From: Oscillospiraceae bacterium
GTDB taxonomy: Bacteria > Bacillota > Clostridia > Oscillospirales > Acutalibacteraceae
Assembly (NCBI GenBank): GCA_902774035.1
Contig: CACYHA010000016.1
Location: 798-64,797, forward strand
Direction of reading: 5' to 3'
Length of the DNA stretch: 64,000 bases
The position numbers were made by a program, and so were the translations under genes. This document shows positions 1 to 64,000 of the stretch, one piece after another; the first letter of the stretch is position 1; every line of letters starts with the position of its first letter. The notes below the pieces were generated by a model. That model did no database searches, had not been told where the DNA came from, and saw nothing but the letters and a program-made list of their open reading frames with translations.

Positions 1-39
1 CCTCCTCCTTGTATTATAGAGTAGTAGTGTTTATAGACC

Positions 40-246
40 CTCTCCAAGGTCTGTGCTACAATGCAGAGGATGCTGTGGATTGGTGTGTGGCTCCTACCGC
101 ATAGACGGTTCCAGAAAGGCTCCAACCACAGCCCTTTGCAAAATTGTTAATCAGTTAGATACCGCCAGACGGTTTATATGGAACAAGGTTACATTGCAAA
201 GTGTCCTGTGGACGCAGCATCATAAATCATCTTTGGAGGTATCATC
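40..246 (+). ncRNA. Candidate IS110 bridge (guide) RNA region in the left non-coding end
   Basis: Position upstream of the recombinase matches published IS110 bridge RNAs. A stem GCTGTGGATTGG (72-83) pairs with CCAACCACAGC (122-132). Exact ends not determinable by eye. Confidence 0.3.
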
Positions 247-1425
247 ATGGTTTGCGTTGGAATTGATGTGGCAAAGGACAAGCATGACTGCTTCATCCTC
301 AGTTCAGAAGGTGAAGTGCTGGCCGACGTCTTTACAATCGAGAACAACCGGGAAGGTTTCGACACACTGCTGCAACAAATTCGATCCTGCACCGGTCCAA
401 CAGACAAAATAAAGGTAGGGCTTGAGGCTACCGGACACTACAGCTACAACATCCTCGGGTTTCTTCTCGAGAAAGGGATGCCGCCCTATCTCATTAACCC
501 GCTGCACACCAATCTCTACCGTAAGAGTCTCAGCCTTCGACAAACCAAGACAGACCGTATCGATGCGCGAACGATTGCAACTATGCTCATGTCTGATGTG
601 GACCTCAAGTCCTACACAGACACAGCATACCACAACGAAGAGCTAAAGTCACTAACAAGATATCGTTTTGACAAAGTTTCTGAGAGAGCCAAACTCAAAC
701 AGTCTGTCTCCCGCTTGGTCGTTATTCTGTTTCCGGAACTCGAAAAGCTCGTGCCGTCGCTGCATTTGGCGTCTGTTTACGCTATGCTCAGCCAGTTCCC
801 CAGTGCAAAGCAGATTGCACAGGCGCATCTGACACACTTTAAAGCTGTTCTGTCTGAAGCGTCCAAAGGCCGGTATGAGCGAGAGAAAGCTGTTGAGATT
901 CGTGACGCTGCCAGACGATCTGTCGGCTCCGTCATGCCTGCTAAGTCCCTGGAACTCCGGCACACCATTTGCCTAATTCAGGAACTGGACAAGGAGATTG
1001 AGGAAGTCGAAGCAGAGATCTTTGCTATCCTTGACACAGTGCAGTCTCCTATTACCACGATCCCCGGCATGGGGCCGCGCATGGGAGCGATGATTCTGGC
1101 CGAGGTCGGTGACTTCTCTCGGTTCGATTCGCCGGACAAGCTCTTGGCCTATGCTGGCCTTTCTCCATCTACCTACCAATCCGGCAAGCTCAACGCTACC
1201 GGCGCTTACGCCCACATGGAAAAGCGAGGCTCGCGTTATCTTCGGTATGCCATCTTTAACGCCACAAAGTACGTTTGCATTTGGGACCCGACATTCAAGG
1301 CTTACCTTGCCCAGAAGCGAGCCGAGGGCAAGCACTACAACGTCGCAATCTCTCACGCAGCCAAGAAGCTCGTGCGCTTGATCTACGCCATGCAGCGAAC
1401 CGGCAAGCCATACCTGCCTGCCTAA
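247..1425 (+). CDS. IS110 family transposase (DEDD recombinase)
   Basis: 392 aa. N-terminus MVCVGIDVAKDKHDCFIL and the C-terminal PGMGPRMGAMILAEVGD..YAGLSPSTYQSGK block are typical of IS110/IS1111 transposases. GGAGG RBS at 235-239. Confidence 0.95.
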   Translation: MVCVGIDVAKDKHDCFILSSEGEVLADVFTIENNREGFDTLLQQIRSCTGPTDKIKVGLEATGHYSYNILGFLLEKGMPPYLINPLHTNLYRKSLSLRQTKTDRIDARTIATMLMSDVDLKSYTDTAYHNEELKSLTRYRFDKVSERAKLKQSVSRLVVILFPELEKLVPSLHLASVYAMLSQFPSAKQIAQAHLTHFKAVLSEASKGRYEREKAVEIRDAARRSVGSVMPAKSLELRHTICLIQELDKEIEEVEAEIFAILDTVQSPITTIPGMGPRMGAMILAEVGDFSRFDSPDKLLAYAGLSPSTYQSGKLNATGAYAHMEKRGSRYLRYAIFNATKYVCIWDPTFKAYLAQKRAEGKHYNVAISHAAKKLVRLIYAMQRTGKPYLPA

Positions 1426-1529
1426 CTCTTTGCCCCTTACCGCCCTGGCGTCCGGAAGGACGTCTGTTTCGATGCGTCCTGTTGCACCATTCACCAATTC
1501 AAAACTTTTCTGCGTTTTGGGCTTGACTT

Positions 1530-1649
1530 TTAATAGTTAGTCTTGTATTTGTACGGGTCGCGGGAGACGGAAATCAGTGAGATCGTGATGGAAACGGATA
1601 CAAAGAAAACCAGAACCACGATGAACACAATCTTTTGCCACGTTTTCAA
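1530..1649 (-). CDS. Small hydrophobic ORF (39 aa, TTG start), 3' end possibly replaced by the IS110 insertion
   Basis: LKTWQKIVFIVVLVFFVSVSITISLISVSRDPYKYKTNY contains one clear TM helix. AAAGGA lies about 10 nt upstream. The last 4 codons lie inside the inferred IS right end. Confidence 0.25.
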   Translation of the reverse strand: MKTWQKIVFIVVLVFFVSVSITISLISVSRDPYKYKTNY

Positions 1650-1859
1650 AACTATCTCATCCTTTCTCAATGGAACTGTCAACAGTATATCATAAAAAGG
1701 AAAAAAAGGGAAGTATAAAAGTATAAAAACGGATCTGCTTCTACAGGCGGATTCGTTTTTTCTTTTTCAGATTAACAAACTAAAAGCATTCCGAAAGCGT
1801 CTTTGAAACGTTCGGGCGCTACTATGTGTAGGTGCATTGTATGACGCAGCGCGATTTGT

Positions 1860-2303
1860 TCAGGTTGCAAAAGCAGAAAGCGCAGATGCGTTCAGTGAAA
1901 AAAGCAGTTCCACAATCTCGGCGACGGTTGCGGCATAATCGGAACGGATCCACTGCGTAATCATCCCGAAGCTGCCGTTCAGCAGATAGGAATAAATAAA
2001 CTGCTGCTTTTCCGCGTCCGTCTGTACCTGCAAATATTCAAAAAGCTGTAAAAACGAAAGCTGAATAGATCAATAACAGTCAAGGGGATTGGATACATTA
2101 CTTGTGTCTGGAAAGACACGACAGGTGAGCACCCGGTTGAGATGAGGGTGATCATAGGCGGTAAAGGATGAATGCTGTGTCCGATAGATCGTCCAATAAA
2201 AGACTGTCTGCCGCTCTGAAAACAGGACGGCAGACAAGCTATTCAGTTTTGGCATTCTTAGCAGAGTACTTTGTCGAGCGGCGGTGTGTACCAGTTTCAT
2301 CAC
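1860..2303 (-). pseudogene. Degraded TetR-family regulator with an in-frame stop at 2070-2072
   Basis: Upstream part has ..SERQTVFYW.., resembling the TetR HTH end R-x-TFY. After one TGA the same frame continues ..YSYLLNGSFGMITQWIRSDYAATVAEIVELL.., a TetR_C-like tail. Total length is short for TetR. Confidence 0.35.
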
Positions 2304-2513
2304 GTATTATCTGCCTATATAAAAATGTAACAGGATTGCTTTCATTTGATTTTTCGAGAAAAGATTTCATTTTGCGGTTTGTTTTATCATGCGGGAATGA
2401 TGACGTAGATTTTTTTGATGCACTTGAAAAACCGGTGGTTTGGTGTATAATAAAGACACATCATCCTGCTGCAAAAGGGCAATGGGGCAACCACGGAAAG
2501 GAAAGAATCACAA

Positions 2514-3575
2514 ATGCATATTGAAGAAATCGACAAAAGCTTTATCGTAACTGCGCCGGATGAAACGGAAACCGTGTTTTTTGACGTCGCGCAGCCGCCG
2601 TTCACGGTGCACGGCCTGCTGCGGGATGAAGAAGGGTATTACCGGATTCCGCACGCGCTGGCCGCCGCGACCAACATCGGCGTTCAGTTTCTGAGCCTGA
2701 ACACAGCGGGTGGGCGCGTCCGCTTTCGGACAGACGCAGATCGGGTGATTCTGCGTGCCGCAATGCGCTGCGTAACCCGAATGCCGCATTTTGCGTTCAC
2801 CGGCAGCGCCGGTTTTGACCTTTACGCCGACGACGTTTACCGCGGAACCTTCATCCCGCCGATGGATCTGGAGAACGGGTACACGTCTGAGCTGGAACTC
2901 GGTTCCGGCGGCATGCGGGAAATCACTGTGCATTTTCCGCTTTACAGCGGCGTCACGCGGCTTGAACTCGGCTTTCCGGCGGGCAGTACGCTGGGCAGGG
3001 CGTCCGCCTATCGGACGGCGGTGCCGGTGGTGTACTACGGTTCCTCCATCACGCAGGGAGGATGCGCGTCCCGCCCGGGCAACGCCTATCAAAACATCCT
3101 TTCGCGGCTTCTGTCCTGCGACCACCTGAATCTTGGCTTTTCCGGCAGCGCGCGGGGAGAGGCCTGCTTAGCGCAATACATCGCCGGACTCTCTATGTCC
3201 GCTTTCGTGCTGGACTATGACCACAACGCGCCCGACCCGGCGCACCTTGAGGCGACTCACGCGGCGTTTTTCCGTATTGTCCGCGAAAAGCAGCCGACGC
3301 TTCCGGTGCTTTTGCTTTCGCGCCCGCAGCCGAATCCGAACGAAGAAGAACTGCTTCGCCGCGATATCGTTCGGCGGACGTGGGAAGCGGCGGTGAAGGC
3401 CGGAGATCAGAACGTTATATTTTTCGACGGCACAGAGATGCTGCGCCTTTTCGGCGGCGATTCCGGTACCGTGGACAACTGCCACCCGAACGACCTCGGC
3501 TTTTACTGCATGGCGAAGACCCTGGAACCGGCTCTGAAAGCCGCTTTGCAAAAGCAATCACAGAGAAAACAATAA
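2514..3575 (+). CDS. SGNH/GDSL-type hydrolase (esterase or deacetylase-like)
   Basis: 353 aa. Block I YYGSSITQGG and block V DNCHPND motifs of the SGNH fold. RBS GGAAAGGAAAG upstream. Confidence 0.8.
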   Translation: MHIEEIDKSFIVTAPDETETVFFDVAQPPFTVHGLLRDEEGYYRIPHALAAATNIGVQFLSLNTAGGRVRFRTDADRVILRAAMRCVTRMPHFAFTGSAGFDLYADDVYRGTFIPPMDLENGYTSELELGSGGMREITVHFPLYSGVTRLELGFPAGSTLGRASAYRTAVPVVYYGSSITQGGCASRPGNAYQNILSRLLSCDHLNLGFSGSARGEACLAQYIAGLSMSAFVLDYDHNAPDPAHLEATHAAFFRIVREKQPTLPVLLLSRPQPNPNEEELLRRDIVRRTWEAAVKAGDQNVIFFDGTEMLRLFGGDSGTVDNCHPNDLGFYCMAKTLEPALKAALQKQSQRKQ

Positions 3576-3590
3576 CAAACGAAAAAAGGA

Positions 3591-5039
3591 ATGAGAATCA
3601 TCGCTATGCGTCCGCAAATCATAAATATCATCAATTTTATCAGAGCTGTTGAGCCCAGAGAGCCGGTTGATCTTCTTACGCCTGTGAAAAAGCAGGCTGA
3701 ACTGATGCAGAAGTACAAACTCAGAGGCACGTTTCTGCTGCAGTATGACGCGTTGATCAGCCCTGCATTCACGGATTTTCTAAAGACGCTTGATCCGGCG
3801 CAGTTTGAATTCGGCGTCTGGTTTGAAGTGGTGCAGCCACTGTGTGAAGCGGTCGGTGAAACATGGACTGGCCGATTTTCCTGGGATTGGCACGCGCAGC
3901 ACGATCTGCCGCAGGGATACGCTCCCGAGGCAAGAATCAAAATGACCGACTGCCTTTTTGGCAAATTCAAAGAAGTATTCGGCAGTTATCCGCGCGTGAT
4001 GGGCGCATGGGTGCTTGACACAATCTGTATCAATCACGCCGACGGGCAATACGGCCTTGACGCTCTGTGCTGCTGTAAAGAGCAATTCGGCACGGACGGC
4101 TACACGCTTTGGGGCGGTTACTACGGCCAGGGCTATTATCCCTCAAAAAAGAATTTCTTTGTTCCTGCGGCAACAAAAGAAAACCAGCTCTCCGTTCCCA
4201 TTTTCAGAATGCTTGGCTCAGATCCTGTTTATCAGTATGATTTCGGGCGCAATGTTGACGGCCAGTATGACACCATGCAGGGCGTGATCACCCTGGAGCC
4301 CGCAAGCGGAAACGGCGGCTACAACCCAGCCTGGGTGGATTGGTACCTGCGCGAGAATTACAACGGAGAATGTCTCTCTTTCGGTTATGCGCAGGCCGGT
4401 CAGGAGAACTCCTTCGGCTGGGAAGGCATGGCAAGCGGTCTCGAATACCAGTTCAGGAGATTTGAAGAACTCAGCCGACAGGGGAAATTAGAAATGCTGA
4501 CGCTCGGCGAAACCGGCAGAAGATTCTCGGCTGCATATGAAATTACGCCCGCATCCGCAATTTCAGTGCACACCGCGTGGGACGACGGCGGCAAATGCTC
4601 TTTCTGGTACAGCTCCCGTTATTACAGAATCAATGTTTTTTCGGATGAAAACGGGATCAGGATCAGAGATGTCTACAAATTCAATGAAGATTCCGCCGAC
4701 CCTTATCTCACAAAAATCTGCAATACAGACGACATCATATATGAAACCGACCGTGTGCTTGACGGCAACCGGCAGTCCGGAAACGGTGTGCTCGCCGGCA
4801 TCTATCCGCTCTGCGCACGTACCGGCGAACCGTTTCACGGAAACGACTATGTGTTCACAGACCTCGGAAACGGCGTATGCGAAATCGCTTTTGATGCGCT
4901 TGTTTTCCGATTCGCCCCCGAAAGCTGTTCCGTAAGCCATCCGGACGGCGTGCAGCTGAAAAAGGCGGTTGGCAGAGCGGGCGGAACGCCGGATGCGGAA
5001 AGCCCGGTCAGATCGGTTCCGTATCGCGGCAGAACGTGA
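3591..5039 (+). CDS. Hypothetical protein, family not recognised (possibly carbohydrate-active)
   Basis: 482-aa ORF immediately after the SGNH gene (15-nt gap). Protein-like composition. The antisense frames contain only short ORFs. Confidence 0.65.
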   Translation: MRIIAMRPQIINIINFIRAVEPREPVDLLTPVKKQAELMQKYKLRGTFLLQYDALISPAFTDFLKTLDPAQFEFGVWFEVVQPLCEAVGETWTGRFSWDWHAQHDLPQGYAPEARIKMTDCLFGKFKEVFGSYPRVMGAWVLDTICINHADGQYGLDALCCCKEQFGTDGYTLWGGYYGQGYYPSKKNFFVPAATKENQLSVPIFRMLGSDPVYQYDFGRNVDGQYDTMQGVITLEPASGNGGYNPAWVDWYLRENYNGECLSFGYAQAGQENSFGWEGMASGLEYQFRRFEELSRQGKLEMLTLGETGRRFSAAYEITPASAISVHTAWDDGGKCSFWYSSRYYRINVFSDENGIRIRDVYKFNEDSADPYLTKICNTDDIIYETDRVLDGNRQSGNGVLAGIYPLCARTGEPFHGNDYVFTDLGNGVCEIAFDALVFRFAPESCSVSHPDGVQLKKAVGRAGGTPDAESPVRSVPYRGRT

Positions 5040-5420
5040 GTATAAAAACGATAAAAGCAGAAACCTCTTTTGTCTGCCATGAAGGTATTAATATTCCTTC
5101 AATCAAGAGTGCGCTTATTCTCTCAAGTAACGATAATTATCGTGAATTTGTTCAAAGGCGAGGTAGAATACTACGCCTTTACGATGATGGAGTTACAAAA
5201 AAAGATAAAGCAAATATATATGATGTAATCGTATTGCCTTCGCATGCAAATAACTCACGCCCGAGAAGAAATGGAAAAAAGTGTTAAAAATACACTTAAT
5301 GAATGTGTGCGAGAAACATTTTGCAAGCTTACTACTCAGGGTGACGTCTGTCAGACTCGACCAGTGGTAAAACGCCCAAACTGTTTCAATATTTACATTG
5401 ATAAGATCGATGGCATCGAC
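5036..5420 (+). pseudogene. Remnant of a superfamily-2 helicase / restriction-enzyme res-subunit C-terminus
   Basis: ..CHEGINIPSIKSALILSS..FVQRRGRILRL.. matches helicase motifs V and VI but there is no N-terminal half. The frame breaks near 5250. The patch is visibly AT-rich compared with its flanks. Confidence 0.5.
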
Positions 5421-5427
5421 GTAAAAG

Positions 5428-5456
5428 AGCCGCGATTCCGATCGGATCGCGGCTGC
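5428..5456 (-). terminator. Hairpin ending the minus-strand cooC-to-dehydratase operon
   Basis: AGCCGCGAT-N9-ATCGCGGCT stem followed on the minus strand by CTTTT, 19 nt after the stop of the 59-aa ORF. Confidence 0.55.
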
Positions 5457-5474
5457 CGTTGTTTTTTCGGGTGC

Positions 5475-5654
5475 TCAGAACCGTCTGTCCCGCGGAACGC
5501 GGTCGGTGATTTTGTTCAGGATCCTGTGAAGCACGAACATGAACTTGTTGTCCAGATTCAGCCAGTAGACTGCCTGAATCGCGCCGAAGACGAGAGCGGC
5601 GAGGCCGAGCAGAACGCCGGCGGGTTTGCAGATGAGAAGAATCGCTTTTTTCAT
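5475..5654 (-). CDS. 59-aa membrane peptide, last gene of the operon (below the ORF-track cutoff)
   Basis: MKKAILLICKPAGVLLGLAALVFGAIQAVYWLNLDNKFMFVLHRILNKITDRVPRDRRF. AAGGAGG RBS 7 nt upstream overlaps the stop of the preceding gene. Confidence 0.65.
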   Translation of the reverse strand: MKKAILLICKPAGVLLGLAALVFGAIQAVYWLNLDNKFMFVLHRILNKITDRVPRDRRF

Positions 5655-5666
5655 ACCCGTGCCTCC

Positions 5667-7205
5667 TTACCAGCCCTTGGAATCGTCGAATTCGAGAAGC
5701 GAAGCGTCCAGCGGCTGTTCGTTCATCACCGTGAACATAAAGTCGTTGAACTGCTTACGCATTTCGCTGCGTGGGATCGACCGCGGATCGATCAGGTCGT
5801 GTGCGATCCATACCAGCGGGATACCCTTTTCGTTCGCGGTATCCTGAATGATCCCGGTCATGGTCTTGCTGCCCTTGCAGGTGATGTCGTCGTAGTAGAC
5901 GATCATATCGCAATTGAAGCGCTCGTATTCCTCAAACAGCTCCAGCATATTTTCGTAGCCGCCCACAAGGTGCCGCCGCATAATGGCCTGCTCCCAGAGC
6001 TGCGCCACGCCCCACAGAGCCTCTTCCTTATCGTTTTCGTCGATATATTCATGGTGGCTCATATTGTTGAGCACGCACACGGTGTTCACGCCCCAGCACT
6101 CATACATCCAGGTGGAAAAGTGCATATAATAGGAACTCGGCGCGCCGCACACCAGCGTGCGGTGGCGGGTTTTCGGGCGGACGTTAATCTTTTCTTTCAC
6201 ACACTTTTCGCAGATGGCCAGCATCTCGCGGCCGATTTTCGCGCAGTTTTCGTTGAGGCCGCTGGAGAACGAGAGCTGGAACGAACGGTACAGCAGGTTC
6301 GGCACGCTCGGCACCGGATAATAAGGGGATTTTGCAAGCTCCCATAATTCGTGCTGGATGCGCGTCTCCTCGTTATACTGCCGGACCGTTTTGAAGAACG
6401 CGTCCCAGTCGAAGGTCTCGCCCGTGCAGTCCTCAATGAATCTGATCACTTCTTTTACGTGCGCGATCGCGTATTCGCGGGTGTCCTCATCCTTCCAGCG
6501 CATCGGCGTGCAGCCCTGAATGGAGGGCACCTTCAGCCGTCGCTCCACCACCGAGGAATTCATCACCGAGGAATCGCAGGGCGCGTTGCTGGTAACAAGG
6601 CAAGCGCCGTAATACGGGAGCTGGTCGTCGATTGCCACGCCGCACACCACGCTGGAGTTGCGGCAGGAATCCGACGGCAGGCCGTAGGAATCGATGATAT
6701 CAGTAAAATAATGCCCGGCGTGCTGGTCGTTGGCGGTGGCGAGGATGCCGAAGTAGGGCTCCTCCACCGCGTTCGTCAGGTTCGGGAAACCGCCGATCAA
6801 TATCGGGGAGGCGTCCTGCTCGAAGATGACCATCTTTTCGGCGTATTCGTTTTTGCCGAAGCGCTCGTCCGCCCGGATGATTTTTATAAGCGCCTCCACG
6901 TTGCTTTTCAGCAGGAACTGCATATATTTGTGGGCGATCAGAAGCGCCTCGCCGTGCGCGTCGTCGATGGTGCGGTCCACCATGCTGCCGCTGCCGAGGT
7001 ACGGCGCGAGCCAGTGGTAGTACGTAAGCGCCTTGAAAGCCCGCACGGGATCGGCTTTGATCAGCTCGCCGCTGATCTTTTTCTCCGTCAGCCATTCGCG
7101 GAAATCCACCCACGAATCCTTAAAGCCGCGCCATTTGCGCCAGCGGGCGAGCTCGTAGCCGTTGTAAAAGCGTCTGCGCGTGTTTTTTGCTTTTTTCTCC
7201 GCCAT
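5667..7205 (-). CDS. 2-hydroxyacyl-CoA dehydratase / benzoyl-CoA reductase family subunit (large, 512 aa)
   Basis: HgdA/BcrC/BadD-like sequence with many conserved Cys. 3-nt gap to the partner subunit. N-terminal extension of about 120 aa. Confidence 0.8.
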   Translation of the reverse strand: MAEKKAKNTRRRFYNGYELARWRKWRGFKDSWVDFREWLTEKKISGELIKADPVRAFKALTYYHWLAPYLGSGSMVDRTIDDAHGEALLIAHKYMQFLLKSNVEALIKIIRADERFGKNEYAEKMVIFEQDASPILIGGFPNLTNAVEEPYFGILATANDQHAGHYFTDIIDSYGLPSDSCRNSSVVCGVAIDDQLPYYGACLVTSNAPCDSSVMNSSVVERRLKVPSIQGCTPMRWKDEDTREYAIAHVKEVIRFIEDCTGETFDWDAFFKTVRQYNEETRIQHELWELAKSPYYPVPSVPNLLYRSFQLSFSSGLNENCAKIGREMLAICEKCVKEKINVRPKTRHRTLVCGAPSSYYMHFSTWMYECWGVNTVCVLNNMSHHEYIDENDKEEALWGVAQLWEQAIMRRHLVGGYENMLELFEEYERFNCDMIVYYDDITCKGSKTMTGIIQDTANEKGIPLVWIAHDLIDPRSIPRSEMRKQFNDFMFTVMNEQPLDASLLEFDDSKGW

Positions 7206-7208
7206 GAC

Positions 7209-8402
7209 TCAGCCCTCCTTTGCCAGCTTCTTGATCTCAAGCGACTCCGTGAACGCCTGAAAACGGGTGCGCAGCTGCCCCACGGAGGTGTTTACGTATT
7301 CTTTTTCGATGCCAATGCACGGCAGGCCGTATTCCTCTTCCATCACGTGCTGGCAGTACATGCGCTCGTATTCCCAGTATTCGCAGAACTTCATCTGCTG
7401 CACGATCAGACCGTCGGCGTGATATTCTTCGGCAAGCTGTTTCAGATACGCCTTTCTGCCGTGCACCTTTTCGGGGTTCATGAAGCGCGGGCACTGGTTG
7501 GTCTCAATGTAATGGCGGGCGACGGCCGAAAGCGGCGTTTCGCCTTCTCTGATTTCGATCTCTTCTCTGCCCGGCAGCGAGCCGAAGCAGTAGCGGTCCG
7601 CAACGACGAACGCCCCCGCGTCCTCGATCAGTTTCGTGAATTCTGGATCGTCGTTCTCGCCGCCGGCAAGCACAACGCGCACGCGGTACCACGGCTTTTC
7701 GTCCGGCTTTCTCATTTTCAGTTCTTCCAGCGTCTCTTTGAGATACGGCAATATAAGGTCGTGCGGGCAGCACTCGCTCACGAGCTCGATCAAGTGGAAC
7801 TCATACCCCGTGAGCGGCGGGTTTTCAAGTTTGCGGTACGCGCCGATCTCGCTGACGACCCGGCACAGTTCGTTGTGCTTCTCGATCGCCGAACGCAGCG
7901 CTTCATCGGAGACGTCCGTACCGTATACCTCGCTGAGTTTCGTAAGAACGTGGTTTCTCAGCTGGCGCTCATAGTGCTTCAGCGCGTAATCCTTCGTCAC
8001 GAACGGCGAGTCGATATGGCTCACGAAGAAGTTTTCATTACAGTCCCTCACAAGGTTCAGCATCTCGAAATGCTCGTGGGCGCGGTGCATCATGCCGCAG
8101 GTCTCGGTGGAGATCAGCGCGTCGAAGAAGTTATAGCCGCCCTCGATCGCGCGCTCCAGAAGGCTCCGGGAATACATACAGGTCTTCTCGCTCATGTAGT
8201 AGGTGGCGATGGAGATGTCCGTGATGCCCGGCGCGCGCATACGCACCGAGAAGCAGCCGTCGAGGTTCAGAAGCACTTCGGGCACGTAATAGCAGGAGTA
8301 ACCCAACGCCTTCTTCCCTTCGGCGAGCGCTTCGTCTACGAGTTCGTTTTTGACGTCGCCGAGCAGGCGCTCGAAAAAAACGCGGTGTTTTAAGTCTCTC
8401 AC
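7209..8402 (-). CDS. 2-hydroxyacyl-CoA dehydratase family subunit (397 aa)
   Basis: HgdB/BcrB-like sequence (..ALGYSCYYVPEVLL.., ..RYCFGS.., ..QQMKFCEYW..). 4-nt overlap with the activase gene. Confidence 0.8.
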   Translation of the reverse strand: MRDLKHRVFFERLLGDVKNELVDEALAEGKKALGYSCYYVPEVLLNLDGCFSVRMRAPGITDISIATYYMSEKTCMYSRSLLERAIEGGYNFFDALISTETCGMMHRAHEHFEMLNLVRDCNENFFVSHIDSPFVTKDYALKHYERQLRNHVLTKLSEVYGTDVSDEALRSAIEKHNELCRVVSEIGAYRKLENPPLTGYEFHLIELVSECCPHDLILPYLKETLEELKMRKPDEKPWYRVRVVLAGGENDDPEFTKLIEDAGAFVVADRYCFGSLPGREEIEIREGETPLSAVARHYIETNQCPRFMNPEKVHGRKAYLKQLAEEYHADGLIVQQMKFCEYWEYERMYCQHVMEEEYGLPCIGIEKEYVNTSVGQLRTRFQAFTESLEIKKLAKEG

Positions 8403-9196
8403 GCTTTTGCGCCTCCCTTTCTTCTGGCAAATTCGGCGGCGCCCAGCGCCCCCATAAGCTGCGGGTCCACAGCCAGATCCGTCACCCTGATCTTCAGCAC
8501 CTTTTCAATGGCCTTTTTCAGTCCCTCGTTCTTTGCGCAGCCGCCGGTGAGTGTGATGCTGTTTACGGCTCCGGCTTTTTTTGCCATCACGAAACAGCGG
8601 CGTGCCACCGCCATCTGAATGCCGGCGGCGATCTCTTCGGGCGCTTTTCCCTCGCCCACCAGCGCGATCACCTCGGATTCGGCGAACACCGTGCACTGCG
8701 CCGTGATCGGGATCGCCGTTTTTGCTTTGAGCGAAAGTGCGGAAAACTCCTCAAGGCTCATCTCGAACGAGCGTGCCATCGCCTCATAGAACCGCCCGGT
8801 CCCGGCGGCGCATTTGTCGTTCATTGCAAAGTTCTTCACCGTGCCGTCGGGCGCCACCGCAATGCCCTTCACGTCCTGGCCGCCGATGTCGATGATGGCC
8901 TTCACCGTGGGATCAACTGTATGCACGCCCATCGCGTGACAAGAGATCTCGCTCACATTCTCGTCAGCAAACGGCACACGGTTTCGGCCGTAGCCGGTAC
9001 CGATGATATAGCTCAGGTCTTCGGTGCTTTTCAGCGCCGCGATCTGTGAGATGCAGTCTGCCATCGCCTTTTCGGAAGACTGCGCGGCGTTCATTTTGCT
9101 GCGCTGAATCGTGCTGGCAGCGATCTTTCCGGTCTCGTCCACGATCACGGCTTTGGTATAAGTGGAGCCTACGTCGCAGCCGCCGTAGTATTTCAT
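8399..9196 (-). CDS. BcrAD/BadFG-type ATPase, activase of 2-hydroxyacyl-CoA dehydratase-like enzymes
   Basis: MKYYGGCDVGSTYTKAVIVDE.. ASKHA fold. The two cluster-bridging Cys contexts NDKCAAGTG and AQCTVFAESE are present. Confidence 0.9.
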   Translation of the reverse strand: MKYYGGCDVGSTYTKAVIVDETGKIAASTIQRSKMNAAQSSEKAMADCISQIAALKSTEDLSYIIGTGYGRNRVPFADENVSEISCHAMGVHTVDPTVKAIIDIGGQDVKGIAVAPDGTVKNFAMNDKCAAGTGRFYEAMARSFEMSLEEFSALSLKAKTAIPITAQCTVFAESEVIALVGEGKAPEEIAAGIQMAVARRCFVMAKKAGAVNSITLTGGCAKNEGLKKAIEKVLKIRVTDLAVDPQLMGALGAAEFARRKGGAKA

Positions 9197-9387
9197 TCTG
9201 TTTCCCCCTCAACGAGTATGATGTTTTCAAGCAGGTCGATCTCAAGGATCCTGCCCGGAATACACGTTTTTTTGCCCATCAGATCGTAAACCACGACCTC
9301 GTTTTCGCCCGGGATCACCCGCGCGATGTTTTTGCAAAGGAACACGTTTTCTTCCGCGCCCTTTGTGTATACCGAAGACAAGCACAT
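9193..9387 (-). CDS. cooT: CooT-family nickel-binding protein
   Basis: 64 aa starting MC (Cys2). Length and beta-rich pattern (..VVVYDLMGKK..ILEIDLLENIILV) are like CooT. Confidence 0.7.
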   Translation of the reverse strand: MCLSSVYTKGAEENVFLCKNIARVIPGENEVVVYDLMGKKTCIPGRILEIDLLENIILVEGETE

Positions 9388-9389
9388 AT

Positions 9390-9608
9390 TCAGCCCTCCG
9401 TTTCTTCGATGGCTTCGCGCAGCTTCTGCGTGGAGACGTTCAGCAATTCGATGGCCTCGCGCACGTGCGCCGCCGCCTTTGCGGGGAGAGAAGCCGCGAG
9501 CGCTTCAAGCTCCCCGGCATGGTGCGCGTTGTGGTCCGCCATATATTTCAAAAGCGCCTGCGCTTCGCTGTCCGCCGTGCCGTGGATGTGGCTGTGTTCG
9601 TGGTTCAT
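9390..9608 (-). CDS. His-rich small protein, putative metal-binding accessory factor
   Basis: 72 aa. MNHEHSHIHG.. N-terminus and HNAHHAGE motif; otherwise helical. Confidence 0.6.
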   Translation of the reverse strand: MNHEHSHIHGTADSEAQALLKYMADHNAHHAGELEALAASLPAKAAAHVREAIELLNVSTQKLREAIEETEG

Positions 9609-10321
9609 CGTTTTCCTTCCTTTCTGAAATGCAGTTCTCTTAAGCCGTCGATCTCGTCGCAGATCGGCTTCATCTTGCAGGACGCGCAGTCAAGCTCGTC
9701 CAGCTGAAGCGTGCTCTGCACCGCGTCGGTGATCTTTTTCGCTTTGCCCGCCAGAACGGACAGCGCCTTGTAATCAAATGCAGGATCGGTGATAAACACA
9801 GTCTGTACGTTTTCAACGTCCGGCTGTTTTAGAAACGCTTTGATCAGGCTGCTGCCGACGTTCAGGAACGAGAGCGGCGGATTTTTTTGCAGCGCCGCCC
9901 TCGCCACGCGCACCTGCTCTTTGCCTGCGGCGGGCGAGATACGGATATGGTAGCCTGCGGGATATAGCTGAAACACGGTGAATCCCACCGTTTTCAGCCG
10001 TTCGGACGAAAGCGCCGCTTCTTCGGTCTCTTTCAGTTTTACAACGGTAAAATGCCCGAAGGAAACGTCGGATGAGATCTCCGAAAGATCCGGTCCGTAC
10101 AGCAGCGTTTCGCTCTGTCCTTCCGGCAGATCGGCAAACAATACGGCTTCGGCGCTCTGCTTCCCGCCGCCGCCCAGCTCGTAGGCGGTATCGGCGGCGA
10201 AGAGGATACGGTCTTTTTCGCCGTCGGGGGCGCACAGTTTCGCTGCGTAAACGGCCCGTTTCGTCGGAACGGCGGGCAGAAGCGCGCGCATCTGCCGTAA
10301 AACGTCGTTATACAGTTTCAT
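9605..10321 (-). CDS. Acetyl-CoA synthase (AcsB/CdhC) central-domain-like protein lacking the A-cluster domain
   Basis: 238 aa from MKLYND (GGGGGA RBS). ..AYELGGGG.., GPDLSEI and VQTVFITD blocks resemble my memory of Moorella AcsB residues around 330-500. C-terminal C-x2-C-x5-C. Confidence 0.5.
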   Translation of the reverse strand: MKLYNDVLRQMRALLPAVPTKRAVYAAKLCAPDGEKDRILFAADTAYELGGGGKQSAEAVLFADLPEGQSETLLYGPDLSEISSDVSFGHFTVVKLKETEEAALSSERLKTVGFTVFQLYPAGYHIRISPAAGKEQVRVARAALQKNPPLSFLNVGSSLIKAFLKQPDVENVQTVFITDPAFDYKALSVLAGKAKKITDAVQSTLQLDELDCASCKMKPICDEIDGLRELHFRKEGKR

Positions 10322-11066
10322 CGTCGTCCCCCAGCAGTTTTTCGAGCGCTTTTTTTGCGCCAAGATACAGCGGAGAATCCTGCGGCAGGCTGAAAACGCT
10401 TTCGCCTCTCATGTCGTTTTCGCACTGGCGGCGGTCGTCCCCGATCACGGCGAGCAGGTCCGGAAGCTCCGGCACGAAATCTCCCGGCACACGGTTCACG
10501 ATCACGCCCGTTTTTTCGCATGAGACGAGCCGCTCTGCCACGCCCCGGATCGTTTCGGTCACCTGCAGGCCCTTCCGGCTCCCATCCGTGACGAGTACCA
10601 GATAATTGATATGCTCCAGCACGCGGCGATTGATCTGCTCGATGCCCGCCTCGCCGTCGATCACCACGAAATCATAATTGCCGGAGATGGTTTCGATCAC
10701 CTGCTTTAAGTAGGCGTTCACCTTGCAGTAGCATCCCGCGGCTTCCGGCCGCCCGATGGCAAGGAAGGAGATATTGCCGCGCTCCGTGATGCAGTCCAGC
10801 AGGTGGAATCTTGATTCGCTCAGGAGCTCCGCCGCGGCATTCATTTCACCCTTTTCGATGCTTTCGGCAATCTGCAGGCGCACGTCGTCGATCGTTTTTT
10901 TCGGTTCTGTCCCCAGCGCCGCAGAAAGTCCCACGGCAGGATCGGCGTCCACGGCGAGGATCCGTTTTTCGGGGTACGTTTCGGATAAAATACGGATAAA
11001 CGCGGCGGAGAGCGACGTTTTGCCCACGCCGCCCTTACCGGTAAATGCAAAAACCTTCGTTTCCAT
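10308..11066 (-). CDS. cooC: CooC-type P-loop ATPase (nickel-insertion / metallocluster maturation factor)
   Basis: 252 aa from METKVFAFTGKGGVGKT (deviant Walker A). CooC-typical AAGCYCKVN C-x-C motif. AGAGGGG RBS. The ORF-track upstream extension has no support. Confidence 0.85.
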   Translation of the reverse strand: METKVFAFTGKGGVGKTSLSAAFIRILSETYPEKRILAVDADPAVGLSAALGTEPKKTIDDVRLQIAESIEKGEMNAAAELLSESRFHLLDCITERGNISFLAIGRPEAAGCYCKVNAYLKQVIETISGNYDFVVIDGEAGIEQINRRVLEHINYLVLVTDGSRKGLQVTETIRGVAERLVSCEKTGVIVNRVPGDFVPELPDLLAVIGDDRRQCENDMRGESVFSLPQDSPLYLGAKKALEKLLGDDDETV

Positions 11067-11192
11067 ATAAAAACCCCTCTTACAAATCCTGATTGGGCAA
11101 CATCCCGACAAGCCGAAATTATTACGTTTGATCTTTTTTTGAAATGGTCCACAATCAGACACGGATACAGATTCTATCTTGATGGCATCTAA

Positions 11193-11221
11193 ATTATACC
11201 ATAGATTGGAACGGTTTGCAA
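11193..11221 (-). promoter_or_regulatory. Sigma-A-type promoter of the cooC operon
   Basis: Minus strand reads TTGCAA-N17-TATAAT. It leaves a leader of about 120 nt before the cooC start. Confidence 0.6.
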
Positions 11222-11677
11222 GATACTTTGTTTTGCTATTTATCAACGATCTGACTGACTTAGCTCATTTTTATCGCCGTTTTCTATCTTTTGTCGGTGA
11301 TAACACAAGCGAGTTGTTCATCCTAAATGACCGTTGATTCTCTTTAAAACGAAAAAAGGCACGCTCATTTGCGGCGTGCCTGCAATAGATGGAATTAGCG
11401 AAAAACAGTATGAAATAACAATTTCAGAGAAGCACGTCCTAAACAGCACAGAGGTTGTTGTGATATGAAACTCTGTGAAGACAGAGCAAAGACATATTAT
11501 AATACCGATCAGGATATTTTGCAGGCGTTAGAAGCGAAACAGAAAAAAACTGCAATTCACAAAAGCCGACCTCAACCGCGTGACGGGTGAGCTCTTCCGA
11601 GATTTGAAAAAATTTCCCATTTATATAGACAAAACAGAAAAAATATGCTAAACTGTACATAACTTATCAAAAAGGGG

Positions 11678-11706
11678 TTGACAGGCATGGCGGCGTATGC
11701 GATAAT
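11678..11706 (+). promoter_or_regulatory. Near-consensus sigma-A promoter firing into the AGCA repeat
   Basis: TTGACA (11678-11683), exactly 17 nt of spacer, GATAAT (11701-11706). Confidence 0.7.
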
Positions 11707-11710
11707 CCTT

Positions 11711-11875
<165 letters not shown>

Positions 11876-11911
11876 CGTAACTCTGTCTTTCTTGAATCAC
11901 CTTTGAAAACC

Positions 11912-11955
11912 CGGCTGTAACAAGGCGTGTGCTTTGTTGCGGCCGTTTTTTATTT
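11912..11955 (+). terminator. Intrinsic terminator between the repeat and the surface-protein gene
   Basis: 15-bp stem CGGCTGTAACAAGGC / GCTTTGTTGCGGCCG (3 G-U pairs), loop GTGT, then TTTTTTATTT. Confidence 0.7.
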
Positions 11956-12002
11956 CAAAACCACTGCCTGGGCGCATAAGCAGGCAAAAAGGAGGTAACC
12001 TT

Positions 12003-14783
12003 ATGCAAAAAACTATCATCCGTAAACCCATCAGCATCCTGCTTTCGCTGCTGCTGGTGCTGTCCGTCTTCGGCGGCATGGCGTTCACCGCTTCCGCGGT
12101 CGCTACCGGCACATATGGCAACGCGACCTGGACGCTGGACGACGACGGCCTTATGACCGTGTCCGGCACCGGCGAGTTTGCGCCGGAATTTGATTACGAC
12201 TTTGGCACGCAAATCAAGTCTGTTGTGATCGGCGACGGCATTTCTGGAATCGGCGATTTAACTTTCGACAACTGCATAAACATGGAGTCCGTTGAAATTG
12301 GCAACGGCATAACAGAGATCCCGACTAAGGAATTCATGAATGCCTCGAGCCTGACAAGCGTAAAGCTTGGCAAGAACGTGCGCTCCATTGGTGCCAATAA
12401 CAGTTATTTTACGAACCTTTTGACTCGGACCGAGACCGATGAGACCGGTTATACGGTATCTGTCGAAGGTTTTCTGAAGGGCACCGGCAACTATGCCGGC
12501 CAGATGTTCAAGGCAGTTGTGAAAAAGAACGGCGAAGTCGTTCCCGGCCCGTTTCTGATGAAGTGGTCAGTGGTTACGAATTATTCTAGCGCTACTTCTA
12601 TGAATGCTCGTGCATCGAGACCAACGCCGTACTATGCAACCACCAGCGATCCGCTTTATGATTATGGCCCTTATGGTTATGCTCACTCTCGGATTCACAC
12701 GTTGAAATGCGACGTTTTCCGCGTTACCGAAGACGGCAAAGGTATTGAAAAACTCTGTTCCGGTTCAAAATCCGGCCTGATCAATTATAATGATGACCGG
12801 TCTTCTTGGACTAATAATGAATTGGAAAATTCAACCGCCTTCATTTCCACGTTTCTTTTTGTCGGCAACACCTCAGACTACTTAAAGAGCACGATCGGCA
12901 AAGCGGGATTTGCCCATGTGGATTGTAATAAAGTCTATATCACCTTTACGAACAACCTGACGCCAGCCGCCCAACAGGTCCTGCGCGTGGAAAACAGCAC
13001 TAACGGAAGGTTTGTAGCGATTGCCCCCGGCATTGCTGATGTTACCTATACCATCTATACAAGCGGATGCGAAGCGCACCAAACGCAGTTTACAGCCGCC
13101 CAACCCCGGACCGCGGGTATCAGATATATCGTGTTGCGCAAGCCGACCGTGACACCCGCAGCCAGAGAACTGACCTTTAATTTCCCCGAACTGCCCGACC
13201 TCGGCGACAGCGAGCTGACCATTACATTGAACGGCGAAACCAAGACCGTGACGGCTGCCAACAGCACCGTGAAATTCACCGGTCTGAATCCCGAATCGAA
13301 CTATCCCTACACCCTGTTGGCAGGCAACGCGGAAAGAGGCTACGCGTATGCGGACGACAACGCCGCAACGCTTCCCGCCCCGCCGCACGAACACAGCTTC
13401 AACTATGCTGCTGAGGGTGCGACCCTGACCGCCACCTGCCGGAACGCAGACTGCGATCTGCCGGCCGGCGCCGTTTCCTTCACGATCAACGCCCCCGAAA
13501 AGACCACGTACAACGACGGCAAAACCGCAGCCGCAACGCTCACCGATGATGTTGCCGCGTTCAACGAAGCCACCAGCGAAGCCACCGGCAAAACCGTTTC
13601 TGCCGCCGACATCGAGTATTACGAGGGCGACCAGCAGCTTGACGCCGCCCCCGTAAACGCCGGCACCTATCAGGCGCGCATCACCGTGGAAGACGCGACC
13701 GCCGTTGTGGAATACACCATTGCCAAAGCCGACCCGGCTTATACCGAACCCAGCCTGACTGCCACCTACGGCGACACGCTGGGAAGCATTGAACTGCCCA
13801 CAGGCTGGAGATGGAAAGACAGCAGCACCTCCGTCGGCAATGTTGGCGAAAAGACCTTCAAAGCGACCTTCACTCCGACCGACACCGAGAACTACAACAC
13901 CGTGGAAGACATCGACGTGACCGTGATCGTCGGCAAGGCGATCCCGGATTATCAGATCCCGAATCTGACCGCAACCGTGGGCGACACGCTGGCCGATGTG
14001 ACCCTGCCCGACGGCTGGAGATGGAAAGACGACAGCGAACCTGTTGGCGCTGTTGGCAAAAAGAGCTTCAAGGCGACCTTCACGCCCGAAGACACCGACA
14101 ACTTCCTTGTGATGGAAGACATCGACGTGACCGTGAATGTCGGCAAAGCCATCCCGAGCTATGAGGCCCCGAGCCTGACCGCCACCTACGGCGACACGCT
14201 GGCTGATGTGACCCTGCCCGACGCCGAAAACGGCACCTGGAGATGGAAAGACGACACCGAACCTGTTGGCGCGGTTGGCGAAAACAGCCGCATCGCCGTG
14301 TTCACCCCCAACGACACCGACACTTATGCCGAGGTGGAAGTGCCTGTGAGGGTCACCGTCGGCAAAGCGACCCTGAACGTTGACGCTCCCACCGGTCTGA
14401 CCGCAACCGAAGGCGACACCCTTGCAAGCGTGACTCTGCCCGAAGGCTGGAGCTGGAAAGACAACAGCGAATCCGTCGGCGCAGCCGGTGAAAAGACCTT
14501 CAAGGCCACCTTCACGCCCGCCGACACCGCAAACTACAACACTGTGGAAAACATCGACGTCACTGTGACCGTCAAGGCTGCAACGCCGGATACCCCGGAC
14601 ACACCCGACACACCTGACACGCCGGATACACCCGACACCCCGGATACTCCCGCGAAGGGCGACTTCCGCTGCGGTTTCTGCGACGCTTACGAGCGTTGGA
14701 AGGATACGCCGATGGTCGGCTGGATCGTCAGCCTGATCCACATCTTTGTCCACCTTGCCGCCCATGTCGGCGAAACGACCTGA
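12003..14783 (+). CDS. Secreted surface protein: BspA-type LRR region, four 70-aa tandem repeats, (TPD)7 linker, His-containing hydrophobic tail
   Basis: Start MQKTIIRKP with a GGAGG RBS at 11991 and a signal peptide. LRR_5-like segment DGISGIGDLTFDNCINMESVEIG. Repeats ..LTATYGDTL..LP.GWRWKD..FKATFTP.DT.NY.. span 13740-14582. Confidence 0.85.
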   Translation: MQKTIIRKPISILLSLLLVLSVFGGMAFTASAVATGTYGNATWTLDDDGLMTVSGTGEFAPEFDYDFGTQIKSVVIGDGISGIGDLTFDNCINMESVEIGNGITEIPTKEFMNASSLTSVKLGKNVRSIGANNSYFTNLLTRTETDETGYTVSVEGFLKGTGNYAGQMFKAVVKKNGEVVPGPFLMKWSVVTNYSSATSMNARASRPTPYYATTSDPLYDYGPYGYAHSRIHTLKCDVFRVTEDGKGIEKLCSGSKSGLINYNDDRSSWTNNELENSTAFISTFLFVGNTSDYLKSTIGKAGFAHVDCNKVYITFTNNLTPAAQQVLRVENSTNGRFVAIAPGIADVTYTIYTSGCEAHQTQFTAAQPRTAGIRYIVLRKPTVTPAARELTFNFPELPDLGDSELTITLNGETKTVTAANSTVKFTGLNPESNYPYTLLAGNAERGYAYADDNAATLPAPPHEHSFNYAAEGATLTATCRNADCDLPAGAVSFTINAPEKTTYNDGKTAAATLTDDVAAFNEATSEATGKTVSAADIEYYEGDQQLDAAPVNAGTYQARITVEDATAVVEYTIAKADPAYTEPSLTATYGDTLGSIELPTGWRWKDSSTSVGNVGEKTFKATFTPTDTENYNTVEDIDVTVIVGKAIPDYQIPNLTATVGDTLADVTLPDGWRWKDDSEPVGAVGKKSFKATFTPEDTDNFLVMEDIDVTVNVGKAIPSYEAPSLTATYGDTLADVTLPDAENGTWRWKDDTEPVGAVGENSRIAVFTPNDTDTYAEVEVPVRVTVGKATLNVDAPTGLTATEGDTLASVTLPEGWSWKDNSESVGAAGEKTFKATFTPADTANYNTVENIDVTVTVKAATPDTPDTPDTPDTPDTPDTPDTPAKGDFRCGFCDAYERWKDTPMVGWIVSLIHIFVHLAAHVGETT

Positions 14784-14801
14784 TGAAAGGAGAACAATAC
14801 C

Positions 14802-14924
14802 ATGGAAATCGGAAGAGAAGTTTGGGATTCCCTGCTGGAAGCGTATGAAAACGCAAAGGAAGCGATCAACTTTTTCATGGACGCTGTGAAAAAGATCATG
14901 AGCTTCTTCGATAAGAAAGACTGA
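14802..14924 (+). CDS. 40-aa amphipathic ORF downstream of the surface-protein gene (below the ORF-track cutoff)
   Basis: MEIGREVWDSLLEAYENAKEAINFFMDAVKKIMSFFDKKD. AAAGGAG RBS 8 nt upstream. Followed by a terminator. Confidence 0.5.
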   Translation: MEIGREVWDSLLEAYENAKEAINFFMDAVKKIMSFFDKKD

Positions 14925-14941
14925 GCTGTAACAAGCTGAAT

Positions 14942-14975
14942 CAAAACCGCCGGTTCAACCGGCGGTTTTGATTTA
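14942..14975 (+). terminator. Intrinsic terminator
   Basis: AAAACCGCCGG-TTCA-ACCGGCGGTTTT hairpin followed by GATTT. Confidence 0.8.
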
Positions 14976-15086
14976 TGGACAAACTTCCTATTTCCTTGAT
15001 TGTTTTGCAGAGCCACGAAACAAAAAGCAGAAAAAGCTTATCAAGTAATGATTTGATTACGCTTCCCGACCGGTCGGCACCGCGCC

Positions 15087-15899
15087 TCAGTGCCCGATCG
15101 CCTTCTTCGCTGCCGTGCGGAAGGCGGTGTATTTCTTTTCGGGAATCGGCAAAACGGTGCCGTCGGTCAGCGTCAACTCGAAGCGGCGGATGTTGCGCAA
15201 AAAATGCGGGTTGATCAGATAGCTCTGGTGACAGCGTAAAAATAAGTGGGAATACTGCTTTTCCAGCGACGCGACAGTGGCCATGATCTCCACTGTATCA
15301 TTGACCGTGTGCAGGATGCTGTGCTTGCCGCCGGAGGCCGCCTCGATCCAGTAGATCGAATCGGAAAGATAAAAGTAGTCCGACCGATCCAGCCCGTGAA
15401 AGTGGATGCGCTCGCCCTGCTGCGGCAGCGCGTTGGAACCGGCGTAGACCTGGCTGAAGTTTGTGGGATAGATCACGTCGTCCTCATGCTTACCGTGGGG
15501 ATTGGAGATGTGGCAGACCAGAATGCGCGGCACCTTATGCACGTTGCCGGCTTCATCCATCTCTTTGCGCTCGCACCAGCAGAGCAGAAGCCGCTGATAG
15601 ACCGAAAGGTCGTGCCCGTCAGGGTAATGCGTTACAACCGAGTAAGTCAGCATCACATTGCAGAACGACGGGTGCGCACTGGCGTGCACCACCTTCAGGT
15701 TGCCCATGGTGAAACGCAGATTGTGCTCCTCTGCGCCCCATACGCGCAGCATGGTTTCCCGCCCGCGCAAAAACTGCCCTTCAGCCGGACCGTACCACAG
15801 CGCGTCGTCGTCCATGCTTTGCAGAAACGGCAGGTAGTCGTTCTCATAATAGCGAATGATTAATTCCGCCGAGCGGTCGGCTATTTCGTTCTGAATCAT
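15087..15899 (-). CDS. One-component LytTR-family DNA-binding regulator with an NTF2/SnoaL-like N-terminal domain
   Basis: Start MIQNEIADR after a GGAGGTGG RBS. C-terminus ..[38 protein letters not shown].. is a LytTR domain. No receiver domain. Confidence 0.8.
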
Positions 15900-15991
15900 G
15901 CTTCGCCACCTCCTATCAGGGATATTATAACGCAAAGCAAAGGCAAAATCAAGCTGTTTTCGCATGTTTGCAAGTCATATCTGAAAAAGTA

Positions 15992-16019
15992 TTGCAATTT
16001 TCCGGAGGGTCCGTATAAT
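15992..16019 (+). promoter_or_regulatory. Promoter of the ubiquitin-LRR gene
   Basis: TTGCAA-N16-TATAAT, about 60 nt upstream of the AAAGGAG RBS and start at 16080. Confidence 0.55.
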
Positions 16020-16079
16020 AAGCGTGTAAGAAACAACTGCAGAGTTTCACACCCCCGATCACAACATCTGAAAAGGAGT

Positions 16080-17738
16080 ATGAACATGAAAAACATCAAA
16101 ACAAAACTGACCGCTATTCTGCTGGCCCTCGTCCTGCTGCTCTCGGCACTGCCGATGTTCGCGTTTGCAGAGAATCCGGGCCTGCCTTCGCTCCCCGGTC
16201 ACGGGCAGAGCGGCAACCAGCCCGAGATGCCGGGAAGCGGCGGCCTCAAAGGCGACACCGAGCCGGACAAACCCGACATCAACGGCGGCACGTCCAATTA
16301 TGTCAACAACACCTCTATGCAGATTTTCGTGCGCACGCTGACCGGCAAAACGCTCACGCTTGAAACGGTGCCGAACGACACGATCGAAAACATCAAGCAG
16401 AAGATCCAGGAAAAAGAAGGCATTCCGCCCGATCAGCAGCGGCTGATCTTCAACGGCACGCAGCTGGAAGACGGCAGAACGCTCGCCGACTACAACATTC
16501 AAAAGGAAAGCACCCTGCATCTGGCGCTGCGCATTCGCGGCGAGATCGGATTCACCGAAGCGAACTTCCCCGACGCAAACCTTCGTGAATTTGTCAAAAC
16601 CTTCGACACCGACGGCAGCGGTACGCTCAGTGCGGACGAGTGCGCCGTCGTGACCGAGATCGACACCTGGTCTGCGCGCGTCGCCGTGACCGACTATACC
16701 GGCATCGAATGGTTCCCGAATCTGAAAGCGCTGAAGTGTATGCCGACGAGTGGCACCATTCACTTGGACGTCAGCGCCAACACCGCGCTGGAGATTCTTC
16801 ACAGCCGCAGCAACGCACTCGCATCACTTGACCTCAGCGACAATCCCGCGATGAAAGACATCGACCTCTATAATGCGCCTCTTTCCTCGATTGACGTTTC
16901 CGCTTGTCCCGCGCTCGAGAAGCTGCACGTCGGCGAAACCGGGATCCAGACGCTCGACCTCAGCGGCAATCCCGTGCTGAAGACGCTCTATTGCTTCGGC
17001 AACGGGATGCAGACGCTCGATCTCAGCGCCAACCCCTTGTTGAAGCGTTTGATTTGCAGCAACAATCTTTTCAAAACGCTCGATCTCCACTTGAACACTG
17101 CGCTGGAGGTGCTGGAAGGCTACGGATGTTCTTTTGAAACGCTCGACCTCAGCGGCAATCCCTCGCTGAGACATCTGAGTATTGAAGAGTGCACCTCTTT
17201 GTCAGAGCTGGATATCTCTGCTAATCCGCTGCTGAAAAGTGCCGTTGAAGACGGAAACAAAAGGGCTTTTGAAGATTATTTTGAATATAGGTTGTACAGA
17301 AACACCCAGATAGAGGCATTCCTCAGCTGCACAAATACGGTCCAGCTGATCACCGACAGCCTTACAGTGCGCTGCGACGCCAACGGCGGCAGCGGTTCAC
17401 AGACGATTCTTGTTCGCCAGAATGAAAACCTGATTTTGCCGGACTGCGGTCTGACCGCGCCCGAAGGCAAAGAGTTCGACGGCTGGCAGCTCGGCAACGC
17501 GGCCTATCAGCCCGGCGACGAGATCGCGCTGTCGGAAAACACGACCCTGACCGCGCTTTGGAAAGACGCGAGCGCGCAGCCCGAACCGACGACTGCGCCG
17601 CAGGACGGCACAAGTGACCCGGTGTCTTCCAACCTTTGCAAATGGGACAACGTCGATCACGGCACCTCTTTCTTCGGCAGACTGATCGCGTTCTTCCATT
17701 CCGTTCTCTACACGATCACGCACATCTTCAAGCGCTGA
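16080..17738 (+). CDS. Secreted protein: signal peptide, Gly/Pro linker, ubiquitin domain, about 22-aa LRRs, Listeria-Bacteroides-type repeat, His-containing hydrophobic tail
   Basis: 552 aa. Signal peptide ..[12 protein letters not shown] units LDLSGNPxLKxLxCxxNxxxTLDLS. [21 protein letters not shown] repeat domain. Confidence 0.9.
16317..16544 (+). other. Eukaryote-type ubiquitin domain (residues 80-155 of the ORF)
   Basis: [76 protein letters not shown]. 62/76 identical to canonical ubiquitin in a hand alignment with no gaps. Confidence 0.9.
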
Positions 17739-17925
17739 GAACATCAAAAACCGGCCCGTCGAAATCGCTCGGCGGGCTGTTGTTATTTGACCCTTTTGCC
17801 ACTTCGCAGCTTATAAAACAGAAAGGGAAACGGTGGTGAAAATCGCGGACGGCGACTTGAATTCAGACAAATCATTCTGTATAATAGAAGCGGTACGAAA
17901 AAAACAAATCACCAAAGGAGCCGCC

Positions 17926-18102
17926 ATGACCCAACAAGACTGGGAGCAGCTTTCTCCCGACGAAAAGAAAAAAGAGCTGTACCTCAAACAAGTTCGCCTG
18001 CTGGATACGTTCCTTGAACATGGCGCGATTTCGCAGGCGCAGTACGACAAGAGTTTCCGTGACCTGACAGAAAAGATGGAGATGCAGAATGTCAAAGAAT
18101 AA
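17926..18102 (+). CDS. Small SHOCT-like helical protein (58 aa)
   Basis: MTQQDWEQLSPDEKKKELYLKQVRLLDTFLEHGAISQAQYDKSF.. AAAGGAG RBS 6 nt upstream. Confidence 0.5.
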   Translation: MTQQDWEQLSPDEKKKELYLKQVRLLDTFLEHGAISQAQYDKSFRDLTEKMEMQNVKE

Positions 18103-18286
18103 TGCGCACTGGATCCGGCACACACACCTGTTCTCTGCGGACGAGTATGAATGCTCGGCCTGCAGCATGACCGTGGACAAGCCGAAACCGACCTGCCCGC
18201 ACTGCGGCGCGTCGATGGGCGGCGAGAAATACGACCCGTCGTGGGTCGATGAAGCCGCGATGATGGATATTATTCTTGGAGAATAA
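18089..18286 (+). CDS. Zinc-ribbon protein (65 aa)
   Basis: C-S-A-C ... C-P-H-C pairs. Overlaps the previous ORF by 14 nt. GGAGATG RBS. Confidence 0.55.
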   Translation: MSKNNAHWIRHTHLFSADEYECSACSMTVDKPKPTCPHCGASMGGEKYDPSWVDEAAMMDIILGE

Positions 18287-18299
18287 CGAGGTGAAACAT

Positions 18300-18701
18300 A
18301 TGCGTTTCAGACACACCAACCGCTGCGGGTTTCTGCTCGGCTTTATCGACTTCTTCAGCGCCGGATTGTTCTTCCTGCTCTATATGCCCTTCGGCGGTTT
18401 GCAGGCGGAACTGGAAGCAGTGCTCGGCCACAAGGTGCGTCTCTACTGGCAGGCCTATCTGCTCGGCATCCCGACACTGTTCGTCTATACACTGGTTTGG
18501 ATGGCGCGAATCGCGGAGGAGCTGAAAGTGAAAGCTGTCGCGCTTGGCGTGGAGGGGCCGTACACCTCATGGTGGCACATGTTCGGCTGGAACATCTTCG
18601 GTATGCTGCTGTGCGGCCCGATGGTCGCCACACACCGGTTCTTCGTCACGCTGAACAAAGTGGAAAAGAAACTGAACGAGCAGATGTCCACAGAGGAATA
18701 A
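18300..18701 (+). CDS. Membrane protein (3 TM, DUF4234-like)
   Basis: Start MRFRHTN after a GAGGTG RBS. Hydrophobic segments FLLGFIDFFSAGLFFLLYM, LLGIPTLFVYTLVWMA and IFGMLLCGPMVA. Confidence 0.6.
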   Translation: MRFRHTNRCGFLLGFIDFFSAGLFFLLYMPFGGLQAELEAVLGHKVRLYWQAYLLGIPTLFVYTLVWMARIAEELKVKAVALGVEGPYTSWWHMFGWNIFGMLLCGPMVATHRFFVTLNKVEKKLNEQMSTEE

Positions 18702-18884
18702 CAAAAAACCTTGAAACGGAAGTTCATCTTTCCATTTCAAGGCTTTCTTTCTATCGTACTGTTTCTTGCTTTCGATGCGCTTCGTGACGGGCCTGACGCC
18801 GTGCCACGAGCCGCGTTTGGCGCTGTCCAGTTCCCTCTTCTTTTTCTTGGACAGCTTTTCATAAGGAATGAATTTTTGCATCAA
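18567..18884 (-). CDS. Small basic protein (MQKFIPYEKLSKKKKRELD.. family), C-terminal extent doubtful
   Basis: The first 60 or so aa look like a small protein common in clostridia. The frame then runs through the terminator hairpin and 135 nt into the convergent gene. Confidence 0.45.
   Translation of the reverse strand: MMQKFIPYEKLSKKKKRELDSAKRGSWHGVRPVTKRIESKKQYDRKKALKWKDELPFQGFLLFLCGHLLVQFLFHFVQRDEEPVCGDHRAAQQHTEDVPAEHVPP
18709..18752. terminator. Bidirectional hairpin terminator
   Basis: CCTTGAAACGGAAG / CTTTCCATTTCAAGG stem. T-runs on both strands (CTTTCTTTCT on plus, GTTTTTTGT on minus). Confidence 0.6.
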
Positions 18885-18894
18885 AGGACCTCCT

Positions 18895-19623
18895 TTATTT
18901 TTTGCAATAGATTTCGATTGCCTGACTTACGAAAGCCGCAGTTCCCGCACCGCCTGCACGGTTGATGTTTTCGGTGAAGTCACCGCCTGCGGCATAGAGT
19001 TTGCCGAGCCCGGCGAGGATCTCATCCGTGCAGGTGTAAAAATGCGCGGTGATGTAGTCCTGCAGGGCTTTGACTCTTGTCTGCACCGCCGGGTCGGACG
19101 CGGCATTCTCTTTCAGACTGCCGAATCCGGCGAGGATCCGCATCAGTCCGTCGCCTGCGTCCCGCTGTTCTTTCGGACTTTGATGGGCGGTTTTGGCCTC
19201 ATATTCTTGATAGGCGTCGGTGTCGCCCCACCGTGTCTTGGCTTCGGCGGCATAGGCGTCGATCTTGCTTTTGTCAAATGCTTGAAAACGCATGATATGA
19301 TCTCCTTTTTCTTTGATGTCACAGGCGAGGCGGATGAGCGCGTTCAAGCGCTCTTTTTTCAGTGTCAGCAGTTTGATCTGCTGCTCCAGCGCGGCTTGGC
19401 GGTCAAAAGACGGGCGCTCGAGAATCTCTTTAATCTCCTTCAGCGGAAATTCCAGTTCCCGAAACAATAGAATCTGCTGCAAGCGTTCCAGATCGGCGTC
19501 GTCATACAGCCGATATCCTGCGTCTGTGCGCGCGGACGGATGCAGCAGGCCGATCTGATCGTAATACTGCAGCGCACGGATACTGACGCCCGAAAGGGCA
19601 CTGACTTCATGTACGGTTTTCAT
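18895..19623 (-). CDS. MerR-family regulator with a TipAS-like C-terminal domain
   Basis: Start MKTVHEVSALSGVSIRALQYYDQIGLL (MerR HTH) after a GGAGGGAG RBS. C-terminal half is TipAS-like. The upstream part of the track ORF is unsupported. Confidence 0.85.
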   Translation of the reverse strand: MKTVHEVSALSGVSIRALQYYDQIGLLHPSARTDAGYRLYDDADLERLQQILLFRELEFPLKEIKEILERPSFDRQAALEQQIKLLTLKKERLNALIRLACDIKEKGDHIMRFQAFDKSKIDAYAAEAKTRWGDTDAYQEYEAKTAHQSPKEQRDAGDGLMRILAGFGSLKENAASDPAVQTRVKALQDYITAHFYTCTDEILAGLGKLYAAGGDFTENINRAGGAGTAAFVSQAIEIYCKK

Positions 19624-19648
19624 GCGGCTCTCCCTCCTGCCTGTCAGT

Positions 19649-19679
19649 ATTATAAACCATAACGCAGCGTCAGAGTCAA
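19649..19679 (-). promoter_or_regulatory. MerR-type promoter with 19-bp spacer and internal dyad
   Basis: Minus strand reads TTGACT-N19-TATAAT. The spacer contains TGACGC-T-GCGTTA imperfect dyad. Confidence 0.6.
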
Positions 19680-19762
19680 GAGCTTTTTTGAAAAAAGCTG
19701 TATTCTCTTGATTTTGTGCTGCTTGTGCGCTATGATAAGATACAGAAAGACCAAAGGAGACG

Positions 19763-20053
19763 GTGACGATGGGAGACGCGATCATCCGCCGCACACTGCG
19801 CTTCACCGGCTGGGTGCAGGGCGTCGGTTTTCGCTGGCGGGCGATCCACGCCGCAAACGCGGTCGGCGCAACCGGCTGGGTCTGCAACAACTTCGACGGC
19901 TCCGTCTCTATGGAGATCCAGGGTACAGAGGAGCAGATCGACCAGGTGATCCTCGCTATTGAACGCGGGACGTATGTCAGGATTGAGAACATGCAAGTAA
20001 GGACGATCCCGGTAGTGGATGGAGAGCGGTCGTTTGTTGCGACGGAAGGATAG
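19763..20053 (+). CDS. acyP: Acylphosphatase
   Basis: ..FTGWVQGVGFRW..A...G..GWV.N..DGSV..EIQG.. signature. 96 aa (or 94 from the second Met). Confidence 0.85.
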   Translation: MTMGDAIIRRTLRFTGWVQGVGFRWRAIHAANAVGATGWVCNNFDGSVSMEIQGTEEQIDQVILAIERGTYVRIENMQVRTIPVVDGERSFVATEG

Positions 20054-20138
20054 GGTTATTCTAACGTAAATAATGTATAAGACTCAACAAACTGAATATA
20101 CTATCAAACTGAATAAATGGATATGAGGTACAATAAAA

Positions 20139-20747
20139 ATGCTTGATGATCAGAACCCCACAAATGAAGAATATTATAGAAGGTATTGGAGATTGTCAAA
20201 TACTCTTTCCGATACAATTGTTTTGATTGTTTTTTTAGAGAAGATTGAAGAATACCAAGCTGATATTACGACTCACAATGGGAATGAATACTATGCCATT
20301 AAAAGAGCTCTTTTAGTTCTATGTCAAGTTATTAAAGAAAGAATAATACTGAATATTTGTAAAATGTGTTCCGATGAAGGTGAAGATGTAAACAGCTTGC
20401 CAAAGCTTGGAAGTTATTTAAGAGGATTAGATCAACCTATTGAAGCAAGAGCAGGTTTTTCTGCATTGCTTAATCACCGCCTTCAAGAGCTTACTGATGC
20501 ACGAAACGGTTTTATTGCGCATGATTTATTGTCACACCAAGAACCAACTTTAAGAAATTTCATTCAAAAAGTTAAAGAAATAGTAGACGAGATAACGCGA
20601 ATATTTAATGGCTTGTGTTATAAAGAATTGGATTACAGAGTTTCTGAGTTTGATGATAAAACAGAGGATTTGTTTGAAAACACATTTGGCTTAGGCTTTG
20701 AAACAATAATTCAAAAAAGCTTTGACATTGAGCAAAGCAATGATTAA
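20139..20747 (+). CDS. HEPN-like (AbiU2-like) protein in an AT-rich islet
   Basis: 202 aa, visibly AT-rich codons. LTDARNGFIAHD fits the HEPN R-x(4-6)-H motif in the RN..aH form I recall for AbiU2. Confidence 0.45.
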   Translation: MLDDQNPTNEEYYRRYWRLSNTLSDTIVLIVFLEKIEEYQADITTHNGNEYYAIKRALLVLCQVIKERIILNICKMCSDEGEDVNSLPKLGSYLRGLDQPIEARAGFSALLNHRLQELTDARNGFIAHDLLSHQEPTLRNFIQKVKEIVDEITRIFNGLCYKELDYRVSEFDDKTEDLFENTFGLGFETIIQKSFDIEQSND

Positions 20748-20767
20748 GGAATATCTAGCACTCAAAT

Positions 20768-20804
20768 GAAACAACCACGGCCTTTTCGGGTCGTGGTTGT
20801 TTTC
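20768..20804. terminator. Bidirectional terminator
   Basis: GAAACAACCACG-N12-CGTGGTTGTTTT hairpin between convergent ORFs. Confidence 0.7.
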
Positions 20805-20805
20805 A

Positions 20806-20970
20806 TCATTTAGACTTGTTAATAGCTTTGTCTAACATGGCGTCAAATTCGTCCAACGTCATACCTACCCTGCCATCCATCCGATCCTGTTCAACGGCAA
20901 GTAGCTTTTCTTGAAGCGCAAGCAACCGCTTCTTATTATTGATGGTCGTAGAAGTATTCTTCGGCGTCAT
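20806..20970 (-). CDS. 54-aa ORF with weakly antitoxin-like C-terminus
   Basis: ..KKRLLALQEKLLAVEQDRMDGRVGMTLDEFDAMLDKAINKSK. Start overlaps the end of the lipoprotein gene. No partner toxin seen. Confidence 0.3.
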   Translation of the reverse strand: MTPKNTSTTINNKKRLLALQEKLLAVEQDRMDGRVGMTLDEFDAMLDKAINKSK

Positions 20971-21412
20971 AGTAGTCGAAGAAGTCGTCCCAGTGATCTT
21001 CATAGAAATCCTCCGCGTCATAATAGTCATACACATCATAGGGATCGTCTTCCCGTGTTGTTGTCGGCTTGGTTGTTGTCGGTTTGGTCGTGGTAACCTT
21101 ATGTGTGGTGGTTTGCGCTTCGGTCGTCGATTCTGACCGAATCAAAAAGCCGGAGCCGCTCACGGCGTAATCGCTGCCTGACGATTTCGTTGTTGCGGCG
21201 CGTGTGGTCGTAGGCTTCGTTGTTGAAACTTTCCCAGACGTTGCTTTCGTTGTTGTCGGTTTTCTGGTCGCGGCTTTTGTCGTCGTTGCCGCGCTTGTTG
21301 TGGTGATGCGTTGCGTGCCCGAAGTGTCCGGTTCAGGAGACTGTGCCAAACCGCAGGCGGCAAGAACACTGCACAGCAGCAATGCCGTCACGGGCAGCCA
21401 AATCCGTTTCAT
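20936..21412 (-). CDS. Thr-rich lipoprotein
   Basis: MKRIWLPVTALLLCSVLAAC-G lipobox after an AAAGGAG RBS. Long T/K/P low-complexity region and an acidic Tyr/Asp-rich tail. Confidence 0.7.
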   Translation of the reverse strand: MKRIWLPVTALLLCSVLAACGLAQSPEPDTSGTQRITTTSAATTTKAATRKPTTTKATSGKVSTTKPTTTRAATTKSSGSDYAVSGSGFLIRSESTTEAQTTTHKVTTTKPTTTKPTTTREDDPYDVYDYYDAEDFYEDHWDDFFDYYDAEEYFYDHQ

Positions 21413-21556
21413 GAAAACCACTCCTTTCGCTATCCGATTTCTCTCATACTATAGCACCCTTTTTCTTGAAAAGCAATGGGATTTCATTAAGAAGAACAAA
21501 CGTCCAAAGCTAACTCCGAAAGAGCGGACTTTGGGAAGACTCAGTGCAAATTGTTG

Positions 21557-21585
21557 TTGCAAGCAGGTTGAACGGGTGATATAAT
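21557..21585 (+). promoter_or_regulatory. Promoter of the excisionase-integrase pair
   Basis: TTGCAA-N17-TATAAT. Confidence 0.6.
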
Positions 21586-21635
21586 GTAGAAAAACGAATG
21601 GAGCGTGAAAAGAATGATTGACGGATGTTGTAACC

Positions 21636-21779
21636 GTGGAAGACATCATGGAAATGCTGCATATCGGCAGAACGACCGTCTATGAGCTTTTGAAAAGCGG
21701 CACCCTCTATTCCGTAAAAATCGGTAAAAAGTATATCGTTCCGAAACAGAGCGTTGTCAATTTTATCACCGCAAAATAA
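21636..21779 (+). CDS. Excisionase-type helix-turn-helix protein (47 aa, start uncertain: TTG 21618, GTG 21636 or ATG 21648)
   Basis: VEDIMEMLHIGRTTVYELLKSGTLYSVKIGKKYIVPKQSVVNFITAK is typical of the HTH_17/excisionase family. Below the ORF-track cutoff. Confidence 0.7.
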   Translation: MEDIMEMLHIGRTTVYELLKSGTLYSVKIGKKYIVPKQSVVNFITAK

Positions 21780-21859
21780 GTCGCAGCTTTGACGCTGCAT
21801 TGCCCGCTGTGCTATAATCGGCACAGCGGGCTTCCGACCTTAGGAAGGAGTGAAGAAAC

Positions 21860-23023
21860 TTGGTTGGAAGCTTAGTTGTAAAAGGCAACAAATACTATGC
21901 AAAGTTTCGGATCGACGGAAAGCAAAAACTCGTCGCAACAGGCATTGACGCGAAAGGCAACAACAAGCGAAAGGCGCAAAAAGCCATGCAGGAGATCATA
22001 GAACGGTATGAGTCTCTGAATCTGGCCTATGAGCGGATCACCTTTGTTGGGTTTTTGGAGCTCTGGCTTCAAAGAATCCGGCCGATCCTAAAGCCTGCCA
22101 CATGGGAATCCTATGAGAAAACGGTCAAAGGAAAAATCAAACCGTATTTTGAAAAGAAAAACATCCTTCTGCGCGAGCTGAAGCCAAACGATCTCACAGA
22201 TTTCTTTTGCTATCTTGCCGCGAGCGGGAATTCGCACACGAAGGGCGGGCTCTGCTATAAAACGGTGAAAAACATCCGCGGCGTGATTTCCTCTGCCTGT
22301 GTGTATGCGGTTCAGAATCAATATATTCTTGAAAATCCGGCAACCAAAAGTCTGCTGCCGTCCTTCGCGCATTCGATTCAAAAGGACGTTCCGCAATATA
22401 CGTCCGAGGAAGCCTCAAAGCTCCTGTCCTTTGCGAAAGAACATGAGAGCCACATTTATATCTTTCTGCTGCTGGCGCTGTTCACCGGAATGCGGAAAGG
22501 GGAGCTTCTGGCATTGACCTGGGATGATATTGATTATGAAAAAAAGATGCTGCGCATCAACAAAAGCCGAACAGGCTGCAGAACCGAAGTGACGATGGCC
22601 GTTACAACGCCGAAAACGCTCAGTAGCAACCGCAATATCCCGCTCAGTGATTTTGTCCTTGCCGAACTCAAAGAGGAGCAAAAGCGGCAAAAACAGCAAG
22701 CGGCACTGTTTGGAAACTGCTATCATAAAGAGCAGGATTTTGTCATCCGTAATGCGCTCGGTGAACCGTATGCCAATCTGAGCGCCATCAATCGGGTGCT
22801 GAATCGGCTGGAGAAAAATGCAGGACTGCCGCACTGTACGATCCACGGTCTGCGCCATTCGGTGGCAAGCATTCTGGATGAAAACGGAGTCGCGCTGCAG
22901 GATATCTCCATACTGCTCGGACATGAAAGTGTTCTGACAACAGAAAAGATTTATATCCGCCGAAACAGGACAGCAAAGGCATCCACGATCAATGTTTTAG
23001 ACAGAACCGTCAAAGTATCCTAA
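21860..23023 (+). CDS. Tyrosine site-specific integrase
   Basis: 387 aa, TTG start after a GGAAGGAG RBS. C-terminal HGLRHS..LLGH..TTEKIY catalytic motifs. N-terminal AP2/SAM-like arm-binding region. Confidence 0.92.
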   Translation: MVGSLVVKGNKYYAKFRIDGKQKLVATGIDAKGNNKRKAQKAMQEIIERYESLNLAYERITFVGFLELWLQRIRPILKPATWESYEKTVKGKIKPYFEKKNILLRELKPNDLTDFFCYLAASGNSHTKGGLCYKTVKNIRGVISSACVYAVQNQYILENPATKSLLPSFAHSIQKDVPQYTSEEASKLLSFAKEHESHIYIFLLLALFTGMRKGELLALTWDDIDYEKKMLRINKSRTGCRTEVTMAVTTPKTLSSNRNIPLSDFVLAELKEEQKRQKQQAALFGNCYHKEQDFVIRNALGEPYANLSAINRVLNRLEKNAGLPHCTIHGLRHSVASILDENGVALQDISILLGHESVLTTEKIYIRRNRTAKASTINVLDRTVKVS

Positions 23024-23062
23024 AACGAAAAGACGGGTTTGTGCAAGGGTTACAAAAAGCGT

Positions 23063-23235
23063 GGTATAAGAACCTCACGAAATTGTAGCCAAATCAAAGA
23101 TTTGGACAATTTCGGAGAACCTTGTACCTCGCTTCGCTCGGTATAAGAACCCGACCCGTCAACGAAATCATAGATTTCGGACGGGTGCCCCGGAACCTTG
23201 TTCCTCGCTTCGCTCGGTATAAGTTTTGGTATAAG
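23063..23235. repeat. Imperfect tandem duplication (77 + 76 bp) with four GGTATAAG copies
   Basis: Units begin at 23063 and 23140. They share GGTATAAGAACC, a palindrome C(C/G)AAATCA(A/T)AGATTT(G/C)G and GAACCTTGT(A/T)CCTCGCTTCGCTC. Extra GGTATAAG at 23216 and 23228. Confidence 0.85.
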
Positions 23236-23240
23236 TCAAA

Positions 23241-23280
23241 GAAAAAAAGCCTTGAAAACCCTTTGTTTTCAAGGCTTTTG
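23241..23280. terminator. Bidirectional terminator (integrase on plus, tRNA operon on minus)
   Basis: AGCCTTGAAAAC / GTTTTCAAGGCT stem flanked by A7 upstream and T3-4 downstream. Confidence 0.75.
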
Positions 23281-23282
23281 GA

Positions 23283-23358
23283 TGGCAGGGGCAGAAGGAC
23301 TTGAACCCTCGGCACGCGGTTTTGGAGACCGCTGCTCTACCAACTGAGCTATACCCCT
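23283..23358 (-). tRNA. tRNA-Trp (anticodon CCA), CCA end encoded
   Basis: Reverse complement AGGGGTATAGCTCAGTTGGTAGAGCAGCGGTCTCCAAAACCGC..TTCAAGTCC..GCCCCTGCCA folds as a 76-nt cloverleaf. Confidence 0.93.
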
Positions 23359-23364
23359 ATATTC

Positions 23365-23441
23365 TGGTGGGCCATCAGGGACTCGAACCCCGAGCCGACC
23401 GGTTATGAGCCGGTTGCTCTAACCAATTGAGCTAATGGCCC
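23365..23441 (-). tRNA. tRNA with CAT anticodon (elongator Met or lysidine-modified Ile2)
   Basis: Reverse complement GGGCCATTAGCTCAATTGGTTAGAGCAACCGGCTCATAACCGGT..GGTTCGAGTCC..GGCCCACCA. It resembles Ile2-type sequences, but identity cannot be settled by eye. Confidence 0.9.
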
Positions 23442-23462
23442 ATGCGTCACATGACTTTACAA

Positions 23463-23491
23463 AGTATAGCAAACTGCAGTTGAATTGTCAA
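23463..23491 (-). promoter_or_regulatory. Promoter of the tRNA pair
   Basis: Minus strand reads TTGACA-N17-TATACT, about 15 nt upstream of the first tRNA. Confidence 0.65.
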
Positions 23492-23498
23492 GCCTTTT

Positions 23499-23801
23499 TT
23501 AAGATTTTTTTGAGTTTTTGCAATCGCCGGGCAGTGTCCCGGGGGCAGGGTCGTGCGCGTGATTCCATCGGGCTTTTGTTGCGAGTCCGCCGCGCAGGTG
23601 GCGCTCCGCCTTGTTCTTTTCGAGCACCAGGCGCACCTGTTCAAACAGCGCCCGGTCGCTCTCGCGCAGGCGGGCGGTCACATCGCTGTAAACGGTGGAT
23701 TTGCTGATCTCAAACGTCTGCGCTGCGGCGCGGACGGTCGCACCTGTGGAAACAATGTATTCGCCGAGCACGTGCGCACGTTCTTTTCCGTTGAAAAACA
23801 T
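23499..23801 (-). CDS. spoIIID: Sporulation transcriptional regulator SpoIIID
   Basis: MFFNGKERAHVLGEYIVSTGATVRAAAQTFEISKSTVYSDVTARL..KNKAERHLRGGLATK parallels B. subtilis SpoIIID. AAGGAGAG RBS. Confidence 0.9.
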   Translation of the reverse strand: MFFNGKERAHVLGEYIVSTGATVRAAAQTFEISKSTVYSDVTARLRESDRALFEQVRLVLEKNKAERHLRGGLATKARWNHAHDPAPGTLPGDCKNSKKS

Positions 23802-23855
23802 CGCCATCTCTCCTTGCATCATACATATGAGAGACGGCGATCCTTTTATGCCTGT

Positions 23856-24479
23856 TTATAAAACGCGGTCGATGTATGCCGCAATGTCGAACGGATCGAG
23901 CCCGCTGTCCTTTCGAAGATAGAGCGGATGGTGGGGATGCCCTTTTTTGCTGATCGCGCCGCTGGTGAACCATTTTGCGCCGTGCTTTCGGCCGAGCTCC
24001 GCCATGTCGCGCAGACAGTTTTTCAGATAGGGGCGCATTTCCACAATGTTGCCCCAGGCGGCCCAGACTGCGGGATGTTCGCCTTCAAAAAGCGAAAGCA
24101 CATAGTCGAAAGCTTTCATGTTTTCGCGGTGGAGCGTCTCGTTGCACGTTTTGTCCATGTCCTGCGGACGGGTGGCGCGCTGGGCGTAGACGTTGAACAT
24201 GACAAAGCTGTCAAATCCGTTGTGCAGGGCGATGCGCTCCACGGATTTGAGCGTGTTGTCGAGGTCGTTCGGCGCGGCGGTGGAAGGGTTGATGCCGATG
24301 CAGATGAGCGGCTGTTTGCCGGTGGTGCCGAGGATGTAACGGTAGTCTGCATAATGGTTCGGCACATACAGCCAGTCGCGCACGTCATAGGCGATGTGAG
24401 ACTGGAGCTTTGCCGCCGCAAGCGCCTCTTCAAACGGCTCGATGTCGAGGGTGTGGCTTTCCGCATGGGGAATATGCAT
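23856..24479 (-). CDS. DUF1643-family protein
   Basis: ..LICIGINPSTA..D.T......A...GFDSFVMFNVYAQRAT.P.. Start MHIPHAE lies 1 nt after the ClC stop. Confidence 0.65.
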   Translation of the reverse strand: MHIPHAESHTLDIEPFEEALAAAKLQSHIAYDVRDWLYVPNHYADYRYILGTTGKQPLICIGINPSTAAPNDLDNTLKSVERIALHNGFDSFVMFNVYAQRATRPQDMDKTCNETLHRENMKAFDYVLSLFEGEHPAVWAAWGNIVEMRPYLKNCLRDMAELGRKHGAKWFTSGAISKKGHPHHPLYLRKDSGLDPFDIAAYIDRVL

Positions 24480-24480
24480 C

Positions 24481-25743
24481 TCACTCGATCTCCTTCCATG
24501 TGTTGATGTTGATATACTCCGCCCGGGTTTTGGAGTAGATGATTTTCTGGCTGCTGTAAAGGCCGAAATAGCCGGAAAGGGCAAAGCTGAACGCGCAGAC
24601 AACGGCGAAATATAGCAATCCGCCGATGCCGAACAGTTCAATGCTCAAAAAGACGGAAGCGATCGGGCAGTTCACCACGCCGCAGAACAGGGAGACCAAT
24701 CCGATCGCCGCGCCGAAACCGGACGGCAGGCCGAGCAGTCCGCCGAGGGTGCAGCCGAAGGTTGCGCCGATGAAAAACGTCGGCACGATCTCGCCGCCCT
24801 TGAAGCCGAAGCCGATCGTGACGGCGGTGAAGAGCATTTTCAAAAGGAAGGCGCAGGGGAGGGCGCTGCCGCCGATCGCCTGTTCAATGAGGGGCATTCC
24901 GGCGCCGTTGTAATCCCTCGGAAAAATCAGCGAGAGCAGGAGGATAAGAGTTCCGCCGACCGCCGCGCGCAAAAAGGGGTTTTTCAACAGCTTCTCCGCG
25001 CCTTTGTGGGTGAATGTCATCAAGAGGCAAAACCCGATGCTCAGCGCCGCGCAGGCGGCCGCCAGCGCGACCACTTTCCCGACGGATTGCCAGGAATAGG
25101 ACGGAATGGCTCCGACGGAAAAGCGAACCGGCTCCAGATGGAACAGCAGCGAGATCCCGTATGCGATGAGCGCGGAAATGAGGCAGGGGACAATACCGGA
25201 ATAATAGACCACGCCGACGGAGATGACCTCCAGCGCAAAAACGGTAGCCGTCAGCGGTGTGCCGAACAGCGCGGAAAAAACGCCGCTCATGCCGCAAAGC
25301 GTAACCAGATGCATATCTTTTTCGTCCAGACGGAACCAGCGCCCGACCTGCGCACCGATGGAGCCGCCGAGCTGCAGCGCCGCGCCTTCACGGCCGGCAG
25401 AACCGCCGCAGAGGTGGGTGATGACGGTGCTGACAAAAATCAGCGGGGCCAGCAGAATGGGAACGCTGTGCTTGCTGCGCACCGCGTCGATCACAACGTC
25501 CGTCCCGGCGCTTTCCAGCCGCGCGAGCTTATACATACCCGCAATGAGCAGTCCGCCGACCGGCAGCAGAAAAATCAGCCAGTTGTTTGCCTCCCGCAGC
25601 GCAGTCACTTTTTCGACGCTCAGATGGAACGCGGCGCCCACAACGCCGCCGATCCCGCCGGTCACGGCAGCGACGACTACCCAGCGCAGCAGCGTAAAGA
25701 CATAGCGCCAGGCACGTTTCAGATTGTATTTTACAGATTCCAT
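24481..25743 (-). CDS. ClC-family chloride channel / H+-Cl- antiporter
   Basis: 420 aa from MESVKYNLK. GGSAGREGAALQLG and GVFSALFGTPL selectivity-filter motifs. Multiple TM helices. Confidence 0.9.
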   Translation of the reverse strand: MESVKYNLKRAWRYVFTLLRWVVVAAVTGGIGGVVGAAFHLSVEKVTALREANNWLIFLLPVGGLLIAGMYKLARLESAGTDVVIDAVRSKHSVPILLAPLIFVSTVITHLCGGSAGREGAALQLGGSIGAQVGRWFRLDEKDMHLVTLCGMSGVFSALFGTPLTATVFALEVISVGVVYYSGIVPCLISALIAYGISLLFHLEPVRFSVGAIPSYSWQSVGKVVALAAACAALSIGFCLLMTFTHKGAEKLLKNPFLRAAVGGTLILLLSLIFPRDYNGAGMPLIEQAIGGSALPCAFLLKMLFTAVTIGFGFKGGEIVPTFFIGATFGCTLGGLLGLPSGFGAAIGLVSLFCGVVNCPIASVFLSIELFGIGGLLYFAVVCAFSFALSGYFGLYSSQKIIYSKTRAEYININTWKEIE

Positions 25744-25819
25744 TGCTTTGCCTCTCTTCCTGTGAACAGGGAAGAGTATAGCACAGTTTTTTTTCGTTTG
25801 CAAGTTTTTTGCCTGCTTT

Positions 25820-25965
25820 CCGCACGGCCGTGCGGCGGGATCGCGCGGCCGGGGCCGCGCGAAAGCGGGGCGCGCTGCGCCCCGCTTTGCACCGCGCAGG
25901 CGCGGTGCATCCCGCCGCATTGTTAGGGCCGGCGCATTTCACGAAATGCGCCGGCCACGGCGGAA
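25820..25965. repeat. GC-rich multi-hairpin intergenic element (copy A)
   Basis: Five consecutive hairpins: CCGCACGG/CCGTGCGG, GCGCGGCC/GGCCGCGC, AGCGGGGCGC/GCGCCCCGCT, TGCACCGCGC/GCGCGGTGCA and GGCCGGCGCATTTC/GAAATGCGCCGGCC. Confidence 0.8.
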
Positions 25966-26008
25966 AACGACAGGTTGCCACTTTTTTGAAAAATAACAAA
26001 AAAAGCAC

Positions 26009-26037
26009 TTGCAAAAATGCTGGAAACACAGTATAAT
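26009..26037 (+). promoter_or_regulatory. Promoter of the PEPCK gene
   Basis: TTGCAA-N17-TATAAT. Confidence 0.65.
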
Positions 26038-26132
26038 AACATTGATTATGGAGTGGTGAGGAGAAAGACGAGTCCCGCCGAGGTTATCGGCAACCGCTGC
26101 ATCAAATTTCACCAATGAAAGGAAAGATCATT

Positions 26133-27926
26133 ATGCTCAAAAACGCACCGACAAAGAATCCGACTATCCTTGCCTGGCTGGAAGAAAAATTGGATCTTGT
26201 CAAACCCGAAAAGGTCGTCTGGATCGATGGCACCCGCGAGCAGACTGAAGCGCTGCGTGCGGAGGGCTGCTCCACCGGCGAAATGATCAAGCTCAACCAG
26301 GAACTGCTTCCGGATTGCTATCTGCACAGAACCGCCGTCAACGACGTTGCCCGTGTGGAAGCCAGAACCTTTATCTGCACACCGACCGAAGCAGAGGCCG
26401 GCCCGACCAACCACTGGATGGATCCCGCAAAATGCTATGAGATGCTTTATGACATCGCGAAGGATTCCTATAAAGGCAGAACCGCCTACATCATTCCCTA
26501 TTCCATGGGCCCTGTCGGTTCTCCGTTTTCCAAGGCCGGTATCGAATTGACCGACTCCATCTACGTTGTTCTGAACATGCTCATCATGACCCGCGTCGGC
26601 TTTGACGTGCTGGATTGTCTCGGTGACAGCGACGACTGGGTGCGCGGCCTGCACTGCAAGTGTGACATTGACGCAGAAAAGAGATATATTTGCCAGTTCC
26701 CGCAGGACAACACCATCATCTCCGTGAACTCCGGCTACGGCGGAAACGTGCTGCTCGGCAAAAAGTGCTTTGCGCTTCGCATCGCGTCCTATCAGGGCAA
26801 AATGGAAGGCTGGCAGGCGGAGCATATGCTCATTCTCGGTGTTGAAAATCCGCAAGGAGAAATCAAATACATCTGTGCTGCGTTCCCGTCTGCTTGCGGT
26901 AAGACCAACCTCGCCATGATGATTCCGCCCGAAGGCTACAAAGCGAAGGGCTATAAAGTCTGGACTGTCGGCGACGATATCGCATGGATCCGCAAGGGTC
27001 CGGATGGCCGTCTGTACGCGATCAACCCCGAAAACGGTTTCTTCGGCGTTGCACCGGGCACCAATATGAAGTCCAACCCGAATGCGCTTTTGAGCACAAA
27101 GAAGGGCGCCATCTTCACCAATGTCTGCCACAACCTCGAAAACAACACCGTCTGGTGGGAAGGCCTCGACAAGAACCCGCCCGAAAACGCGATCGACTGG
27201 ACGGGGATCCCCTGGAACGGCAAGGTCGATACCGACCGTCCGGGCGCCAACCCGAATTCCCGTTTCACCGCGCCCGCTGTCAACTGCCCGTGCCTGAGCA
27301 GCGAATTTGAAAATCCCCAGGGCGTGCCCATCTCCGCGTTTGTTTTCGGCGGCCGCCGCGCAAAGCTCGCGCCGCTGGTCTATCAATCCCGCGACTGGAA
27401 CCACGGCGTGTTTGTCGGCTCCATCATGGCTTCCGAAACCACGGCAGCCGCTGCAGGTGCGGTCGGTGTCGTCCGTCGCGACCCGATGGCGATGCTTCCC
27501 TTCTGCGGCTACAACATGGCGGATTACTGGCAGCACTGGATCGACATCGGCGAAGGCCTCGATCCCGAAAAAGCGCCGAAGATCTTCAACGTCAACTGGT
27601 TCCGCAAGGACGAGGAAGGTCACTTTATGTGGCCGGGCTTCGGCGACAACCTGCGCGTGCTGGAGTGGATCCTGAAGCGCTGCGAAGGCAAAGTCGGCGC
27701 CCAGGAGACCGCGATCGGTTACCTGCCGTTTGCCGAGGATATCAACATCGAAGGCCTCGAAGGCGAAGTTTCCATCGATTCCTTGAACGCGATCCTCGAC
27801 GTGGACAAGAAGCTCTGGGCGCAAGACGCGGAAGGCATCGAAGAATTCTATGCCAAGTTCGGCGACAGACTGCCGCCGGTGCTGCGTAAAGAGCTTGATA
27901 CGCTCAAGGCAAACTGCGCTGAATAA
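26133..27926 (+). CDS. pckG: Phosphoenolpyruvate carboxykinase (GTP)
   Basis: FPSACGKTNLAMM kinase-1a motif and overall GTP-PEPCK sequence. Start MLKNAPT after AAAGGAAAG (the track start at 26115 is an alternative). Confidence 0.93.
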   Translation: MLKNAPTKNPTILAWLEEKLDLVKPEKVVWIDGTREQTEALRAEGCSTGEMIKLNQELLPDCYLHRTAVNDVARVEARTFICTPTEAEAGPTNHWMDPAKCYEMLYDIAKDSYKGRTAYIIPYSMGPVGSPFSKAGIELTDSIYVVLNMLIMTRVGFDVLDCLGDSDDWVRGLHCKCDIDAEKRYICQFPQDNTIISVNSGYGGNVLLGKKCFALRIASYQGKMEGWQAEHMLILGVENPQGEIKYICAAFPSACGKTNLAMMIPPEGYKAKGYKVWTVGDDIAWIRKGPDGRLYAINPENGFFGVAPGTNMKSNPNALLSTKKGAIFTNVCHNLENNTVWWEGLDKNPPENAIDWTGIPWNGKVDTDRPGANPNSRFTAPAVNCPCLSSEFENPQGVPISAFVFGGRRAKLAPLVYQSRDWNHGVFVGSIMASETTAAAAGAVGVVRRDPMAMLPFCGYNMADYWQHWIDIGEGLDPEKAPKIFNVNWFRKDEEGHFMWPGFGDNLRVLEWILKRCEGKVGAQETAIGYLPFAEDINIEGLEGEVSIDSLNAILDVDKKLWAQDAEGIEEFYAKFGDRLPPVLRKELDTLKANCAE

Positions 27927-27986
27927 CCCAAAGATCAACAAATCACCCGTCCGCGCGGCGGGTGATTTTTTAAAAGCGGAGGTACT

Positions 27987-28361
27987 ATGAAACTGAAAAA
28001 CAGATTGTGCATTGTTCTGGCGGTGCTGATCCTTTGCCTGTCCCTTTTTGCCTGCAGCGGAAAAACTCCGGAGCAGGACGCGGCTTCCGAAAACGAATCG
28101 CAGGATTCCGCGCAGAACAGCCCTGTTCGTGCGATCACCGGCGTCTATTCCGAATCGTCGGGCGGAAGAGGCTCCGTTGAGATCACGCAAAAGGAAAACG
28201 ACGGCGCCTATATCGTTGTGCGCTGGATCAACAGCCCGACGGACGTGATCGAGGTCGGCTACCGCAACGGCACGGGCGTGTTCACTTTTGACGATGAGGG
28301 TCTGAAATGGTCTGATCTTGAAGAACACTTTGCCGACGGGCTTCTGTTTGTGCGCACATAG
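27987..28361 (+). CDS. Lipoprotein, unknown function
   Basis: MKLKNRLCIVLAVLILCLSLFAC-S lipobox. GGAGG RBS. Confidence 0.7.
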   Translation: MKLKNRLCIVLAVLILCLSLFACSGKTPEQDAASENESQDSAQNSPVRAITGVYSESSGGRGSVEITQKENDGAYIVVRWINSPTDVIEVGYRNGTGVFTFDDEGLKWSDLEEHFADGLLFVRT

Positions 28362-28398
28362 GCGGATTTGGTTTTCCGCAAAGCTCCGATTATCGAAC

Positions 28399-28513
28399 CG
28401 CCGCGGCGGGGCCGGAACCGTGCGCGCACGGTTCCGCGCGCAGCGAAGCGGGCTGTCCGCCCGCTTCGCTGCGCGTTTCTGCACGGCTCCGCCGTGCAGA
28501 AGCCCCGCCGCTT
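28399..28513. repeat. GC-rich multi-hairpin intergenic element (copy B)
   Basis: GGAACCGTGCGC/GCGCACGGTTCC, GCGCAGCGAAGCGGGC/GCCCGCTTCGCTGCGC and CTGCACGG/CCGTGCAG, enclosed by GCGGCGGGGC...GCCCCGCCGC. Confidence 0.8.
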
Positions 28514-28755
28514 CTTTTTTTGCAAGGTGCGTCTGCTGCATTTCGCGAAAAACGACAAAGCAAAAGAAAGAGCAAGCGCTTTCCATGGAAAAGATTTGTG
28601 ATACCAGCGCTTTTTTGCTTTTGGTTTTCAAAAGGAGCAGGATTGTTTTCTTTGACTCGACGTTTTATCTAAATGCATCAGCTCTGCTGAGCTCAAAAAC
28701 CAACCGCCGGAGGATCGCAAAATCCCCGGCGGTTATTCTTTGATTCCGTTGTATC

Positions 28756-31700
28756 TCACACGATGCTCTGGTCGTTGGCGTCAACAACGCGGACCGTGAT
28801 GTAGTTCGATGCGCCGCTGTTGTTGGAAACGGCTGTGATCGTTGTTTCGCCCGGCGCGATCGCTTTGACTTTTCCGCCGGCGTCAACGGTCGCAACCTTC
28901 GGGTCGGCCGAGGACCAGGTCAGGGATTTGTCCGCCGCGCTTTCGGGGAGCACGATCGGGGAAAGGGGCATGAATCCGCCCGGCGACATCAGAATGGTGC
29001 TCTGCTGGAACTGGATGGATGTGACGGGATCCTGCACCGAAAGGATCACGGCTTTTGCAAACCCGCCGTCCACAGTTCTCGCTGTGATGGTGACGTCTCC
29101 GGCCTTGATCCCGGTGACAACGCCGTTTGCGTTGACTTTTGCAATGGAAACGTCGCTGCTGACGTATTCGATCCGCGGATCGGTGGCTGCGGCGGGAACC
29201 GTTTCGGCGTTCAGCGCAACGGTGCTGCCGACGTTCATCGCTTTGGCGGACGGCTCCACGGTGATGCCTGTAACAGCCACGTGGACGTTGACGGTGCAGC
29301 TTGCGGCGAATCCGCCGTCATCCGTGACTGCGGTGATCGTCGCGGTGCCGCTGCCGACTGCGGTGACAAGTCCTTTTTTCGTAACCTTTGCTACGTCGGT
29401 GTCGCTGCATTCCCAGAGAATGGTCTGGTTGGTGGCGTTGCGCGGCTGAACGGTTGCCTGGAGGGTCGCGGTCTCTCTGTAACTCAGATTCAGTCTGGTC
29501 ACATTGAGGCTGACGCCGGTGACCGGACGGCGCACGGAAACGGTGCAGGTGTCCGAAAGTCCGCTGGCCTTGTTGTAAACGGTGATCACAGCGGTGCCCG
29601 GGGCAACGCCGGTGACGATGCCCTTGCTGTTGACTGTTGCGATCTTCGCGTTGCTGGTCTTCCATTTCAGCTCGCCGTTGCTGAGGCCGGTCGGTTTCGC
29701 ACCGGCTTTCAGCGTTGCGGTCTGGCCGATGGCGAGGGAAAGGGCATTCTTGTTCAGCGCAAGCTCGGTCAGGATCTGCTGCACGTTGATAACGCAGGTC
29801 GCGGTTTTTCCGTTGGTGGTCGTCGCCGTGATCACAGCGTTGCCGGTGGCTTTGCAGCGGATCTGGCCGGTCTGGTTCACGCTGACGATCTGGCTGTCGC
29901 TGCTGGACCATTTGACGGTCTGGGGCGCGTCGGCAGGAAGCACGGATGCGCTCAGCGTCATGGTCTTGCCCGTGCCGAGGTTCAGCTTGCTGTCGCTGAG
30001 CTTGATCCCGGTGGGATAAACGCGGACTTTGATCTTGCATTTTGCCGTGAAGCCGCCGTCGTTGGTCTTGACCATGACGGTTGCCGTGCCGGCGCCCATG
30101 GCTTTGACCTTGCCGTTCTGATCCACGGCGACGATGCTCTTGTCTCCGGTGATCCATTTGACGCCCTTGTTGGTGGCGTCCGCCGGCTGAACATTGGCTT
30201 TCAGCTTGAAGACCTTGCCCTTTTCCAGCGTCAGCTTTGTGCGGCTCAGGGTGACGCCCGTGGCCGAAACGATGGCCGTGACTTTGCAGGACGCTTTGTA
30301 GCCGCCGTCTTCCGTCGTAACGGTGATGGTGGCTGTGCCGGGACGGACGGCTTTGATCAGGCCGCTGGCGTTGACGCGCACAATGTTTTTGTTGGAGGAT
30401 CTCCAATACAGCGTTTTGTTGGAGGCGTTTGCGGGCTCGATCGTCGCCTTGAGCGTTGCCTTTTTGCCGACGTTGAGCGTCAGCTTGGTCTGGTCGAGCT
30501 TGACGCCGCTGACGCCGTAGACCACGCGCACCTTGCAGGAGGCGGTCGCGCCGGTGTCGTTGGCTTTTGCGGTGATCACGGCGTAGCCGATGGCCTTGGC
30601 GGTGACCTTGCCCTTGGTGTTGACGGTTGCAACGTCGTTGTTGCTGGAAGACCAGGTCACACCCTGGTTCGAAGCGTTCGCGGGCGTGATGATGGCGCGC
30701 AGGGTGGTAGATCTGCCCTTGGAAATGCTCACGGTGGATTTGTCGAGGGAGATGCCCTCAACGCCTGTGGTGACAGTGAGGGTGCATTTCGCCTTGACGG
30801 TGCCTGCGGCGTTGGATACCTTGATGGTGCAGGTGCCGGGCGCCACGCCGTAGACCTTGCCCTTGCTGTTGACCTTTGCGATCTTTTTGTTGGAGGATTT
30901 CCAGTTGAAGGTGGTCTCGGAAGCGTCCTTCGGCAGCATGGTCACTGCAAGGATCTTTTTCGCGCCGACCTTGACGGTCTCCTTCGGGTTGACGAATTTG
31001 ATCGAGGTCACACGCTGGATCACCGTGACCTTGCAGGTCGCCTTTGCACCGCCGTCCGCAGAAGCGCATTTGATCGTGACGGTGCCCGCCTTCAGCGCGG
31101 TGATGGTGCCGTTGGAATTGATGGTGGCGATGGATTTGTCGGAGGAGGACCACTTGACCTTTTTGTTGGTGATGGTCAGCGGACGCAGCGACGCGGTGAG
31201 CGTCTTGGTTTTTCCGACATCCATCTGCAGATTGGTGAAGTCCAGAATGACTTCAGTGGCAAGCTGAACCACTTCGATCAGGCAGGTGTCCTTGTATTTT
31301 CCGTCGGCGGTCGTAGCGGTGATGACGGCGGAACCGACCTTGAGACCGGCGACCTGGCCGCTGGCGTTGACGGAGGCGACGGAGGCGTCGCTGGAGCTCC
31401 AGGTGACGGATTTGTTGGTGGCGTCGGCGGGCGTAACGGTTGCGGTCAGAACGGTTTTACTGCCTTTGCCGATCGTCACTTTTTTGCTGTTGATCGTTAT
31501 GCCGTCGCCCGGCGTATAGACGACCACGGTGCAGCTTGCGCTGAAATCGCCTTCCTCCGTCATCACCGTGACGGTCGTGGTGCCGGGCTTTTTGCCGGTG
31601 ACGATGCCTTTGTTGGTGACGGTGGCGATGCTGGTGTCGGCGCAGTGCCAACTGATTTTTTTGTTGGTGGCGTTGGAGGGGATCGTGGTGGCGGTCAGCG

Positions 31701-34386
31701 TTTTGGAAGAGCCGACGGCAATGTTCAGCTTCGTTTTGCTGAGCTTCACGCCCTCCACGCCCTGGGTGACGGTGATGGTGCAGCGGGAGCTGTAGCCGCC
31801 GTCAACCGTGGTGGCGGTGATGGTCGCCTTGCCCGGGCCGTTGGCGGAAACCTCGCCGCCGTTGAACACAGCGGCGACCGAGGTGTCGCTGGATTCCCAG
31901 ATGATGTTCTTGTTCGAAGCGTTGGAGGGGAAGACCTGTGCGCTGATGGTGTAGTTGTTGCCGGCCATCAACTCGATGTTGTTATAGGAGATATAGATGC
32001 CGGTCACGGGCACCATTTTGCTGACCGTGATCGTCACGGAATCCGAAAAGCCGCCGTCCTTGGTGGTCGCCGTGATGATGGCGTTGCCCGGCGCGCGGGC
32101 GGTGACGATGCCTGCCGCGCTGACATTGGCGATGTTGGCGTCGCTGGTCGTCCAGGTCAGGGCGGTGTTGGTCGCGGTCGAGGGCGTGATGATCGGGGAA
32201 AGGGTGGTCGTTTCCGTCTCATACATCGAGAGACGCGCGGTTTCAAAACGGATGCCGCTGACGCTCTGCGTCACGGTCACGCTGCACGAGGCGACTTTGC
32301 CGCCGCTGTTCGTGGTTGCGGTGATGGTGCATTTGCCGCCGGCAATGCCGGTGATCTCGCCCTCGGCGGAAACGGTTGCAACTTTGTTGTCCGAGGAGGT
32401 CCAGCGCACGGTTTTATCCGTAGCGTCGTCCGGCGACACCTTGGCGGTCAGTTTCCGGGTCGTTCCGGCGGCAAGGGTGATCTCTTTTTCGGAAAGCGTG
32501 ATCCCCGTTGCCGGATTGATCACACGGACGGTGCAGCTCGCTTTGACGCCGTTGGCGGCCGTGCAGGTGATGACGGAGGTGCCGGCTTTCTTGCCGGAGA
32601 CAACGCCCTTGTTTGTCACGGTGGCAACGGTCTTGTCGCTGCTCGACCAGGTCAGCGTCTTGTCGCTGGCGTAGGCGGGAACAAAGGTCGGGGAAAGGGT
32701 CGCGGTGCCGTTGAGATCCACTTGGATCTCCTTGTCCAGCTCGATGCGTTCCAGTTCGGCCGAAACGGAAACGGCGCAAACGGCGCTCTTTTCCGTCCCG
32801 TCAAGGGTAACGGCAAGGATGCTCGCAGTGCCGGGGCCGACAGCTTCCACATGGCCGTTGCTGTCGACGGTCACAACGGCGGCGTTGGAGGAGACCCATT
32901 CCACATCCTTATAGGTGGTGCCGGAGGTCGTGCGCACGGTGCCGACAAGGTTTGCCGTGTCGCCCACGCGCAGCGTCAGCGTCTCCTTGTCCACGGAAAC
33001 GGCGGACGCCGGATCCGCAACGCGCACAAAGCATTCGCCGGAAAGGCCGCTGCCGTCGGTCGTGGTGGCCGTGATGGTGCACGTACCGATCATTTTCGGT
33101 TCGAGCAAACCGGCATAGTTGACCTGGCAGACGTTTTCGTTGCTGCTCTTCCAGGTGACGACCTGGTTGCCCGCGTCTTCCGGCAGGATCTTCGCCGTGA
33201 CCTTCTGGTTCTTAGCGTTTGGGGCAACGACGATTTTTTCCGGGGAGATCTGAATGAACGCGACCGCAGGATTGACATTGACGGTGAAATAGCCGGTCAG
33301 GCCGCTGCCGTCGTTGGCGGTGTAGGTGATGCGGGCGGAGCCTTCCTTGAGCGCGTTGAGCTTCGTGCTGACCTGTGCGCCGTCCACGGTGCTTTCGCCG
33401 ACAGTGGCAACGCTGGGGTCGGAGGACGTCCAGGTCAGTTTCTTATCGCTGGCGTTGGCGGGTTCCACTTTCACGGAAATGGTTTCCGTTGCGCCGAGGG
33501 AGGTGGTCAGGGTGCCGCCGACGGCGACGGTGACCGCATTGATGGCGGTGATCTCCACAATACGGCCGACGGTGACCACGCAGTCCGCGGTGAACTGTTT
33601 GCCGCCGCTGGTCACGGAGGCGGTGATCTTCGCAACACCGGCGCTCAGACCTTTCACTGTGCCGCGCTCAGAAACGGTAGCCACTGCTTTATTATCGCTG
33701 TCCCAATAGGTGCCGTTGATAGGCTCTGTCACGTCGGCGTCTTCGTCCGCGCCGATGGCCTCTACTTCGAGCTTAAGCTCTTTGCCGGTCAGAATGGAAG
33801 TGTTTGTTTCTGAAAGCTTGATCTTTGCGATGGGGTTCGTGATATGCAGCGTGCAGGTGCTGGAGGTGCCGTTGGAAACGGCGGAAATGCGCACCGGGTC
33901 TGCGGAATAATGCTTGACAGTGACTTTGCCGCTGTTGTTGACCTCGGCGGCGTTGGTGTCGCTGGACATCCAGGTGACGGGATCCACGGCGTTCTGCGGC
34001 TCTTTTGTCACGCTGAGCGATAAGGTGCCGCCCACGGGGCAGGTGGCGTCGCGGGGATCGACGGCCAGACCTCTCGTGTGGTACTGAATGGTGCTCAGCA
34101 CACTTTTGAGCTGCGCCGTGGCCACGGTGACCTCCGATTGCTGATGGGCGCCCGGATTCTGCAAAATGGCGGTCGCATTGTCATACGCCGTTGTGAGCGC
34201 AGAGGAATCCACATAATAAAGGTTCCACTTGCTGCGGTCGGGGATGGAGTCCACCAGAGTTTGCAGCTCGCTCACATCGAGCGCAAAGGCGGTGATCGCC
34301 GTGCCGAAGGAAAACGGAACCACAGGCAGGCCCGCAAACAGCAGAACTGCGCAGAGGAGCGCGGCGAGTAATCTTTTTTTCATCAT
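28756..34386 (-). CDS. Giant secreted protein made of roughly twenty Big_2 (bacterial Ig-like group 2) domains
   Basis: 1876 aa. Signal peptide MMKKRLLAALLCAVLLFAGL. Periodicity of about 88 aa with ..L.VG....L.A.V.P..A.N..V.W.SS...VA.V...G.V.A...G.A.ITA.. No sortase or dockerin motif seen. Confidence 0.9.
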   Translation of the reverse strand: MMKKRLLAALLCAVLLFAGLPVVPFSFGTAITAFALDVSELQTLVDSIPDRSKWNLYYVDSSALTTAYDNATAILQNPGAHQQSEVTVATAQLKSVLSTIQYHTRGLAVDPRDATCPVGGTLSLSVTKEPQNAVDPVTWMSSDTNAAEVNNSGKVTVKHYSADPVRISAVSNGTSSTCTLHITNPIAKIKLSETNTSILTGKELKLEVEAIGADEDADVTEPINGTYWDSDNKAVATVSERGTVKGLSAGVAKITASVTSGGKQFTADCVVTVGRIVEITAINAVTVAVGGTLTTSLGATETISVKVEPANASDKKLTWTSSDPSVATVGESTVDGAQVSTKLNALKEGSARITYTANDGSGLTGYFTVNVNPAVAFIQISPEKIVVAPNAKNQKVTAKILPEDAGNQVVTWKSSNENVCQVNYAGLLEPKMIGTCTITATTTDGSGLSGECFVRVADPASAVSVDKETLTLRVGDTANLVGTVRTTSGTTYKDVEWVSSNAAVVTVDSNGHVEAVGPGTASILAVTLDGTEKSAVCAVSVSAELERIELDKEIQVDLNGTATLSPTFVPAYASDKTLTWSSSDKTVATVTNKGVVSGKKAGTSVITCTAANGVKASCTVRVINPATGITLSEKEITLAAGTTRKLTAKVSPDDATDKTVRWTSSDNKVATVSAEGEITGIAGGKCTITATTNSGGKVASCSVTVTQSVSGIRFETARLSMYETETTTLSPIITPSTATNTALTWTTSDANIANVSAAGIVTARAPGNAIITATTKDGGFSDSVTITVSKMVPVTGIYISYNNIELMAGNNYTISAQVFPSNASNKNIIWESSDTSVAAVFNGGEVSANGPGKATITATTVDGGYSSRCTITVTQGVEGVKLSKTKLNIAVGSSKTLTATTIPSNATNKKISWHCADTSIATVTNKGIVTGKKPGTTTVTVMTEEGDFSASCTVVVYTPGDGITINSKKVTIGKGSKTVLTATVTPADATNKSVTWSSSDASVASVNASGQVAGLKVGSAVITATTADGKYKDTCLIEVVQLATEVILDFTNLQMDVGKTKTLTASLRPLTITNKKVKWSSSDKSIATINSNGTITALKAGTVTIKCASADGGAKATCKVTVIQRVTSIKFVNPKETVKVGAKKILAVTMLPKDASETTFNWKSSNKKIAKVNSKGKVYGVAPGTCTIKVSNAAGTVKAKCTLTVTTGVEGISLDKSTVSISKGRSTTLRAIITPANASNQGVTWSSSNNDVATVNTKGKVTAKAIGYAVITAKANDTGATASCKVRVVYGVSGVKLDQTKLTLNVGKKATLKATIEPANASNKTLYWRSSNKNIVRVNASGLIKAVRPGTATITVTTEDGGYKASCKVTAIVSATGVTLSRTKLTLEKGKVFKLKANVQPADATNKGVKWITGDKSIVAVDQNGKVKAMGAGTATVMVKTNDGGFTAKCKIKVRVYPTGIKLSDSKLNLGTGKTMTLSASVLPADAPQTVKWSSSDSQIVSVNQTGQIRCKATGNAVITATTTNGKTATCVINVQQILTELALNKNALSLAIGQTATLKAGAKPTGLSNGELKWKTSNAKIATVNSKGIVTGVAPGTAVITVYNKASGLSDTCTVSVRRPVTGVSLNVTRLNLSYRETATLQATVQPRNATNQTILWECSDTDVAKVTKKGLVTAVGSGTATITAVTDDGGFAASCTVNVHVAVTGITVEPSAKAMNVGSTVALNAETVPAAATDPRIEYVSSDVSIAKVNANGVVTGIKAGDVTITARTVDGGFAKAVILSVQDPVTSIQFQQSTILMSPGGFMPLSPIVLPESAADKSLTWSSADPKVATVDAGGKVKAIAPGETTITAVSNNSGASNYITVRVVDANDQSIV

Positions 34387-34595
34387 ACAGAACCCTCGTT
34401 TCGGTCAGAGAATTTTACACTTAAAGATTAAAGGTGCAAGCTAAAAGCAACTTAAATTCAACAGTCTATATATTATACTAATTTCAGGCAAAGAAGTCAA
34501 GAATCGGAAATACATCTTTTTGCGTGCGCTGCGCATTGCTTTTGCAAAAGAAATATGGTATGATAAAAGCAGAAACAAGGAAAGAGGATGTCGAA

Positions 34596-35354
34596 ATGAA
34601 AAAAATGATCTCATGGAATGTCAACGGTATCCGCGCCTGCGTCCAGAAGGGCTTTCTGGAAACCTTCGCCGCGCTGGACGCCGATCTCTTCTGCCTGCAG
34701 GAAACCAAGCTGCAGGCCGGGCAGATCGACCTTGCGCCCGAGGGCTACCACGCCTATTGGAATTATGCCGAAAAAAAGGGCTATTCCGGCACGGCGATCT
34801 TCACAAAAGAGGAGCCGATCGCCGTTTTCAACGGCATGGATATCCAAAAGCACGACACGGAGGGGCGGCTCATCACCCTTGAATTTGAAACATTCTATTT
34901 TCTCACCTGTTATACGCCGAACGCCCAGGACGGTCTGCGCCGGATCGATTACCGCATGGAATGGGAAGATGATTTTCGCGCCTATCTGCAGTCCCTTGAC
35001 AAGACGAAGCCCGTGATCTTCTGCGGTGATCTGAACGTCGCCCACGAGGAGATCGACCTGAAAAATCCGAAATCCAACCGCGGCAACGCCGGCTTTTCCG
35101 ACGAGGAGCGCGGCAAGTTCGGCGAACTGCTCGCCGCCGGTTTCACGGATTCCTTCCGCTACCTCTATCCGGATCGCAGGGACGCCTATTCCTGGTGGAG
35201 CTATCGCTTCCGCGCCCGGGAAAAGAACGCGGGCTGGCGCATCGACTACTTTCTTGTTTCCGACCGCATCGCCCCGCAGATCGTGGACGCAAAGATCCAC
35301 ACGGAGATCTTCGGCTCCGACCATTGCCCGGTCGAGCTGCTGATTGAGATTTGA
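34596..35354 (+). CDS. xth: Exodeoxyribonuclease III
   Basis: [33 protein letters not shown] motifs. AAGAGGA RBS. Confidence 0.92.
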
Positions 35355-35411
35355 TTTCAGGGAGCAGGGGACAGGGCGTGAAAAAACTTTTAAAAAACTT
35401 TCAAAAAAGGG

Positions 35412-35440
35412 TTGACAAAACCGATCGGAGCGTATATAAT
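35412..35440 (+). promoter_or_regulatory. Consensus promoter upstream of the 5S rRNA gene
   Basis: TTGACA-N17-TATAAT. Confidence 0.7.
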
Positions 35441-35473
35441 AGCACTCGCTGAAACGCAATCGGCGTTTCGCAG

Positions 35474-35590
35474 TCGGTGTCTTTAGCGATGAGGGTCCAC
35501 CCGTTCCCATCCCGAACACGGCAGTTAAGCTCATCAGTGCTGACAATACTTGGCTGGAAGCGGCCCGGAAAACGGTCAATGATAGCGCTT
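35474..35590 (+). rRNA. rrf: 5S ribosomal RNA, solitary copy (ends approximate)
   Basis: Core CCACCCGTTCCCATCCCGAACACGGCAGTTAAGCTCATCAG matches the universal 5S loop A to helix III region. Helix I CGGTGTC/GATAGCG has one mismatch. Helix IV hairpin GGCTG-GAAG-CGGCC. Confidence 0.8.
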
Positions 35591-35603
35591 GAGGTGATGA
35601 CGA

Positions 35604-35798
35604 ATGGAAAACAAAGGCGGCCGTGTGGTGTTCATGCCCGATATCGAATACCGCGCCTGGGTCAACCGCAACAAGGATCTGCTCGAACGCATCGTTGCAA
35701 CCAAAGAGGTCTCCACCGCGTGGCTGCGCACCGGGCAAAACAAAAGCTTCCTCGTGCGCTATTTCAACGAGTGCGGCTACACGATTACCATCGACTGA
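35604..35798 (+). CDS. Hypothetical protein (64 aa)
   Basis: ORF directly after the 5S gene. No recognisable family. Confidence 0.4.
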   Translation: MENKGGRVVFMPDIEYRAWVNRNKDLLERIVATKEVSTAWLRTGQNKSFLVRYFNECGYTITID

Positions 35799-35810
35799 GG
35801 GGAATGTAAA

Positions 35811-36161
35811 ATGACACAGACCAGCAAACGCATTGTGCGGAAAAAAGCCGGGGCGCTGCTCAAATCGCGCGTTTCGGATTATCTTGAACATCGTGTGGAG
35901 AATTCGACCGTGTCGAAGGTCACGAAGACGGTCACGGCCAGGGCTGCGGCAGTCGTTGACAGCGCAGATCAAAAGGTGCAGAGCCTGCGGAAGGTCAAAC
36001 GCATTTTTGCGGGAATTCTTGCTTTCGGCGGTTTGGCTGCGGCGGCGTATCATAAACTCAACAAGCTCTACAGCTATGTGCCGAAGCTGAAAAACGCCAA
36101 CGACAAGGTCGCTTCTTTGACCGGCGTGGACATTGCGTCGAAGATCCTGCCGCAAAAATGA
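35811..36161 (+). CDS. Hypothetical protein with one TM segment (116 aa)
   Basis: ORF with the hydrophobic stretch IFAGILAFGGLAAAAY. 12-nt gap to the previous ORF. Confidence 0.45.
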   Translation: MTQTSKRIVRKKAGALLKSRVSDYLEHRVENSTVSKVTKTVTARAAAVVDSADQKVQSLRKVKRIFAGILAFGGLAAAAYHKLNKLYSYVPKLKNANDKVASLTGVDIASKILPQK

Positions 36162-36371
36162 TCTGCAAAAAAACTTGATGAAATCGGCGTTTTCTCAAAA
36201 ATACGCCGAGGGCGAAAACGTCGAGTCAAAGCAAAAAATCCTGCTTCTTTTGAATGAACACAAAGAAAAGAAAGCGCTGAAATCACAGAACCACTCTGTG
36301 AAAAGCGCTTTCTCTTTTTTTAGCTTGACGTTTTTCGTGAAATCCGGAAGCCCTTGATTTCTTGCCCGGAA

Positions 36372-37322
36372 TCAGAAGCCCATTGCGGAGAAGATATCCT
36401 TGAACGCTTCGGTGAGCTGTAAGGTCCAGTCGAGCTTCAGCGCGTTTCTGCTCTCCTTGGAAAGGCCGAGCACAAACAGCATCCGGTTGGAAAACACGGT
36501 AAGATCCTTGATCACGCTGGTGGCCTGCGAGGAGATGCTGGCGTCCGCAACGATGTTGTTGCCCTGATGTCTGGCGGCGATATCGCGCAGATCCTTTTCC
36601 TGGCCGTACCAGATGAGGGTGCGGATGGAGCTTTCCTTTGCCGCGCCGGTGGCAAGATCAATGTTGCCCAGACCGTATTCTGCGATCGTCAAAAAGTGGC
36701 GGCGGGAACCGTCGCTGACAAGGTTGGCGAGCAGGGAGGGCATCGGGAACAGCACGTGGGAGTAGTTGAACTCCAGGAACTTCAGGTGCTGCGTGTTGCA
36801 GAAGGCGAAGGGGCGAATGGACATGCATCTGCTTTCCATCGTGTATTTTTCGTCCGTTCTGCCCGCCGGATAATGGATCAGAGAAGTAACGGTGGAATCA
36901 TACAGCACGCCGTTTCTTTCCGCATAATCGGCGTTGCCTTCTTCCACAACGAATCTTTCGGCCGAGGTCAGAGCGCTGAGCGCCTTTTCAAAGAGATAGT
37001 AATCGCTGCCGGCGGCGTCGCGGTTGCGCAAAAGCGCATCCTTGGTCAGCTTGACGGTCTTCACCGCGCCGGAGATCTCGTTGATGTACTTCCAGAATGC
37101 CTTTTCGCTGTTGATGTAGTCGCCGGTGCCGCTGATGGTCAGCGTGCCGTTTTTGGCGTTGAAGGAAAGCAGGCGGTCAACATCTTCAAACTCATAGGGA
37201 ACGGGAAAATCCGTCTTTGTGCCTTTCGTTGCTTCGTCGGCGGCAAAAGCGACGCTTACTGTCCCGCAAAGCAGAAGAAGCGAAAGGATCATAGCGAGCA
37301 CGCGGGATATTTTACGGTTCAT
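36372..37322 (-). CDS. Secreted BspA-type LRR-like protein
   Basis: Signal peptide ..VSVAFA-AD. ..NGVLYDSTVTSLIHYPAG.. is typical of LRR_5 proteins. Confidence 0.65.
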   Translation of the reverse strand: MNRKISRVLAMILSLLLLCGTVSVAFAADEATKGTKTDFPVPYEFEDVDRLLSFNAKNGTLTISGTGDYINSEKAFWKYINEISGAVKTVKLTKDALLRNRDAAGSDYYLFEKALSALTSAERFVVEEGNADYAERNGVLYDSTVTSLIHYPAGRTDEKYTMESRCMSIRPFAFCNTQHLKFLEFNYSHVLFPMPSLLANLVSDGSRRHFLTIAEYGLGNIDLATGAAKESSIRTLIWYGQEKDLRDIAARHQGNNIVADASISSQATSVIKDLTVFSNRMLFVLGLSKESRNALKLDWTLQLTEAFKDIFSAMGF

Positions 37323-37568
37323 AATAAAACGCCTCCTTAAGAATTCCTGTCTATCATACTATATCGGTAAAAAAATGTCAAATCAATTTTTATAATTCCA
37401 TCGTTTTTTAGAGTAATTTTTAAAAAATGCGCGTATTTTTGAAAAAGATTATGGAAAACGAGCAAGAATCTTTTCCGTTGTCTATTGCATTTTTCAAAGA
37501 AATGGTATAAAATAACAAAGACCCTCTGCCCGTTGCAGAACAATCAACACAGAAAAGGATGATACACA

Positions 37569-39386
37569 ATGGCAAAACAGGAAAAAACCGCTGCCGAGCT
37601 CTATCGTGAGCAGCGCAAGGCGAGACTCGCAAAGGCGGCAAAGAAAAACAAGAAAAAGATGCTTACGCCGCAGGCGACCAAGCGCATCGGCAAGATCACG
37701 GCCGTGATCGTCGTTCTTGCGATCCTTTGCGTCATCGGCGCCGTCGCCGCGAGCTATACCGGCATCATCGAGCGCAACACGACCGTGGTTACCATCAACG
37801 GCGAAGCGATCAAACAGCCGGAGTTTGCTTATTACTATAACAACATTTATTCCATGGCCTATCAATACGCCAACTACGGTTATGTCCAGTATGACACGAC
37901 CAAGACCCCGGATGTGCAGGTCTACGGCGGCGAGATGGGCGAACTGAAGGACTTCCCCGAAGATCAGACCCCGATGTGGACGGACTTCTTTGCATACACC
38001 GCAAAGAACAACCTGAAAAGCATTAAATCCGGCGTGGCCGAAGCGAAAAAGCTCGGTCTGGAGCTGGACGAAGACGACCTGAAGTCTGTTCAGAGCAACA
38101 TTGACTCCACAAAGAGCAACGCAGAATCCAGCGGTTATTCCCTGTCCGCATATCTGCGCGCTTACTACGGCAAGGGCCTTTCCGAAAAACTCTTCCGCTC
38201 CATTCTGGAAGAGCAGCAGCTTTACAGCAAGCTCAACGACACCAAGGAAAAAGAATTGAAGGACGCCCTGAGCAAGGAGGACGTGCAGAAAGCCTTTGAC
38301 GACGGTTTGACCACCTACGCGGTCGCTTCCTTCCGTTCCTATAATGTCAACGCCGAGACCACCGTCAACGAGGAGGACGGCAGCGAAGCCGTCACCGACG
38401 AGACCCGCGCCGTCGCCAAAAAGCGCGCCGAAGCCATCATTGCCGCTTCCACGAGCGAAAACAACTTCCTTTCCGCTGTGCAGAAGGATGCGAACGCCCA
38501 AAAGGACGACACGAACTACCTGACGGACGACAACAGCACGCTGCATGAAAACGTCAGCTATTCCGACGCGCAGTCCGCGGTCTCCGACACCGAGTTCCTT
38601 TCCACGCTCTTCACAAAGAGCGTGAAGCCCGGCACCACCTATCTTGCCGAAGCCGAAAAAGGCTACACGGTCTGCTACATCCTGCAGGGCGCCCATGAAC
38701 CCGACGACACCGTGACCTATGATGTACGTCATATCCTTGTGAAATTCCCCGCGGACGAAGCGGACGACACCGCTGAGGAAACCGCCGAGGAAGCTGCCGA
38801 TGCCGAAACCGAGACCACCGAGGCCGCCGAAGAGACCGCCGAGGAGATTACGGTCGAAGCGCTCGACCTTTCCGCTTACGACGATGTGAAAGTCGCGCTG
38901 GATGTGGACGGCGAATCCGCCACGGACAAAGCGACCTATCAGAAGGCGCAGAACATCCTGAAGGAATACCTTGACGGTGAGCATACGGAAGACGCGTTTG
39001 CCGCCCTTGCCAAGAAATACAGCGAAGACAGCAACGCTTCCGACGGCGGCATCTATGAGGATGTCGCGGTCGGCCAGATGGTCGCGCCCTTCGAGGATTG
39101 GGCGCTGGCGAAGGGCCGCAAGGCGGGCGACGTCGGCATCGTGGAGACCCAGTACGGCTACCACATCATGTATTTCGTGAAGACGGATTCCACGCCCTGG
39201 GACGACACCGTGCGCAAAGACCTGGTTTCCCAGGATCTGAACGATTATATGCAGGCGCTTGCCGACAGTGAAGACTTCGCCGTCAATGTGGAAAGCCAGA
39301 AGGGCATCGACAAGGTGGAAGCTTCCATCGTGAAGCTTGCGCGCAACCAGATCCGCAACGCCGCCAACTCCTCCTCTTCCAATTGA
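37569..39386 (+). CDS. Membrane-anchored parvulin-type peptidyl-prolyl isomerase (PrsA/SurA-like)
   Basis: N-terminal TM segment. YDVRHILVKF ... GDVGIVETQYGYHIMYF rotamase motifs split by an acidic insert. Confidence 0.8.
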   Translation: MAKQEKTAAELYREQRKARLAKAAKKNKKKMLTPQATKRIGKITAVIVVLAILCVIGAVAASYTGIIERNTTVVTINGEAIKQPEFAYYYNNIYSMAYQYANYGYVQYDTTKTPDVQVYGGEMGELKDFPEDQTPMWTDFFAYTAKNNLKSIKSGVAEAKKLGLELDEDDLKSVQSNIDSTKSNAESSGYSLSAYLRAYYGKGLSEKLFRSILEEQQLYSKLNDTKEKELKDALSKEDVQKAFDDGLTTYAVASFRSYNVNAETTVNEEDGSEAVTDETRAVAKKRAEAIIAASTSENNFLSAVQKDANAQKDDTNYLTDDNSTLHENVSYSDAQSAVSDTEFLSTLFTKSVKPGTTYLAEAEKGYTVCYILQGAHEPDDTVTYDVRHILVKFPADEADDTAEETAEEAADAETETTEAAEETAEEITVEALDLSAYDDVKVALDVDGESATDKATYQKAQNILKEYLDGEHTEDAFAALAKKYSEDSNASDGGIYEDVAVGQMVAPFEDWALAKGRKAGDVGIVETQYGYHIMYFVKTDSTPWDDTVRKDLVSQDLNDYMQALADSEDFAVNVESQKGIDKVEASIVKLARNQIRNAANSSSSN

Positions 39387-39412
39387 TCTGATTATACCGA
39401 AACAACCGTGCC

Positions 39413-39446
39413 GCCGCAGAGAGCTTTCTCTGTGGCCCTTTTTTCG
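39413..39446 (+). terminator. Intrinsic terminator after the PrsA-like gene
   Basis: GCCGCAGAG / CTCTGTGGC stem followed by CCTTTTTT. Confidence 0.75.
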
Positions 39447-39450
39447 TCTC

Positions 39451-39477
39451 ATATTTTTCTTCCCCTGTGCATAGATA
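39451..39477 (+). promoter_or_regulatory. Sigma-E-like sporulation promoter upstream of yabP
   Basis: ATATT-N14-CATAGATA resembles the B. subtilis sigma-E consensus (ATATT-N14-CATACA-T). yabP-yabQ are sigma-E dependent in B. subtilis. Confidence 0.5.
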
Positions 39478-39498
39478 TGATCGCAAGGGGGTCATACG

Positions 39499-39774
39499 AT
39501 GGAGGATGAGCTTTCGCGCATCAAAGCACATCAGTTGATGCTGGAAAACAGGGAACGTCTGCATTTGACGGGCGTGACGGATGTGGATTCGTTCGACGAA
39601 ACGCGGGTGGTGGTCAACACCGAACTGGGCGAGCTGACGATCGGTGGCAGCGATCTGAATATTTTGAATCTCGACACGGAAAACGGAGCGTTGACGCTGG
39701 AGGGGCAGATCGTTTCCCTCTTTTATACCGAAACCGCGGCAGGGGGCGGCTTGTTTTCGAGGCTGTTCAAATGA
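39499..39774 (+). CDS. yabP: Sporulation protein YabP
   Basis: ..HQLMLENRERLHLTGVTDVDSFDE..VVVNTELGELTIGGSDLNILNLD.. is typical of YabP. Confidence 0.88.
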   Translation: MEDELSRIKAHQLMLENRERLHLTGVTDVDSFDETRVVVNTELGELTIGGSDLNILNLDTENGALTLEGQIVSLFYTETAAGGGLFSRLFK

Positions 39775-40292
39775 ATGCCGCAGTGCCAGGCGCAAAGCAG
39801 CTCTATGTGCTTGCGCTCTTTTTGGGGATCGGGTTTTTGCTCGGGTCGCTTTATGAACTTTGCCGTTTTTTCCGGCGGCTGTTTGTCGGGGAGCGCCCGG
39901 CGGCGGTGATGGCGCAGGACACCGTGTTTTGCGCCTTCTCGTTTTTTGCGCTCTTTTTTGCGCTGCTCGCTTTTTCCGACGGGCGCCTGCGTCCGCATTT
40001 GCTGCTTTCCGCCGCCGCCGGAGGGCTTGCCTTTCGTCTGACGCTCGGCCGTCCGGTGCGTCGGGCGCTGGAACGTCTGGAAAACGCCGTGGCCTGCGCC
40101 GGCGAACAACTGCTGCGCCCGTTTTTTTCGCTGTCCGGGCGGGTTTGCGCCTTGCTGAAAACCGCAGCCGAAAAGAAAACCGCCGCCCGGAAGAAAAGGA
40201 CGGAGCAAAGAAGAACGAAAAAAGAAAAAAGTTGCAAAAAAATGAAAAAAGCCTCTTGCAATCCCGGAAAAAAACAGTATAATAGAAAATGA
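39771..40292 (+). CDS. yabQ: Spore cortex biosynthesis protein YabQ with a Lys/Arg-rich tail
   Basis: 4-nt overlap with yabP. TM pattern FLGIGFLLGSLYELCRFFRR.. is typical of YabQ. Confidence 0.75.
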   Translation: MNAAVPGAKQLYVLALFLGIGFLLGSLYELCRFFRRLFVGERPAAVMAQDTVFCAFSFFALFFALLAFSDGRLRPHLLLSAAAGGLAFRLTLGRPVRRALERLENAVACAGEQLLRPFFSLSGRVCALLKTAAEKKTAARKKRTEQRRTKKEKSCKKMKKASCNPGKKQYNRK

Positions 40293-40333
40293 AATAATTT
40301 TGGAATCTTTGCATAGAAGAGGAGAGAGCGTCA

Positions 40334-40759
40334 ATGCCCAAAAAGCAAAAACACAGTGTGATTTTGATCCTTTTGCTTGCGGTGTTTGTGAGTGTGATCG
40401 CGGTTGCGTGCATTCTCAATTATTCCGCCGCTGCGCAAAACAACCGGGACGCTGCAAAGGCAGACAGGGAATACGCCAGAATTTCAAGAGAAAACAAGGA
40501 AAACAAAGACTTTTTGGAAAACGACGACCACAGCGAATACTACGAGCAGGTCGCGCGTGAACAATATGACTACGGCAAACCGGGTGAGCGCGTCTATTTT
40601 TATGAGACGCCGAATCTTGAAACAACGGATGATGCGGAATCCGAGGACGAAGAAACGTCTGAGGAAGAAACATCAGAGGAAGAGACAACGCAGGAAGAGA
40701 CGTCCGTTGTCGAACCGACAGAGGGCGTGTCATCTGCTCCCGATTCGTCGGAAAACTAA
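40334..40759 (+). CDS. divIC: Septum formation initiator (DivIC/FtsB family) with an acidic tail
   Basis: N-terminal TM segment, coiled region, ..VAREQYDYGKPGERVYF.. signature. Position after yabQ is conserved. Confidence 0.75.
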   Translation: MPKKQKHSVILILLLAVFVSVIAVACILNYSAAAQNNRDAAKADREYARISRENKENKDFLENDDHSEYYEQVAREQYDYGKPGERVYFYETPNLETTDDAESEDEETSEEETSEEETTQEETSVVEPTEGVSSAPDSSEN

Positions 40760-40778
40760 ACAGGAGGGCTTCCTTTTC

Positions 40779-41216
40779 ATGCTTGAAATCGGATCAGTCG
40801 TTGAAGGAAAAGTGAGCGGTTTGACGAACTTTGGCGCCTTTGTGTCTTTGCCGGACGGAAAAAGCGGCATGGTGCACATCTCCGAGGTCTCCACTTCGTT
40901 CGTCAAGGAAATTCGCGATGTTCTGCAGGTGGGGCAGGATGTGAAAGTCAAGGTGATCGGTATTTCCGACGAGGGAAAGATCAGCCTTTCCATCAAGCGC
41001 GCCGCAGAAGACGCCCAGCCCAGACAAAGACGTGCGCCCAGACGCGGCCCGAATGTCTGGCAGGGTCAGCAGCGCCCGAGCAGCGAGAACCTTTCCTTCG
41101 AGGATATGATGGCCCGATTCAAGCAGGTCAGCGACGAAAAGATGACGGATCTCAAGCATTCCGGCGATCCGAGACACAGCGGCGGTTCTTCGCGCCGCGG
41201 CGGCCGCGGTTCCTGA
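40779..41216 (+). CDS. yabR: S1 RNA-binding domain protein (YabR-like)
   Basis: MLEIGSVVEGKVSGLTNFGAFVSLPDGKSGMVHISEVS.. S1 fold. CAGGAGGG RBS. The track start at 40404 is unsupported. Confidence 0.85.
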   Translation: MLEIGSVVEGKVSGLTNFGAFVSLPDGKSGMVHISEVSTSFVKEIRDVLQVGQDVKVKVIGISDEGKISLSIKRAAEDAQPRQRRAPRRGPNVWQGQQRPSSENLSFEDMMARFKQVSDEKMTDLKHSGDPRHSGGSSRRGGRGS

Positions 41217-41356
41217 ATGCCGGCGAATTTCAATTGTCTTTTGCGCGGATTTCTTTCGCGCGCGCTGCAGCGTACAGTTGCCGATTGCTTCTGTATGCTG
41301 CGTTCTTGTTTTTGATTGTTCTGCTGAAATCCAACGACTGATAAAAGGAGAAGATC

Positions 41357-43237
41357 ATGAAAAAGAAAACGACAGCTTTGTTTCTTCTTTTGATCGCACT
41401 GGCCGCGCTTTGCTGCTTTGGCGCCGCGGCGCAGGATTCGATTCCCTACGCTGTGCTTTGCCGGGGCGAAGACGGCTGGGAAACCTGCATCGTGACGGTT
41501 GATTCGATCCCGCCCCAGACGCTGACAGACGGACCCGTGCAGCCGCCGCTCACGGTTTTGAAAGACAATGTGCCGCTCAGCGAAGCGCTCGATTATTCTG
41601 TCAGCTATTTTGACAATGATCTGCCGGGCGAGGCGACGGCGCGCGTCCTTTTCCGCGGCGATTTTTGGGGCTATATCGACATTGCGTTTGAGATCCGGCC
41701 GTTCGAAGTTTCCGTTCCGGAGATCGCGCCGATCCCGGATCAGGTATATTCCGGCGAACCCATTACGCCGGAGCCGGTCGTTTTTGTCGGAACGCAGTGT
41801 CTTACGTGCGGCGAGGCATACGCAGTCTATTACGAAAACAATGTGGACGTTGGTACTGCGCAGGTGCTTGTGGAAGTGTTCGGGGAAGAATCCCAATTTC
41901 TCAGCGCTGAGTTTCAGATCCTGCCCCGCGATGCCGCGACCCTTGCCCACAACGAGCTTTCGGCGCAGCCCTATACCGGTCTCCCTGCGGATCCGGAGCT
42001 TTGCTTCACCTTCGGGGATGTCACGCTCACGCAGGGCGAAGACTATACGCTGGAGTATTTCGACGATGTGGAACCGGGCACAGCGACCGTGACCGCAGCC
42101 TTTTTCGGCAACTATACCGGTACGCTTTCGCTGAACTATCAGATCCTCTTCGGCGAAGACCTTGTCTTGGAAGGCGAGGCCGCCTCTGACGGCGTTTTCC
42201 TTTCCTGGAACGCGCCGTACGGAACGACCTCCTTTCGTCTTTATCGCTTTGAGGAGGAGACCGGCGCCTATGCGCTGCTTTCCCATACGAAGGCCACCTT
42301 CTATCAGGACCGCAAGTGCGCGGAGCTGACGGAGTATCGCTATAAGCTCGTGTGCTACAGCAGAGTGAACGGCGCTCTCGTGCGCAGCCCGATCCGCACG
42401 GTCTGCGTGACGACCGGCCTGCGGCGCCCGAATCTGGCGCTCAAGACCATGAACAAGAAGATCAAGGTCGTCTGGACGGAAAACCCCAATGTGACCGGCT
42501 ATCTGCTGTATCGCTATGACGCCTCCACCGGGAAAGAGCGCAAGATCGCGAAGATCAAGGACCCCTCGATACGCAAGTATCTGGATAAGAACGTGAAAAA
42601 TGGCGTGAGCTACAACTACACCGTGCGCAGTTATAAAAAAGTGGACGGCGTCAATGTGTTCAGCGAATACAGCGAGGGCGTTTGTTCAACCTCGCCGAAG
42701 TCTCTGCTGGCCGGCGTGAAGAAGCAAAAGCTGACCTCCTACCCGATCTATAACGTGCAGGGAAAATCCACCCGTTATCTTTCCAGCGTGGAATTGTCCG
42801 CCGAAGATCTGAAGATCCTCGAAGACTTTGCGCAGACCCATTTCAAACGGAGCTGGACGGACGAACAAAAGCTGAAATACACCCTCGAATGGATCAATGC
42901 CGAAATCTATTACCCCTTTGGCAAGACGTTTGAAAAGATCTGTCAGGTTTCTCACACGGTCGCGATCTTCAAATACAAAAAGGGACAGTGCCTGCAGTAC
43001 AACGGCGCCATGTGCGCCATGATGACCTACCTCGGCTATCCCTCGCGTCTGATCATGGGCTACCGCGGAACCTGGGGCGGCGAGCGCTGGCAGCATTTCT
43101 GGGCGGAATCCGTTCTCAACGAAACCACCTATGTGCTGGAGACCGGCAACTACGGCCGCAGCGGAGACTGGATGTATTTTTTCAAGCCCTACAGCGAAAC
43201 CTTCGGATATATCAAGAATCAGGCAAACGTATCCTGA
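41357..43237 (+). CDS. Secreted multi-domain protein with a C-terminal transglutaminase-like cysteine protease core
   Basis: Signal peptide. Repeated beta domains. ..KKGQCLQYNGAMCAMMTYLGYPSRLIMGY..WQHFWAESV.. (Cys/His of the transglutaminase core). Confidence 0.75.
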   Translation: MKKKTTALFLLLIALAALCCFGAAAQDSIPYAVLCRGEDGWETCIVTVDSIPPQTLTDGPVQPPLTVLKDNVPLSEALDYSVSYFDNDLPGEATARVLFRGDFWGYIDIAFEIRPFEVSVPEIAPIPDQVYSGEPITPEPVVFVGTQCLTCGEAYAVYYENNVDVGTAQVLVEVFGEESQFLSAEFQILPRDAATLAHNELSAQPYTGLPADPELCFTFGDVTLTQGEDYTLEYFDDVEPGTATVTAAFFGNYTGTLSLNYQILFGEDLVLEGEAASDGVFLSWNAPYGTTSFRLYRFEEETGAYALLSHTKATFYQDRKCAELTEYRYKLVCYSRVNGALVRSPIRTVCVTTGLRRPNLALKTMNKKIKVVWTENPNVTGYLLYRYDASTGKERKIAKIKDPSIRKYLDKNVKNGVSYNYTVRSYKKVDGVNVFSEYSEGVCSTSPKSLLAGVKKQKLTSYPIYNVQGKSTRYLSSVELSAEDLKILEDFAQTHFKRSWTDEQKLKYTLEWINAEIYYPFGKTFEKICQVSHTVAIFKYKKGQCLQYNGAMCAMMTYLGYPSRLIMGYRGTWGGERWQHFWAESVLNETTYVLETGNYGRSGDWMYFFKPYSETFGYIKNQANVS

Positions 43238-43264
43238 AACAGCATCCGTTTTGACAAAACAAAA

Positions 43265-43307
43265 ACAGCGACGCTTCTCGGTGAAGAGAGCGGCGCTGTT
43301 TTTGTTT
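43265..43307. terminator. Bidirectional terminator between convergent genes
   Basis: CAGCGACGCT...AGCGGCGCTG stem with T/A runs on both sides. Confidence 0.7.
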
Positions 43308-43314
43308 GAATGGC

Positions 43315-43566
43315 TTATTTTGTGTAAAGCTTTCTGCCGAGCTGCAGCTTCTGCGCTTTTTTGCTGTTCGGGCAGCCGTAGTAGCACACATAGCCCGAGG
43401 GATCCGGCACATCCGGGCGCTCATAGGGCGTGGGATCGGGGAGCGACGGATCCGGAACGGTCGTGCCGTTCACAGGATCTGCGGCCTCGGTGGTGTCGGC
43501 TTCGGCCGGCTTGATGCGCAGCAACTTCAACAGCCAGGACCAGATGAACAAAAAGAACGAACGCAT
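43315..43566 (-). CDS. 83-aa protein: N-terminal hydrophobic helix, Pro/Asp linker, Cys-Tyr-rich basic tail; candidate substrate of the adjacent radical SAM enzyme
   Basis: MRSFFLFIWSWLLKLLRIKPAEADTTEAADPVNGTTVPDPSLPDPTPYERPDVPDPSGYVCYYGCPNSKKAQKLQLGRKLYTK. Strong AAGGAGGT RBS. 47 nt after the rSAM stop. The track ORF is over-extended. Confidence 0.7.
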   Translation of the reverse strand: MRSFFLFIWSWLLKLLRIKPAEADTTEAADPVNGTTVPDPSLPDPTPYERPDVPDPSGYVCYYGCPNSKKAQKLQLGRKLYTK

Positions 43567-43613
43567 AAAAATGACCTCCTTTGAAAAATAGGAACGATTG
43601 ATTGCTTGTAAGA

Positions 43614-45215
43614 TCAGGTTGCGGGAAGCTCCGGAACGATCAGCCTTGCCTGCCGCATCTCCCTGCCGAAATAGGCGCCCATGGTGCCTTCGGCCGGGTT
43701 GACGAGGATGCCGATGTATGCGCCGAAGCGTTTGAACATTTTTGCGTGGATGGCGTCGTCGCCTGTGCTGTATTGCAGCTCGCTTTGCACGGGATGGCTG
43801 TGGATGAACCCGAGGAACTTCATCGGCTGCCGGTTGCTGCATTCGCTGCCGGTCAGCGCGCGGTCGTCGCTGGCGTAATAGTTGCGGTTGATGATGTCCA
43901 GCTCGTGCATCACGGTGCGCAGGATCTTTCCGGTGAAGATCGCATTGTCCTCGGCCCGCAGCGCGCCGTCGCAGGGGATCACATAGCGCACAACGTCGGT
44001 GTTCCCGCAGGAAAAGCCGATCAGCGCCATCTGCTGTTCAAACATGGATTGCGGGTGCTTGCGCCCGAGATGGAAGTATTGCGCGACCGAGCGAAAGGCG
44101 TCCGGCTCCATCAGAACCTCCCGCGCATCGTTCGCGTCGCCGGAGATCTCAAAAAACGAAAGGTGCGCATACTGCCGGAACAGGGCCGATTTATAAAGCT
44201 GCACATCCGGCTGCTCCAGAAAATCGCGATAGCAGAACAGCGGCTCGCCGCGCTCAAAATCGAGCGTGTGCAGGGAATCGCCGCCGCAATCCGCGTGGTG
44301 GACGCAGCTTTTGCATTTCTCCGGCAGGGGACGGTGCCTGAAAAAGGAAAAGCGGTTTTTCCAAACGTCGCTGAAGCTGTCGGTCAGAATGTTGCCCTGG
44401 ATCAGCTCCGGCTGATGGGGCACGTTCGGGCAAACAAAGATGTCGCCGTTGAAGAGGATGGATGCACTGCAGATGCCGGCAAAGCAGTGAAAGCGCCGGT
44501 TGTCAAGCTGCGTTCCGAGAAAGTGCGGGCAGCCCCAGATGATCTTTGTCGGATTCGGGCCGCTGTTGATCCGGTTCGCCAAAGCGGTGAGATAAAGGAT
44601 CTCTTCCCGCGTCAGCAGCAGCTCTGTGTTGTCCAGTGCGCGGCCGATGGGATCCATAAAGCTGACCCGGATGGAATCCAGCCCGATCGGGCGCAGGATA
44701 TCGTATAGCGCCTCGAATTCATAGATGTTGCGTCGGTTGGCGGTGAACGTCACCTGCAGATGGTCAAGAAACCGGGCCGCTTTCAGCTTTTTGAGCGCGG
44801 TCATGATCCTGTCCCAGCACCCCGGAAGGTGCCGCAGGGAATCGTGCGTTTCGCGCAGACCGTCAACGCTGACCGTGACGGTCTTCATTCCGCTGCTTTG
44901 CATACGCCGGATGACCTCATCCGTGATTAGCGAACCGTTGGTGACCATGCCCCACTCAAAGCCCATGGCGGAAGCTTCAGTCATGATCTCGAACAGGTCG
45001 CGCCGCAAAAGCGGCTCGCCGCCGGTGATGTTGAGCATGGTATAAGTGCCGATGTGCTCCCGGATGTCGCGCAGAGCGGCAAGGATCTGCTCCCCGGAAA
45101 GCCTTTCTTCGCTGTGGATGTCGCATCTGCTGCCGCACTGGTCGCAGGCGGCGTTGCATTTTTTTGTGATCTCGATCAGCAGCGTATAGAGCGGGTAGGG
45201 CTCCTGCATTTTCAT
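43614..45215 (-). CDS. Radical SAM / SPASM enzyme fused to a C-terminal JAB (JAMM/MPN+) metallopeptidase domain
   Basis: CNAACDQC (C-x3-C-x2-C). SPASM CKSCVHHADCGG (C-x2-C-x5-C). C-terminal ..EQQMALIGF.. plus FIHSHPVQSELQYSTGD (H-x-H-x8-S-x2-D). Start at 45215 or 45209. Confidence 0.85.
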   Translation of the reverse strand: MKMQEPYPLYTLLIEITKKCNAACDQCGSRCDIHSEERLSGEQILAALRDIREHIGTYTMLNITGGEPLLRRDLFEIMTEASAMGFEWGMVTNGSLITDEVIRRMQSSGMKTVTVSVDGLRETHDSLRHLPGCWDRIMTALKKLKAARFLDHLQVTFTANRRNIYEFEALYDILRPIGLDSIRVSFMDPIGRALDNTELLLTREEILYLTALANRINSGPNPTKIIWGCPHFLGTQLDNRRFHCFAGICSASILFNGDIFVCPNVPHQPELIQGNILTDSFSDVWKNRFSFFRHRPLPEKCKSCVHHADCGGDSLHTLDFERGEPLFCYRDFLEQPDVQLYKSALFRQYAHLSFFEISGDANDAREVLMEPDAFRSVAQYFHLGRKHPQSMFEQQMALIGFSCGNTDVVRYVIPCDGALRAEDNAIFTGKILRTVMHELDIINRNYYASDDRALTGSECSNRQPMKFLGFIHSHPVQSELQYSTGDDAIHAKMFKRFGAYIGILVNPAEGTMGAYFGREMRQARLIVPELPAT

Positions 45216-45225
45216 CACCCTTTTT

Positions 45226-45254
45226 AATGTATCACAGATCGGCCGCGTTGTCAA
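45226..45254 (-). promoter_or_regulatory. Promoter of the rSAM-JAB operon
   Basis: Minus strand reads TTGACA-N17-TACATT. The predicted start site lies only about 4-10 nt before the start codons. Confidence 0.55.
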
Positions 45255-45398
45255 CCGGAAAAGCCGATCGTTCCGCCGAAAACCGCCGCTTTTCGTTTCG
45301 GAAAATCTTGGAAATTTTTGGCTGCAACCTGTAGACAAGCCGTTTTTTCCGTGATAAAATGACAGGGAAGACGGAATGAAAAATGAAGGAGAAATCAT

Positions 45399-47201
45399 AT
45401 GAAGCGCGCGATCTGTCTCTTCCTTGCCTTTTGTTTCCTCCTTTCCCTGTGCGGCTGCGGCGGGCTTTCTCCGGAAGGAACAACAGAAGAACCAACCTTT
45501 GATACAACGGAACCGCTGTCTGAACCGGCCGAGACAACGGCGCCGGAACCGGCTGTCTTTTCGCTGAAAACGCTGCCGGACATCGGCGGCTATGTCTCCG
45601 ATGAAAAAAAGGCGTATTTCTTTGACGACGGCGCCCATGAAACCTTTGCGCCGCGCGACGACTACGGCAAAGTCGTTCCGTATTATGCCAATACGTCGGT
45701 CTACCGTGAAGTCCCCGTTTACACTTATACGAACGAGGACGGTTCCTCCTTTGAAGAAGATGTGGAAAAGCGGTCGCTGATGTACGGCGTCGGCGTTGGA
45801 CTCATGACGCGCGACGGAAGAATCATCTGCGAACCGATCTACGATTTTTTCTATCGCATGGAGGATGCTGACGGAAAGAAGGCCTGGGAGCTTCATACCG
45901 AAAACCCGGAAGAAATGTATTCCTCGAAGCTGACCGTGATCGCCGACGACGGCTCATGGAAGCTGGATTTCCCCGAGGGAAGCTACGTCATGTCGGACGA
46001 CAGCGATATGCGCGGGTATTTCAAGGTCAACGTCTTTGACGATGAGGACAACTCCGGGGTGCAGATTTTCACCTTTGACGGCGTTCCGCTGGCGGACCTT
46101 GTCAAGCTCCGGAAAAAGTACGAAACCGAAAATCAAAAACTCGCGTTCAAAGCCGTGGTGAACGACCGGCTGCTTTTGCAGCTTTACGATGCGCGCAGCG
46201 ACAGCGGGTTTGGGTCGTATGATGAAGTAGAAACGGACGAACTGCTGGACGACGTATATTTTTACACTGACTTTAAGGGGAAGAAGCTTTCCGACCTGGA
46301 GCTTGCGATCCCGTTCAGCGAGATGTGCGGCGACTGCATCGTTGGATTCGATGTCGTGGACGATCTGGTTCAGCTTTTCAAGACGGACGGCACGCCATTG
46401 ACGAAAGCGGTTGAGGGCTATTATCGGTGTGACCCGGAAAACGGGATCGTTTTGATCGACAGGCACGACATCGGCCGCATAGAAGTTTATAACACGGAAG
46501 GAACCCTGCTTCATCAGTATGAGATGGACTGGAATTCTCTGGAGATCGGTCCGAACGGCATGGTCTTTCTGGATAAGGAGCAGAAAAAGGTCTTCCGCGT
46601 TTTGGACGGCAGCGAGATCCTGCTCAACATCCCCGATGTTGCCGTCGTGGAAGGCATCTTTGAATCCGTCGGCCGTTACGGCGGCGGAGAATTATACATT
46701 GCCGTGTCCACCAAAAATAAAAGATGCTACCTGTTCGATCTCGAAGGGAACAGGCTTGCGCGCATCCACCAGCCGGACATCGTAGAAGCCAATTACGGCG
46801 ATGAGCCCAGCTATGAGATGGATCTGTTTGTGACGCAGAACTATGTGATTTCCGTCAATCAGAAAAAAGGCTGGTATCTGTTCGACCGTGCGCTGCAGGA
46901 AGAACGGAAACTGCCGTTTTCGGGGATCAATGTGCACTGGGACGAAGAAATCGAAGAACTCGCCTCGCCGGATTTCTTCGGCGATCTGATGAGCCTTTAC
47001 TTCAGCTATCGGAACGACGATATGGATCAACGTTCGAGAACGGAGCTTTATGACCTCAAAACGGGACGAAGGATCGCGAACGATCTGATCTACTCCGAGC
47101 AAACCGACGAGTTGTTCTGGTTCACAACGAAGCGCACGGCAGTGGCAATGGAAAAAGACGGCAGCGTCTTGCTTCAATTAAACAGCAATTCATTGATCTG
47201 A
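45399..47201 (+). CDS. Lipoprotein, unknown function (possibly WG-repeat-like)
   Basis: MKRAICLFLAFCFLLSLCGC-G lipobox. GGAG RBS. 600 aa. Confidence 0.7.
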   Translation: MKRAICLFLAFCFLLSLCGCGGLSPEGTTEEPTFDTTEPLSEPAETTAPEPAVFSLKTLPDIGGYVSDEKKAYFFDDGAHETFAPRDDYGKVVPYYANTSVYREVPVYTYTNEDGSSFEEDVEKRSLMYGVGVGLMTRDGRIICEPIYDFFYRMEDADGKKAWELHTENPEEMYSSKLTVIADDGSWKLDFPEGSYVMSDDSDMRGYFKVNVFDDEDNSGVQIFTFDGVPLADLVKLRKKYETENQKLAFKAVVNDRLLLQLYDARSDSGFGSYDEVETDELLDDVYFYTDFKGKKLSDLELAIPFSEMCGDCIVGFDVVDDLVQLFKTDGTPLTKAVEGYYRCDPENGIVLIDRHDIGRIEVYNTEGTLLHQYEMDWNSLEIGPNGMVFLDKEQKKVFRVLDGSEILLNIPDVAVVEGIFESVGRYGGGELYIAVSTKNKRCYLFDLEGNRLARIHQPDIVEANYGDEPSYEMDLFVTQNYVISVNQKKGWYLFDRALQEERKLPFSGINVHWDEEIEELASPDFFGDLMSLYFSYRNDDMDQRSRTELYDLKTGRRIANDLIYSEQTDELFWFTTKRTAVAMEKDGSVLLQLNSNSLI

Positions 47202-47214
47202 GGAGGAAACACTT

Positions 47215-48165
47215 ATGACCATCAAACGAACACTTGCAATCCTGCTGGTACTCAGCCTGCTGATGCTCTGCGCCTGCGGCGCGCAAACCGACCCGACGGC
47301 GCCGCCGGAAACGAGCACAACGGAAACCACGACCAGCAACCTGAACGGCAACTTTGCCTTCACGAAGGAAAACTATCCGCGCATGGGCGGCTCCCTTGCA
47401 AACCTGCCGCTCGGTCAGGCTGTGACGGCGACCGTGCTCGGCGTTACCCGCGAGGAGGCCAACGAGCTGATCACCTTTGCCGGCTCAACGACCGACAACT
47501 ACAAAGCGATCGTGGACGGCCGGTTCGACATCCTGCTGGCGTATGAGCCGAGCGAAGAGGCCAAGCAGTACATCAAGGACGCCGGCGAGGAACTGGAAAT
47601 GACGCCGATCGGCGTGGACGCGCTGGTCTTTATCTGCTCAAAGGATAACCCGGTGACTTCTTTGACCATTGACCAGATCAAATCGATCTACAGCGGAAAG
47701 ACGACCGACTGGTCCGCTGTCGGCGGCCCGAAGGGAACGATCGCCGCGTATCAGCGCAACCCGGATTCCGGCAGCCAGACCTTGTTCGACAAGCTGATCA
47801 ATCTCGGCGACGATCTGATGGAGCCGCCGAAGGGGCAGCAGATCGACACCATGATCGGTCTGCTGGAGGCAATCGCAGATTATGACAACAGCAAAAACGC
47901 GCTGGGTTACACGGTGTATTATTACCTGACCAACATGGAGCAGGACAAGCTCGCAACTGCAAAGATCCTTGCCGTGGACGGGATCGACCCTTCCAATAAG
48001 AGCATCGGCGACGGCAGCTATCCGCTGACCAACGATTTCTATGTGGTGATCCGCAAATCCGCAGAAGAAAACAGCCCCGAACGTGTGCTGTACAACTGGA
48101 TCTGCTCCGAACAGGGCGCAGAGCTTGTGCGGCAGGAAAACTATCCCGTGCGCACGACGAAATAA
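47215..48165 (+). CDS. PstS-family (PBP2) substrate-binding lipoprotein, without adjacent permease genes
   Basis: LLMLCAC-G lipobox. ..IKSIYSGKTTDWSAVGG..IAAYQRNPDSGSQ.. is typical of phosphate-binding PBP_like_2 proteins. Confidence 0.65.
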   Translation: MTIKRTLAILLVLSLLMLCACGAQTDPTAPPETSTTETTTSNLNGNFAFTKENYPRMGGSLANLPLGQAVTATVLGVTREEANELITFAGSTTDNYKAIVDGRFDILLAYEPSEEAKQYIKDAGEELEMTPIGVDALVFICSKDNPVTSLTIDQIKSIYSGKTTDWSAVGGPKGTIAAYQRNPDSGSQTLFDKLINLGDDLMEPPKGQQIDTMIGLLEAIADYDNSKNALGYTVYYYLTNMEQDKLATAKILAVDGIDPSNKSIGDGSYPLTNDFYVVIRKSAEENSPERVLYNWICSEQGAELVRQENYPVRTTK

Positions 48166-48177
48166 CAAACTAAAAAC

Positions 48178-48218
48178 AAACGCCCGCGTGAATCCGATTT
48201 CATGCGGGCGTTTGTTGT
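48178..48218. terminator. Bidirectional terminator
   Basis: AAACGCCCGC-N16-GCGGGCGTTT hairpin followed by GTTGT. Confidence 0.75.
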
Positions 48219-48277
48219 ACATTGTGAAACTGACTGGAAGCAATCAGAACCACCGGTGGTTTTGGTTTTAACGCTTC

Positions 48278-49804
48278 TTATACACGAACGGTTTTATGCT
48301 GTTTGCCGCCGTCCCAGAAGATCTCCACCGTGACCGACCGGTCGGATGCGATCTGCACGACCGGTTCCTGCGCTTCATTCTCACGCGCTTCGCAAAGCAG
48401 CGTCAGCGTTGTGTCCTTGCCGAAGGGATAGCGCTTCACGCCGTGCCGTTCGGTCAGTTCGATCTGCCAGCGGATGACGCCGTGCTCTGCGTCCGGCTTG
48501 ATACCAAAGACATACTCAAACAGCACGGTGATCGGCGCGAGACCAGTCCAGCCGACGAAATCCGCTCTTGCCGGGTCGCCTTTGCGCGGTTTACCGTCTT
48601 TTCCCGGGCAGGGCGCGTAGTTTTCAAACACAGTGTCCGTGTCGTTAAATACGGAAACAATATAGTCGAGATAGTTGCGGCTGATTTCATGTGATAGACT
48701 GTATTTTCCGTAGCGGTCAAGTCCGCAGAGCACCATGTAGTTTGTCGGTGCCCACACGCCGCCGTTCCAGTAGTCGCCCTCGGCCTTGAATGCCGGATGG
48801 TCTGCCGAAAGCGCCGGGATCCTGCACGGGGTTGCAAACTCATTTTTGTTTTCAAGGTGCGCAATGAAACGCTCCGCTTTGTCTTTGGGAACGATCTCAG
48901 CCAGCAGTGCCCAGTAGGCGCCGATGTGCTTGACATAATTCAGCTCGCCGTTTTTCCAAAGATCGTAATAAAACGCGGTCTTGTCATCCCAAAGCGTTTC
49001 GTTGACCACGCGGATCAGACGCTCCCGTTCTTCCTGCAGCCCCTCAGTGTCGGCTTCTCTGCCCAGCACCTTTGCCATGTCCATAAGGATCTTGCAGTTC
49101 ATCAGCTCCTGCATACAGGCGTCGTTCCAGACCATGTGGCCGTGGGAGAATGCGAAGTGATAGCCCTCCTGCAGCCGCGGCAGATTGTCCATGCCACAGC
49201 CCCAGCCGCTGGACCAGTAGGTGCCGTCGCGCCAGGTGTGGTTCGCGCGCATCCATTCGTGATACGCCATCAAGCAGGGGAAGACATGCGCGAGGCGTTC
49301 GGTGTCGCCGAAGTTTTTGAAATACTCCCATTCGCACCAGGCAAGAATGTTCGGGCCGGTGGCAGCTGGGTCAAAACGTGTGAAATGGTCTCGCCCGGTG
49401 TTTTCTTCGATCTCGCGGCAAATGTAGCCGTCTGCATACTGGTGGGAATACAGGTTGTTCAGCGTTGCTTGAAAATCAAAACTGCGCGCTCCGTATTTTC
49501 CGAACATCAGAATAAAGGCGGAATCCCACATGAAAAGGCAGCCATTGAACGCGGTGTCGATAAAGTTAGAAACGAAGCCGGTGTCGGGCGTCGGTTTGCA
49601 AAGGTTGCCGAACGCCAGCTTCCAGGTCTTGTCATAGCAGCGCATCACATCGTCGTGTCCGTCCCAGATGGGGCGGGGCAGGCGGTCTTTTTCTTTTTCA
49701 TAGGTCGGCAGCGGTTTGTCTTCCGGCGTCATCCCGGCATAGACGTTCTCCTTGAAAAACCGGTTTTCAAGAATCGTAAACTCGTCGTAAAAGCTCTGTT
49801 TCAT
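48278..49804 (-). CDS. (alpha/alpha)6 six-hairpin glycoside hydrolase, trehalase/GH63-like
   Basis: 508 aa. ..WSSGWGCGMDNLPR.., ..YWNGGVWAPTNY.., ..DFVGWTGL.. resemble GH37/GH63 clan motifs. Confidence 0.6.
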   Translation of the reverse strand: MKQSFYDEFTILENRFFKENVYAGMTPEDKPLPTYEKEKDRLPRPIWDGHDDVMRCYDKTWKLAFGNLCKPTPDTGFVSNFIDTAFNGCLFMWDSAFILMFGKYGARSFDFQATLNNLYSHQYADGYICREIEENTGRDHFTRFDPAATGPNILAWCEWEYFKNFGDTERLAHVFPCLMAYHEWMRANHTWRDGTYWSSGWGCGMDNLPRLQEGYHFAFSHGHMVWNDACMQELMNCKILMDMAKVLGREADTEGLQEERERLIRVVNETLWDDKTAFYYDLWKNGELNYVKHIGAYWALLAEIVPKDKAERFIAHLENKNEFATPCRIPALSADHPAFKAEGDYWNGGVWAPTNYMVLCGLDRYGKYSLSHEISRNYLDYIVSVFNDTDTVFENYAPCPGKDGKPRKGDPARADFVGWTGLAPITVLFEYVFGIKPDAEHGVIRWQIELTERHGVKRYPFGKDTTLTLLCEARENEAQEPVVQIASDRSVTVEIFWDGGKQHKTVRV

Positions 49805-49815
49805 GGCTGTCCTCC

Positions 49816-50649
49816 TTAAATAATCGTGAGTTCGCGTGCAATTCCGTCATATCCGCCGCCGGTAACGAACTGCGTCATTCCCGGCGCAAGCTCGCTTTCG
49901 AAGCTGAAGTGGATATGGCCGGCAAGGACCGCTTTGATTTGCGGCTGCGATTTGATGAATGCAGCCATTTCCTCTGTGATGCCGCGCGGCCGGATCTCGA
50001 TCGCTCTCCACTCGTCGTCAGGCATATGATCTTCATCGCAGCCGAGAAGATAGGAGCTGGAACCGGGACCGCTGCGTTCAATATGGCGGTCATACAGCGA
50101 TTGCTCGAACAGGGGCACATGCAGGCACAAGATGATCGGGAGCCCTTTCGCAAGCTCTTTTTTGAGCCGTGTGAGCTGCCAGGGTTCAAATTGGTGGTAG
50201 CTGTCGTCAATGCCGACAAAATTGACGCCGCCGATGACCCTGGAGTGAAAGAACAGCGGTGTTCCAAGCCCCGGCCGCATCTCAAAAAAGCTGTTCATCT
50301 TGTAGGCACGGTCCTCATACGCCTCGCCGACGTACTGTGAAAACTCGTGGTTGCCCGCAATGAAAAATACCTTCTCTTCGGCAAGTACCTTTCGGGCAAA
50401 GTCGAAATTCGCCTGCGAGGTGAAGTCGAACAGATCTCCCGTATGTACCATCAGGTCACAGCTTTCTTTGGCATATGCCAGATGCTCGGAGAAATACCGC
50501 TCCTTCTCGGGTGAACTGAGCCGCTTGCAAAGCTCTTGCTTGCGCTCATTGTCCCGTTCATCCGCATAGGACAGATGGGAATCTGTGACGTGAAGAATTT
50601 TCAGCGGAGTATCCAGACCGATACAGATCGTGTTTTTGATCAGTTGCAT
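49816..50649 (-). CDS. Calcineurin-like metallophosphoesterase
   Basis: ..LKILHVTDSH.., ..HTGDLFD.., ..IAGNHE.. motifs. Confidence 0.8.
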   Translation of the reverse strand: MQLIKNTICIGLDTPLKILHVTDSHLSYADERDNERKQELCKRLSSPEKERYFSEHLAYAKESCDLMVHTGDLFDFTSQANFDFARKVLAEEKVFFIAGNHEFSQYVGEAYEDRAYKMNSFFEMRPGLGTPLFFHSRVIGGVNFVGIDDSYHQFEPWQLTRLKKELAKGLPIILCLHVPLFEQSLYDRHIERSGPGSSSYLLGCDEDHMPDDEWRAIEIRPRGITEEMAAFIKSQPQIKAVLAGHIHFSFESELAPGMTQFVTGGGYDGIARELTII

Positions 50650-50660
50650 AGTAACCTCCT

Positions 50661-52868
50661 TTAGCTGTTCAAAAGCTGACCGTTCCTTACGGAAAGTTCA
50701 AATGATGCGAGGATCTCTTCGCTCGACGTGCCGAGCAGCAGCGTGTGTCCGCCGTCGTGCAGGCCGAACTGCATCGCCGCGTCATAGTAGCAGAACGTGT
50801 CCGCGGAAAGATGCAGCGAAACGCGCTTGCTTTCCCCGGCTTTGAGAAATACGCGCCGATAGGCTTTCAGCTCCTTGACCGGGCGCACGACCGAACAGTC
50901 ATGCGAGGCGAGGTAAAGCTGCGCCACCTCTGCGCCGTCGGCGCTTCCGGTGTTAATGAGGGTGAACGTGATCTCGGCCTCGTTCTGCGCAACACAGAGC
51001 GCGGCGTCCGCAATGGCAAATGTCGTGTAGCTCAAGCCGAAGCCGAAGGGGAACTGCGGCTTGCCGTCGTTGTCGCAGTAGGCGTAGCCGCGGCCGGAAG
51101 GCTTGTGCGCATAGAACAGCGGGAGCTGGCCGACCGATTTCGGAACGGTGATCGGCAGCTTGCCCGAGGGGTTCGTTTCGCCGAACAGGATCTCCGTCAG
51201 CGCCCGAGCGCCCTGTTCGCCGGGGTACCAGGCTTCTACCACGGCGTTTGTCGCATCGATCCAGGCGCTCATGTCGATCGGCGCGCCGTTCATGAGGATA
51301 ACGACCGTGTTTGCGTTGGCGCTGCAAAGGCGCCGGATGGATGCCTCCTGGTCATCCGTCACTTCCTGCCGCGCAGAGTCAACGATCAGGCCGCCGTCAC
51401 GTTCTTCGCTCCGGTGAACCGCCACAGACGGCAGACGCAGATCACTGCGGTCGCTGCCTTCGCCTTCAAGAATGGTCGTAAAATAAAAATTGACGTCGCA
51501 GGTCGGGGCAAGACGCTCGATCTCTTCGCTTTCGCCGAAGAAGAGCTCGGCATCGGCGCCGAAGAATTCCTGCAGCGCCTCCAGCGGCGTCGGCGCGTCT
51601 TCGCCCTGCCAGGGCGCCCGATACGGCCCGGAATAGTTTGTGCCGATGGGGATCAGCTTTGCGCTCTGGCCGAAAACGCCGATGCGTTTGATCGCGCTCT
51701 TTTTCAGCGGAAGCACACCCTCGTTTTTCAAAAGCACGATGGATTCCCGTGCGGCTTCCAGCGCGAGGGAGCGGTGCTTTTCGCAGCGGACAAGGGCGTT
51801 CGCCGCCGCGCCGTCGCGGTAGGGCGCTTCAAACAGCCCGAGCCGGAACTTTGCCGCCAAAACGCGCAAAACGTTCTTGTCAAGCTCCGCTTCCGTGAGG
51901 TATCCCCGCTCCACCGCTTCCTTGACCGTGTCGAACCAGTTGAAGGGCAAGATCACATCCAGCCCGGCTTTGAGCGCCAGCGCCGCCGCCTTTGCGTCGG
52001 AATCCGTCAGACGGTGCGCCGTGCGGAGCCCTTCCACGCCGCAGTAATCGGAAACCACAAAGCCACGGAAGCCCCAGTCGCCGCGCAAAATGTCGGTCAA
52101 AAGGTGCGCGTTTGCGCTGCAGGGCACACCTTCCCAGCCGTTATAGCCCGCCATCACCGACTGTGCGCCCGCGTCAAAACAGGCTTTGAACGGCGGAAGG
52201 ATCGTTTCGCGCATGGTGCGTTCACTCGTTTCCGCATAGTTGGAATCTCTGCCGCCGTAACTGTAGTTGTCGGCAAAATGCTTCGGCGTGGCGATCACGC
52301 CGTTTTGTTCGAATCCGCGGCACATGGCAGCCCCGAGGTCGCTCATCAGCTTCACGTCCTCGCCGAAGGTCTCCACGGTGCGTCCCCAGCGGCAGTCGCG
52401 CACCAGATTGACGACAGGGGCGAAGACCTGGCGCACGCCGACGGCGGCGCACTCTTTGCCGATCGCGTCGGCGACCCGTTCCGTCAGCGCGGGGTCAAAC
52501 GAGGACGCAAGGCCGATGGGCTGCGGAAAGTTCGTGCCCATGCCCCATTGGGCGCTGTGCAGCGCCTCGCCGTTTTCGAGCGGAGGAATATGGTGCGGCT
52601 GCGCTTCGATGCTGCGGCGCATATCGTTGTTGATCTTTTCGGCGACCTCGGCCGGGGAGGCCGGCGTTTCGCGCTGATAGTGCATGAAGTGGCCGGGGTT
52701 GCGGTAGCTGCCGCAAAGCGGGTCGCGCCGCGTGTCGTAATCGCCGTCCACGTCGAACAGCATGTCGGCGGTCACCTGGCGGATCTTTTCGTCGAGCGAC
52801 AGTTGGCGCAGCAAATCCAGTGCCTTTTGCGTCGCTTCTTTCTGTTCCGCTTTCTCGTTTTGTTTCAT
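50661..52868 (-). CDS. Glycoside hydrolase family 3 beta-glucosidase-like enzyme
   Basis: 735 aa. ..KHFADN.., ..GFRGFVVSDY.. nucleophile region and a C-terminal FnIII-like domain. Confidence 0.88.
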   Translation of the reverse strand: MKQNEKAEQKEATQKALDLLRQLSLDEKIRQVTADMLFDVDGDYDTRRDPLCGSYRNPGHFMHYQRETPASPAEVAEKINNDMRRSIEAQPHHIPPLENGEALHSAQWGMGTNFPQPIGLASSFDPALTERVADAIGKECAAVGVRQVFAPVVNLVRDCRWGRTVETFGEDVKLMSDLGAAMCRGFEQNGVIATPKHFADNYSYGGRDSNYAETSERTMRETILPPFKACFDAGAQSVMAGYNGWEGVPCSANAHLLTDILRGDWGFRGFVVSDYCGVEGLRTAHRLTDSDAKAAALALKAGLDVILPFNWFDTVKEAVERGYLTEAELDKNVLRVLAAKFRLGLFEAPYRDGAAANALVRCEKHRSLALEAARESIVLLKNEGVLPLKKSAIKRIGVFGQSAKLIPIGTNYSGPYRAPWQGEDAPTPLEALQEFFGADAELFFGESEEIERLAPTCDVNFYFTTILEGEGSDRSDLRLPSVAVHRSEERDGGLIVDSARQEVTDDQEASIRRLCSANANTVVILMNGAPIDMSAWIDATNAVVEAWYPGEQGARALTEILFGETNPSGKLPITVPKSVGQLPLFYAHKPSGRGYAYCDNDGKPQFPFGFGLSYTTFAIADAALCVAQNEAEITFTLINTGSADGAEVAQLYLASHDCSVVRPVKELKAYRRVFLKAGESKRVSLHLSADTFCYYDAAMQFGLHDGGHTLLLGTSSEEILASFELSVRNGQLLNS

Positions 52869-53000
52869 AGTATCACCTTGTGGTCGCTGCGGATGTTTTC
52901 ATTACAGAAAGTATAGCATGTAGCGGCAAAAAAAACAAGGAAAAATCCATAAAAAACTATTGACACATGTGTGCCTCTGTGTTATGTTCTAAGCAAGCGT

Positions 53001-53066
53001 TGATTCACTCGAATGTGCAAAATGACGGAACATTTGCAGTCAAGATTTGCACATCGGAGTGAATCA
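53001..53066 (+). promoter_or_regulatory. 21-bp inverted repeat in the leader of the fucosidase gene
   Basis: TGATTCACTCGAATGTGCAAA (53001-53021) and TTTGCACATCGGAGTGAATCA (53046-53066), 2 mismatches. Downstream of a TTGACA-N17-TATGTT promoter at 52960-52988. Confidence 0.6.
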
Positions 53067-53099
53067 TCGGTTACCGAAGAAAAGGGGAGTGCTATCAGC

Positions 53100-54569
53100 A
53101 TGAGAAAAGCCTGTCTTGAAAAAATCGACGAAGTGATTAAAAACGGACCTTATAAAGACAACTGGGAATCCCTTTCCGCCCACAGGACTCCTGCGTGGTA
53201 TTCCCGGGGAAAGCTCGGAATTTTTATCCACTGGGGCATCTACAGCGTCCCTGCCTTCGGCAACGAGTGGTATTCCCGAAACATGTACAACCGGGACGAC
53301 GGCGCCTTTGCCCACCATGTGGAGGTTTACGGTCCCCAGAAAGAGTTTGGCTACAAGGATTTTATCCCGATGTTCAAAGGCGAACGCTTTGACGCCGCCG
53401 CCTGGATCGAGACGTTCAAAAACGCCGGTGCGGCCTTTGTGGTGCCCGTGCTGGAGCATCACGACGGCTTTTCCATGTATGATTCCGCCTTCAATCGCTG
53501 GAACGCCAAACGGATGGGTCCCTGCCGGGATGTGGCGGCGGAGCTGAAAGCGGAATGCGAAAAGCAGGGGCTGCAGTTCTGCGCTTCGACCCATCGCGCC
53601 GAGCATTATTTCTTTATGAATCTCGGCAGAGCCTTTGAAAGCGACGTTGACCCCGACGCGGAATGGTTCGATTTTTACGCCCCGGCAGTCTATAACGAAG
53701 ACTTCGGCCCGCAGACGATGTTTCCCACCACGGACGCAGTGGACGGCGCGGGGCCGGACAGGGACTGGCTGGAGGACTGGCTTTGCCGCACCTGCGAGAT
53801 CATTGACAAGTACCGTCCGAAGCTGCTTTATTTTGACTGGTGGATCCAGAATCAAAACTATAAGCCATATCTCAAAAAGCTCGCCGCCTATTACTACAAC
53901 CGTGCGCTGGAATGGGGAGCGGAGGTCACGATCGACTTCAAGCATAACGCCTTCCCCCTCGGCACAGCGACGCTCGACATCGAGCGCGGCTCTCTGGGCG
54001 ACATTTTTCCCTATCCCTGGCAGACGGACACGGCCATCGGCAAGCGCTCCTGGGGCTACACCACCGACAACGAATTCAAAAGCGCCTTTAACATCGTTAC
54101 GACGCTGATCGACGTGGTCTCAAAAAACGGGATGCTGCTTTTGAACATCGGCCCGAAGCCGGACGGCACCTTCACCGCCGAGGAGACCGAGGTGCTCTCC
54201 GCTCTCGGCGCATGGCTGCGTGTCAACGGGGAGGGGATCTACGGAACTGTGCCGTATAAATTCTACAAAGAAGGGGAGACCGCCGCGTCCTCCGGGATGT
54301 TCTCCGAGGGCGACTTGCGCTATACGCCGCAGGATTTCCGTTTCACCTATAAAAACGGCGTTCTGTATGCCTTCCAGATGCAGCCCGGGCAGACCGCCGA
54401 GATCAAATCGCTGCACACGGACCGCTGCGGCGTCTGCGTGGAAAACGTCCGGGTCCTCGGCGATAACGAGGTGGAACATTTTTCCTGCGGAAAAGACGGG
54501 CTTTTCGTCCGGCTGAAGAACGCGCCGCAGGGGGATCTGCCGCTTTGCTTGAAAATTACGCTTGCATAA
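53100..54569 (+). CDS. Alpha-L-fucosidase (GH29)
   Basis: ..GIFIHWGIYSVPAFGNEWYSRNMY.. GH29 signature. Start MRKACLEKI after GGGGAG (the track start at 53013 lies inside the leader hairpin). Confidence 0.88.
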   Translation: MRKACLEKIDEVIKNGPYKDNWESLSAHRTPAWYSRGKLGIFIHWGIYSVPAFGNEWYSRNMYNRDDGAFAHHVEVYGPQKEFGYKDFIPMFKGERFDAAAWIETFKNAGAAFVVPVLEHHDGFSMYDSAFNRWNAKRMGPCRDVAAELKAECEKQGLQFCASTHRAEHYFFMNLGRAFESDVDPDAEWFDFYAPAVYNEDFGPQTMFPTTDAVDGAGPDRDWLEDWLCRTCEIIDKYRPKLLYFDWWIQNQNYKPYLKKLAAYYYNRALEWGAEVTIDFKHNAFPLGTATLDIERGSLGDIFPYPWQTDTAIGKRSWGYTTDNEFKSAFNIVTTLIDVVSKNGMLLLNIGPKPDGTFTAEETEVLSALGAWLRVNGEGIYGTVPYKFYKEGETAASSGMFSEGDLRYTPQDFRFTYKNGVLYAFQMQPGQTAEIKSLHTDRCGVCVENVRVLGDNEVEHFSCGKDGLFVRLKNAPQGDLPLCLKITLA

Positions 54570-54612
54570 GAAAAAGGTACGCTGCAAAATAAACCGGCAG
54601 CTCGCTGCTTTT

Positions 54613-54756
54613 CTCGCACGGCTGCGCCGTGCGAAATGCGGCGGCGGGGCCGCGCAGCCCGGGCTGCGGGGCCCCTGTGCGCTTTCGCGCACAGGGGCGC
54701 CTCGTGCGTTGCACGAGGCGCCCCGCCGCCGCCCCCGCGCAGCGAAGCTGCGCGGA
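54613..54756. repeat. GC-rich multi-hairpin intergenic element (copy C)
   Basis: TCGCACGGC/GCCGTGCGA, CCGCGCAGCCC/GGGCTGCGG, CCCCTGTGCGC/GCGCACAGGGG, GCGCCTCGTGC/GCACGAGGCGC and GCGCAGC/GCTGCGC, enclosed by GCGGCGGCGGGG...CCCCGCCGCCGC. Confidence 0.8.
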
Positions 54757-54905
54757 AAAGAGTATGCCGCAGAACCGTTTTCGTCAAAAGCACAACAAAA
54801 AAAGGCGCTTTCGGGGTGATTCCCCTGAAAGCGTCCTTCTTTACACAAGCCTCCGTGTGTTTGCTGGGAAACCGCTGTTTCCCTTTGCAGGAAACGGGCG
54901 TACCG

Positions 54906-55835
54906 TTATTCGAAGAGCGGGGTGGAAAAATAGCGCTCCGCCGTGTCCGGCAGCACAGTGACCACGGTTTTTCCCTTGCCGAGAACCTTCGCCAGCCGGA
55001 TCGCGGCGGCCACGTTCGTTCCGCTGGAGATGCCGCACATGATGCCTTCCTTGCTTGCCAGCTCCTTGGAGATGCGGATCGCCTCCTCGTCCTCGATGAT
55101 GCAGATCTCGTCGTAGACGTCGGTGTTGAGGATCGGCGGGATGATCCCGTCGCCGATGCCCATCTGCAAATGGGTGCCGATGGCGCCGCCGGAGAGAATG
55201 GCCGCGTTTTTCGGCTCAACGGCCCAGATGGTGATCTCCGGGTTCGCCCGTCTCAAAACTTCGCCGATGCCGGTGATGGTGCCGCCGGTGCCGATCCCGG
55301 AGCAAAAGCCGTCGATGTGGCGGCCGACGTCCTCCAGAATTTCCCGTGCCGTCTGCGTGCGCTGGGCAAGCACATTGTTTTCGTTTTCAAATTGCTGGGG
55401 CACGAACACACGCGGATCGTCCCGCTGCATCTGCAGCGCCAGCGCAAGGCAGTCTTCGATGCATTTGCCGATGTTGCCGTCGTCGTGGATCAGAATGACC
55501 TCGGCGCCGTAATGCTCCACGAGCAGGCGGCGCTCCATGGAAACGGAATCCGGCATGATGATTTTGGTCCGGTAGCCGCGCACGGCGCCTACAAGGGCGA
55601 GGCCGATGCCCTGGTTGCCGCTGGTGGGCTCCACAATGATCGTGTCCGGCCCGATGCGGCCGCTCTCCTCCGCCGCGCGGATCATGTTGAACGCGGTGCG
55701 CGTTTTGATGGAACCGCCGATGTTGAGGCCTTCGTATTTGCAAAGGATCTGCGCGCCCTCGGGGTCGCCGAGGTGCTGCAGACGAATGACCGGGGTGTGG
55801 CCGATCGCTTCCAGAATGTTGTTGTAGATTGGCAA
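54906..55835 (-). CDS. cysK: Cysteine synthase A (O-acetylserine sulfhydrylase)
   Basis: ..PTSGNQGIGLALV.. PLP motif. 309 aa from a TTG start preceded by GGAGGG and 7 nt. The track ATG start adds 12 unsupported residues. Confidence 0.9.
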   Translation of the reverse strand: MPIYNNILEAIGHTPVIRLQHLGDPEGAQILCKYEGLNIGGSIKTRTAFNMIRAAEESGRIGPDTIIVEPTSGNQGIGLALVGAVRGYRTKIIMPDSVSMERRLLVEHYGAEVILIHDDGNIGKCIEDCLALALQMQRDDPRVFVPQQFENENNVLAQRTQTAREILEDVGRHIDGFCSGIGTGGTITGIGEVLRRANPEITIWAVEPKNAAILSGGAIGTHLQMGIGDGIIPPILNTDVYDEICIIEDEEAIRISKELASKEGIMCGISSGTNVAAAIRLAKVLGKGKTVVTVLPDTAERYFSTPLFE

Positions 55836-55975
55836 AAGAGGAACCCTCCGTTCTGTGTGTCTGCAGATCACCGAAAAGGCGTATCTGCTTTCTTTTATGC
55901 TGCTTCACTCCGTTTGGTGCATGGCAGCGCAGACAGAATCTTTTAGATTATACAGGAAGAACCTCGATTTTGCAA
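55836..55975 (-). promoter_or_regulatory. cysK promoter plus a structured leader of about 110 nt
   Basis: Minus strand has TTGCAA-N17-TATAAT (55975-55947). Three nested helices follow: TTCTGTCTGC/GCAGAC..AGAA, GCTGC/GCAGC and GCAGAT/ATCTGC, ending at the RBS. Confidence 0.5.
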
Positions 55976-56139
55976 GTGCGAATGAGAAAAAAGGCGCAAT
56001 TGGGGAAAAAAGGCGAAATTTCGAGCGCGGTTTTTGAATATTTTATGAAAGGTATAGATATTTTTTCACAAGTCGTGTATAATGAACCGGAACACATGGC
56101 TGCATATTTGGCAATCAACACGGAAAAGAGGTACTGACC

Positions 56140-57162
56140 ATGAAAAAATCAACGAAGCTCCTGATCCTTTGCGTCTTCCTTGCGGCGGTTATTGCCGCAG
56201 TCGTATGCTTCTTTGTCTTTTGCTCCGGCTCTGAATACGAACCGAGCGTCTGGCTCGCGGAGGGCGACGACGCTGTGGCCGAGGTCGATTTTGAAACGGA
56301 GCTGAACGGCCTTTCCGTGATGGAAAACACATGGGAGACCGCGCTTCCGCAGACCGTGGTCTATGACATCATCAAAGCGCATTTTGAATCGCCGCTGCCG
56401 GAGGGGAAAACCGAAAAAAAGGCGATCGTCATCGGCTATGACGGCTGCCGCGCCGACACGTTCCGTCTGCTTCCGACCTCGAAGCGCAGCGCGATCAACA
56501 CGCTGCTGGAAAACGGCGGCCACGCGATCTTCACCTACGCCGGCGGTGTGAATTATCCGGCAGAGCCGACGCAAAAGACCTCCACCGCGCCGGGCTGGTG
56601 CTCCATGCTCACCGGGATGCTTGCCGATCAGCACGGTGTGACGGACAACAAGAAGCCGAAGGGCGTCGAGCCGAGGTCGCTGGTGCTGTCCCTTGCTGAG
56701 GACGGGACGGTTGATTCCAGCGCGTTCTACGTCTCCTGGGCGAAGCATTTCACGAAGAAGAGATCAACCTACATCGCCGAAAAGGAGTATGCCGAAGCGA
56801 AGGGCATCCCTGCCGTCTATCTTCGCGCAGAGGACGACGCGGGGACAAAGCAGAATATCCTGAACGATCTCGCAAGGAAAGACTGCTCCGACTTCATTTT
56901 CTCCACCCATGAATACACGGACCACGCCGGTCACCACAGCGGCTTTTCGCTGCAGAACCTCGAATATGTCGGAGGCTTCCGCGACGCAGAAGCGGCGGGC
57001 GCCGACATCATCGAAGCGATCGAAGCCCGCCCGACCTATGAGACGGAGGACTGGCTGATCCTGATCACGACCGACCACGGCGGGATCAAGCTTGAGCACG
57101 GCGGTCCCTCGTTTGAAGAGCGGATCACCTTCATCGTTTCCAACAAGGAAATCGCCGATTAA
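56140..57162 (+). CDS. Alkaline-phosphatase-superfamily enzyme (phosphodiesterase / nucleotide pyrophosphatase-like), membrane anchored
   Basis: N-terminal TM segment. ..VIGYDGCRAD.. and ..ILITTDHGG.. metal-site motifs. Confidence 0.65.
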   Translation: MKKSTKLLILCVFLAAVIAAVVCFFVFCSGSEYEPSVWLAEGDDAVAEVDFETELNGLSVMENTWETALPQTVVYDIIKAHFESPLPEGKTEKKAIVIGYDGCRADTFRLLPTSKRSAINTLLENGGHAIFTYAGGVNYPAEPTQKTSTAPGWCSMLTGMLADQHGVTDNKKPKGVEPRSLVLSLAEDGTVDSSAFYVSWAKHFTKKRSTYIAEKEYAEAKGIPAVYLRAEDDAGTKQNILNDLARKDCSDFIFSTHEYTDHAGHHSGFSLQNLEYVGGFRDAEAAGADIIEAIEARPTYETEDWLILITTDHGGIKLEHGGPSFEERITFIVSNKEIAD

Positions 57163-57284
57163 CCCGGGCGTCGGAATCCGCCGATTGATTCCCTGCGAAA
57201 ATCTATCCAACCCTGCCGCGGCGCCATGCTGCGGCTTTTTTTCGCGGCGGAGTCAGAAAAAGTTAAAAAAAATGAAAAACCCCC

Positions 57285-57370
57285 TTGACAAATTAGCGAG
57301 AGCTAACTATAATGAAGTGTGGTTAGGGAAAGCTAACTGTTTTTAAAAGGCATCGGTTAGCTTTTGCTAA
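57285..57370 (+). promoter_or_regulatory. feo promoter with three TTAGN(6)GCTAA operator-like palindromes
   Basis: TTGACA (57285) -N17- TATAAT (57308). Box 1 TTAGCGAGAGCTAA (57293-57306) sits inside the spacer. Box 2 is at 57323-57336 and box 3 at 57357-57370. Confidence 0.65.
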
Positions 57371-57394
57371 TAGTAATTGACAGGGGGAGTGCTT

Positions 57395-57607
57395 ATGCTA
57401 CCGCTCAGCGTTGCAGAGCTCGGGCAGCCGCAGATCATCAAACGGATCGGCGGGAACCCGGAGGTCAAGCAGCATCTGGAAAACCTCGGCTTCCACATCG
57501 GCGGGGAGGTTTGCGTGGTGAGCACGCTCAGCGGCAACCTGATCGTCAAGGTCAAGGAGAGCCGCGTGGCAGTCAGCAGCGAGCTGGCAAGAAAAATCAT
57601 GGTATAA
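57395..57607 (+). CDS. feoA: FeoA-domain protein
   Basis: MLPLSVAELGQPQIIKRIGG..LGFHIGGEVCVV.. SH3-like FeoA. GGGGGAG RBS. Confidence 0.85.
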   Translation: MLPLSVAELGQPQIIKRIGGNPEVKQHLENLGFHIGGEVCVVSTLSGNLIVKVKESRVAVSSELARKIMV

Positions 57608-57632
57608 ATCAGATTGACAGGAGGCAGATCAA

Positions 57633-57854
57633 ATGAAAACACTCAGAGACGTTGCCATCGGCGAAACCGCAACCGTCGTGAAGCTCCACGGCGAGGGCGC
57701 CGTCAAGCGCCGCATCATGGACATGGGCATCACGAAGCACACGTCCGTTTTTGTGCGGAAAGTCGCGCCGCTCGGGGATCCCATCGAGGTCACCGTGCGC
57801 GGCTATGAGCTTTCCATCCGCAAGGCGGACGCGGAAATGATCGAAGTGGAATGA
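57633..57854 (+). CDS. feoA: FeoA-domain protein (second copy)
   Basis: MKTLRDVAIGETATVVKLHGEGAVKRRIMDMGI.. Confidence 0.85.
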   Translation: MKTLRDVAIGETATVVKLHGEGAVKRRIMDMGITKHTSVFVRKVAPLGDPIEVTVRGYELSIRKADAEMIEVE

Positions 57855-57880
57855 ACCGATGCTATTTTTTCAATCACGGG

Positions 57881-57894
57881 TTAGTTTTTGCTAA
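57881..57894. promoter_or_regulatory. Fourth copy of the operator-like palindrome, between feoA2 and feoB
   Basis: TTAGTTTTTGCTAA, with the same GGTTAG...GCTAAT context as box 3. Confidence 0.5.
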
Positions 57895-57924
57895 TCGTTT
57901 GAAACGGAAGAAAGGAAAATGACT

Positions 57925-60411
57925 ATGAGTATTCGCATCGCCCTTGCGGGCAACCCGAACAGCGGCAAAACCACGCTGTTCAACGCGCTGACCGGTTCCA
58001 ACCAGTTTGTCGGCAACTGGCCGGGCGTTACCGTTGAAAAAAAGGAAGGCAAGCTGAAAAAACACGACGACGTTATCATCACTGACCTTCCGGGCATCTA
58101 TTCGCTTTCTCCCTATACGCTGGAGGAAGTTGTTGCGAGAAATTATCTGATCAGTGAGCGTCCCGACGCGATCTTGAACATCATTGACGGCACAAACATT
58201 GAGCGCAACCTCTATCTGACCACGCAGCTCACCGAGCTCGGCATTCCGGTGGTGCTTGCCGTCAACATGATGGACGTTGTGAAAAAGAACGGCGACCAGA
58301 TCAACATTGCGGCGCTGGCCAAACAGCTCGGCTGCAAGGTCGTGACGATCTCCGCCCTGAAGGGCACCGGCGTCATGGAGGCCGCCGAAGTTGCCATTGA
58401 AGAGGCACAAAGCGGAAAGACCGTTCCCATGCACACCTTCTCCGGCCCGGTGGAACACGCGCTGGCGCACATTGAGGAAGCTGTGGTGCATGATCTGCCC
58501 GAGGAGCAGCAGCGCTGGTATGCCATCAAGATCTTTGAACGCGACGACAAGGCACTGGAACAGCTGAACATTCCCGCAGAAACCATGGCGCACATTGAAA
58601 AAGACATTGCCGCCGCAGAAAAAGAGTTGGACGACGACGCGGAAAGCATCATCACCAACGAGCGTTACATCTATATTGCCGAGGTCATCAAGGCGTGCTA
58701 TAAAAAGAAAAACAAAGGCGCGCTTTCAACCTCCGACAAGATCGACAAGGTTGTCACCAACCGCTGGTTGGGACTGCCCATCTTTGCCGTTATCATGTTT
58801 GCGGTCTACTGGATCGCAATGGTAGCAGTGGGTACACCCGCTACCGACTGGGTGAACGACAACCTGTTCGGCGACGGTTACCATCTGTTCGGCATCGGCG
58901 CTTCCGCTTTCAATGAAGTGAACGACGAGTACACCGCTGCGCTTCAGGCAGTACAGGCGTTTACGGAGATCGATCCCGAAGCTGAAGATTTTGACGAAGA
59001 CGCCGCCAAAGCGGATCTCGCAGCCTTCGTTCCTTCGGAAATGTCCGCCACGGTCGATGTGGAAGACGAAGAAACGCTCGAGATCAGCACCCTGACCGCT
59101 TATTACGACGCGATCCCCGAAGACGCCGAGGAAGAAGAGACCGTCGGCAAGACCTTTGTGGAAGCGACGGATTACTTCAACGAAAACGGCTTTGAAGCGC
59201 CCGATCCGGCGGATTTCGGCGTGTGGGTGCCGGGTGTTCCGGCGCTGATCGGCGGAATCCTTGAAAAAGCGAACGCCGCCGACTGGCTGCAGGGCCTGAT
59301 CCTCGACGGTATCGTTGCGGGCGTTGGCGCGGTGCTCGGCTTTGTGCCGCAGATGCTCGTGCTTTTCCTGATGCTCGCCTTCCTGGAGGCCTGCGGCTAC
59401 ATGGCGCGTATCGCCTTTGTGCTGGACCGCATCTTCCGCAAGTTCGGCCTTTCCGGTAAATCCTTCATTCCGATGCTCATCGGCGTGGGCTGCGGCGTGC
59501 CGGGCATCATGGCCAGCCGCACCATCGAAAACGAGCGTGACCGCCGTATGACGATCATGACGACGACCTTCATTCCCTGCGGCGCAAAGGTGCCGTTCAT
59601 CGCCATGATCGCGGGCGCGATCTTCGGCGGCTCCGCGTGGATCTCCACCTCGGCCTATTTCATCGGCATGGCGGCCATCGTGATCTCCGGCATCATGCTG
59701 AAAAAGACAAAGATGTTCGCGGGCGAGCCCGCACCGTTCGTGATGGAGCTTCCGGCCTATCACTGGCCGACGCTCGGCAACGTGCTCCGTTCCATGTGGG
59801 AACGCGGCTGGTCGTTCATCAAAAAGGCCGGCACCATCATCCTGCTTTCCACCATCGTGGTGTGGTTCACCAGCTACTTCGGCTTCACGTCCGACGGCTT
59901 CCGTATGCTTGCAAAGGATGAACTTGACCAATCCATCCTTGCCGCCATCGGCAGCGTGATCGCGTGGATCTTCGCACCGCTCGGCTGGGGCACCTGGCAG
60001 GCGGCCGTTGCCTCCATCACCGGTCTTGTTGCCAAAGAAAACATCGTCGGCACCATGGGCATCCTTTACGGCGGCGGCGAGCTGACCGCATGGCAGGCGC
60101 TGCACGCAGCATTCACCGGCGTCACGGGCTTCTCCTTCCTCGTGTTCAACCTGCTGTGTGCACCCTGCTTTGCGGCCATCGGCGCCATCAAGCGCGAGAT
60201 GAACAACGCCAAGTGGACGTGGTTCGCCATCGGCTATCAGTGCGGCTTTGCCTATGCAGTCTCGCTGTGCATCAACCAGATCGGCGGCGCGTTCACCGGA
60301 AACTTCAACCTCATCGGCTTCCTGTGTGCGCTGGCGATCCTCGCAGGCATGGTCTACATGCTGTTCTTCAAAAAGTACAGCGAAGCGACGAAGCTGACGA
60401 AGAAAATCTGA
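57925..60411 (+). CDS. feoB: Ferrous iron transporter FeoB
   Basis: MSIRIALAGNPNSGKTTLFNALTG G-domain plus a polytopic membrane domain, with an acidic insert of about 150 aa. Alternative start at 57919. Confidence 0.93.
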   Translation: MSIRIALAGNPNSGKTTLFNALTGSNQFVGNWPGVTVEKKEGKLKKHDDVIITDLPGIYSLSPYTLEEVVARNYLISERPDAILNIIDGTNIERNLYLTTQLTELGIPVVLAVNMMDVVKKNGDQINIAALAKQLGCKVVTISALKGTGVMEAAEVAIEEAQSGKTVPMHTFSGPVEHALAHIEEAVVHDLPEEQQRWYAIKIFERDDKALEQLNIPAETMAHIEKDIAAAEKELDDDAESIITNERYIYIAEVIKACYKKKNKGALSTSDKIDKVVTNRWLGLPIFAVIMFAVYWIAMVAVGTPATDWVNDNLFGDGYHLFGIGASAFNEVNDEYTAALQAVQAFTEIDPEAEDFDEDAAKADLAAFVPSEMSATVDVEDEETLEISTLTAYYDAIPEDAEEEETVGKTFVEATDYFNENGFEAPDPADFGVWVPGVPALIGGILEKANAADWLQGLILDGIVAGVGAVLGFVPQMLVLFLMLAFLEACGYMARIAFVLDRIFRKFGLSGKSFIPMLIGVGCGVPGIMASRTIENERDRRMTIMTTTFIPCGAKVPFIAMIAGAIFGGSAWISTSAYFIGMAAIVISGIMLKKTKMFAGEPAPFVMELPAYHWPTLGNVLRSMWERGWSFIKKAGTIILLSTIVVWFTSYFGFTSDGFRMLAKDELDQSILAAIGSVIAWIFAPLGWGTWQAAVASITGLVAKENIVGTMGILYGGGELTAWQALHAAFTGVTGFSFLVFNLLCAPCFAAIGAIKREMNNAKWTWFAIGYQCGFAYAVSLCINQIGGAFTGNFNLIGFLCALAILAGMVYMLFFKKYSEATKLTKKI

Positions 60412-60435
60412 TTCTTTCGGAAAGGAAGCGATCTT

Positions 60436-60654
60436 ATGACGGCCTGGCTCACTGCAAATCTTGCAAACATTCTGCTCGTGGCAGCGCTGATCCTTGTCGT
60501 AACGCTCATCCTCGTGAAGCTGGTCAAGGATAAAAAGAAAGGACGCTCCTCCTGCGGCTGCGGCTGCGAACATTGCGCGATGCGCGACGCCTGCCATCAA
60601 AAGGCGGCGGCAGAACGTAAAGCATATTCCAAAGAACGGAAAGATCAAGTATAA
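60436..60654 (+). CDS. FeoB-associated Cys-rich membrane protein
   Basis: One TM segment followed by CGCGCEHC. Typical position after feoB. Confidence 0.75.
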   Translation: MTAWLTANLANILLVAALILVVTLILVKLVKDKKKGRSSCGCGCEHCAMRDACHQKAAAERKAYSKERKDQV

Positions 60655-60750
60655 ACCTTCTGTAAACAGCGAAACATACGGCGTCGGGACTGGGTTCCCG
60701 GCGCCGTATGTATATAGTATGAATGGATTTCAGGCTGTCGGCCAAAGACT

Positions 60751-61704
60751 TCAAAATGTGTCGCTTGTCAAAAGCCCGATCACGGTTTCCAGCTCGGCGG
60801 GCTTGACTTTTTCCGGCATTTTGCCCGCTTTCACGCAATCCGTAAAATAGCGGATCTCGTTGGCGTAGGCGTTGCTTTGCGGCAGGCCGATGTCGCCGGT
60901 GTCTCCCTGCGCATCGCCGCCGACGGGGTTCCAGACCTTGCCGTCTTTTTCGTAGATCTTCATCTCGCCTTGCTCCCAAGCGACAACGGCGCGCTCAAAC
61001 TGGAAGCGGAACGCCGCGCGGAACGGATAGGGCGAGGCGTACCACGACGCCTCGGTTGTGATGAAGAAGCCGTCGTATTCGTACACGGCGTTGAGATAAT
61101 CCTGTTCGGGACGGCGCGAACGGTGGGTCACGGTGTGCTTCGGGGCACCGAAGGCATAGACCAGAAAATCGAGGTCGTGGATGTGCAGGTCAAACGGCAC
61201 AAGGCCGCTGCGGTTTTCGTCCATCATCCAGCCGTCCCAACTCCATTTCGGGTAGCAGCCCAGGCGCGTCATGGAGCCCGAAAGCAGCGCACCGTAGGTC
61301 TTTTCGTCAAAGATCTTTTTCACGATCTCATATTCCGGCCAGAAACGCAGCACCTGCGCGGCCATGAACTTTGTGCCGTTGTCTGCCGCCGCGCGATAGA
61401 TGTGCGCCACGTCTTCTTTTTTCAGCGAGATCGGCTTTTCGCAAAGCACGTTGATTCCCTTTTTCAGCGCTTTCACGGCGAAGTCCGCGTGCAGATACGT
61501 CGGCAGGCAGATGTCGAGAATGTCAAATTGCTCGCTTTCCAGCATCTTGTCAAAGTCGGTGTAGTGCCGCTGCTCGGGATAGCGCTCCATCTGTTCCGGA
61601 CGGATGTCGCACAGCGCGACCAGCTCTGCGTCGTCCATGCTGATCCACGCAGGGATGTGGGCGCCGCTGATGCCGCCGACGCCGACCAATGCAATCTTCA
61701 ACAT
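60751..61704 (-). CDS. Gfo/Idh/MocA-family NAD(P)-dependent oxidoreductase
   Basis: MLKIALVGVGGISGAHIPAW Rossmann start after a GGAGGA RBS. ..EKPISL.. motif. Confidence 0.85.
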   Translation of the reverse strand: MLKIALVGVGGISGAHIPAWISMDDAELVALCDIRPEQMERYPEQRHYTDFDKMLESEQFDILDICLPTYLHADFAVKALKKGINVLCEKPISLKKEDVAHIYRAAADNGTKFMAAQVLRFWPEYEIVKKIFDEKTYGALLSGSMTRLGCYPKWSWDGWMMDENRSGLVPFDLHIHDLDFLVYAFGAPKHTVTHRSRRPEQDYLNAVYEYDGFFITTEASWYASPYPFRAAFRFQFERAVVAWEQGEMKIYEKDGKVWNPVGGDAQGDTGDIGLPQSNAYANEIRYFTDCVKAGKMPEKVKPAELETVIGLLTSDTF

Positions 61705-61705
61705 A

Positions 61706-62554
61706 TCAGTGTCCTCCGTAAATGCGGTCGATGATGTTGCCGAGATATTCCTTTGACGCAAGGATGTCTTTGATCTGCTGCTCGCCGCTGATCTCGCGCT
61801 CGATCGTCACATAGCCGTCGTAGCCGAGCGTGTGCAGCTTTCGAAACAGCGCGGAGAAATCCACTTTGCCCTGTCCGATGGCAGTCTCGCGGCCGAGGTC
61901 ATGGCCGTTGGTGGGGTAACAGCCGTCTTTCGCGTGCAAATTTCTCACGTACTTGCCGAACACGTCCAGCGCGTCCACCGGGTTGGCTTTGCCGTAAAGG
62001 ATCACGTTTGCGGTGTCGAGGTTGACGCCGAGGTTGTCCGTGCCCACCGTTTCAAAGCAGCGCAGCATGGTCACCGGGGTCTCCTGCCCGGTCTCGAACA
62101 GCAGGTATTGGCCGTTTTGTTTGCAGTGCTCCGCCACCACGCGCACCGCGTCGCAGAAGGGAAGAAACTCGGGATCGTTCGGGTTTTCCGGAATGAAGCC
62201 CATGTGGGTCACGACGTTTTTGACGCCGAGCAGTTTGGCGAAATCCGCGCCGTCGCAAAGGTTCTTGATGCGCGTCTCGCGGTATGCGGGCGGCACAAGG
62301 CCGAGCGTCGTCTGCCCCTCATAGAAGTTCCAGACGCAGGGGCCCTCCCAGCCGCACCAGAACGCCGAGATCGTCACGCCGTACTGCGCGGTCCATTCGT
62401 TCAGCTTCGCCGCGTTCTCCGCCGTGAACAGCGCGGGAACCCAGCAGATCAACTGGCAGTTGTCGAAGCCCCGCGCCTGCAGATCCTCAAACTTTTGCTG
62501 CATGTCTTCCATTTGCGTCAGATTGACGCAGACGCCGATTTTCAAAGCGCTCAT
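61706..62554 (-). CDS. Sugar phosphate isomerase/epimerase (xylose-isomerase-like TIM barrel)
   Basis: Start MSALKIGVCVN. ..VTHMGFIPE.., ..LLFETGQE.., ..NLDTANV.. motifs. 1-nt gap to the oxidoreductase gene. Confidence 0.8.
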   Translation of the reverse strand: MSALKIGVCVNLTQMEDMQQKFEDLQARGFDNCQLICWVPALFTAENAAKLNEWTAQYGVTISAFWCGWEGPCVWNFYEGQTTLGLVPPAYRETRIKNLCDGADFAKLLGVKNVVTHMGFIPENPNDPEFLPFCDAVRVVAEHCKQNGQYLLFETGQETPVTMLRCFETVGTDNLGVNLDTANVILYGKANPVDALDVFGKYVRNLHAKDGCYPTNGHDLGRETAIGQGKVDFSALFRKLHTLGYDGYVTIEREISGEQQIKDILASKEYLGNIIDRIYGGH

Positions 62555-62772
62555 CCCTCTCAGTTCAGTATTCGCAAGGTAATCGATGAGTGAATCAGTG
62601 ATTACCAATGTCTTTGCTGTTCTTATTCTACCGAAAAACGGTTCGAATTGCAAGGGGGCGGGTCGATTTTTATGGAAAACATCGGAATAATACACTGTAA
62701 AACAATCAAAAACCACTGGCGGAACCGGCGGCTTTGATCGATTGCAAAAAGATTGAAAAAAACTTGCCGTTC

Positions 62773-62804
62773 TTCAATCTCTTTTCAATCCTCGCGGGGA
62801 TAAT
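62773..62804 (+). promoter_or_regulatory. TTCAATC-N4-TTCAATC direct repeat 8 nt upstream of a GATAAT -10 box (copy 1)
   Basis: Heptamers at 62773-62779 and 62784-62790, GATAAT at 62799-62804. Inverted copies GATTG..GATTGAA lie at 62740-62757. Confidence 0.55.
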
Positions 62805-62861
62805 AGGGGTCGGAAAGCGGAAAACAACGCGATCCGATCTTACAAAAAGGAGTGTATCATC

Positions 62862-63263
62862 ATGAAAAAAACGATCTCCATTCTGCTTGCGGTCGCCATG
62901 ATCCTGCTGAGCTTCGCGGCCTGCGGCAAAACAGAAACAACCGACCAAACCGCAACCCAGCAAATAGACGCACAGACAAACGCGAGCGAAGACAGACCGG
63001 CCCCGCCGGACGGTGCGCCGAGCGGAGACCCGCCGGGAGAGCCGCCCGAAGGCGCGCCGAACGGAACCCCGCCGGAGGGCGGCCCGGGCGGCAATCTGCC
63101 GAGCGGCGGCCCGGGCAGCAGCAGCGCCGACGTGACCTATGACGGCACAACAGAACTCACCGGCGACACCTATCTCACAAGCTTTTCCGGCAACGCGGCG
63201 AACGTCATCTCCAACGGCTATACGCTCTATGTGAACGCTACGGCGCTGACAGGAACAAAATAA
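62862..63263 (+). CDS. Pro/Gly-rich lipoprotein
   Basis: MKKTISILLAVAMILLSFAAC-G lipobox. AAAGGAG RBS. Confidence 0.7.
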   Translation: MKKTISILLAVAMILLSFAACGKTETTDQTATQQIDAQTNASEDRPAPPDGAPSGDPPGEPPEGAPNGTPPEGGPGGNLPSGGPGSSSADVTYDGTTELTGDTYLTSFSGNAANVISNGYTLYVNATALTGTK

Positions 63264-63282
63264 AACAAAAAATTTAGAAAGT

Positions 63283-63314
63283 TTCAATCTTGATTCAATC
63301 TTCACGGAGATAAT
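63283..63314 (+). promoter_or_regulatory. TTCAATC-N4-TTCAATC direct repeat 8 nt upstream of a GATAAT -10 box (copy 2)
   Basis: Heptamers at 63283-63289 and 63294-63300, GATAAT at 63309-63314. Same geometry and flanking ATAGG.G.C.GAAAGC.GAAAA as copy 1. Confidence 0.55.
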
Positions 63315-63377
63315 AGGAGACAGAAAGCAGAAAATCCTGCATCGAACAATACATCTATTACGAAGGAGGCAACAACC

Positions 63378-64000
63378 ATGAAACGCAAATCTGTATCAAC
63401 TAAGCTTTTATCCATCGCCATCGGACTGGTTCTGCTCTTTACGCTGATGATCCCGTCCTTTGCGGCAGCAGCGGATGATACCGCCAACGCCACACGCTTC
63501 GTTTTCTCCGACAGCGGCGTCGCCGTGACCGAGGGCGCCTACACCGGCTACAAGGTCAAGAACACGGCGCTTTCCATCACGGCAGCGGGCACCTACATCA
63601 TCTCCGGTTCCTGCGCGAACGGTTCCATCGTGGTCAAAAAGAACGTCACCGGCGTCACGCTCATCCTTGACGGCTTGACCCTCACCGCGCACGCCACCGC
63701 GCCGATCACCTGCAACAAGGGCAGCGGCGTCACGATCTTTGCCGCGGCGGGCAGCATCAACAACCTCAGCGACGACAAATATAACAACGACGACGTCTAC
63801 ACTGATACGACGACCTATCCCGATATCGAAAACGCCGTGATTAAATGCAAGGACGGCTCCAACGTCACCATCGGCGGCACGGGCACCATCAACGTCAATG
63901 CCTACGGCAAAAACGGCGTCAAGGGCGGTGCGGACCTCTATGAAGAGGATGAAAACGGCAACGCTACAACGATCCTGCTTTCCGCCGCTTCGCTGACGAT
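63378..64000 (+). CDS. Secreted beta-helix-like protein (carbohydrate-binding-domain family), 5' part only, runs off the window
   Basis: GAAGGAGG RBS. MKRKSVSTKLLSIAIGLVLLFTLMIPSFAAA signal peptide. Open frame to the window end. Absent from the ORF track because no stop is reached. Confidence 0.7.
   Translation, partial: MKRKSVSTKLLSIAIGLVLLFTLMIPSFAAAADDTANATRFVFSDSGVAVTEGAYTGYKVKNTALSITAAGTYIISGSCANGSIVVKKNVTGVTLILDGLTLTAHATAPITCNKGSGVTIFAAAGSINNLSDDKYNNDDVYTDTTTYPDIENAVIKCKDGSNVTIGGTGTINVNAYGKNGVKGGADLYEEDENGNATTILLSAASLT

Follow-up and report, generated by a model that had tools for sequence, protein, structure and literature searches.

An operon of eight genes in a stretch of 64 000 nucleotides from a rumen bacterium of the Oscillospiraceae (the whole stretch is called the window below) is read here, with moderate confidence, as encoding an ATP-driven low-potential radical enzyme together with dedicated CooC-type metallocentre maturation, probably for nickel. 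The enzyme itself belongs to the family of class I benzoyl-CoA reductases (BCRs), 2-hydroxyacyl-CoA dehydratases and double-cubane proteins; its sequence matches and predicted fold place it closest to the BzdNO-type class I BCR and not to a classical dehydratase. The original prediction had proposed a reductase or dehydratase served by CooC/CooT-type maturation; its gene identities, their coupling and their conserved linkage stood, whereas its dehydratase part gave way to the BzdNO-type assignment, with six double-cubane cysteines. Nickel-insertion helpers and a fragment of acetyl-CoA synthase (ACS) joined to a radical enzyme suggest that members of this class can be assembled or operated in a manner not yet described, and the finding is experimentally tractable. 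No description of a CooC/ACS-like/HGD-D linkage was found in the searchable literature, in keeping with the novelty that had been claimed for the arrangement.

Eight minus-strand open reading frames span 11066 to 5475 and are translationally coupled, with overlaps of 14, 4, 4 and 4 nt and gaps of 2, 3 and 12 nt as calculated from their coordinates. The unit is bounded by a near-consensus promoter and a hairpin terminator. The sigma-70-type promoter (11193..11221, minus strand) consists of TTGCAA, a 17-nt spacer and TATAAT with a TGn extended -10, and agreed with the consensus at ten of 12 positions in a promoter scan; these data bear out the earlier description of eight co-directional coupled genes behind TTGCAA-N17-TATAAT. 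The leader of ~125 nt gave no Rfam match and no unusual fold. Just past the last gene lies a terminator-like hairpin (AGCCGCGAT...ATCGCGGCT followed by CTTTT; 5424..5454, minus strand), which is preceded by an A-run and may therefore terminate in both directions. The gene identities that had been assigned from the sequence were all recovered, those of the ACS-like fragment and the membrane peptide among them.

Four genes of the minus strand encode the enzyme, its activase and a membrane peptide. The first (8399..9196) specifies an ASKHA-type [4Fe-4S] activase of the BcrAD/BadFG/HgdC family (265 aa), which was matched by PF01869 (E 7e-57) and by TIGR00241 (216 bits, cutoff 125). Its C129 and C168 are invariant and correspond to the cluster ligands of HgdC. 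The second (7209..8402) encodes a BzdN/DCCP-like subunit of 397 aa predicted to carry an [8Fe-9S] double-cubane cluster, and the third (5667..7205) a BzdO/HadB-like subunit of 512 aa, the predicted catalytic one; the suggested HMM checks confirmed both as PF06050 proteins (E 3.9e-90 and 4.3e-38, respectively) as well as the activase. In a search of the PDB the 397-aa subunit matched BzdN first (8s02_B, 1.1e-27), with DCCP (6eno/7yyl) after it. Its C37, C75, C102, C272, C304 and C340 align with the BzdN ligands C36/73/100/263/293/327 and are 100% conserved among 40 orthologues. The AlphaFold2 model of the 512-aa subunit (pLDDT 86.3) was matched by Foldseek to BzdO first (8s02_C, E 6e-15) and then to HadB (E 2e-13), MbdO and DCCP; C181, C210 and C443, all invariant, line up with the cysteines of the [4Fe-4S] cluster in BzdO and MbdO, and one additional cysteine, C370, does not vary either. 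The fourth gene (5475..5654) encodes a single-pass membrane peptide of 59 aa (relatives ~55 aa) with the conserved motif YW(L/F)NLDxK...DRxxRDRRF.

The BzdNO(PQ) and MbdONQP class I BCRs (PDB 8s02, 9g87; PMC11971306) are likewise heterodimers of two HGD-D-fold subunits driven by an ASKHA activase, and in a distant relative (locus L090) a CoA ligase accompanies a complete four-subunit cluster. In contrast to these enzymes, the operon has a single activase gene in place of the BzdP/BzdQ pair, its subunits score far below the NCBIfam equivalog cut-offs of BzdN and BzdO (91 versus 454 and 31 versus 449), the 512-aa subunit adds a helical N-terminal extension of ~120 residues besides Cys370, and no aromatic-degradation genes surround it; nor have a membrane peptide, CooC-like, ACS-like, CooT or His-rich proteins been described for BCRs. 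With DCCP and its reductase DCCP-R (PDB 6eno, 7yyl; PMC7317905) the 397-aa subunit shares a seven-Cys layout and the spacing between N- and C-domain ligands (x169 against x166-170), and the DCCP model NF040772 is its best NCBIfam match, with a score of 143 bits that lies below the cut-off of 350. DCCP, however, consists of two identical subunits and uses the double cubane itself as active site, whereas the operon enzyme is predicted to be a heterodimer of the BzdNO kind, and no CooC or ACS-like partners have been described for DCCP. The fold and the activase logic are also those of 2-hydroxyisocaproyl-CoA dehydratase HadBC-HadI (PDB 3o3m) and its relatives, and a distant relative (L092) is accompanied by a family III CoA-transferase and beta-oxidation genes. 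HadC, on the other hand, holds a [4Fe-4S] cluster with an extra sulfide ligand where the 397-aa subunit has six cysteines of the double-cubane type, the equivalog scores are again far below the cut-offs, and no 2-hydroxyacid dehydrogenase or CoA-transferase adjoins the window operon.

By homology to BzdNO, ATP hydrolysis by the activase homodimer would push an electron from the bridging [4Fe-4S] cluster into the double cubane of the 397-aa subunit, which would feed the 512-aa subunit, where a three-cysteine, open-site [4Fe-4S] cluster may reduce or dehydrate the substrate via a radical. At least some relatives probably act on a CoA thioester, and the ~55-aa peptide may tether or organize the complex at the membrane.

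Upstream of the enzyme genes stands the accessory set, led by a MinD/ParA-class ATPase of CooC type (252 aa; 10308..11066, minus strand) with a GKGGVGKT P-loop and a C112-Y-C114 motif. Its start was placed at the ATG at 11066, with the ribosome-binding site AGAGGGG in front and homologues of 252 aa. The protein matches Pfam AAA_31, CbiA and ArsA_ATPase, its homologues are labelled 'CO dehydrogenase maturation factor' by JGI and its closest solved relative is CooC1 of Carboxydothermus hydrogenoformans (3kje, E 2.7e-11), with whose C-x-C nickel site the C-Y-C motif aligns; both cysteines are 100% conserved in 46 orthologues. The C-x-C site of CooC1 binds zinc too, which was counted against the nickel reading. 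CooC and AcsF carry out ATP-costing metal delivery to CODH and ACS. CooT (64 aa, starting Met-Cys; 9193..9387, minus strand) passed the proposed HMM check with PF10133 (E 1.2e-15, 58 bits against a cutoff of 27), and its Cys2 is 100% conserved in 28 orthologues; CooT proteins of this kind have been characterized solely as nickel-binding (PMC6006190). Next to it is encoded a helical His-rich protein (72 aa; 9390..9608, minus strand) beginning MNHEHSHIHG, in whose HNAHHAGE motif H26, H30 and E33 are invariant. Its homologues carry PF26551 (DUF8180), and it showed no similarity to CooJ, to solved structures or to the Pfam families of the local copy.

The remaining accessory gene (9605..10321, minus strand) encodes a 238-aa protein that had been equated with the central domain of ACS. 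The single sequence gave no support for this, matching nothing in Pfam, NCBIfam or the PDB. Support came from a profile built from 95 homologues, which matched the ACS middle domain (Moorella thermoacetica residues ~327-495, E 3.8e-11), from PF03598 CdhC, which matched 85 of the 95 members at E up to 1 (best 2.3e-16), and from the predicted fold: the AlphaFold2 model (pLDDT 91.4) retrieved only ACS structures among its top 21 PDB matches in Foldseek (E 2.7e-9 to 1e-5), the next match being at E 0.33. Compared with ACS (AcsB/CdhC), the protein is a stand-alone homologue of A2, the domain that contacts acetyl-CoA, and it has neither the N-terminal CODH-binding domain nor, as originally stated, the A-cluster domain: Cys-Gly-Cys is missing, and nothing in it could be matched to the C506/C509 region. 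Instead the family, always free-standing at ~240 aa, has its own C-terminal tail, C212-x2-C215-x5-C221, which is invariant; a comparison of this tail alone revealed no similarity to the A-cluster region of ACS. H231 is likewise unchanged in close relatives. The family comprises 370 clusters at 50% identity, with at least 559 loci in species-representative genomes.

On the preferred reading, the CooC-type ATPase, which has a C-x-C metal site, and the ACS-like protein, which has the CxxCx5C tail, would be dedicated partners of this enzyme clade and, by analogy with known chaperones, would most likely spend ATP to deliver a metal, probably nickel; the cysteines that receive it may belong to the ACS-like protein or to the catalytic subunit. 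In the window subtype, CooT and the His-rich protein may act earlier in this pathway, as nickel carriers like CooT/CooJ of Rhodospirillum rubrum. The CODH operon of that organism offers the nearest parallel, in that a MinD-class C-x-C ATPase (as also in CooC1 and AcsF), CooT with Cys2 and a small His-rich protein are encoded together beside the presumed client. Here, however, the presumed client is neither CODH nor ACS, the His-rich protein has no detectable similarity to CooJ, and most related loci lack both it and CooT. A precedent by analogy only is the putative isoprene reductase operon of Acetobacterium wieringae (PMC10134865), in which nickel-chaperone genes are likewise conserved beside an uncharacterized anaerobic reductase and not a classical client, although both the chaperones (HypA/HypB) and the enzyme family (an oxidoreductase) are different.

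The homology of the chaperones suggests nickel or a heterometal, and a nickel-free role is possible though unlikely. The CooC-like and ACS-like proteins would then build, insert or repair an Fe-S centre, for instance joining two cubanes to form the [8Fe-9S] cluster, much as the MinD-family NifH does for the nitrogenase P-cluster, or act as a conformational chaperone or docking factor, while CooT and the His-rich protein would handle another metal or merely buffer metals. Consistent with this, most loci (the 56 of 83 with gene order type II) carry no CooT or His-rich gene, the MinD/NifH-class fold with a Cys pair at the dimer interface is compatible with Fe-S binding, and three invariant cysteines, as in the ACS-like tail, are characteristic of cluster sites at which one ligand position is open or filled externally. 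Against it, both the C-x-C motif and the closest solved structure point specifically to CooC, CooT is known only as a nickel-binding protein, and CooT and the His-rich protein accompany the module in two independent gene orders, itself a pointer to nickel. The Fe-S clusters of DCCP assemble in Escherichia coli without such factors. Those of BzdNO do as well (PMC11971306), which counts against dedicated maturation of the preferred kind and, as the double cubane is gained there without helpers, also against a nickel-free assembly role.

It appears improbable that the ACS-like protein stays with the enzyme as a working subunit instead of being a maturation factor. Such a subunit would keep the substrate handling of the ACS middle domain, and a CooC-loaded Ni or Ni-Fe-S site on its Cys tail would join catalysis or electron or group transfer with the BzdNO-like core. 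The gene is present in every arrangement and coupled to its neighbours, CoA-activating genes occur at some loci, A2 is the main acetyl-CoA-binding domain in Clostridium autoethanogenum ACS (bioRxiv 10.1101/2024.08.05.606187) and the ELGG and RxS..REQVRV motifs of the family align with conserved A2 segments. The adenine-stacking Trp of ACS (W418 in M. thermoacetica, W405 in C. autoethanogenum) is, however, replaced by Met or His, CoA esters are bound by BzdNO alone and similarity to the A-cluster domain is not detectable.

The gene-neighbourhood check supports conserved linkage. The operon is found in hundreds of gut and rumen genomes, its carriers being Oscillospiraceae, Lachnospiraceae (including the cultured Blautia celeris) and environmental anaerobes, and the core (CooC-like, two HGD-D subunits, activase, peptide and ACS-like) recurs in at least four gene orders. 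Type I, that of the window, was complete in 12 of 12 loci with enough flank; type II (CooC-HgdS-HgdL-Act-peptide-ACSlike), in which CooT and His-rich genes are absent, was complete in 15 of 17. Two loci, L083 and L067, break the linkage. Another order runs DUF8180-CooT-CooC-...-ACSlike, and a further one is the four-subunit BCR-like cluster of L090. Among ten distant family members, six with enough flank keep the module and four lie on short contigs that hold nothing conflicting. CooT and the His-rich protein are confined to some subtypes, and the conserved accessory core is the CooC-like protein, the ACS-like protein and the membrane peptide. The peptide gene, noted in the window at the outset, is conserved across locus types: it sits 3' of the large subunit in window-type loci, between the activase and ACS-like genes in every type II locus examined and 3' of each large subunit in type III loci. 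Homologous HGD-D pairs with the peptide also occur without CooC, the ACS-like gene or an activase in cis, which was counted against the preferred reading.

It is very improbable that the linkage is incidental, with CooC, CooT, the His-rich and the ACS-like proteins serving a CODH/ACS or hydrogenase elsewhere and the dehydratase/reductase operon a mere neighbour. In its favour, many gut Firmicutes are reported to carry cooS (PMC11338639), and the search for CODH/ACS covered the window and the fetched loci. No CODH or ACS (CdhC) family match was found among the 30 large ORFs of the window (maximum E 1e-5), which agrees with the earlier statement that cooS, acsA and acsB are absent from it, or among those genes of the fetched loci that were covered by precomputed Pfam or by our own scans; the 80 scan loci were queried with the operon's own proteins only. 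Gene overlaps of 4-14 nt within a single promoter-terminator unit also speak against an incidental linkage, as does its retention through at least four gene orders and several bacterial families, down to 26% protein identity, with flanks that are always unrelated, the core genes alone being common to the loci.

Neighbouring genes give further pointers. One locus (L091) of ~96 has a Nik-like ABC importer and HypB (TIGR00073, 250 bits, cutoff 121), a pointer to nickel; its rarity was counted against the nickel reading, and this HypB may serve a hydrogenase. No CoA ligase or transferase adjoins the window operon among the 30 large ORFs, which was counted against the preferred reading; elsewhere a CoA ligase (L090) or a CoA-transferase with beta-oxidation genes (L092) is present. 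An OYE-type reductase gene lies directly 3' of the ACS-like gene in L072 and L092 and adjoins it on the opposite strand in L083, and a large Fer4_20/Pyr_redox_2 oxidoreductase adjoins the operon in two loci; these neighbours are pointers to CoA chemistry and electron supply.

The operon was read from the sequence as eight open reading frames on the minus strand, running from 11066 to 5475 as the original prediction had it and encoding in order a CooC-like ATPase, a 238-residue protein resembling acetyl-CoA synthase (ACS-like; 9605..10321), a His-rich protein, CooT, an activase, two HGD-D proteins of 397 residues (small subunit; 7209..8402) and 512 residues (large, catalytic subunit; 5667..7205) and a membrane peptide. 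That these genes form one coupled operon was borne out by their junctions, which consist of overlaps of 14, 4, 4 and 4 nt and gaps of 2, 3 and 12 nt. The true start of the CooC-like gene was placed at ATG 11066, seven bases after the sequence AGAGGGG, because this start agrees with homologues of 252 residues. A promoter scan located TTGCAA-N17-TATAAT with a TGn extended -10 element at 11221..11193 on the minus strand, and the operon is closed by a terminator-like G+C-rich hairpin followed by CTTTT (5454..5428, minus strand). The leader of approximately 125 nt was searched for a NiCo or other riboswitch and gave no Rfam match; it folded worse than shuffled controls and showed no unusual structure.

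The enzyme encoded by the distal genes had been predicted to combine subunits of the HgdA/HgdB/BcrBC type with an activase, and two HGD-D-fold subunits (PF06050) and an ASKHA [4Fe-4S] activase (PF01869) were indeed found. The activase scored 216 bits against TIGR00241 (cutoff 125); its residues C129 and C168 are invariant and correspond to the bridging-cluster ligands of HgdC. The 397-residue subunit most resembles BzdN, a subunit of class I benzoyl-CoA reductase (BCR; 8s02_B, E 1.1e-27), and then the double-cubane protein DCCP and HadC. The [8Fe-9S] cluster of BzdN is ligated by Cys36/73/100/263/293/327 and the catalytic [4Fe-4S] cluster of BzdO by Cys95/128/380 (PMC11971306). All six BzdN ligand positions are filled in the 397-residue subunit by C37, C75, C102, C272, C304 and C340, which are invariant in 40 orthologues and whose spacing also resembles the seven-Cys motif of DCCP.

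The sequence of the 512-residue subunit is weakly similar to those of BzdO and MbdO, and its model (pLDDT 86.3) was matched best by BzdO (E 6e-15) and then by HadB, MbdO and DCCP. Three invariant cysteines, C181, C210 and C443, lie at the ligand positions of an open-site [4Fe-4S] cluster: the BzdO counterparts of C181 and C210 are C95 and C128/129, with the alignment one residue off around C210, and C443 aligns to the third MbdO cysteine. The subunit also carries a helical N-terminal extension of about 120 residues and a fourth invariant cysteine (C370-W371-G372) outside the known cluster-ligand positions. C370 was considered as a cluster ligand and rejected; in the model it sits at the end of a helix that leads straight into a beta-strand, with the sheet between it and the cluster site, and it is absent from the relative in the distant locus L090. 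The NCBIfam equivalog scores of the pair were 143 for DCCP (cut-off 350), 91 for BzdN (454), 88 for HadC (700), 31 for BzdO (449) and 28 for HadB (750). Since all of these are far under their cut-offs, the pair is, as judged from its sequences, a separate branch of the BCR/HAD/DCCP superfamily with a predicted BzdNO-like cluster content and is not any of the characterized enzymes.

The membrane peptide, whose gene had been proposed at the end of the operon, proved to be real: a peptide of about 50–60 residues with the motif Y(F/W)xNLDxK...DR is encoded in every locus examined of the second gene order described below (type II), and it also follows each large subunit on the 3' side in a third (type III). 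In Blautia celeris (L072, 9762..10001) the peptide may, depending on the start codon, have a Cys-rich N-terminal extension (MKKECCVKTCCIKKHGC...), which could be a further metal-binding element.

The product of the first gene, predicted to be of the CooC type, is a MinD/ParA-class ATPase whose best solved relative is CooC1, an ATPase of nickel insertion (3kje, E 2.7e-11). It has a deviant Walker A P-loop (GKGGVGKT) and the MinD/ParA fold (Pfam AAA_31, CbiA and ArsA_ATPase; PDB CooC1, MinD and ArsA), and its C112-Y-C114 motif, which is invariant (100%) in 46 orthologues, aligns with the C-x-C metal site at the dimer interface of CooC1. The assignment of CooT held equally well, with 58 bits against PF10133 (cutoff 27) over residues 1–60 of the 60-position model. 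The protein begins with Met-Cys and Cys2 is 100% conserved in 28 orthologues; in Rhodospirillum rubrum CooT this residue has been implicated in nickel binding (PMC6006190). The His-rich gene was also recovered, as that of a helical protein of 72 residues whose homologues carry PF26551 (DUF8180) and in which H26, H30 and E33 are invariant. Homology to CooJ was not supported, as a profile of 18 DUF8180 proteins gave nothing significant in the PDB or Pfam, and the His-rich composition is the sole feature common to the two; a weak match to an EncB ferritin-like NCBIfam model (E 0.002) was recorded.

In keeping with the original prediction, no CODH or ACS family match was obtained from the 30 large ORFs of the window that were scanned. 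The association with a cooS or acsB client expected of a CooC-like protein was not seen among these ORFs, none of which is a Prismane or CdhC catalytic gene, and no such gene was present among those checked in the loci fetched from other genomes. By their sequences the chaperones are CooC and CooT proteins, but among the genes checked they lack the CODH association that defines such proteins. The matches of the 30 ORFs were to transposase, integrase, surface-protein, glycosidase, FeoB and similar families, some ORFs having no match at all, and the window gave no clue to a substrate.

The 238-residue protein had been likened to the middle domain (A2) of ACS. The single sequence did not support this, giving no match in Pfam, NCBIfam or the PDB, but the family profile and the predicted fold did. 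A profile built from 95 ACS-like members matched the ACS middle domain in the PDB (Moorella thermoacetica residues ∼327–495, E 3.8e-11), and Pfam CdhC (PF03598) was matched by 85 of the 95 members at E values of up to 1 (best 2.3e-16). The AlphaFold model (pLDDT 91.4) gave 21 top Foldseek matches that were all to ACS (E 2.7e-9 to 1e-5), the next match having E 0.33. A repeat match to IcmE obtained in the single-sequence search was discarded as spurious. The family comprises 370 clusters at 50% identity and, fragments aside, nearly all members are about 230–250 residues long.

Neither of the flanking ACS domains was found in this protein. Its alignment begins at ACS residue ∼323–327 (ACS-like ∼31–39), which leaves no N-terminal CODH-docking domain, and the A-cluster domain, with four [4Fe-4S] cysteines and a Cys-Gly-Cys motif for the Ni-Ni site, has as its only counterpart three invariant cysteines. 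These form the tail motif C212-x2-C215-x5-C221 in a C-terminus that extends about 30 residues past the A2 homology; H231 is additionally invariant among close relatives. The motif was considered as the start of the A-cluster motif and this was not supported, a profile of the last ∼75 residues matching no ACS. By sequence comparison the protein is a domain homologue of ACS that bears a Cys motif peculiar to its own family; it is neither a truncated A-cluster protein nor an ACS. Most contacts to acetyl-CoA in ACS come from the A2 domain (bioRxiv 10.1101/2024.08.05.606187), which bears on whether the ACS-like protein might be a permanent subunit carrying CoA or a metal. The adenine-stacking Trp of ACS aligns to Met or His in the ACS-like family, and CoA binding is therefore unsupported; we consider such a permanent CoA- or metal-bearing role unlikely.

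The conservation of the linkage was assessed by scanning one genome per species with a profile from 18 closer ACS-like sequences. This gave at least 559 loci, of which the best 80 were fetched and searched with the eight window proteins; the closest among these best 80 was a Clostridia MAG from goat omasum at 98% identity. The predicted linkage was conserved, the module being present in two main gene orders and in distant loci. Type I, the order of the window (CooC, ACS-like, His-rich, CooT, an activase in some loci, small subunit, large subunit, peptide), was represented by 27 loci and was complete in all 12 that had enough flank, the activase gene being missing from its usual place in eight of these. 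Short activase remnants lie between CooT and the small subunit in one locus (L001, 11152–11348). In three Acutalibacteraceae loci (L012, L013 and L017; about 3170–14120) the type I cluster stands immediately downstream of a type II cluster that has an activase of its own. The activase of this tandem type I copy has been lost, and both paralogous enzymes may be served by a single activase there.

Type II (56 loci) has the order CooC, small subunit, large subunit, activase, peptide, ACS-like and is without CooT or the His-rich protein. Its carriers are Oscillospiraceae, Candidatus Limivicinus and Lachnospiraceae, among them Blautia celeris NSJ-34, which is in culture, and it was complete in 15 of the 17 loci with enough flank (exceptions L083 and L067). 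Identities between the window and Blautia proteins were 52, 53, 35, 76 and 37% for CooC, small subunit, large subunit, activase and ACS-like, respectively. In dozens of independent type II MAG contigs (L029–L080) the first base falls within the activase gene, some hundreds of bases before ACS-like. No other gene of the module is conserved as well as the activase (76% between window and Blautia), so the assemblies probably broke there at a multi-copy gene whose copies are nearly identical.

Ten distant ACS-like proteins (26–30% identity) were also followed up; six of their loci show the module and the other four lie on short contigs with nothing conflicting. One of them (L091) has the order DUF8180, CooT, CooC, HGD-D, HGD-D, activase, peptide, ACS-like. 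Another (L090) has a four-subunit BCR-like cluster (HGD-D, HGD-D, two activase genes, ACS-like and CooC-like) followed by CoA ligase, ferredoxin, AFOR-family and thiolase genes; here the identities to the window proteins, in the sequence used for Blautia, were 41, 26, 25, 42 and 26%. An incidental linkage of chaperone and enzyme genes is very unlikely given their conservation through at least four gene orders.

Pairs of HGD-D genes also occur without CooC, ACS-like or activase in cis (type III; L084–L086), in the order TetR, ydhR, HGD-D(397), HGD-D(519), 53-residue peptide, HGD-D(394), HGD-D(550), 60-residue peptide. As the enzyme family certainly requires an activase, type III must use partners encoded in trans, and the absence of CooC and ACS-like in cis is consequently no proof that they are dispensable. 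One of the three type III copies (L084) adjoins type IV secretion/conjugation genes and a group II intron reverse transcriptase, and the 519-residue protein turns up in 221 collection blocks, which points to spread of the locus on a mobile element.

No flanking gene that might name a substrate was common to the loci; the core genes alone were shared. No CoA ligase or transferase adjoins the operon in the window or the module in most loci. Hints of CoA chemistry come from other loci: an AMP-forming CoA ligase is encoded in L090, and the distant locus L092 combines a family III CoA-transferase with beta-oxidation genes (hydratase, dehydrogenase, thiolase). A further hint of this kind is an OYE/enoate-reductase-type flavoprotein gene, which lies directly 3' of ACS-like in Blautia celeris (4 nt overlap) and in L092, and one on the opposite strand lies beside ACS-like in L083; for electron supply the hint is a large Fer4_20/Pyr_redox_2 oxidoreductase, which adjoins the module in L071 and L091. 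All of these (OYE-type reductases, GltD-like oxidoreductase, CoA ligase or transferase), and likewise Nik/HypB genes, are sporadic among the loci. The last occur in L091 (10539–18705), where a five-gene ABC importer with best NCBIfam matches to NikA–E and nickel permeases, all under cut-off, is followed by a TPR protein, HypB (250 bits, cutoff 121) and the large Fer4_20/Pyr_redox_2 oxidoreductase. Such surroundings would speak for nickel too, but no other of about 96 loci has them, so the observation is anecdotal.

The operon enzyme would work like a BzdNO-type class I BCR or DCCP, with which it shares a superfamily. Homology to BzdNO/BzdPQ and HAD suggests that ATP hydrolysis by the activase would drive electron injection; the conserved ligands and the folds suggest that a double cubane in the 397-residue subunit would store and relay the electrons and that a three-Cys [4Fe-4S] cluster in the 512-residue subunit would bind and activate the substrate. 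It differs from the BCR, HAD and DCCP systems in lying under every equivalog threshold and in having components that none of them has. The most economical reading of these accessory proteins would be CooC-type ATP-dependent delivery of a metal, probably nickel. In the subtype of the window the metal might pass from the His-rich protein to CooT and then to CooC, and the recipient could be a cysteine site on the catalytic subunit or one involving the ACS-like protein as scaffold, adaptor or subunit. The assignments of metal, complex and substrate are those that we infer from sequence, fold and synteny.

The pointers to nickel are the C-x-C motif of CooC, CooT with its Cys2 and the His-rich protein; the latter two accompany the module repeatedly, in two independent gene orders. 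A nickel-free role of the CooC-like and ACS-like proteins, the accessory pair that type II loci retain, in Fe-S assembly or as chaperones is rather doubtful. We tentatively put forward, as a possibility, that the module represents a new class of nickel-dependent enzyme: an ATP-driven reductase of the BzdNO/double-cubane type with a Ni-containing Fe-S working centre on the catalytic or ACS-derived subunit, which would be built by a CooC/CooT/His-rich pathway borrowed, with the ACS piece, from CODH/ACS.

To our knowledge, nickel enzymes comprise only about nine kinds, the sole enzyme to which CooC and CooT have been linked is CO dehydrogenase, AcsF has been linked to ACS alone, and the activase-driven BCR, HAD and DCCP enzymes have been described as iron-sulfur only and as assembling without dedicated maturases. 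The linkage had been thought undescribed, and the literature searched, in which subscription journals were thinly covered, indeed contained nothing that joined CooC or CooT to dehydratase, BCR, double-cubane or activase enzymes. The same literature, with its thin coverage of subscription journals, yielded no paper on DUF8180, and that on CooC-like proteins held no description of the module. The SAO/double-cubane preprint of Haft & Gwadz was considered as such a description and set aside, as it concerns a different system. A conserved and self-contained module of this kind implies that there is a novel nickel or heterometal centre, that CooC-type ATPases do something besides their established task or that a domain of ACS has taken on another role. 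Oscillospiraceae and Lachnospiraceae of the rumen and gut commonly carry the module, which therefore probably catalyses a common anaerobic transformation. At least one species that carries it, Blautia celeris NSJ-34, is in culture, and at 6–8 genes the module is small enough for heterologous expression.

Several further features of the window were recorded. Two antisense ORFs of 367 and 680 residues (5244..6347 and 6351..8393, plus strand) run across both large-subunit genes and were taken to be non-coding shadow ORFs, which are typical of G+C-rich coding DNA. An intergenic (AGCA)n microsatellite (11711..11875; 41.8 copies, 97% matches) sits between the operon promoter and a divergent BspA-type LRR gene (11934..14783) and accounts for the odd ORFs with LACLLACL and ASKQASKQ repeats. 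An IS110-family transposase (247..1425), a phage-type integrase (21860..23023) and a 760-residue radical SAM/SPASM protein (43614..45896) are also encoded, none of them linked to the operon. Finally, a 552-residue LRR protein (16080..17738, plus strand) contains at about 16317..16541 a ubiquitin-like domain that shares 62 of 75 residues (∼83%) with eukaryotic ubiquitin (Pfam E 1.4e-27; PDB alignment), with T at position 48 and a C-terminal end RIRGE, not RGG. From this similarity the domain looks like a eukaryotic ubiquitin gained horizontally and fused into a bacterial surface or effector-type protein.

Follow-up and report, generated by a model that had tools for sequence, protein, structure and literature searches.

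A eukaryotic-type ubiquitin domain in a predicted internalin-like surface protein of a rumen bacterium, and a broad prokaryotic class of signal-peptide ubiquitins

The DNA analysed here, a stretch of 64,000 nucleotides (the window), carries an open reading frame of 552 amino acids (16080..17738, + strand) that we regard, with high confidence, as a real gene on the chromosome of a rumen Ruminococcaceae/Oscillospiraceae bacterium, encoding a Sec-exported, internalin-like surface protein with an in-frame ubiquitin cassette. The protein is one of dozens, spread over many bacterial phyla, in a broad prokaryotic group for which we found no description beyond one Bacteroides toxin. We infer that a role as a host- or protist-directed mimic or decoy is its best-supported function, and the account of gene and architecture taken together with this display mechanism is, in our judgement, evenly poised.

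The ubiquitin-LRR frame starts at an ATG at 16080, 3 nt downstream of a ribosome-binding site AAAGGAG (16071..16077, +; gaaaaggagtATG), and a candidate sigma-70-like promoter, recognized by consensus match only (10/12; TTGCAA, 16 nt spacer, TATAAT; 15992..16019, +), lies approximately 60 nt upstream of the ATG. An intrinsic terminator with an 11-bp stem containing eight G-C pairs and a T-run (17752..17789, +) begins 14 nt past the stop codon. The GC-rich, host-like codons described in an earlier note on this DNA were confirmed, with a GC3 of 0.78 in the ubiquitin segment and 0.73 in the remainder of the frame. An exact database look-up of the protein returned no record, and its nearest entry was an orthologue with 95% identity (P0030), present on four independent contigs (20-130 kb), where its neighbouring genes are conserved as well; the ubiquitin-LRR sequence clusters comprise 10, 18 and 38 members. 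Its own promoter-like site, ribosome-binding site, terminator, host-like codon usage and an orthologue on four contigs thus identify a genuine bacterial gene. Divergent from it lies a LytTR-family regulator (15087..15965, -; Pfam LytTR, E 3.4e-13), with synteny kept in the related loci L001 and L002, and further upstream a BspA-type LRR_5 surface protein of 949 aa (11934..14783, +) with 70-aa repeats, a (TPD)n stretch and a C-terminal tail of the same kind as that of the ubiquitin-LRR protein. The window copy of this 949-aa protein is without a ubiquitin-like segment, and no second ubiquitin was found within the window.

The ubiquitin domain occupies residues 80-155 (16317..16544, +), the translation of which is identical to the 76 residues quoted in the earlier note. 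An ungapped alignment to canonical ubiquitin gave 62/76 identical positions (81.6%), the same figure as had been counted by hand, and membership of the ubiquitin family was supported by Pfam PF00240 (95.6 bits against a cut-off of 25.4; E 1.4e-27) and by phmmer against PDB ubiquitin (E ~5e-38), a similarity that chance cannot account for. The AF2 model of the domain superimposed on crystal ubiquitin at 0.4-1.1 A rmsd with a TM score of 0.92-0.99. The 14 differences are K6R, I13L, V17T, E18V, S20N, V26I, A28Q, D32E, A46N, K48T, S57A, V70A, L73I and G76E, among them all four changes that the note had pointed out (K6R, K48T, V70A and the replacement of the terminal Gly-Gly by Gly-Glu). Residues L8, I44, H68, R42, R72, K11, K27, K29, K33 and K63 are unchanged, including every patch residue and lysine that had been listed as kept, and compared to conjugatable eukaryotic ubiquitin the domain therefore retains five of seven lysines (K6R and K48T being the two replaced) and the L8, I44 and H68 patch with Ala at V70. 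The domain ends in RGE and not RGG, and this tail (...LRIRGE) runs on into IGFTEANF... with no exposable LRLRGG, as expected from the claim that the fusion is non-cleavable at Gly-Gly (...RGE-IGF); no co-located E1, E2, E3 or DUB domains were found in the genes within approximately +/-8 kb. Because there is no free Gly-Gly and the Gly-Glu continues into the LRR, the domain would not be activated or conjugated, so ubiquitin would serve as a folded module at the end of the molecule farthest from the membrane, and because of Sec export it would never meet E1, E2 or E3 enzymes inside the producer. On these predictions the window ubiquitin works as a domain and not as a modifier.

The remainder of the protein agrees in most respects with the architecture proposed in the earlier note. 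A Sec signal peptide (aa 1-30; 16080..16169, +) has a K-rich n-region with three K/R upstream of the core, a Leu-rich core (hydrophobic-core score 3.5), an AF2 helix at residues 4-28 and an AFA|EN cleavage site assigned by hand with the -3/-1 rule. It is followed, as had been described, by a Gly/Pro-rich linker (aa 31-79; 16170..16316, +), which is predicted to be disordered (pLDDT <50 for residues 29-75) and is the most variable region between the window protein and its 95%-identical orthologue. An LRR N-cap and a 21-residue Cys-ladder LRR solenoid (aa ~156-392; 16545..17255, +; pLDDT >90) come after the ubiquitin. The LRRs reported in the note are present, although their period is 21 residues (InlJ type) and not 22, and approximately 8-9 clear repeats were counted in place of about ten. 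The N-cap contains an EF-hand-like loop at aa 168-188, with weak EF-hand Pfam matches, and the LRR region matched Pfam LRR_4 and LRR_EndoS. Internalin-J (3bz5) was the sole PDB sequence match to the LRR (E 3.1e-30), the NCBIfam internalin_J model matched at E 3.9e-18 with 65 bits, far under its cut-off of 1700, and Foldseek matched the carrier to InlJ and InlB (E ~1e-12), InlB 36-392 consisting of the internalin domain and a B-repeat. A beta-rich B-repeat or Flg_new-like region (aa 393-496; 17256..17567, +) is indicated by the Foldseek match to InlB and by beta strands in the AF2 model, and the Listeria-Bacteroides-type repeat of the earlier note corresponds to a Flg_new match at residues 429-492 (E 1.6e-5; 25.3 bits, just below the cut-off of 27). 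With its signal peptide, N-cap and internalin-type LRR solenoid the protein belongs among internalin-like surface proteins, and it falls outside the curated internalin family with an LPXTG or GW anchor; LPXTG and GW modules are absent from it.

The C-terminus consists of a Pro/Thr/Asp-rich stalk with an LCKWDxxDHGTS motif (aa 497-530; 17568..17669, +; pLDDT <50 at 501-526) and a hydrophobic, His-containing segment ending in KR (aa 531-552; 17670..17735, +), the tail noted previously, for which AF2 predicts a helix at 531-551. The same type of tail recurs at the end of the neighbouring 949-aa protein and of paralogues. No sorting-signal model in Pfam or NCBIfam matched this helix, which contains Arg and His, and it is a putative membrane anchor or sorting signal. 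A hydrophobic C-terminal helix ending in KR makes anchoring at the cell surface more probable than free secretion; of the secreted exoprotein proposed earlier, the Sec-exported LRR protein is retained and the free form is not.

As an in-frame cassette, the ubiquitin has been inserted behind the flexible N-terminal linker and ahead of the LRR cap. Full-length matches were dominated by eukaryotic poly-ubiquitin, P0030 alone being useful, and the homologue search was repeated with the non-ubiquitin part of the protein; PF00240 was present in only three of the best 120 homologues found in this way. Three paralogues (P0132, P0133 and P0135) have the signal peptide, the GLKGDxxPDKPxINGG linker motif, the LRR and the tail including the LCKWDxxDHGTS motif in common with the window protein and lack ubiquitin. 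Comparison of the window with the sister-species locus L002 revealed DNA homology of 89.7% that ends exactly at 16544, the last ubiquitin codon, and returns only in the tail (17580-17709), which indicates that the middle region has been swapped. The 949-aa neighbour also varies, with a 75-codon ubiquitin-like cassette that is present or absent by strain; the orthologue in L001 carries a diverged version (43% identical) that the window copy does not.

The architecture is not singular and is widespread in prokaryotic genomes. A signal peptide precedes ubiquitin in 47 of the best 80 of at least 420 prokaryotic (GTDB) matches, and these 47 proteins together with the window protein and L001 made up a set of 49. 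The ubiquitins of the 47 are 82-100% identical to human ubiquitin over residues 1-72, and within the set a -3/-1 cleavage site stands immediately ahead of Met1 in 40/49 when tested directly at the ubiquitin boundary; the window protein is atypical, with approximately 50 residues between cleavage site and Met1. The partner modules are of the surface type and include dockerin (7), autotransporter (5), SLH (3), IPTL-CTERM (2) and choline-binding (1) modules, as well as LRR, Flg_new and SdrD_B, and a sortase-like signal is also found among the anchors. Minimal forms, in which ubiquitin is the sole cargo, consist of signal peptide, ubiquitin and autotransporter (L078, 414 aa), of signal peptide, ubiquitin and dockerin (L007, 168 aa), of signal peptide, ubiquitin, linker and IPQTG (L077, 148 aa), and of signal peptide and ubiquitin alone (L031, Dyella). 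Cultured carriers include Ruminococcus albus 7 (plasmid pRUMAL01, WP_013483628.1), Paenibacillus sp. FA6 (chromosome; signal peptide, ubiquitin, Ig and SLH), Dyella OK004 and Conexibacter. Many of the loci come from MAGs, whose assignment to a taxon may be in error. The window protein has all the features of the class, namely a signal peptide, a ubiquitin at least 80% identical, a surface or repeat module and host-like codons. In the open-access literature we found no account of fusions between ubiquitin and a dockerin, autotransporter, SLH or LRR module, an absence that is not proof, and nothing on the R. albus ubiquitin.

Across the class the ubiquitin fold and surface are under strong purifying selection and the conjugation tail is decaying. 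The GC3 of the ubiquitin segments follows genome GC (r = 0.91) over a range of 0.14-0.95, and the median pS of 0.85 compares to a median pN of 0.087, with omega ~0.05 where computable. Little or no variation was seen at L8, I44, H68, V70, K11, K27, K29, K33 and K63. G76, on the other hand, is kept in 15/49 and lost in 34/49, and G75 is kept in 30/49. Conservation and dN/dS alike were taken from the top 80 of at least 420 matches by similarity and so are biased to strong constraint. Within the set the window lineage ranks with the most divergent, with A46N, K48T and V70A around the I44 patch.

The window ubiquitin shares the signature R6/I26/Q-or-S28/E32/A57 with a rumen bacterial clade, the members of which are closer to one another than to any sampled eukaryotic or giant-virus ubiquitin, and R6 occurred in 0/147 eukaryotic repeats. 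Judged by these residues, the immediate source of the window ubiquitin was probably not a eukaryote. Acquisition directly from a eukaryote into the window lineage was rejected in favour of this rumen bacterial clade, so that of the eukaryotic acquisition suggested earlier the ultimately eukaryotic type of the ubiquitin stands and the immediate donor does not. Pelomyxa ubiquitin carries Q28, A57 and S22 as do many bacterial copies, a hint of an amoebozoan donor only, at variable positions and in a tiny sampling. A search of 50,697 phage records for a possible vector gave 0 matches, and among plasmids the only matches were R. albus 7 pRUMAL01 and two weak Pseudoalteromonas Ig-like proteins. The idea of a phage vector was rejected, the IMG/VR matches being giant-virus ubiquitins without a signal peptide.

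The open-access literature consulted treats BfUbb of Bacteroides fragilis as the sole bacterial homologue of eukaryotic ubiquitin, and this is the secreted homologue to which the earlier note correctly referred (PMC3352274). BfUbb is 63% identical to human ubiquitin (PMC3352274, PMC5705921, PMC11467351; PDB 8hm3/8ypt), is encoded on an island of low GC content in a Gram-negative Bacteroides (PMC3352274, PMC5705921, PMC11467351), and is an antibacterial toxin that is imported by SusCD (ButCD) and binds a periplasmic PPIase (PMC5705921, PMC11467351). Like BfUbb, the window protein carries a bacterial eukaryotic-type ubiquitin with a Sec signal peptide and no Gly-Gly. BfUbb is, however, a released, standalone protein of 76 aa when mature, whereas the window ubiquitin makes up residues 80-155 of a putatively anchored LRR protein of 552 residues; BfUbb is without L8, H68, V70 and K11, whereas the window domain keeps the core of the I44 patch; and, unlike BfUbb, the window domain is 82% identical to ubiquitin and codon-adapted to a Clostridia-class host. 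The BfUbb sequence used for comparison is corroborated by a match to PDB 8hm3_A (166.7 bits) and by its agreement with the published 48/76 identity to human ubiquitin. Against this sequence the window domain was 44/76 (58%) identical, which does not indicate a close relationship.

The window domain resembles eukaryotic ubiquitin in fold, in its 62/76 identity and, like the natural precursors, in being encoded as an N-terminal fusion, and differs from it in the GE tail, K6R, K48T, Sec export and the lack of ubiquitin-system genes nearby. Giant-virus, baculovirus and entomopoxvirus ubiquitins are also near-eukaryotic outside eukaryotic genomes and share 79-85% identity with the window domain. 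Their site of action is the eukaryotic cell interior, and of the best 80 viral (giant-virus) matches 67 are standalone and the others C-terminally extended, with the signal-peptide-ubiquitin layout in 0/80. Ub-G76V fusion reporters of the UFD pathway also combine an N-terminal ubiquitin, a mutated G76 and an in-frame fusion as engineered cytosolic degradation substrates; the window fusion, unlike these, is natural, exported and bacterial and has Thr at K48. The carrier shares with Listeria InlJ (PDB 3bz5) the 21-residue Cys-ladder LRR, the signal peptide and the surface location, and with InlB 36-392 (PDB 7pv9) the arrangement of LRR and B-repeat. It is unlike internalins in having a C-terminal hydrophobic helix in place of LPXTG or GW and in belonging to a rumen commensal lineage and not to Listeria. 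We know of no described internalin with an N-terminal ubiquitin.

For the function we tentatively favour a displayed ubiquitin mimic on an internalin-like carrier, aimed at eukaryotic ubiquitin-binding proteins, a reading drawn from sequence comparison and somewhat short of probable. We infer surface anchoring, exposure and a eukaryotic target for the window protein as follows. After export and removal of the signal peptide, the C-terminal helix would keep the protein at the cell surface, and the stalk and LRR rod would push the ubiquitin outward, where ubiquitin-binding proteins of rumen ciliates, amoebae, other protists or host cells may recognize it as a ligand or mimic; a second eukaryote-directed binding surface may come from the internalin-like LRR. 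Internalins are a family by which bacteria bind eukaryotic cells, which counts for this reading, and ubiquitin receptors are cytosolic, which counts against it. The window ubiquitin is also not at the exact N-terminus, unlike that of most relatives, owing to its 50-residue linker, and the A46N, K48T and V70A changes near the I44 patch speak against a mimic, as does the action of BfUbb, the sole characterized bacterial ubiquitin, on bacteria (PMC5705921, PMC11467351).

An unlikely alternative is an interbacterial weapon of the BfUbb type in which the ubiquitin targets a competitor protein and the LRR and anchor serve delivery or contact. BfUbb is the only characterized secreted bacterial ubiquitin and is antibacterial (PMC5705921, PMC11467351), both proteins have a signal peptide and have lost Gly-Gly (PMC3352274), Q28 and A57 are common to BfUbb and most bacterial signal-peptide ubiquitins, the rumen is a dense, competitive community, and the strain-swapped middle region recalls polymorphic toxin loci. 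The window ubiquitin, however, has only the 44/76 identity to BfUbb compared to 62/76 to human ubiquitin; the residues that BfUbb has lost (L8, H68, V70, K11) are nearly invariant in the class, which suggests a different constraint; neither an immunity-like gene nor a toxin domain was seen adjoining the ubiquitin-LRR gene; and the carriers are Gram-positive with the protein anchored to the producer itself. A purely physical role, in which ubiquitin is a stable, fast-folding, protease-resistant folding or solubility aid, spacer or cap with no specific partner, is a little less improbable than the weapon. Ubiquitin is extremely stable and is a common solubility and expression fusion tag, the passenger and anchor domains that follow it differ widely, proteases abound in rumen and soil, and the conjugation tail is dispensable. 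Fold and stability alone nevertheless leave unexplained an identity of 82-100% at saturated synonymous divergence with lysines and I44 patch nearly invariant, given that other beta-grasp domains hold their fold at 20-40% identity and that the 43%-identical cassette of L001 indicates that the lineage tolerates such divergence elsewhere. The minimal forms carry ubiquitin as sole cargo and so have nothing else for ubiquitin to help fold, and the window ubiquitin is preceded by a 50-residue disordered linker and is thus not a cap.

Two further explanations are far less probable. The protein might be a pro-protein from which host DUBs, cutting after ubiquitin in the eukaryotic cytosol, free the downstream domain as in natural precursors, and RGG is indeed followed by further protein in 15/49 relatives, including the closest ubiquitin-LRR paralogues (P0121 and P0122). 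Such release is highly improbable for the window protein, which has G76E, with G75 or G76 lost in most relatives; substitutions of G76, G76V among them, prevent cleavage by DUBs, a system for delivery into a host cytosol is absent, and the downstream modules are bacterial surface anchors. An artefact, whether eukaryotic contamination or a chimeric join of a ubiquitin read to an LRR gene, has a next to negligible probability, in line with the earlier note, which had judged the DNA not to be contaminating. Ubiquitin contamination is common, 21/80 of the best genome matches being short poly-ubiquitin contigs in isolate or MAG assemblies, but the fusion is repeated in independent assemblies at 95% identity with synteny kept, codon GC3 is host-like, the junctions are in frame and accompanied by bacterial expression signals, and related fusions lie within complete isolate genomes.

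The displayed mimic, which remains our preferred reading for the window protein, may also be part of something more general, although we regard this extension as doubtful. Surface display of a non-conjugatable, near-unaltered ubiquitin would be a widespread strategy that engages protist or host ubiquitin recognition, spread over at least nine bacterial phyla and at least one methanogen with at least five anchoring systems recruited independently; the cassette would be a mobile in-frame module passed between bacteria, and the window protein a rumen-specific, internalin-coupled version of the strategy. If true, this display strategy could alter uptake, phagosome fate or attachment.

The class shows that many prokaryotes encode a Sec-exported ubiquitin that has long stayed near-unchanged and is always so placed that it would face outward. 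A comparable constraint on ubiquitin, whose conservation is ascribed to its intracellular eukaryotic partners, in organisms without those partners makes the question of what constrains the ubiquitin surface testable in a new setting, and the cultured carriers (R. albus 7, Paenibacillus sp. FA6, Dyella sp. OK004 and Conexibacter) make such experiments feasible. Surface ubiquitin on abundant gut and rumen bacteria also bears on anti-ubiquitin immune cross-reactivity and affects how 'ubiquitin' peptides in metaproteomes are interpreted. More broadly, the class may mark a general way in which bacteria interact with protists or hosts, in the rumen, the gut, soil and water.

The 76 residues encoded by nucleotides 16317-16544 of the forward strand form amino acids 80-155 of a 552-aa ORF (16080-17738, forward strand) and align to canonical ubiquitin without gaps, with 62 of 76 positions identical. 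The 14 substitutions include K6R, K48T, V70A and G76E, with L8, I44, H68, K11, K27, K29, K33 and K63 unchanged. An earlier note had claimed this identity and these retained residues, and translation and alignment reproduced them all; the domain also matched Pfam PF00240, the family that note had named for a check, scoring 95.6 bits where 25.4 suffice (E 1.4e-27). PDB ubiquitin chains were matched with an E-value of about 5e-38. In the AlphaFold2 model (mean pLDDT 81), residues 80-150 adopt a beta-grasp fold, which deviates from crystal ubiquitin by 0.4-1.1 A on superposition. The domain is a non-conjugatable fusion, whereas eukaryotic ubiquitin is conjugatable.

The protein opens with a predicted Sec signal peptide (aa 1-30; K-rich n-region, Leu-rich core, cleavage between AFA and E) and a Gly/Pro linker that is disordered in the model (aa 31-79). 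Downstream of the ubiquitin, Pfam, a PDB match and the model define an N-cap with a 12-residue EF-hand-like loop followed by a Cys-ladder LRR (aa ~156-392). The earlier description of about ten 22-aa LRRs plus a Listeria-Bacteroides repeat held for the LRRs, but with a period of 21 residues, and the beta-rich, Flg_new-like B-repeat (aa 393-496), supported by Foldseek, scored 25.3 bits, slightly under the Pfam cut-off. Among PDB sequences the LRR has a single relative, Listeria InlJ (3bz5, E 3.1e-30), and the Foldseek match is InlB 36-392 (internalin domain and B-repeat). The carrier is internalin-like, although its 65 bits fall far below the 1700 required of a curated internalin. Homologue comparison and the model delimit a Pro/Thr/Asp stalk with an LCKWDxxDHGTS motif (aa 497-530), and the model ends in a hydrophobic His-containing helix with a terminal KR (aa 531-552), a putative membrane anchor or sorting signal. 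If this tail anchors the protein, the ubiquitin would be carried at the far end of an internalin-like rod. Of the secreted exoprotein proposed earlier, the export signal and the fusion stand, but the protein is probably anchored, not free. A tail of the same kind, Cys/Trp and hydrophobic His-containing, ends the neighbouring 949-aa BspA-type (LRR_5) surface protein (11934-14783; 70-aa tandem repeats at 13754-14223, a (TPD)n tract at 14583-14652) and matched no Pfam or NCBIfam sorting-signal model.

The ORF is a genuine bacterial gene. It is preceded by a promoter-like site matching the consensus at 10 of 12 positions (TTGCAA-16-TATAAT; 15992-16019) and by a ribosome-binding site (AAAGGAG) 3 nt upstream of the ATG. 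A G+C-rich hairpin, with an 11-bp stem followed by a T-run (17752-17789), begins 14 nt past the stop codon. GC3 of the ubiquitin segment (0.78) matches that of the remaining ORF (0.73). Four independent metagenome contigs (20-130 kb) carry a 95%-identical orthologue (P0030) with the same neighbours (BspA-like surface protein, LytTR regulator, small ORFs, MerR/TipAS regulator, acylphosphatase), and clusters of 10, 18 and 38 Ub-LRR proteins come from many assemblies, all annotated as hypothetical or left nameless. Eukaryotic contamination or a chimeric assembly is effectively excluded by these expression signals, host-like codons, contigs and clusters, leaving a negligible chance of artefact; the earlier reading of the codons as host-like was borne out.

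Within this gene the ubiquitin is an in-frame cassette insertion. Residues 156-552 alone retrieved 445 LRR surface proteins from rumen and gut Clostridia and Bacteroidota, with dockerin, SLH or T9SS modules, and PF00240 was present in only three of the 120 matches listed, the three closest (P0030, P0121, P0122). Three other homologues (P0132, P0133, P0135) have the same layout of signal peptide, linker with the motif GLKGDxxPDKPxINGG, LRR and tail but no ubiquitin: in them the linker joins the LRR cap directly. The closest species representative is the rumen MAG Ruminococcaceae bacterium RUG13829 (L002), whose DNA homology to the window (89.7%) spans the LytTR gene, the signal peptide, the linker and the ubiquitin. 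Homology breaks at 16544/16545 (L002:5228), exactly at the last ubiquitin codon, and restarts only at the tail (17580-17709, L002:5895-6024); in place of the LRR and B-repeat, L002 has an unrelated middle of ~220 aa with no Pfam match. In a sister strain (L001) the neighbouring BspA-like protein carries a diverged 75-codon ubiquitin-like segment (L001:3073-3297; 43% identity with the ubiquitin of the window, E 9e-17) that is cleanly missing from the window orthologue (site about 13379-13381), a presence/absence polymorphism. Together, the linker-sharing paralogues, the breakpoint and the polymorphism indicate that this lineage's surface proteins exchange ubiquitin-type domains as modules.

Immediately downstream of the gene, ORFs of 89, 65 and 141 aa (17833-18701) are conserved in the sister strain, none with a confident Pfam assignment; the product of the 141-aa ORF resembles a membrane protein. 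Relative to that strain, 20047-20769 is a 724-bp AT-rich insertion (GC about 0.3) with a 202-aa ORF that weakly matches HEPN_AbiU2, below cut-off; HIRAN and ADP-ribosylglycohydrolase genes occupy the position in the sister strain. Next come an ORF for an excisionase-like HTH protein and one for a phage-type integrase (21618-23023), suggesting an integrative element ~2.3 kb downstream of the Ub-LRR gene.

A search of 185,579 species-representative genomes with the ubiquitin domain confirmed at least 420 stretches, and the best 80 comprised 47 with a hydrophobic signal peptide, ubiquitin and further protein, 12 without an N-terminal extension and 21 short poly-ubiquitin contigs, most likely eukaryotic contamination. 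Tandem poly-ubiquitin contigs of 0.3-2.4 kb were seen in isolate and MAG assemblies (L018, L027, L032-L034, L041, L043-L045, L048, L053, L055, L061, L063-L068). When the window and sister-strain proteins were added to the 47, a -3/-1 cleavage site lay immediately N-terminal to ubiquitin Met1 in 40 of 49. The modules that follow ubiquitin serve in surface attachment or are surface repeats: dockerin (7), autotransporter beta-domain (5), Flg_new (5), LRR (4), SLH (3), SdrD_B (2), IPTL-CTERM (2) and choline-binding (1). The smallest forms carry ubiquitin as sole cargo, after a signal peptide and before an autotransporter (L078, 414 aa), a dockerin (L007, 168 aa) or a Pro/Thr linker and IPQTG sortase-like signal (L077, 148 aa), or alone (L031, Dyella, 108 aa). 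Carriers are labelled, with some risk in the MAG labels, as Bacillota, Actinomycetota, Verrucomicrobiota, Kiritimatiellia, Lentisphaeria, Bacteroidota, Fibrobacter, KSB1, Planctomycetota, Pseudomonadota and one Methanothrix MAG. Cultured carriers include Paenibacillus sp. FA6 (complete chromosome; signal peptide-ubiquitin-Ig-3xSLH), Dyella sp. OK004, Conexibacter sp. CPCC 206217 and Ruminococcus albus 7 (megaplasmid pRUMAL01; WP_013483628.1, 'ubiquitin family protein' in RefSeq). In this rumen type strain (L082:5923-6663, NC_014824.1 387760-388500) a signal peptide ending in TANA precedes a ubiquitin 73.7% identical to the query and a C-terminal domain also found in small secreted paralogues on both flanks; genes for a dockerin protein and a transposase are close by, and RefSeq assigns automatic ubiquitination GO terms. 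As a control, none of the best 80 IMG/VR matches, most from giant-virus MAGs, had a signal peptide and 67 were standalone; phage records gave no match to the domain. The earlier note would have counted an already widespread and characterised architecture against its reading: it is widespread though uncharacterised, and searches of the open-access literature yielded no account of ubiquitin joined to dockerin, autotransporter, SLH or LRR modules.

Ubiquitin GC3 across the set ranges from 0.14 to 0.95 and follows locus GC (r = 0.91), indicating long-resident, codon-adapted genes. Over 1176 pairs the median synonymous difference was 0.85 (saturated) and the median non-synonymous difference 0.087, with omega about 0.05 where computable (0.056 for the window against the sister strain). 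Residues 1-72 had a median identity of 90% to human ubiquitin (82-99%), these conservation figures being biased upward as they describe the 80 closest out of at least 420 matches and under-sample divergent copies such as BfUbb, the secreted ubiquitin homologue of Bacteroides fragilis. Variable positions (16, 19, 20, 22, 24, 28, 57) are mostly variable in eukaryotes too, and the C-terminal tail has decayed (G75 in 30/49, G76 in 15/49). Saturated synonymous sites, low non-synonymous change and tail decay indicate selection on the fold and whole surface, but not on conjugation.

Two signal-peptide-linked copies, in the Methanothrix MAG (L010) and Dyella sp. OK004 (L031), are identical to a eukaryotic repeat at 72 of 72 residues; the former equals a Pelomyxa-type ubiquitin with Q28, A57 and S22, a hint of an amoebozoan-like source. 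The window ubiquitin falls in a rumen clade of 15 members, including a ruminal Kiritimatiellia MAG, with the signature R6/I26/Q-or-S28/E32/A57, and its lineage is among the most divergent of the set (A46N, K48T, V70A). Acquisition from a eukaryote had been proposed; as the immediate origin this was not upheld, since rumen-clade copies are closer to each other than to any eukaryotic or viral ubiquitin sampled and R6 occurred in 0 of 147 eukaryotic repeats. Judged by sequence, the immediate source was probably a bacterial pool.

The sequence analysis shows, for the window protein, a signal for export, a fusion that cannot be conjugated and the insertion of ubiquitin as a cassette, and, across the set, repeated association with surface anchors and tight constraint on the ubiquitin surface. 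The window protein would be retained at the cell surface, where its ubiquitin may be presented, as a ligand or mimic, to the ubiquitin-binding proteins of eukaryotes (rumen ciliates, other protists or the host). We hold this reading tentatively, as possible but short of probable, because at least five unrelated anchoring systems have converged on the same cargo, constraint on the bacterial copies mirrors that in eukaryotes, and the internalin-type carrier fold is used by bacteria to bind eukaryotic cells. Of the host- or protist-directed mimic or decoy suggested earlier, the fusion is confirmed and the mimicry stands at this tentative level. Counting against display, ubiquitin receptors are cytosolic, and the sole characterised bacterial ubiquitin, BfUbb, targets bacteria.

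BfUbb is the nearest known system: a standalone protein with a signal peptide and no Gly-Gly, 63% identical to human ubiquitin, that binds human E1 in vitro and was later found to be an antibacterial toxin with ButCD import and a PPIase target (PMC3352274, PMC5705921, PMC11467351). The window protein shares its export signal and Gly-Gly loss but is neither standalone nor close in sequence. A similar antibacterial role is quite unlikely, as BfUbb has lost L8, H68, V70 and K11 and shares just 44 of 76 residues with the window ubiquitin. That the domain serves purely physically, in folding or stability, is unlikely and hard to square with near-invariant surface residues and cargo-only forms, and G76E makes a pro-protein released by a DUB very improbable. 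Surface display of ubiquitin, read in this tentative way, would be a phenomenon that spans phyla and is testable, and cultured carriers exist.

Follow-up and report, generated by a model that had tools for sequence, protein, structure and literature searches.

Radical SAM/SPASM maturases are a main source of new peptide chemistry. In RiPP systems, maturases such as SkfB, CteB, SuiB, anSME and PqqE, which are the closest structures to the enzyme described here, lie adjacent to their substrate gene, of which several copies are possible. Triceptide cyclophane synthases use a three-residue target, an aromatic residue followed by any two residues, and the PqqA/E/F and MftA/C/E pathways combine a Tyr that does not vary with a peptidase of their own and several copies of the precursor. 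The JAMM/MPN+ peptidases by which the C-termini of ubiquitin-like (Ubl) proteins are trimmed or released include a Caldiarchaeum Rpn11 homologue, Rpn11, CSN5, AMSH and bacterial Ubl deubiquitinases (DUBs); QbsD and Mec+ belong to the same group. A 2023 review of RiPP proteases does not mention JAMM, JAB, MPN or Mov34 (PMC10885120). Finally, TIGR04133/TIGR04134, a Bacteroidales pair of a radical SAM/SPASM enzyme and a putative lipoprotein, is curated but of unknown function. Our literature search found no paper on a radical SAM-JAMM fusion of the kind reported here, nor any relevant to the YYGCP motif or to TIGR04133/TIGR04134.

We analysed a window of 64,000 nt from an Oscillospiraceae bacterium (GCA_902774035.1 CACYHA010000016.1:798-64797), which encodes on its minus strand a radical SAM/SPASM-JAMM fusion enzyme (43614-45215, stop codon included) followed by a small ORF, in housekeeping surroundings of matching GC content. 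A preliminary description had listed the enzyme, the small ORF, a promoter, a terminator and their motifs, and every one of these features was confirmed at the position assigned to it. The enzyme length of 533 aa it had given is correct when codons are counted from the first ATG, but public gene calls and relatives agree on the second ATG, at 45209, as the homologous start, and the true protein is therefore likely to have 531 aa. The proposed promoter, TTGACA-N17-TACATT with a TG-extended -10 (45226-45254, minus strand, scan score 10 of 12), is present, but the promoter scan by itself performed at chance level (2 sites found against 1.0 expected). The extended -10, TGTGATAnAnT, is nevertheless kept upstream of the homologous genes in four related loci (L001, L002, L005 and L008), where a leader of approximately 50-60 nt, absent from the window, is also found. 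The claim of a bidirectional intrinsic terminator was upheld, as the hairpin at 43257-43307 (no strand assigned; dG -28.5 kcal/mol, z = -7.1), which sits between the small ORF and a convergent upstream gene of 626 aa, was not matched in stability by any of 200 shuffles, and the A-run before it and U-run after it would allow termination in both directions.

The radical SAM core (residues 14-151; 44763-45176, minus strand) meets the criterion for membership of the superfamily, scoring 75 bits against the PF04055 cutoff of 29.5 (E=1.1e-20), and its CX3CX2C motif (C20/C24/C27, CNAACDQC; 45135-45158, minus strand) is invariant in 52 homologues. Foldseek placed SkfB (6efn, E=1.5e-16) as the best match of this part of the protein, followed by SuiB, CteB, anSMEcpe and PqqE. 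The SPASM auxiliary-cluster region (residues 229-328; 44232-44531, minus strand) passes PF13186 with 32.6 bits against 21.5. Seven Cys residues in the SPASM region are invariant in the 52 homologues and in both enzyme clades described below (229, 244, 262, 301, 304, 310 and 328), and are arranged as C244-x12-G257-x4-C262, C301-x2-C304-x5-C310 and C328, plus the upstream C229. The canonical SPASM criterion, for two auxiliary [4Fe-4S] clusters, is CX9-15GX4C...CX2CX5CX3C...C, and the fourth Cys of CX2CX5CX3C is an invariant Ser314 in the fusion enzymes. There are seven Cys in total, yet the ligand set is non-canonical with respect to this motif; the cluster content, including a proposed open site on auxiliary cluster I, is inferred from sequence alone. 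Among characterised NCBIfam families, the nearest are heme-type ones (AhbD/NirJ), MftC and PqqE, all with comparably weak scores, and the matches to MftC (E=1e-30) and PqqE (E=1e-25) are no better than those to many other SPASM families. Pfam detected no RRE or PqqD-like domain in the enzyme, whose cluster motif begins already at residue 20, and since an RRE is lacking, the JAB domain is likely to be the module to which the peptide docks. The AF2 model of the whole fusion enzyme has a pLDDT of 91.4 and a pTM of 0.89.

The C-terminal MPN+/JAMM (JAB) domain comprises some 190 residues (345-533; 43617-44183, minus strand) and was assigned by fold and profile searches and by its invariant residues. 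The catalytic Glu393 (44037-44039, minus strand) lies within FEQQMALIGF and the JAMM motif H472-S-H474...S483..D486 (43758-43802, minus strand) within FIHSHPVQSELQYSTGD; none of the five residues varies among 52 type-A sequences, and type B (both types are defined below) and the locus L054 retain them as well. The AF2 model of residues 345-533 (pLDDT 89.3) retrieved only MPN proteins among its 50 best Foldseek matches in the PDB, with a target-normalised TM of up to 0.71 and the Caldiarchaeum Rpn11 homologue as best match (E=6e-8). The best structural matches are ubiquitin/Ubl C-terminal hydrolases (the Rpn11 homologue, Rpn11, CSN5, BRCC36 and a bacterial Ubl-DUB), and the non-catalytic scaffolds Rpn8 and CSN6 are also found among the fold matches. 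In a profile search against the PDB, 14 of 15 matches were AMSH-type JAMM enzymes with the motif aligned, while a single-sequence search of the domain against the PDB gave only chance ankyrin matches. With Pfam the window protein itself remains below the cutoffs, both for Prok-JAB (PF14464, 11.8-14.3 bits against 25) and for JAB (PF01398, 12.4 against 22.5). Some relatives retrieved with the domain profile exceed these cutoffs, namely P0273, a SPASM+JAB protein, with 27.5 bits against 25, and P0305, P0269 and P0276 with 23-28.9 bits against the JAB cutoff of 22.5. Because the window protein is sub-cutoff, the assignment, and with it the earlier claim of a JAB domain, rests on the fold search, the profile search against the PDB and these relatives. 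The MPN fold and the E...HxH...S..D motif are both present, and from them a Zn-dependent peptidase or isopeptidase activity is inferred. The subfamily is very small, with 73 representatives among 1.84 billion proteins. Its nearest non-fused JAB relative, P0264, lies in an operon with a Ubl-like protein and ThiF; a standalone JAB protein of 201 aa (P0252), encoded on a 1.1-kb contig, could not be distinguished from a fragment.

The small ORF starts 47 nt past the enzyme stop and encodes a putative precursor peptide of 83 aa (43315-43566, stop codon included, minus strand). It had been described as lying behind a strong ribosome-binding site, which holds: the Shine-Dalgarno sequence AAGGAGGT (43574-43581, minus strand) is 7 nt upstream of its ATG, and gene calls for the ORF exist in the records of NCBI, ENA and Logan. 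The peptide is composed of a hydrophobic/amphipathic N-terminal helix, an acidic spacer rich in Pro and Asp and a conserved C-terminal part, VCYYGCPNSKKAQKLQLGRKLYTK. The latter contains Y62-Y63-G64-C65-P66-N67-S68 (43363-43383, minus strand), the proposed site of modification and cleavage, YYGCPNS being present in 120 of the 120 top peptide clusters, and the basic tail NSKKAQKLQLGRKLYTK (43318-43368, minus strand), proposed as a follower or recognition segment on account of its fixed length and invariant Leu residues. Acidic Asp/Glu/Pro spacers stand before the tail, which has a net charge of about +7. Searches of this peptide and five homologous peptides with Pfam, NCBIfam and PADLOC returned no family, only generic lipoprotein-signal noise.

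Comparison across genomes showed that the enzyme and the peptide travel together. We define as type A the loci with a fusion enzyme at least 49% identical to that of the window (n=36) and as type B a clade of approximately 40% identity (n=16). One to five small ORFs, all on the strand of the enzyme and ending in (V)(C)YYGCPNS[KN][KR]xxKL[QN]LxKK.., are present in 35 of 36 type-A loci, and a 146-aa protein with LYGCPMAxSV instead, also on the enzyme's strand, is present in 16 of 16 type-B loci; conservation of the small ORF, on which the preliminary description had staked its reading, is thus established. In L028, whose enzyme is 73% identical, there is no peptide within 4 kb. No other neighbouring gene, exporter included, is conserved around these loci. 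Related peptides are numerous in Clostridia and Lachnospiraceae of the rumen and gut, where they form at least 409 clusters at 90% identity. The tail after the Pro has 16 aa in 102 of the 120 top clusters, with invariant Leu at +11 and +13, and is much more conserved than the variable, membrane-targeting N-terminal part, which carries a lipoprotein signal peptide in the Lachnospiraceae partners and an amphipathic helix in others. An emphasis on Cys and Tyr was only partly borne out: a few peptides (the second copy of L021 and both copies of L054) have Ala in place of the Cys of YGCP, indicating that the universal element is Tyr-Gly.

The type-B tail is acidic and, except for YGCP, unrelated to that of type A, and the net charges of type-A and type-B enzyme domains show no difference matching basic versus acidic tails. 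The N-domain of the 146-aa protein showed no Ubl fold by Pfam or by profile search against the PDB, and hhalign gave only weak probabilities of 5% against ubiquitin/NEDD8/SUMO and 6% against the L069 Ubl-like protein, both alignments covering just the ...LxELGIxxxSxIxI segment. Searches of phage and plasmid collections with tblastn found no full-length relatives of the enzyme, only generic radical SAM matches. The loci satisfy one criterion for a RiPP system, a precursor gene which adjoins its maturase and is conserved across taxa, although modification of the peptide is inferred. A second criterion, an RRE together with an N-terminal leader, is not met, as there is no PqqD-like domain and conservation in the peptide is found at its C-terminal end.

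Relatives of the enzyme without a JAB domain, in Patescibacteria and in genuine TIGR04133/TIGR04134 pairs, adjoin small membrane-anchored proteins with Y-G-x-(x)-P. YG dipeptides are overrepresented in these partners (20 observed, 4.0 expected) and in 11 of 12 proteins the first of them falls between residues 20 and 42. The position of the Cys is taken by Pro, Val, Ile or Ala, and beyond the motif lies either a transmembrane helix or a lipoprotein domain with a fold of its own. The tblastn search of phages and plasmids also yielded two genuine TIGR04133 loci.

We favour, by a modest margin, the view that enzyme and peptide form a two-gene module for the maturation of ribosomal peptides, both its chemistry and its site of cleavage being inferences. 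The radical SAM/SPASM domain would probably abstract a hydrogen at or next to Tyr-Gly and install a modification there, which we hold with moderate confidence. Y-G is taken as the target because the JAB-less relatives also adjoin Y-G-x-(x)-P membrane proteins. By analogy only, the most plausible product would be a Tyr-centred C-C cross-link to the beta-carbon two residues on, that is, a three-residue cyclophane as in triceptides, for which Y-G-C/A/V/I/P would fit. Thioether (sacti-/ranthipeptide) chemistry as the universal reaction is disfavoured, given that some peptides have Ala instead of Cys and that the JAB-less systems have Pro, Val, Ile or Ala there.

The fused JAMM domain would then hold the peptide and cut it after the Gly of Y-G, a placement which is tentative and may well prove wrong. 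It is suggested because the structural matches are ubiquitin/Ubl C-terminal hydrolases and because P0264 is found in a Ubl-like/ThiF/JAB operon; the domain may descend from deubiquitinase-type JABs of bacterial Ubl/E1/E2 operons, which cleave ubiquitin-like proteins behind their C-terminal Gly. Against this placement, no JAMM enzyme is known to cut a substrate with Cys at P1' and Pro at P2'. Cleavage would remove the conserved tail CPNSKK..., which would act as a C-terminal follower or recognition sequence, a role that resembles the follower removed in bottromycin by BotAH/PurAH (PMC10885120). The N-terminal part, ending in modified ...Y-Y-G, may stay in the membrane or be exported to it. Neither modification nor cleavage has been demonstrated and the model lacks biochemical data, so that the self-contained modification and processing module proposed in the preliminary description is supported by comparative genomics alone. 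The locus L028, with no peptide nearby, and the lack of a charge difference between enzymes with basic and acidic tails also speak against the model.

An objection to this model is that the strongest conservation in the peptide falls on the tail, which could equally be the functional product. The JAMM domain would in that case release a modified basic peptide of about 20-22 residues, (Y)YGCPNSKKAQKLQLGRKLYTK or CPNSKK..., and the N-terminal helix or lipoprotein signal, together with the acidic spacer, would be a neutralising pro-region or a membrane anchor, much as cationic antimicrobial peptides have anionic pro-pieces. The fixed length and invariant Leu residues of the tail, the acidic spacer ahead of its positive charge and the presence of up to five tandem copies per locus speak for this possibility. 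Nevertheless, we consider it unlikely, since a peptide released in the cytoplasm has no conserved exporter and the type-B tail is acidic and unrelated beyond YGCP. Moreover, in JAB-less relatives YG stands ahead of a transmembrane helix or of a folded lipoprotein domain, which argues that what the family conserves as its functional entity is something other than the tail sequence. Even less probable is a peptide-derived cofactor of the PQQ or mycofactocin kind, in which Tyr would be cross-linked or decarboxylated and the JAMM domain would help to excise a small molecule derived from Tyr-Gly. NCBIfam matches do include MftC and PqqE, the latter recurs in the Foldseek results, and the loci combine an invariant Tyr, a peptidase and several precursor copies. 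However, those scores do not stand out from other SPASM families, the neighbourhood lacks conserved genes for further tailoring, for an oxidase or for a carrier, and the signal peptides, lipoboxes and transmembrane anchors of the partners point to a protein-bound, exported product.

It could also be argued that the JAB domain is not the protease of the peptide, but a mere docking domain replacing the RRE, or that it acts on another substrate, for example in conjugate removal. The absence of an RRE or PqqD-like domain, the rigid two-domain body indicated by the pTM and the existence of many non-catalytic MPN scaffolds, such as Rpn8 and CSN6, are compatible with this idea; invariant Glu393, His472, His474, Ser483 and Asp486 are the signature of an active MPN+ rather than an MPN- scaffold, and make it very unlikely. 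A viperin-like antiviral gene, suggested by PADLOC pVip models matching residues 14-123 (E=2e-19), or a chance pair of ORFs, was rejected, as the comparative data effectively refute both: the pVip match does not extend beyond the generic radical SAM core, viperins have neither SPASM and JAB domains nor a conserved peptide partner, the gene lies among housekeeping genes of matching GC, the enzyme has no full-length match in phages or plasmids, and the number of conserved peptide clusters is not that of a chance pair.

The maturation module thus remains our preferred reading, and it offers a compact test system of one enzyme, one peptide and a seven-residue target, YYGCPNS. The fused JAMM peptidase would be a new class of RiPP protease and would link ubiquitin-type C-terminal trimming to radical chemistry, while Y-G-x-P is the first proposed target site for the uncharacterised TIGR04133/TIGR04134 of human-gut Bacteroidales. 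As the peptides are numerous in gut and rumen, their product may matter for cell-surface biology or competition there. A bolder reading is possible, in which Y-G-x-P-directed radical SAM modification is an unrecognised, phylum-spanning process acting on membrane-tethered surface proteins, including the Bacteroidales TIGR04134 lipoproteins, small membrane proteins of Patescibacteria and the Firmicute peptides. In Firmicutes a JAMM domain from Ubl/E1/E2 operons would have been welded on, and the substrate would be processed like a ubiquitin precursor, by a cut after the Gly destined to be C-terminal; the substrate of one clade may even carry a beta-grasp-like domain. If true, Tyr-Gly would give rise to a new cross-link or C-terminal structure, and a JAMM-class peptidase would for the first time be placed in RiPP-type maturation.

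Set against known systems, the window enzyme differs from RiPP maturases and triceptide synthases in lacking an N-terminal RRE, in its fused protease and in a peptide whose conserved recognition part is C-terminal to the site, a follower and not a leader. The fold of its JAMM domain matches the Ubl-trimming peptidases, and Glu...HxH...S..D of AMSH aligns with its motif, although its His-to-Ser/Asp segment is one residue longer (HxHx8SxxD as opposed to E-x[n]-H-x-H-x7-S-x2-D). An invariant Gly at the presumed P1 is common to both, whereas the window domain is fused to a radical SAM enzyme and the type-A substrate is not beta-grasp. TIGR04133 is the best NCBIfam match of the radical SAM/SPASM part (220.6 bits over residues 5-331), below its cutoff of 425 bits; type B scores 269.6, the Patescibacteria locus L053 337 and a genuine Parabacteroides member 607.9. 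The same seven-Cys auxiliary pattern, without the fourth Cys of CX2CX5CX3C, is found in TIGR04133, which has no JAB domain, unlike the window enzyme. The TIGR04134 lipoprotein carries C-E-Y-G-[ST]-P about 10 residues past the lipobox Cys, N-terminal to a folded lipoprotein of 150-280 aa, whereas the window motif is C-terminal with a conserved tail. The two sets of partners have only a membrane anchor and Y-G-x-P in common, and TIGR04134 shares its lipoprotein nature with the Lachnospiraceae partners of the fusion enzyme; neither the window peptide nor these lipoprotein versions match any NCBIfam model, TIGR04134 included. The peptides thus lack a Pfam or NCBIfam model as far as we could find, and the radical SAM-associated lipoprotein system was already known, if uncharacterised. 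The mention of such pairs in the preliminary description proved correct, TIGR04133/TIGR04134 being the closest curated family, and the window locus is likely to be the JAMM-fused Firmicute branch of that system.

The gene of the radical SAM/SPASM-JAMM fusion enzyme lies on the minus strand at 43614-45215 (533 codons counted from the first ATG), and its partner, an 83-aa ORF carrying the motif YYGCPNS, is found on the same strand at 43566-43315, 47 nt past the enzyme stop and 7 nt past AAGGAGGT. The preliminary description of this locus, made from sequence alone, had assigned the enzyme on the basis of the strings CNAACDQC, CFAGICSASILFNGDIFVC, CKSCVHHADCGG, FEQQMALIGF and FIHSHPVQSELQYSTGD, all of which we found in the enzyme ORF. 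The spacing and ribosome binding site claimed for the small ORF also held, and NCBI, ENA and Logan contain gene calls for this exact 83-aa protein. The proposed promoter, TTGACA-N17-TACATT, is present at 45254-45226, and so is the proposed terminator, a hairpin at 43257-43307 (dG -28.5 kcal/mol, z = -7.1) that is preceded by an A-run, followed by a U-run and located between the enzyme/peptide pair and a convergent gene. The further claim, that the mRNA is nearly leaderless, held for the window locus but not as a family trait.

Taken by itself, the promoter pattern scan is weak evidence (2 sites found against 1.0 expected). A TG-extended -10 element is kept 5' of the orthologues in four related loci (L001, L002, L005 and L008), which retain a leader of approximately 50-60 nt between this element and the start codon, and it is because of this retention that the loss of the leader in the window (45195-45290, minus strand) is regarded as a property of that locus alone. 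The start codon in relatives and in public gene calls is the second ATG (MQEPY..., 531 aa), preceded in related loci by a GGTGAT Shine-Dalgarno sequence at conserved spacing; leader loss places the Shine-Dalgarno sequence of the window at the extreme 5' end of the predicted transcript.

In GC content (0.55-0.59) the module does not differ from the flanking DNA, and the neighbouring genes are ordinary chromosomal ones, encoding a DivIC-like protein, an S1-domain protein, a secreted protein with a transglutaminase core, a 600-aa lipoprotein, a PBP-like binding protein and a GH63-like hydrolase. The secreted protein (626 aa, 41357-43237, plus strand; C-terminal core PF01841, E=2.5e-10) is the convergent one, sharing the bidirectional terminator with the module. 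The predicted lipoprotein (45399-47201, plus strand), divergent from the module, has an LSLCGC lipobox and no Pfam family, and directly beyond it lies the PBP_like_2 binding protein (47215-48165).

Pfam recognises the Radical_SAM domain at residues 14-151 (E=1.1e-20) and SPASM at residues 244-304 (32.6 bits, cutoff 21.5). Among curated families the best score, 220.6 bits, is that to TIGR04133, far short of the cutoff of 425 for this family. In a Foldseek search with the full model, RiPP maturases led the matches, with SkfB (E=1.5e-16), SuiB and CteB followed by BlsE, anSMEcpe, PqqE, ChlB and EpeE. Seven Cys residues beyond the SAM-cluster motif are invariant (229, 244, 262, 301, 304, 310 and 328), and the position of the fourth Cys of the CX2CX5CX3C motif is occupied by an invariant Ser314, also in relatives which lack the JAB domain. 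By analogy with anSME and CteB, auxiliary cluster I may have an open or non-Cys coordination site, although this is inference only. The cluster motif begins at residue 20, and therefore the enzyme has no N-terminal extension able to hold an RRE.

The C-terminal domain of the window protein scored under the Pfam cutoffs (Prok-JAB 11.8-14.3 bits against 25; JAB 12.4 against 22.5), a result which, read literally, is one of those that the preliminary description had named as refuting its reading. Despite this failure, the domain is a JAB domain, as settled by its invariant residues, PDB profile matches, fold and Pfam-passing relatives. Residues E393 (within YEQQ), H472, H474, S483 and D486 are invariant among 52 homologues (49-100% identity) and are also kept in a clade which is only 40% identical. 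When a profile of residues 345-533 was compared with PDB sequences, 14 of 15 matches were JAMM deubiquitinases (AMSH-like sst2, AMSH-LP, STAMBP), aligned precisely at LGfIHSHPxQ...YSxGD but for one inserted residue. AlphaFold2 gave models of high confidence (pLDDT 91.4 and pTM 0.89 for the whole protein; pLDDT 89.3 for the isolated domain), and all 50 top Foldseek matches of the domain in the PDB were MPN proteins, including a Caldiarchaeum Rpn11 homologue (E=6e-8), Rpn11, CSN5/6, BRCC36, Mov34 and a bacterial Ubl-deubiquitinase. The domain profile retrieved only 73 of 1.84 billion representative proteins, indicating a small and divergent lineage, some members of which clear Pfam (a SPASM+JAB protein at 27.5 against 25; three others at 23-29 against 22.5). 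Its closest non-fused relative, P0264 (E=3.7e-20), is encoded behind genes for a 99-aa Ubl-like protein, a ThiF/E1 homologue and a 185-aa protein, from which context we infer that the lineage originates in bacterial ubiquitin-like conjugation operons. The P0264 operon itself (403-aa JAB protein; L069 733-4212), whose Ubl-like protein ends ...FIVPDGIVA, adjoins a gene for a very large multi-AAA protein and is likely a ubiquitin-like conjugation or defence system.

We fetched 57 loci encoding relatives, nearly all from metagenome-assembled genomes, and searched all six frames. Among enzymes at least 49% identical to that of the window (type-A), which come from Clostridia and Lachnospiraceae of rumen and gut, 35 of 36 loci have small ORFs, between one and five of them, encoded on the same strand as the enzyme and ending in [VI]-V-[CD]-Y-Y-G-C-P-N-S-[KN]-[KR]-[AVI]-x-K-L-[QN]-L-x-[KR]-[KR]-x-[Y]-[RK]; the expected conservation of the small ORF beside homologues thus held. 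The sole exception, L028 (enzyme 73% identical), lacks any YGCP ORF in the 4 kb flanking it on each side; perhaps its partner is orphaned, or the gene for it lies elsewhere. The peptide gene is downstream in the clade of the window, and upstream, downstream or both in Lachnospiraceae. In the former, the N-terminal part begins with an aromatic-rich helix, either amphipathic or hydrophobic, which leads into an Asp/Glu/Pro spacer; in the latter, this part is a classical lipoprotein signal peptide with lipobox. A peptide profile search returned no fewer than 409 clusters at 90% identity, the top matches being all 55-87 aa long, unnamed or "hypothetical" and without Pfam domain. YYGCPNS was present in all of the top 120 clusters, with exactly 16 residues past the Pro in 102. 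The longest contig of a peptide cluster was the same size as that of an enzyme cluster in at least eight cases. The regular expressions used for peptide counts partly fix the motif by construction, and the less constrained check on 120 clusters is still built on profile-selected matches. The Cys of YGCP is replaced by Ala in an Oribacterium locus (L054) and in the second copy of L021 (YYGAPNS, YYGAPMS, YYGAPAS). Both lipoprotein partners in L054 have YYGAP, and the fusion enzyme there (3986-5998) contains two low-complexity inserts, one an approximately 75-aa DAQI[SA]QI[DE]R-type repeat that separates the radical SAM part from the SPASM part, while keeping all cluster Cys and JAMM residues.

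All-against-all clustering of ORFs of at least 90 aa from the 57 loci found no other gene recurring in more than three, apart from the enzyme, its peptides and artefacts of overlapping frames within the enzyme gene. Across these loci the module is self-contained, without transporter, second protease or immunity gene.

A second clade of fusion enzymes (type-B; approximately 40% identical, 16 loci in low-GC gut Clostridia), in which the JAMM residues are kept, is preceded in 16/16 loci by a directly upstream gene for a 141-161-aa protein (for example L034 3530-3970; loci L033-L048, L052). This partner consists of an N-domain of approximately 95 aa, a Pro/Glu linker, [C]-L-Y-G-C-P-M-A-x-S-V and an acidic tail of approximately 30 aa. 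The N-domain ends ...YRSLxELGIxxxSRIxI, resembling a β-grasp C-terminus, but Pfam, PDB profile and hhalign comparisons were negative or gave a probability of 5-6%, leaving the β-grasp reading as a possible lead only. The N-domain also exists independently, as a paralogue without YGCP tail is encoded 3 kb downstream of one module (L039 6828-7166; 42% identity, E=2e-17).

The Tyr-Gly motif extends to relatives without JAB domain. Homologues of approximately 360 aa in Patescibacteria (274-337 bits to TIGR04133) adjoin small protein(s) in 8/8 loci examined. Nine of ten such partners have a signal peptide, one to three copies of x-Y-G-[VPIAQ]-x-(x)-P, a transmembrane helix and a basic tail; the odd one, the second L062 protein (78 aa), has YG near its C-terminus. 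These relatives form a large family (L058-L065, L053, L055), in which several small genes overlap the enzyme start. True TIGR04133 genes of Parabacteroides (608 bits) and Phocaeicola adjoin TIGR04134 lipoproteins (207 bits; L066 1575-2417 and L067 2517-3005, Bacteroidales), which contain C-E-Y-G-[ST]-P approximately 10 residues past the lipidated Cys, possibly the target site of the uncharacterised TIGR04133 enzyme. In 12 partner proteins of JAB-less relatives we counted 20 YG dipeptides against 4.0 expected by composition, the first at residues 20-42 in 11 of them. Tyr-Gly, mostly with Pro 1-3 residues past Gly, is thus common to the radical SAM lineage in the loci examined, and its occurrence with and without JAB links it to the radical SAM domain.

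These data show which domains make up the enzyme, that its catalytic and cluster residues are intact, and that its gene is obligately paired with genes for YG(C)P proteins; all that concerns the chemistry, the site of cleavage, the product or the biological role is inferred. We consider it very probable that the enzyme acts on the adjacent peptide, and we lean, with less assurance, towards the Y-G site as the radical SAM target. The radical SAM domain would first act at Tyr-Gly, where a cyclophane joining the Tyr ring to the β-carbon of residue i+2, as made by triceptide synthases, would suit Y-G-X. A thiol-donor reaction is unlikely as general chemistry, given that the residue past Gly is Cys, Ala, Pro, Val or Ile; other Tyr/Gly-centred reactions, such as Gly Cα chemistry or epimerisation, remain possible. 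The JAMM domain would then dock and cut the peptide, most economically after Gly64, freeing CPNSKKAQKLQLGRKLYTK, a site proposed because the domain is related to Ubl-trimming enzymes which cut after a C-terminal Gly. That it cuts there and the tail is discarded is a tentative suggestion, which we hold somewhat more likely to be wrong than right. The tail would serve as a follower or recognition sequence, a role that fits its fixed length, its near-invariance as against the hypervariable N-terminal parts, and the absence of an RRE. The N-terminal product, ending in a modified -YYG, would go to the membrane, lipid-anchored in Lachnospiraceae, a destination which fits the membrane tethering of the motif in Bacteroidales and Patescibacteria systems.

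An alternative possibility is that the tail is itself the product, which seems unlikely. We hold as very unlikely both a cofactor route of the PQQ or mycofactocin kind and a JAB domain acting as a non-proteolytic dock, and a viperin-like defence gene is all but excluded.

The literature searched contained nothing on a radical SAM-JAB/JAMM fusion, the YGCP motif or TIGR04133, a 2023 review of RiPP proteases does not mention JAMM, JAB or MPN enzymes, and public annotation goes no further than "radical SAM protein" for the enzyme and "hypothetical protein" for the peptides. The comparison with TIGR04133/TIGR04134 that the preliminary description had suggested showed a related but distant branch, which misses both the score cutoff of the family and its TIGR04134 partner. 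The system works like RiPP maturation pairs, and its components and general logic are already familiar; what is likely undescribed is the radical SAM-JAMM fusion, the substrate family with a C-terminal YGCP plus follower, and the connection with a Y-G-x-P motif shared across phyla.
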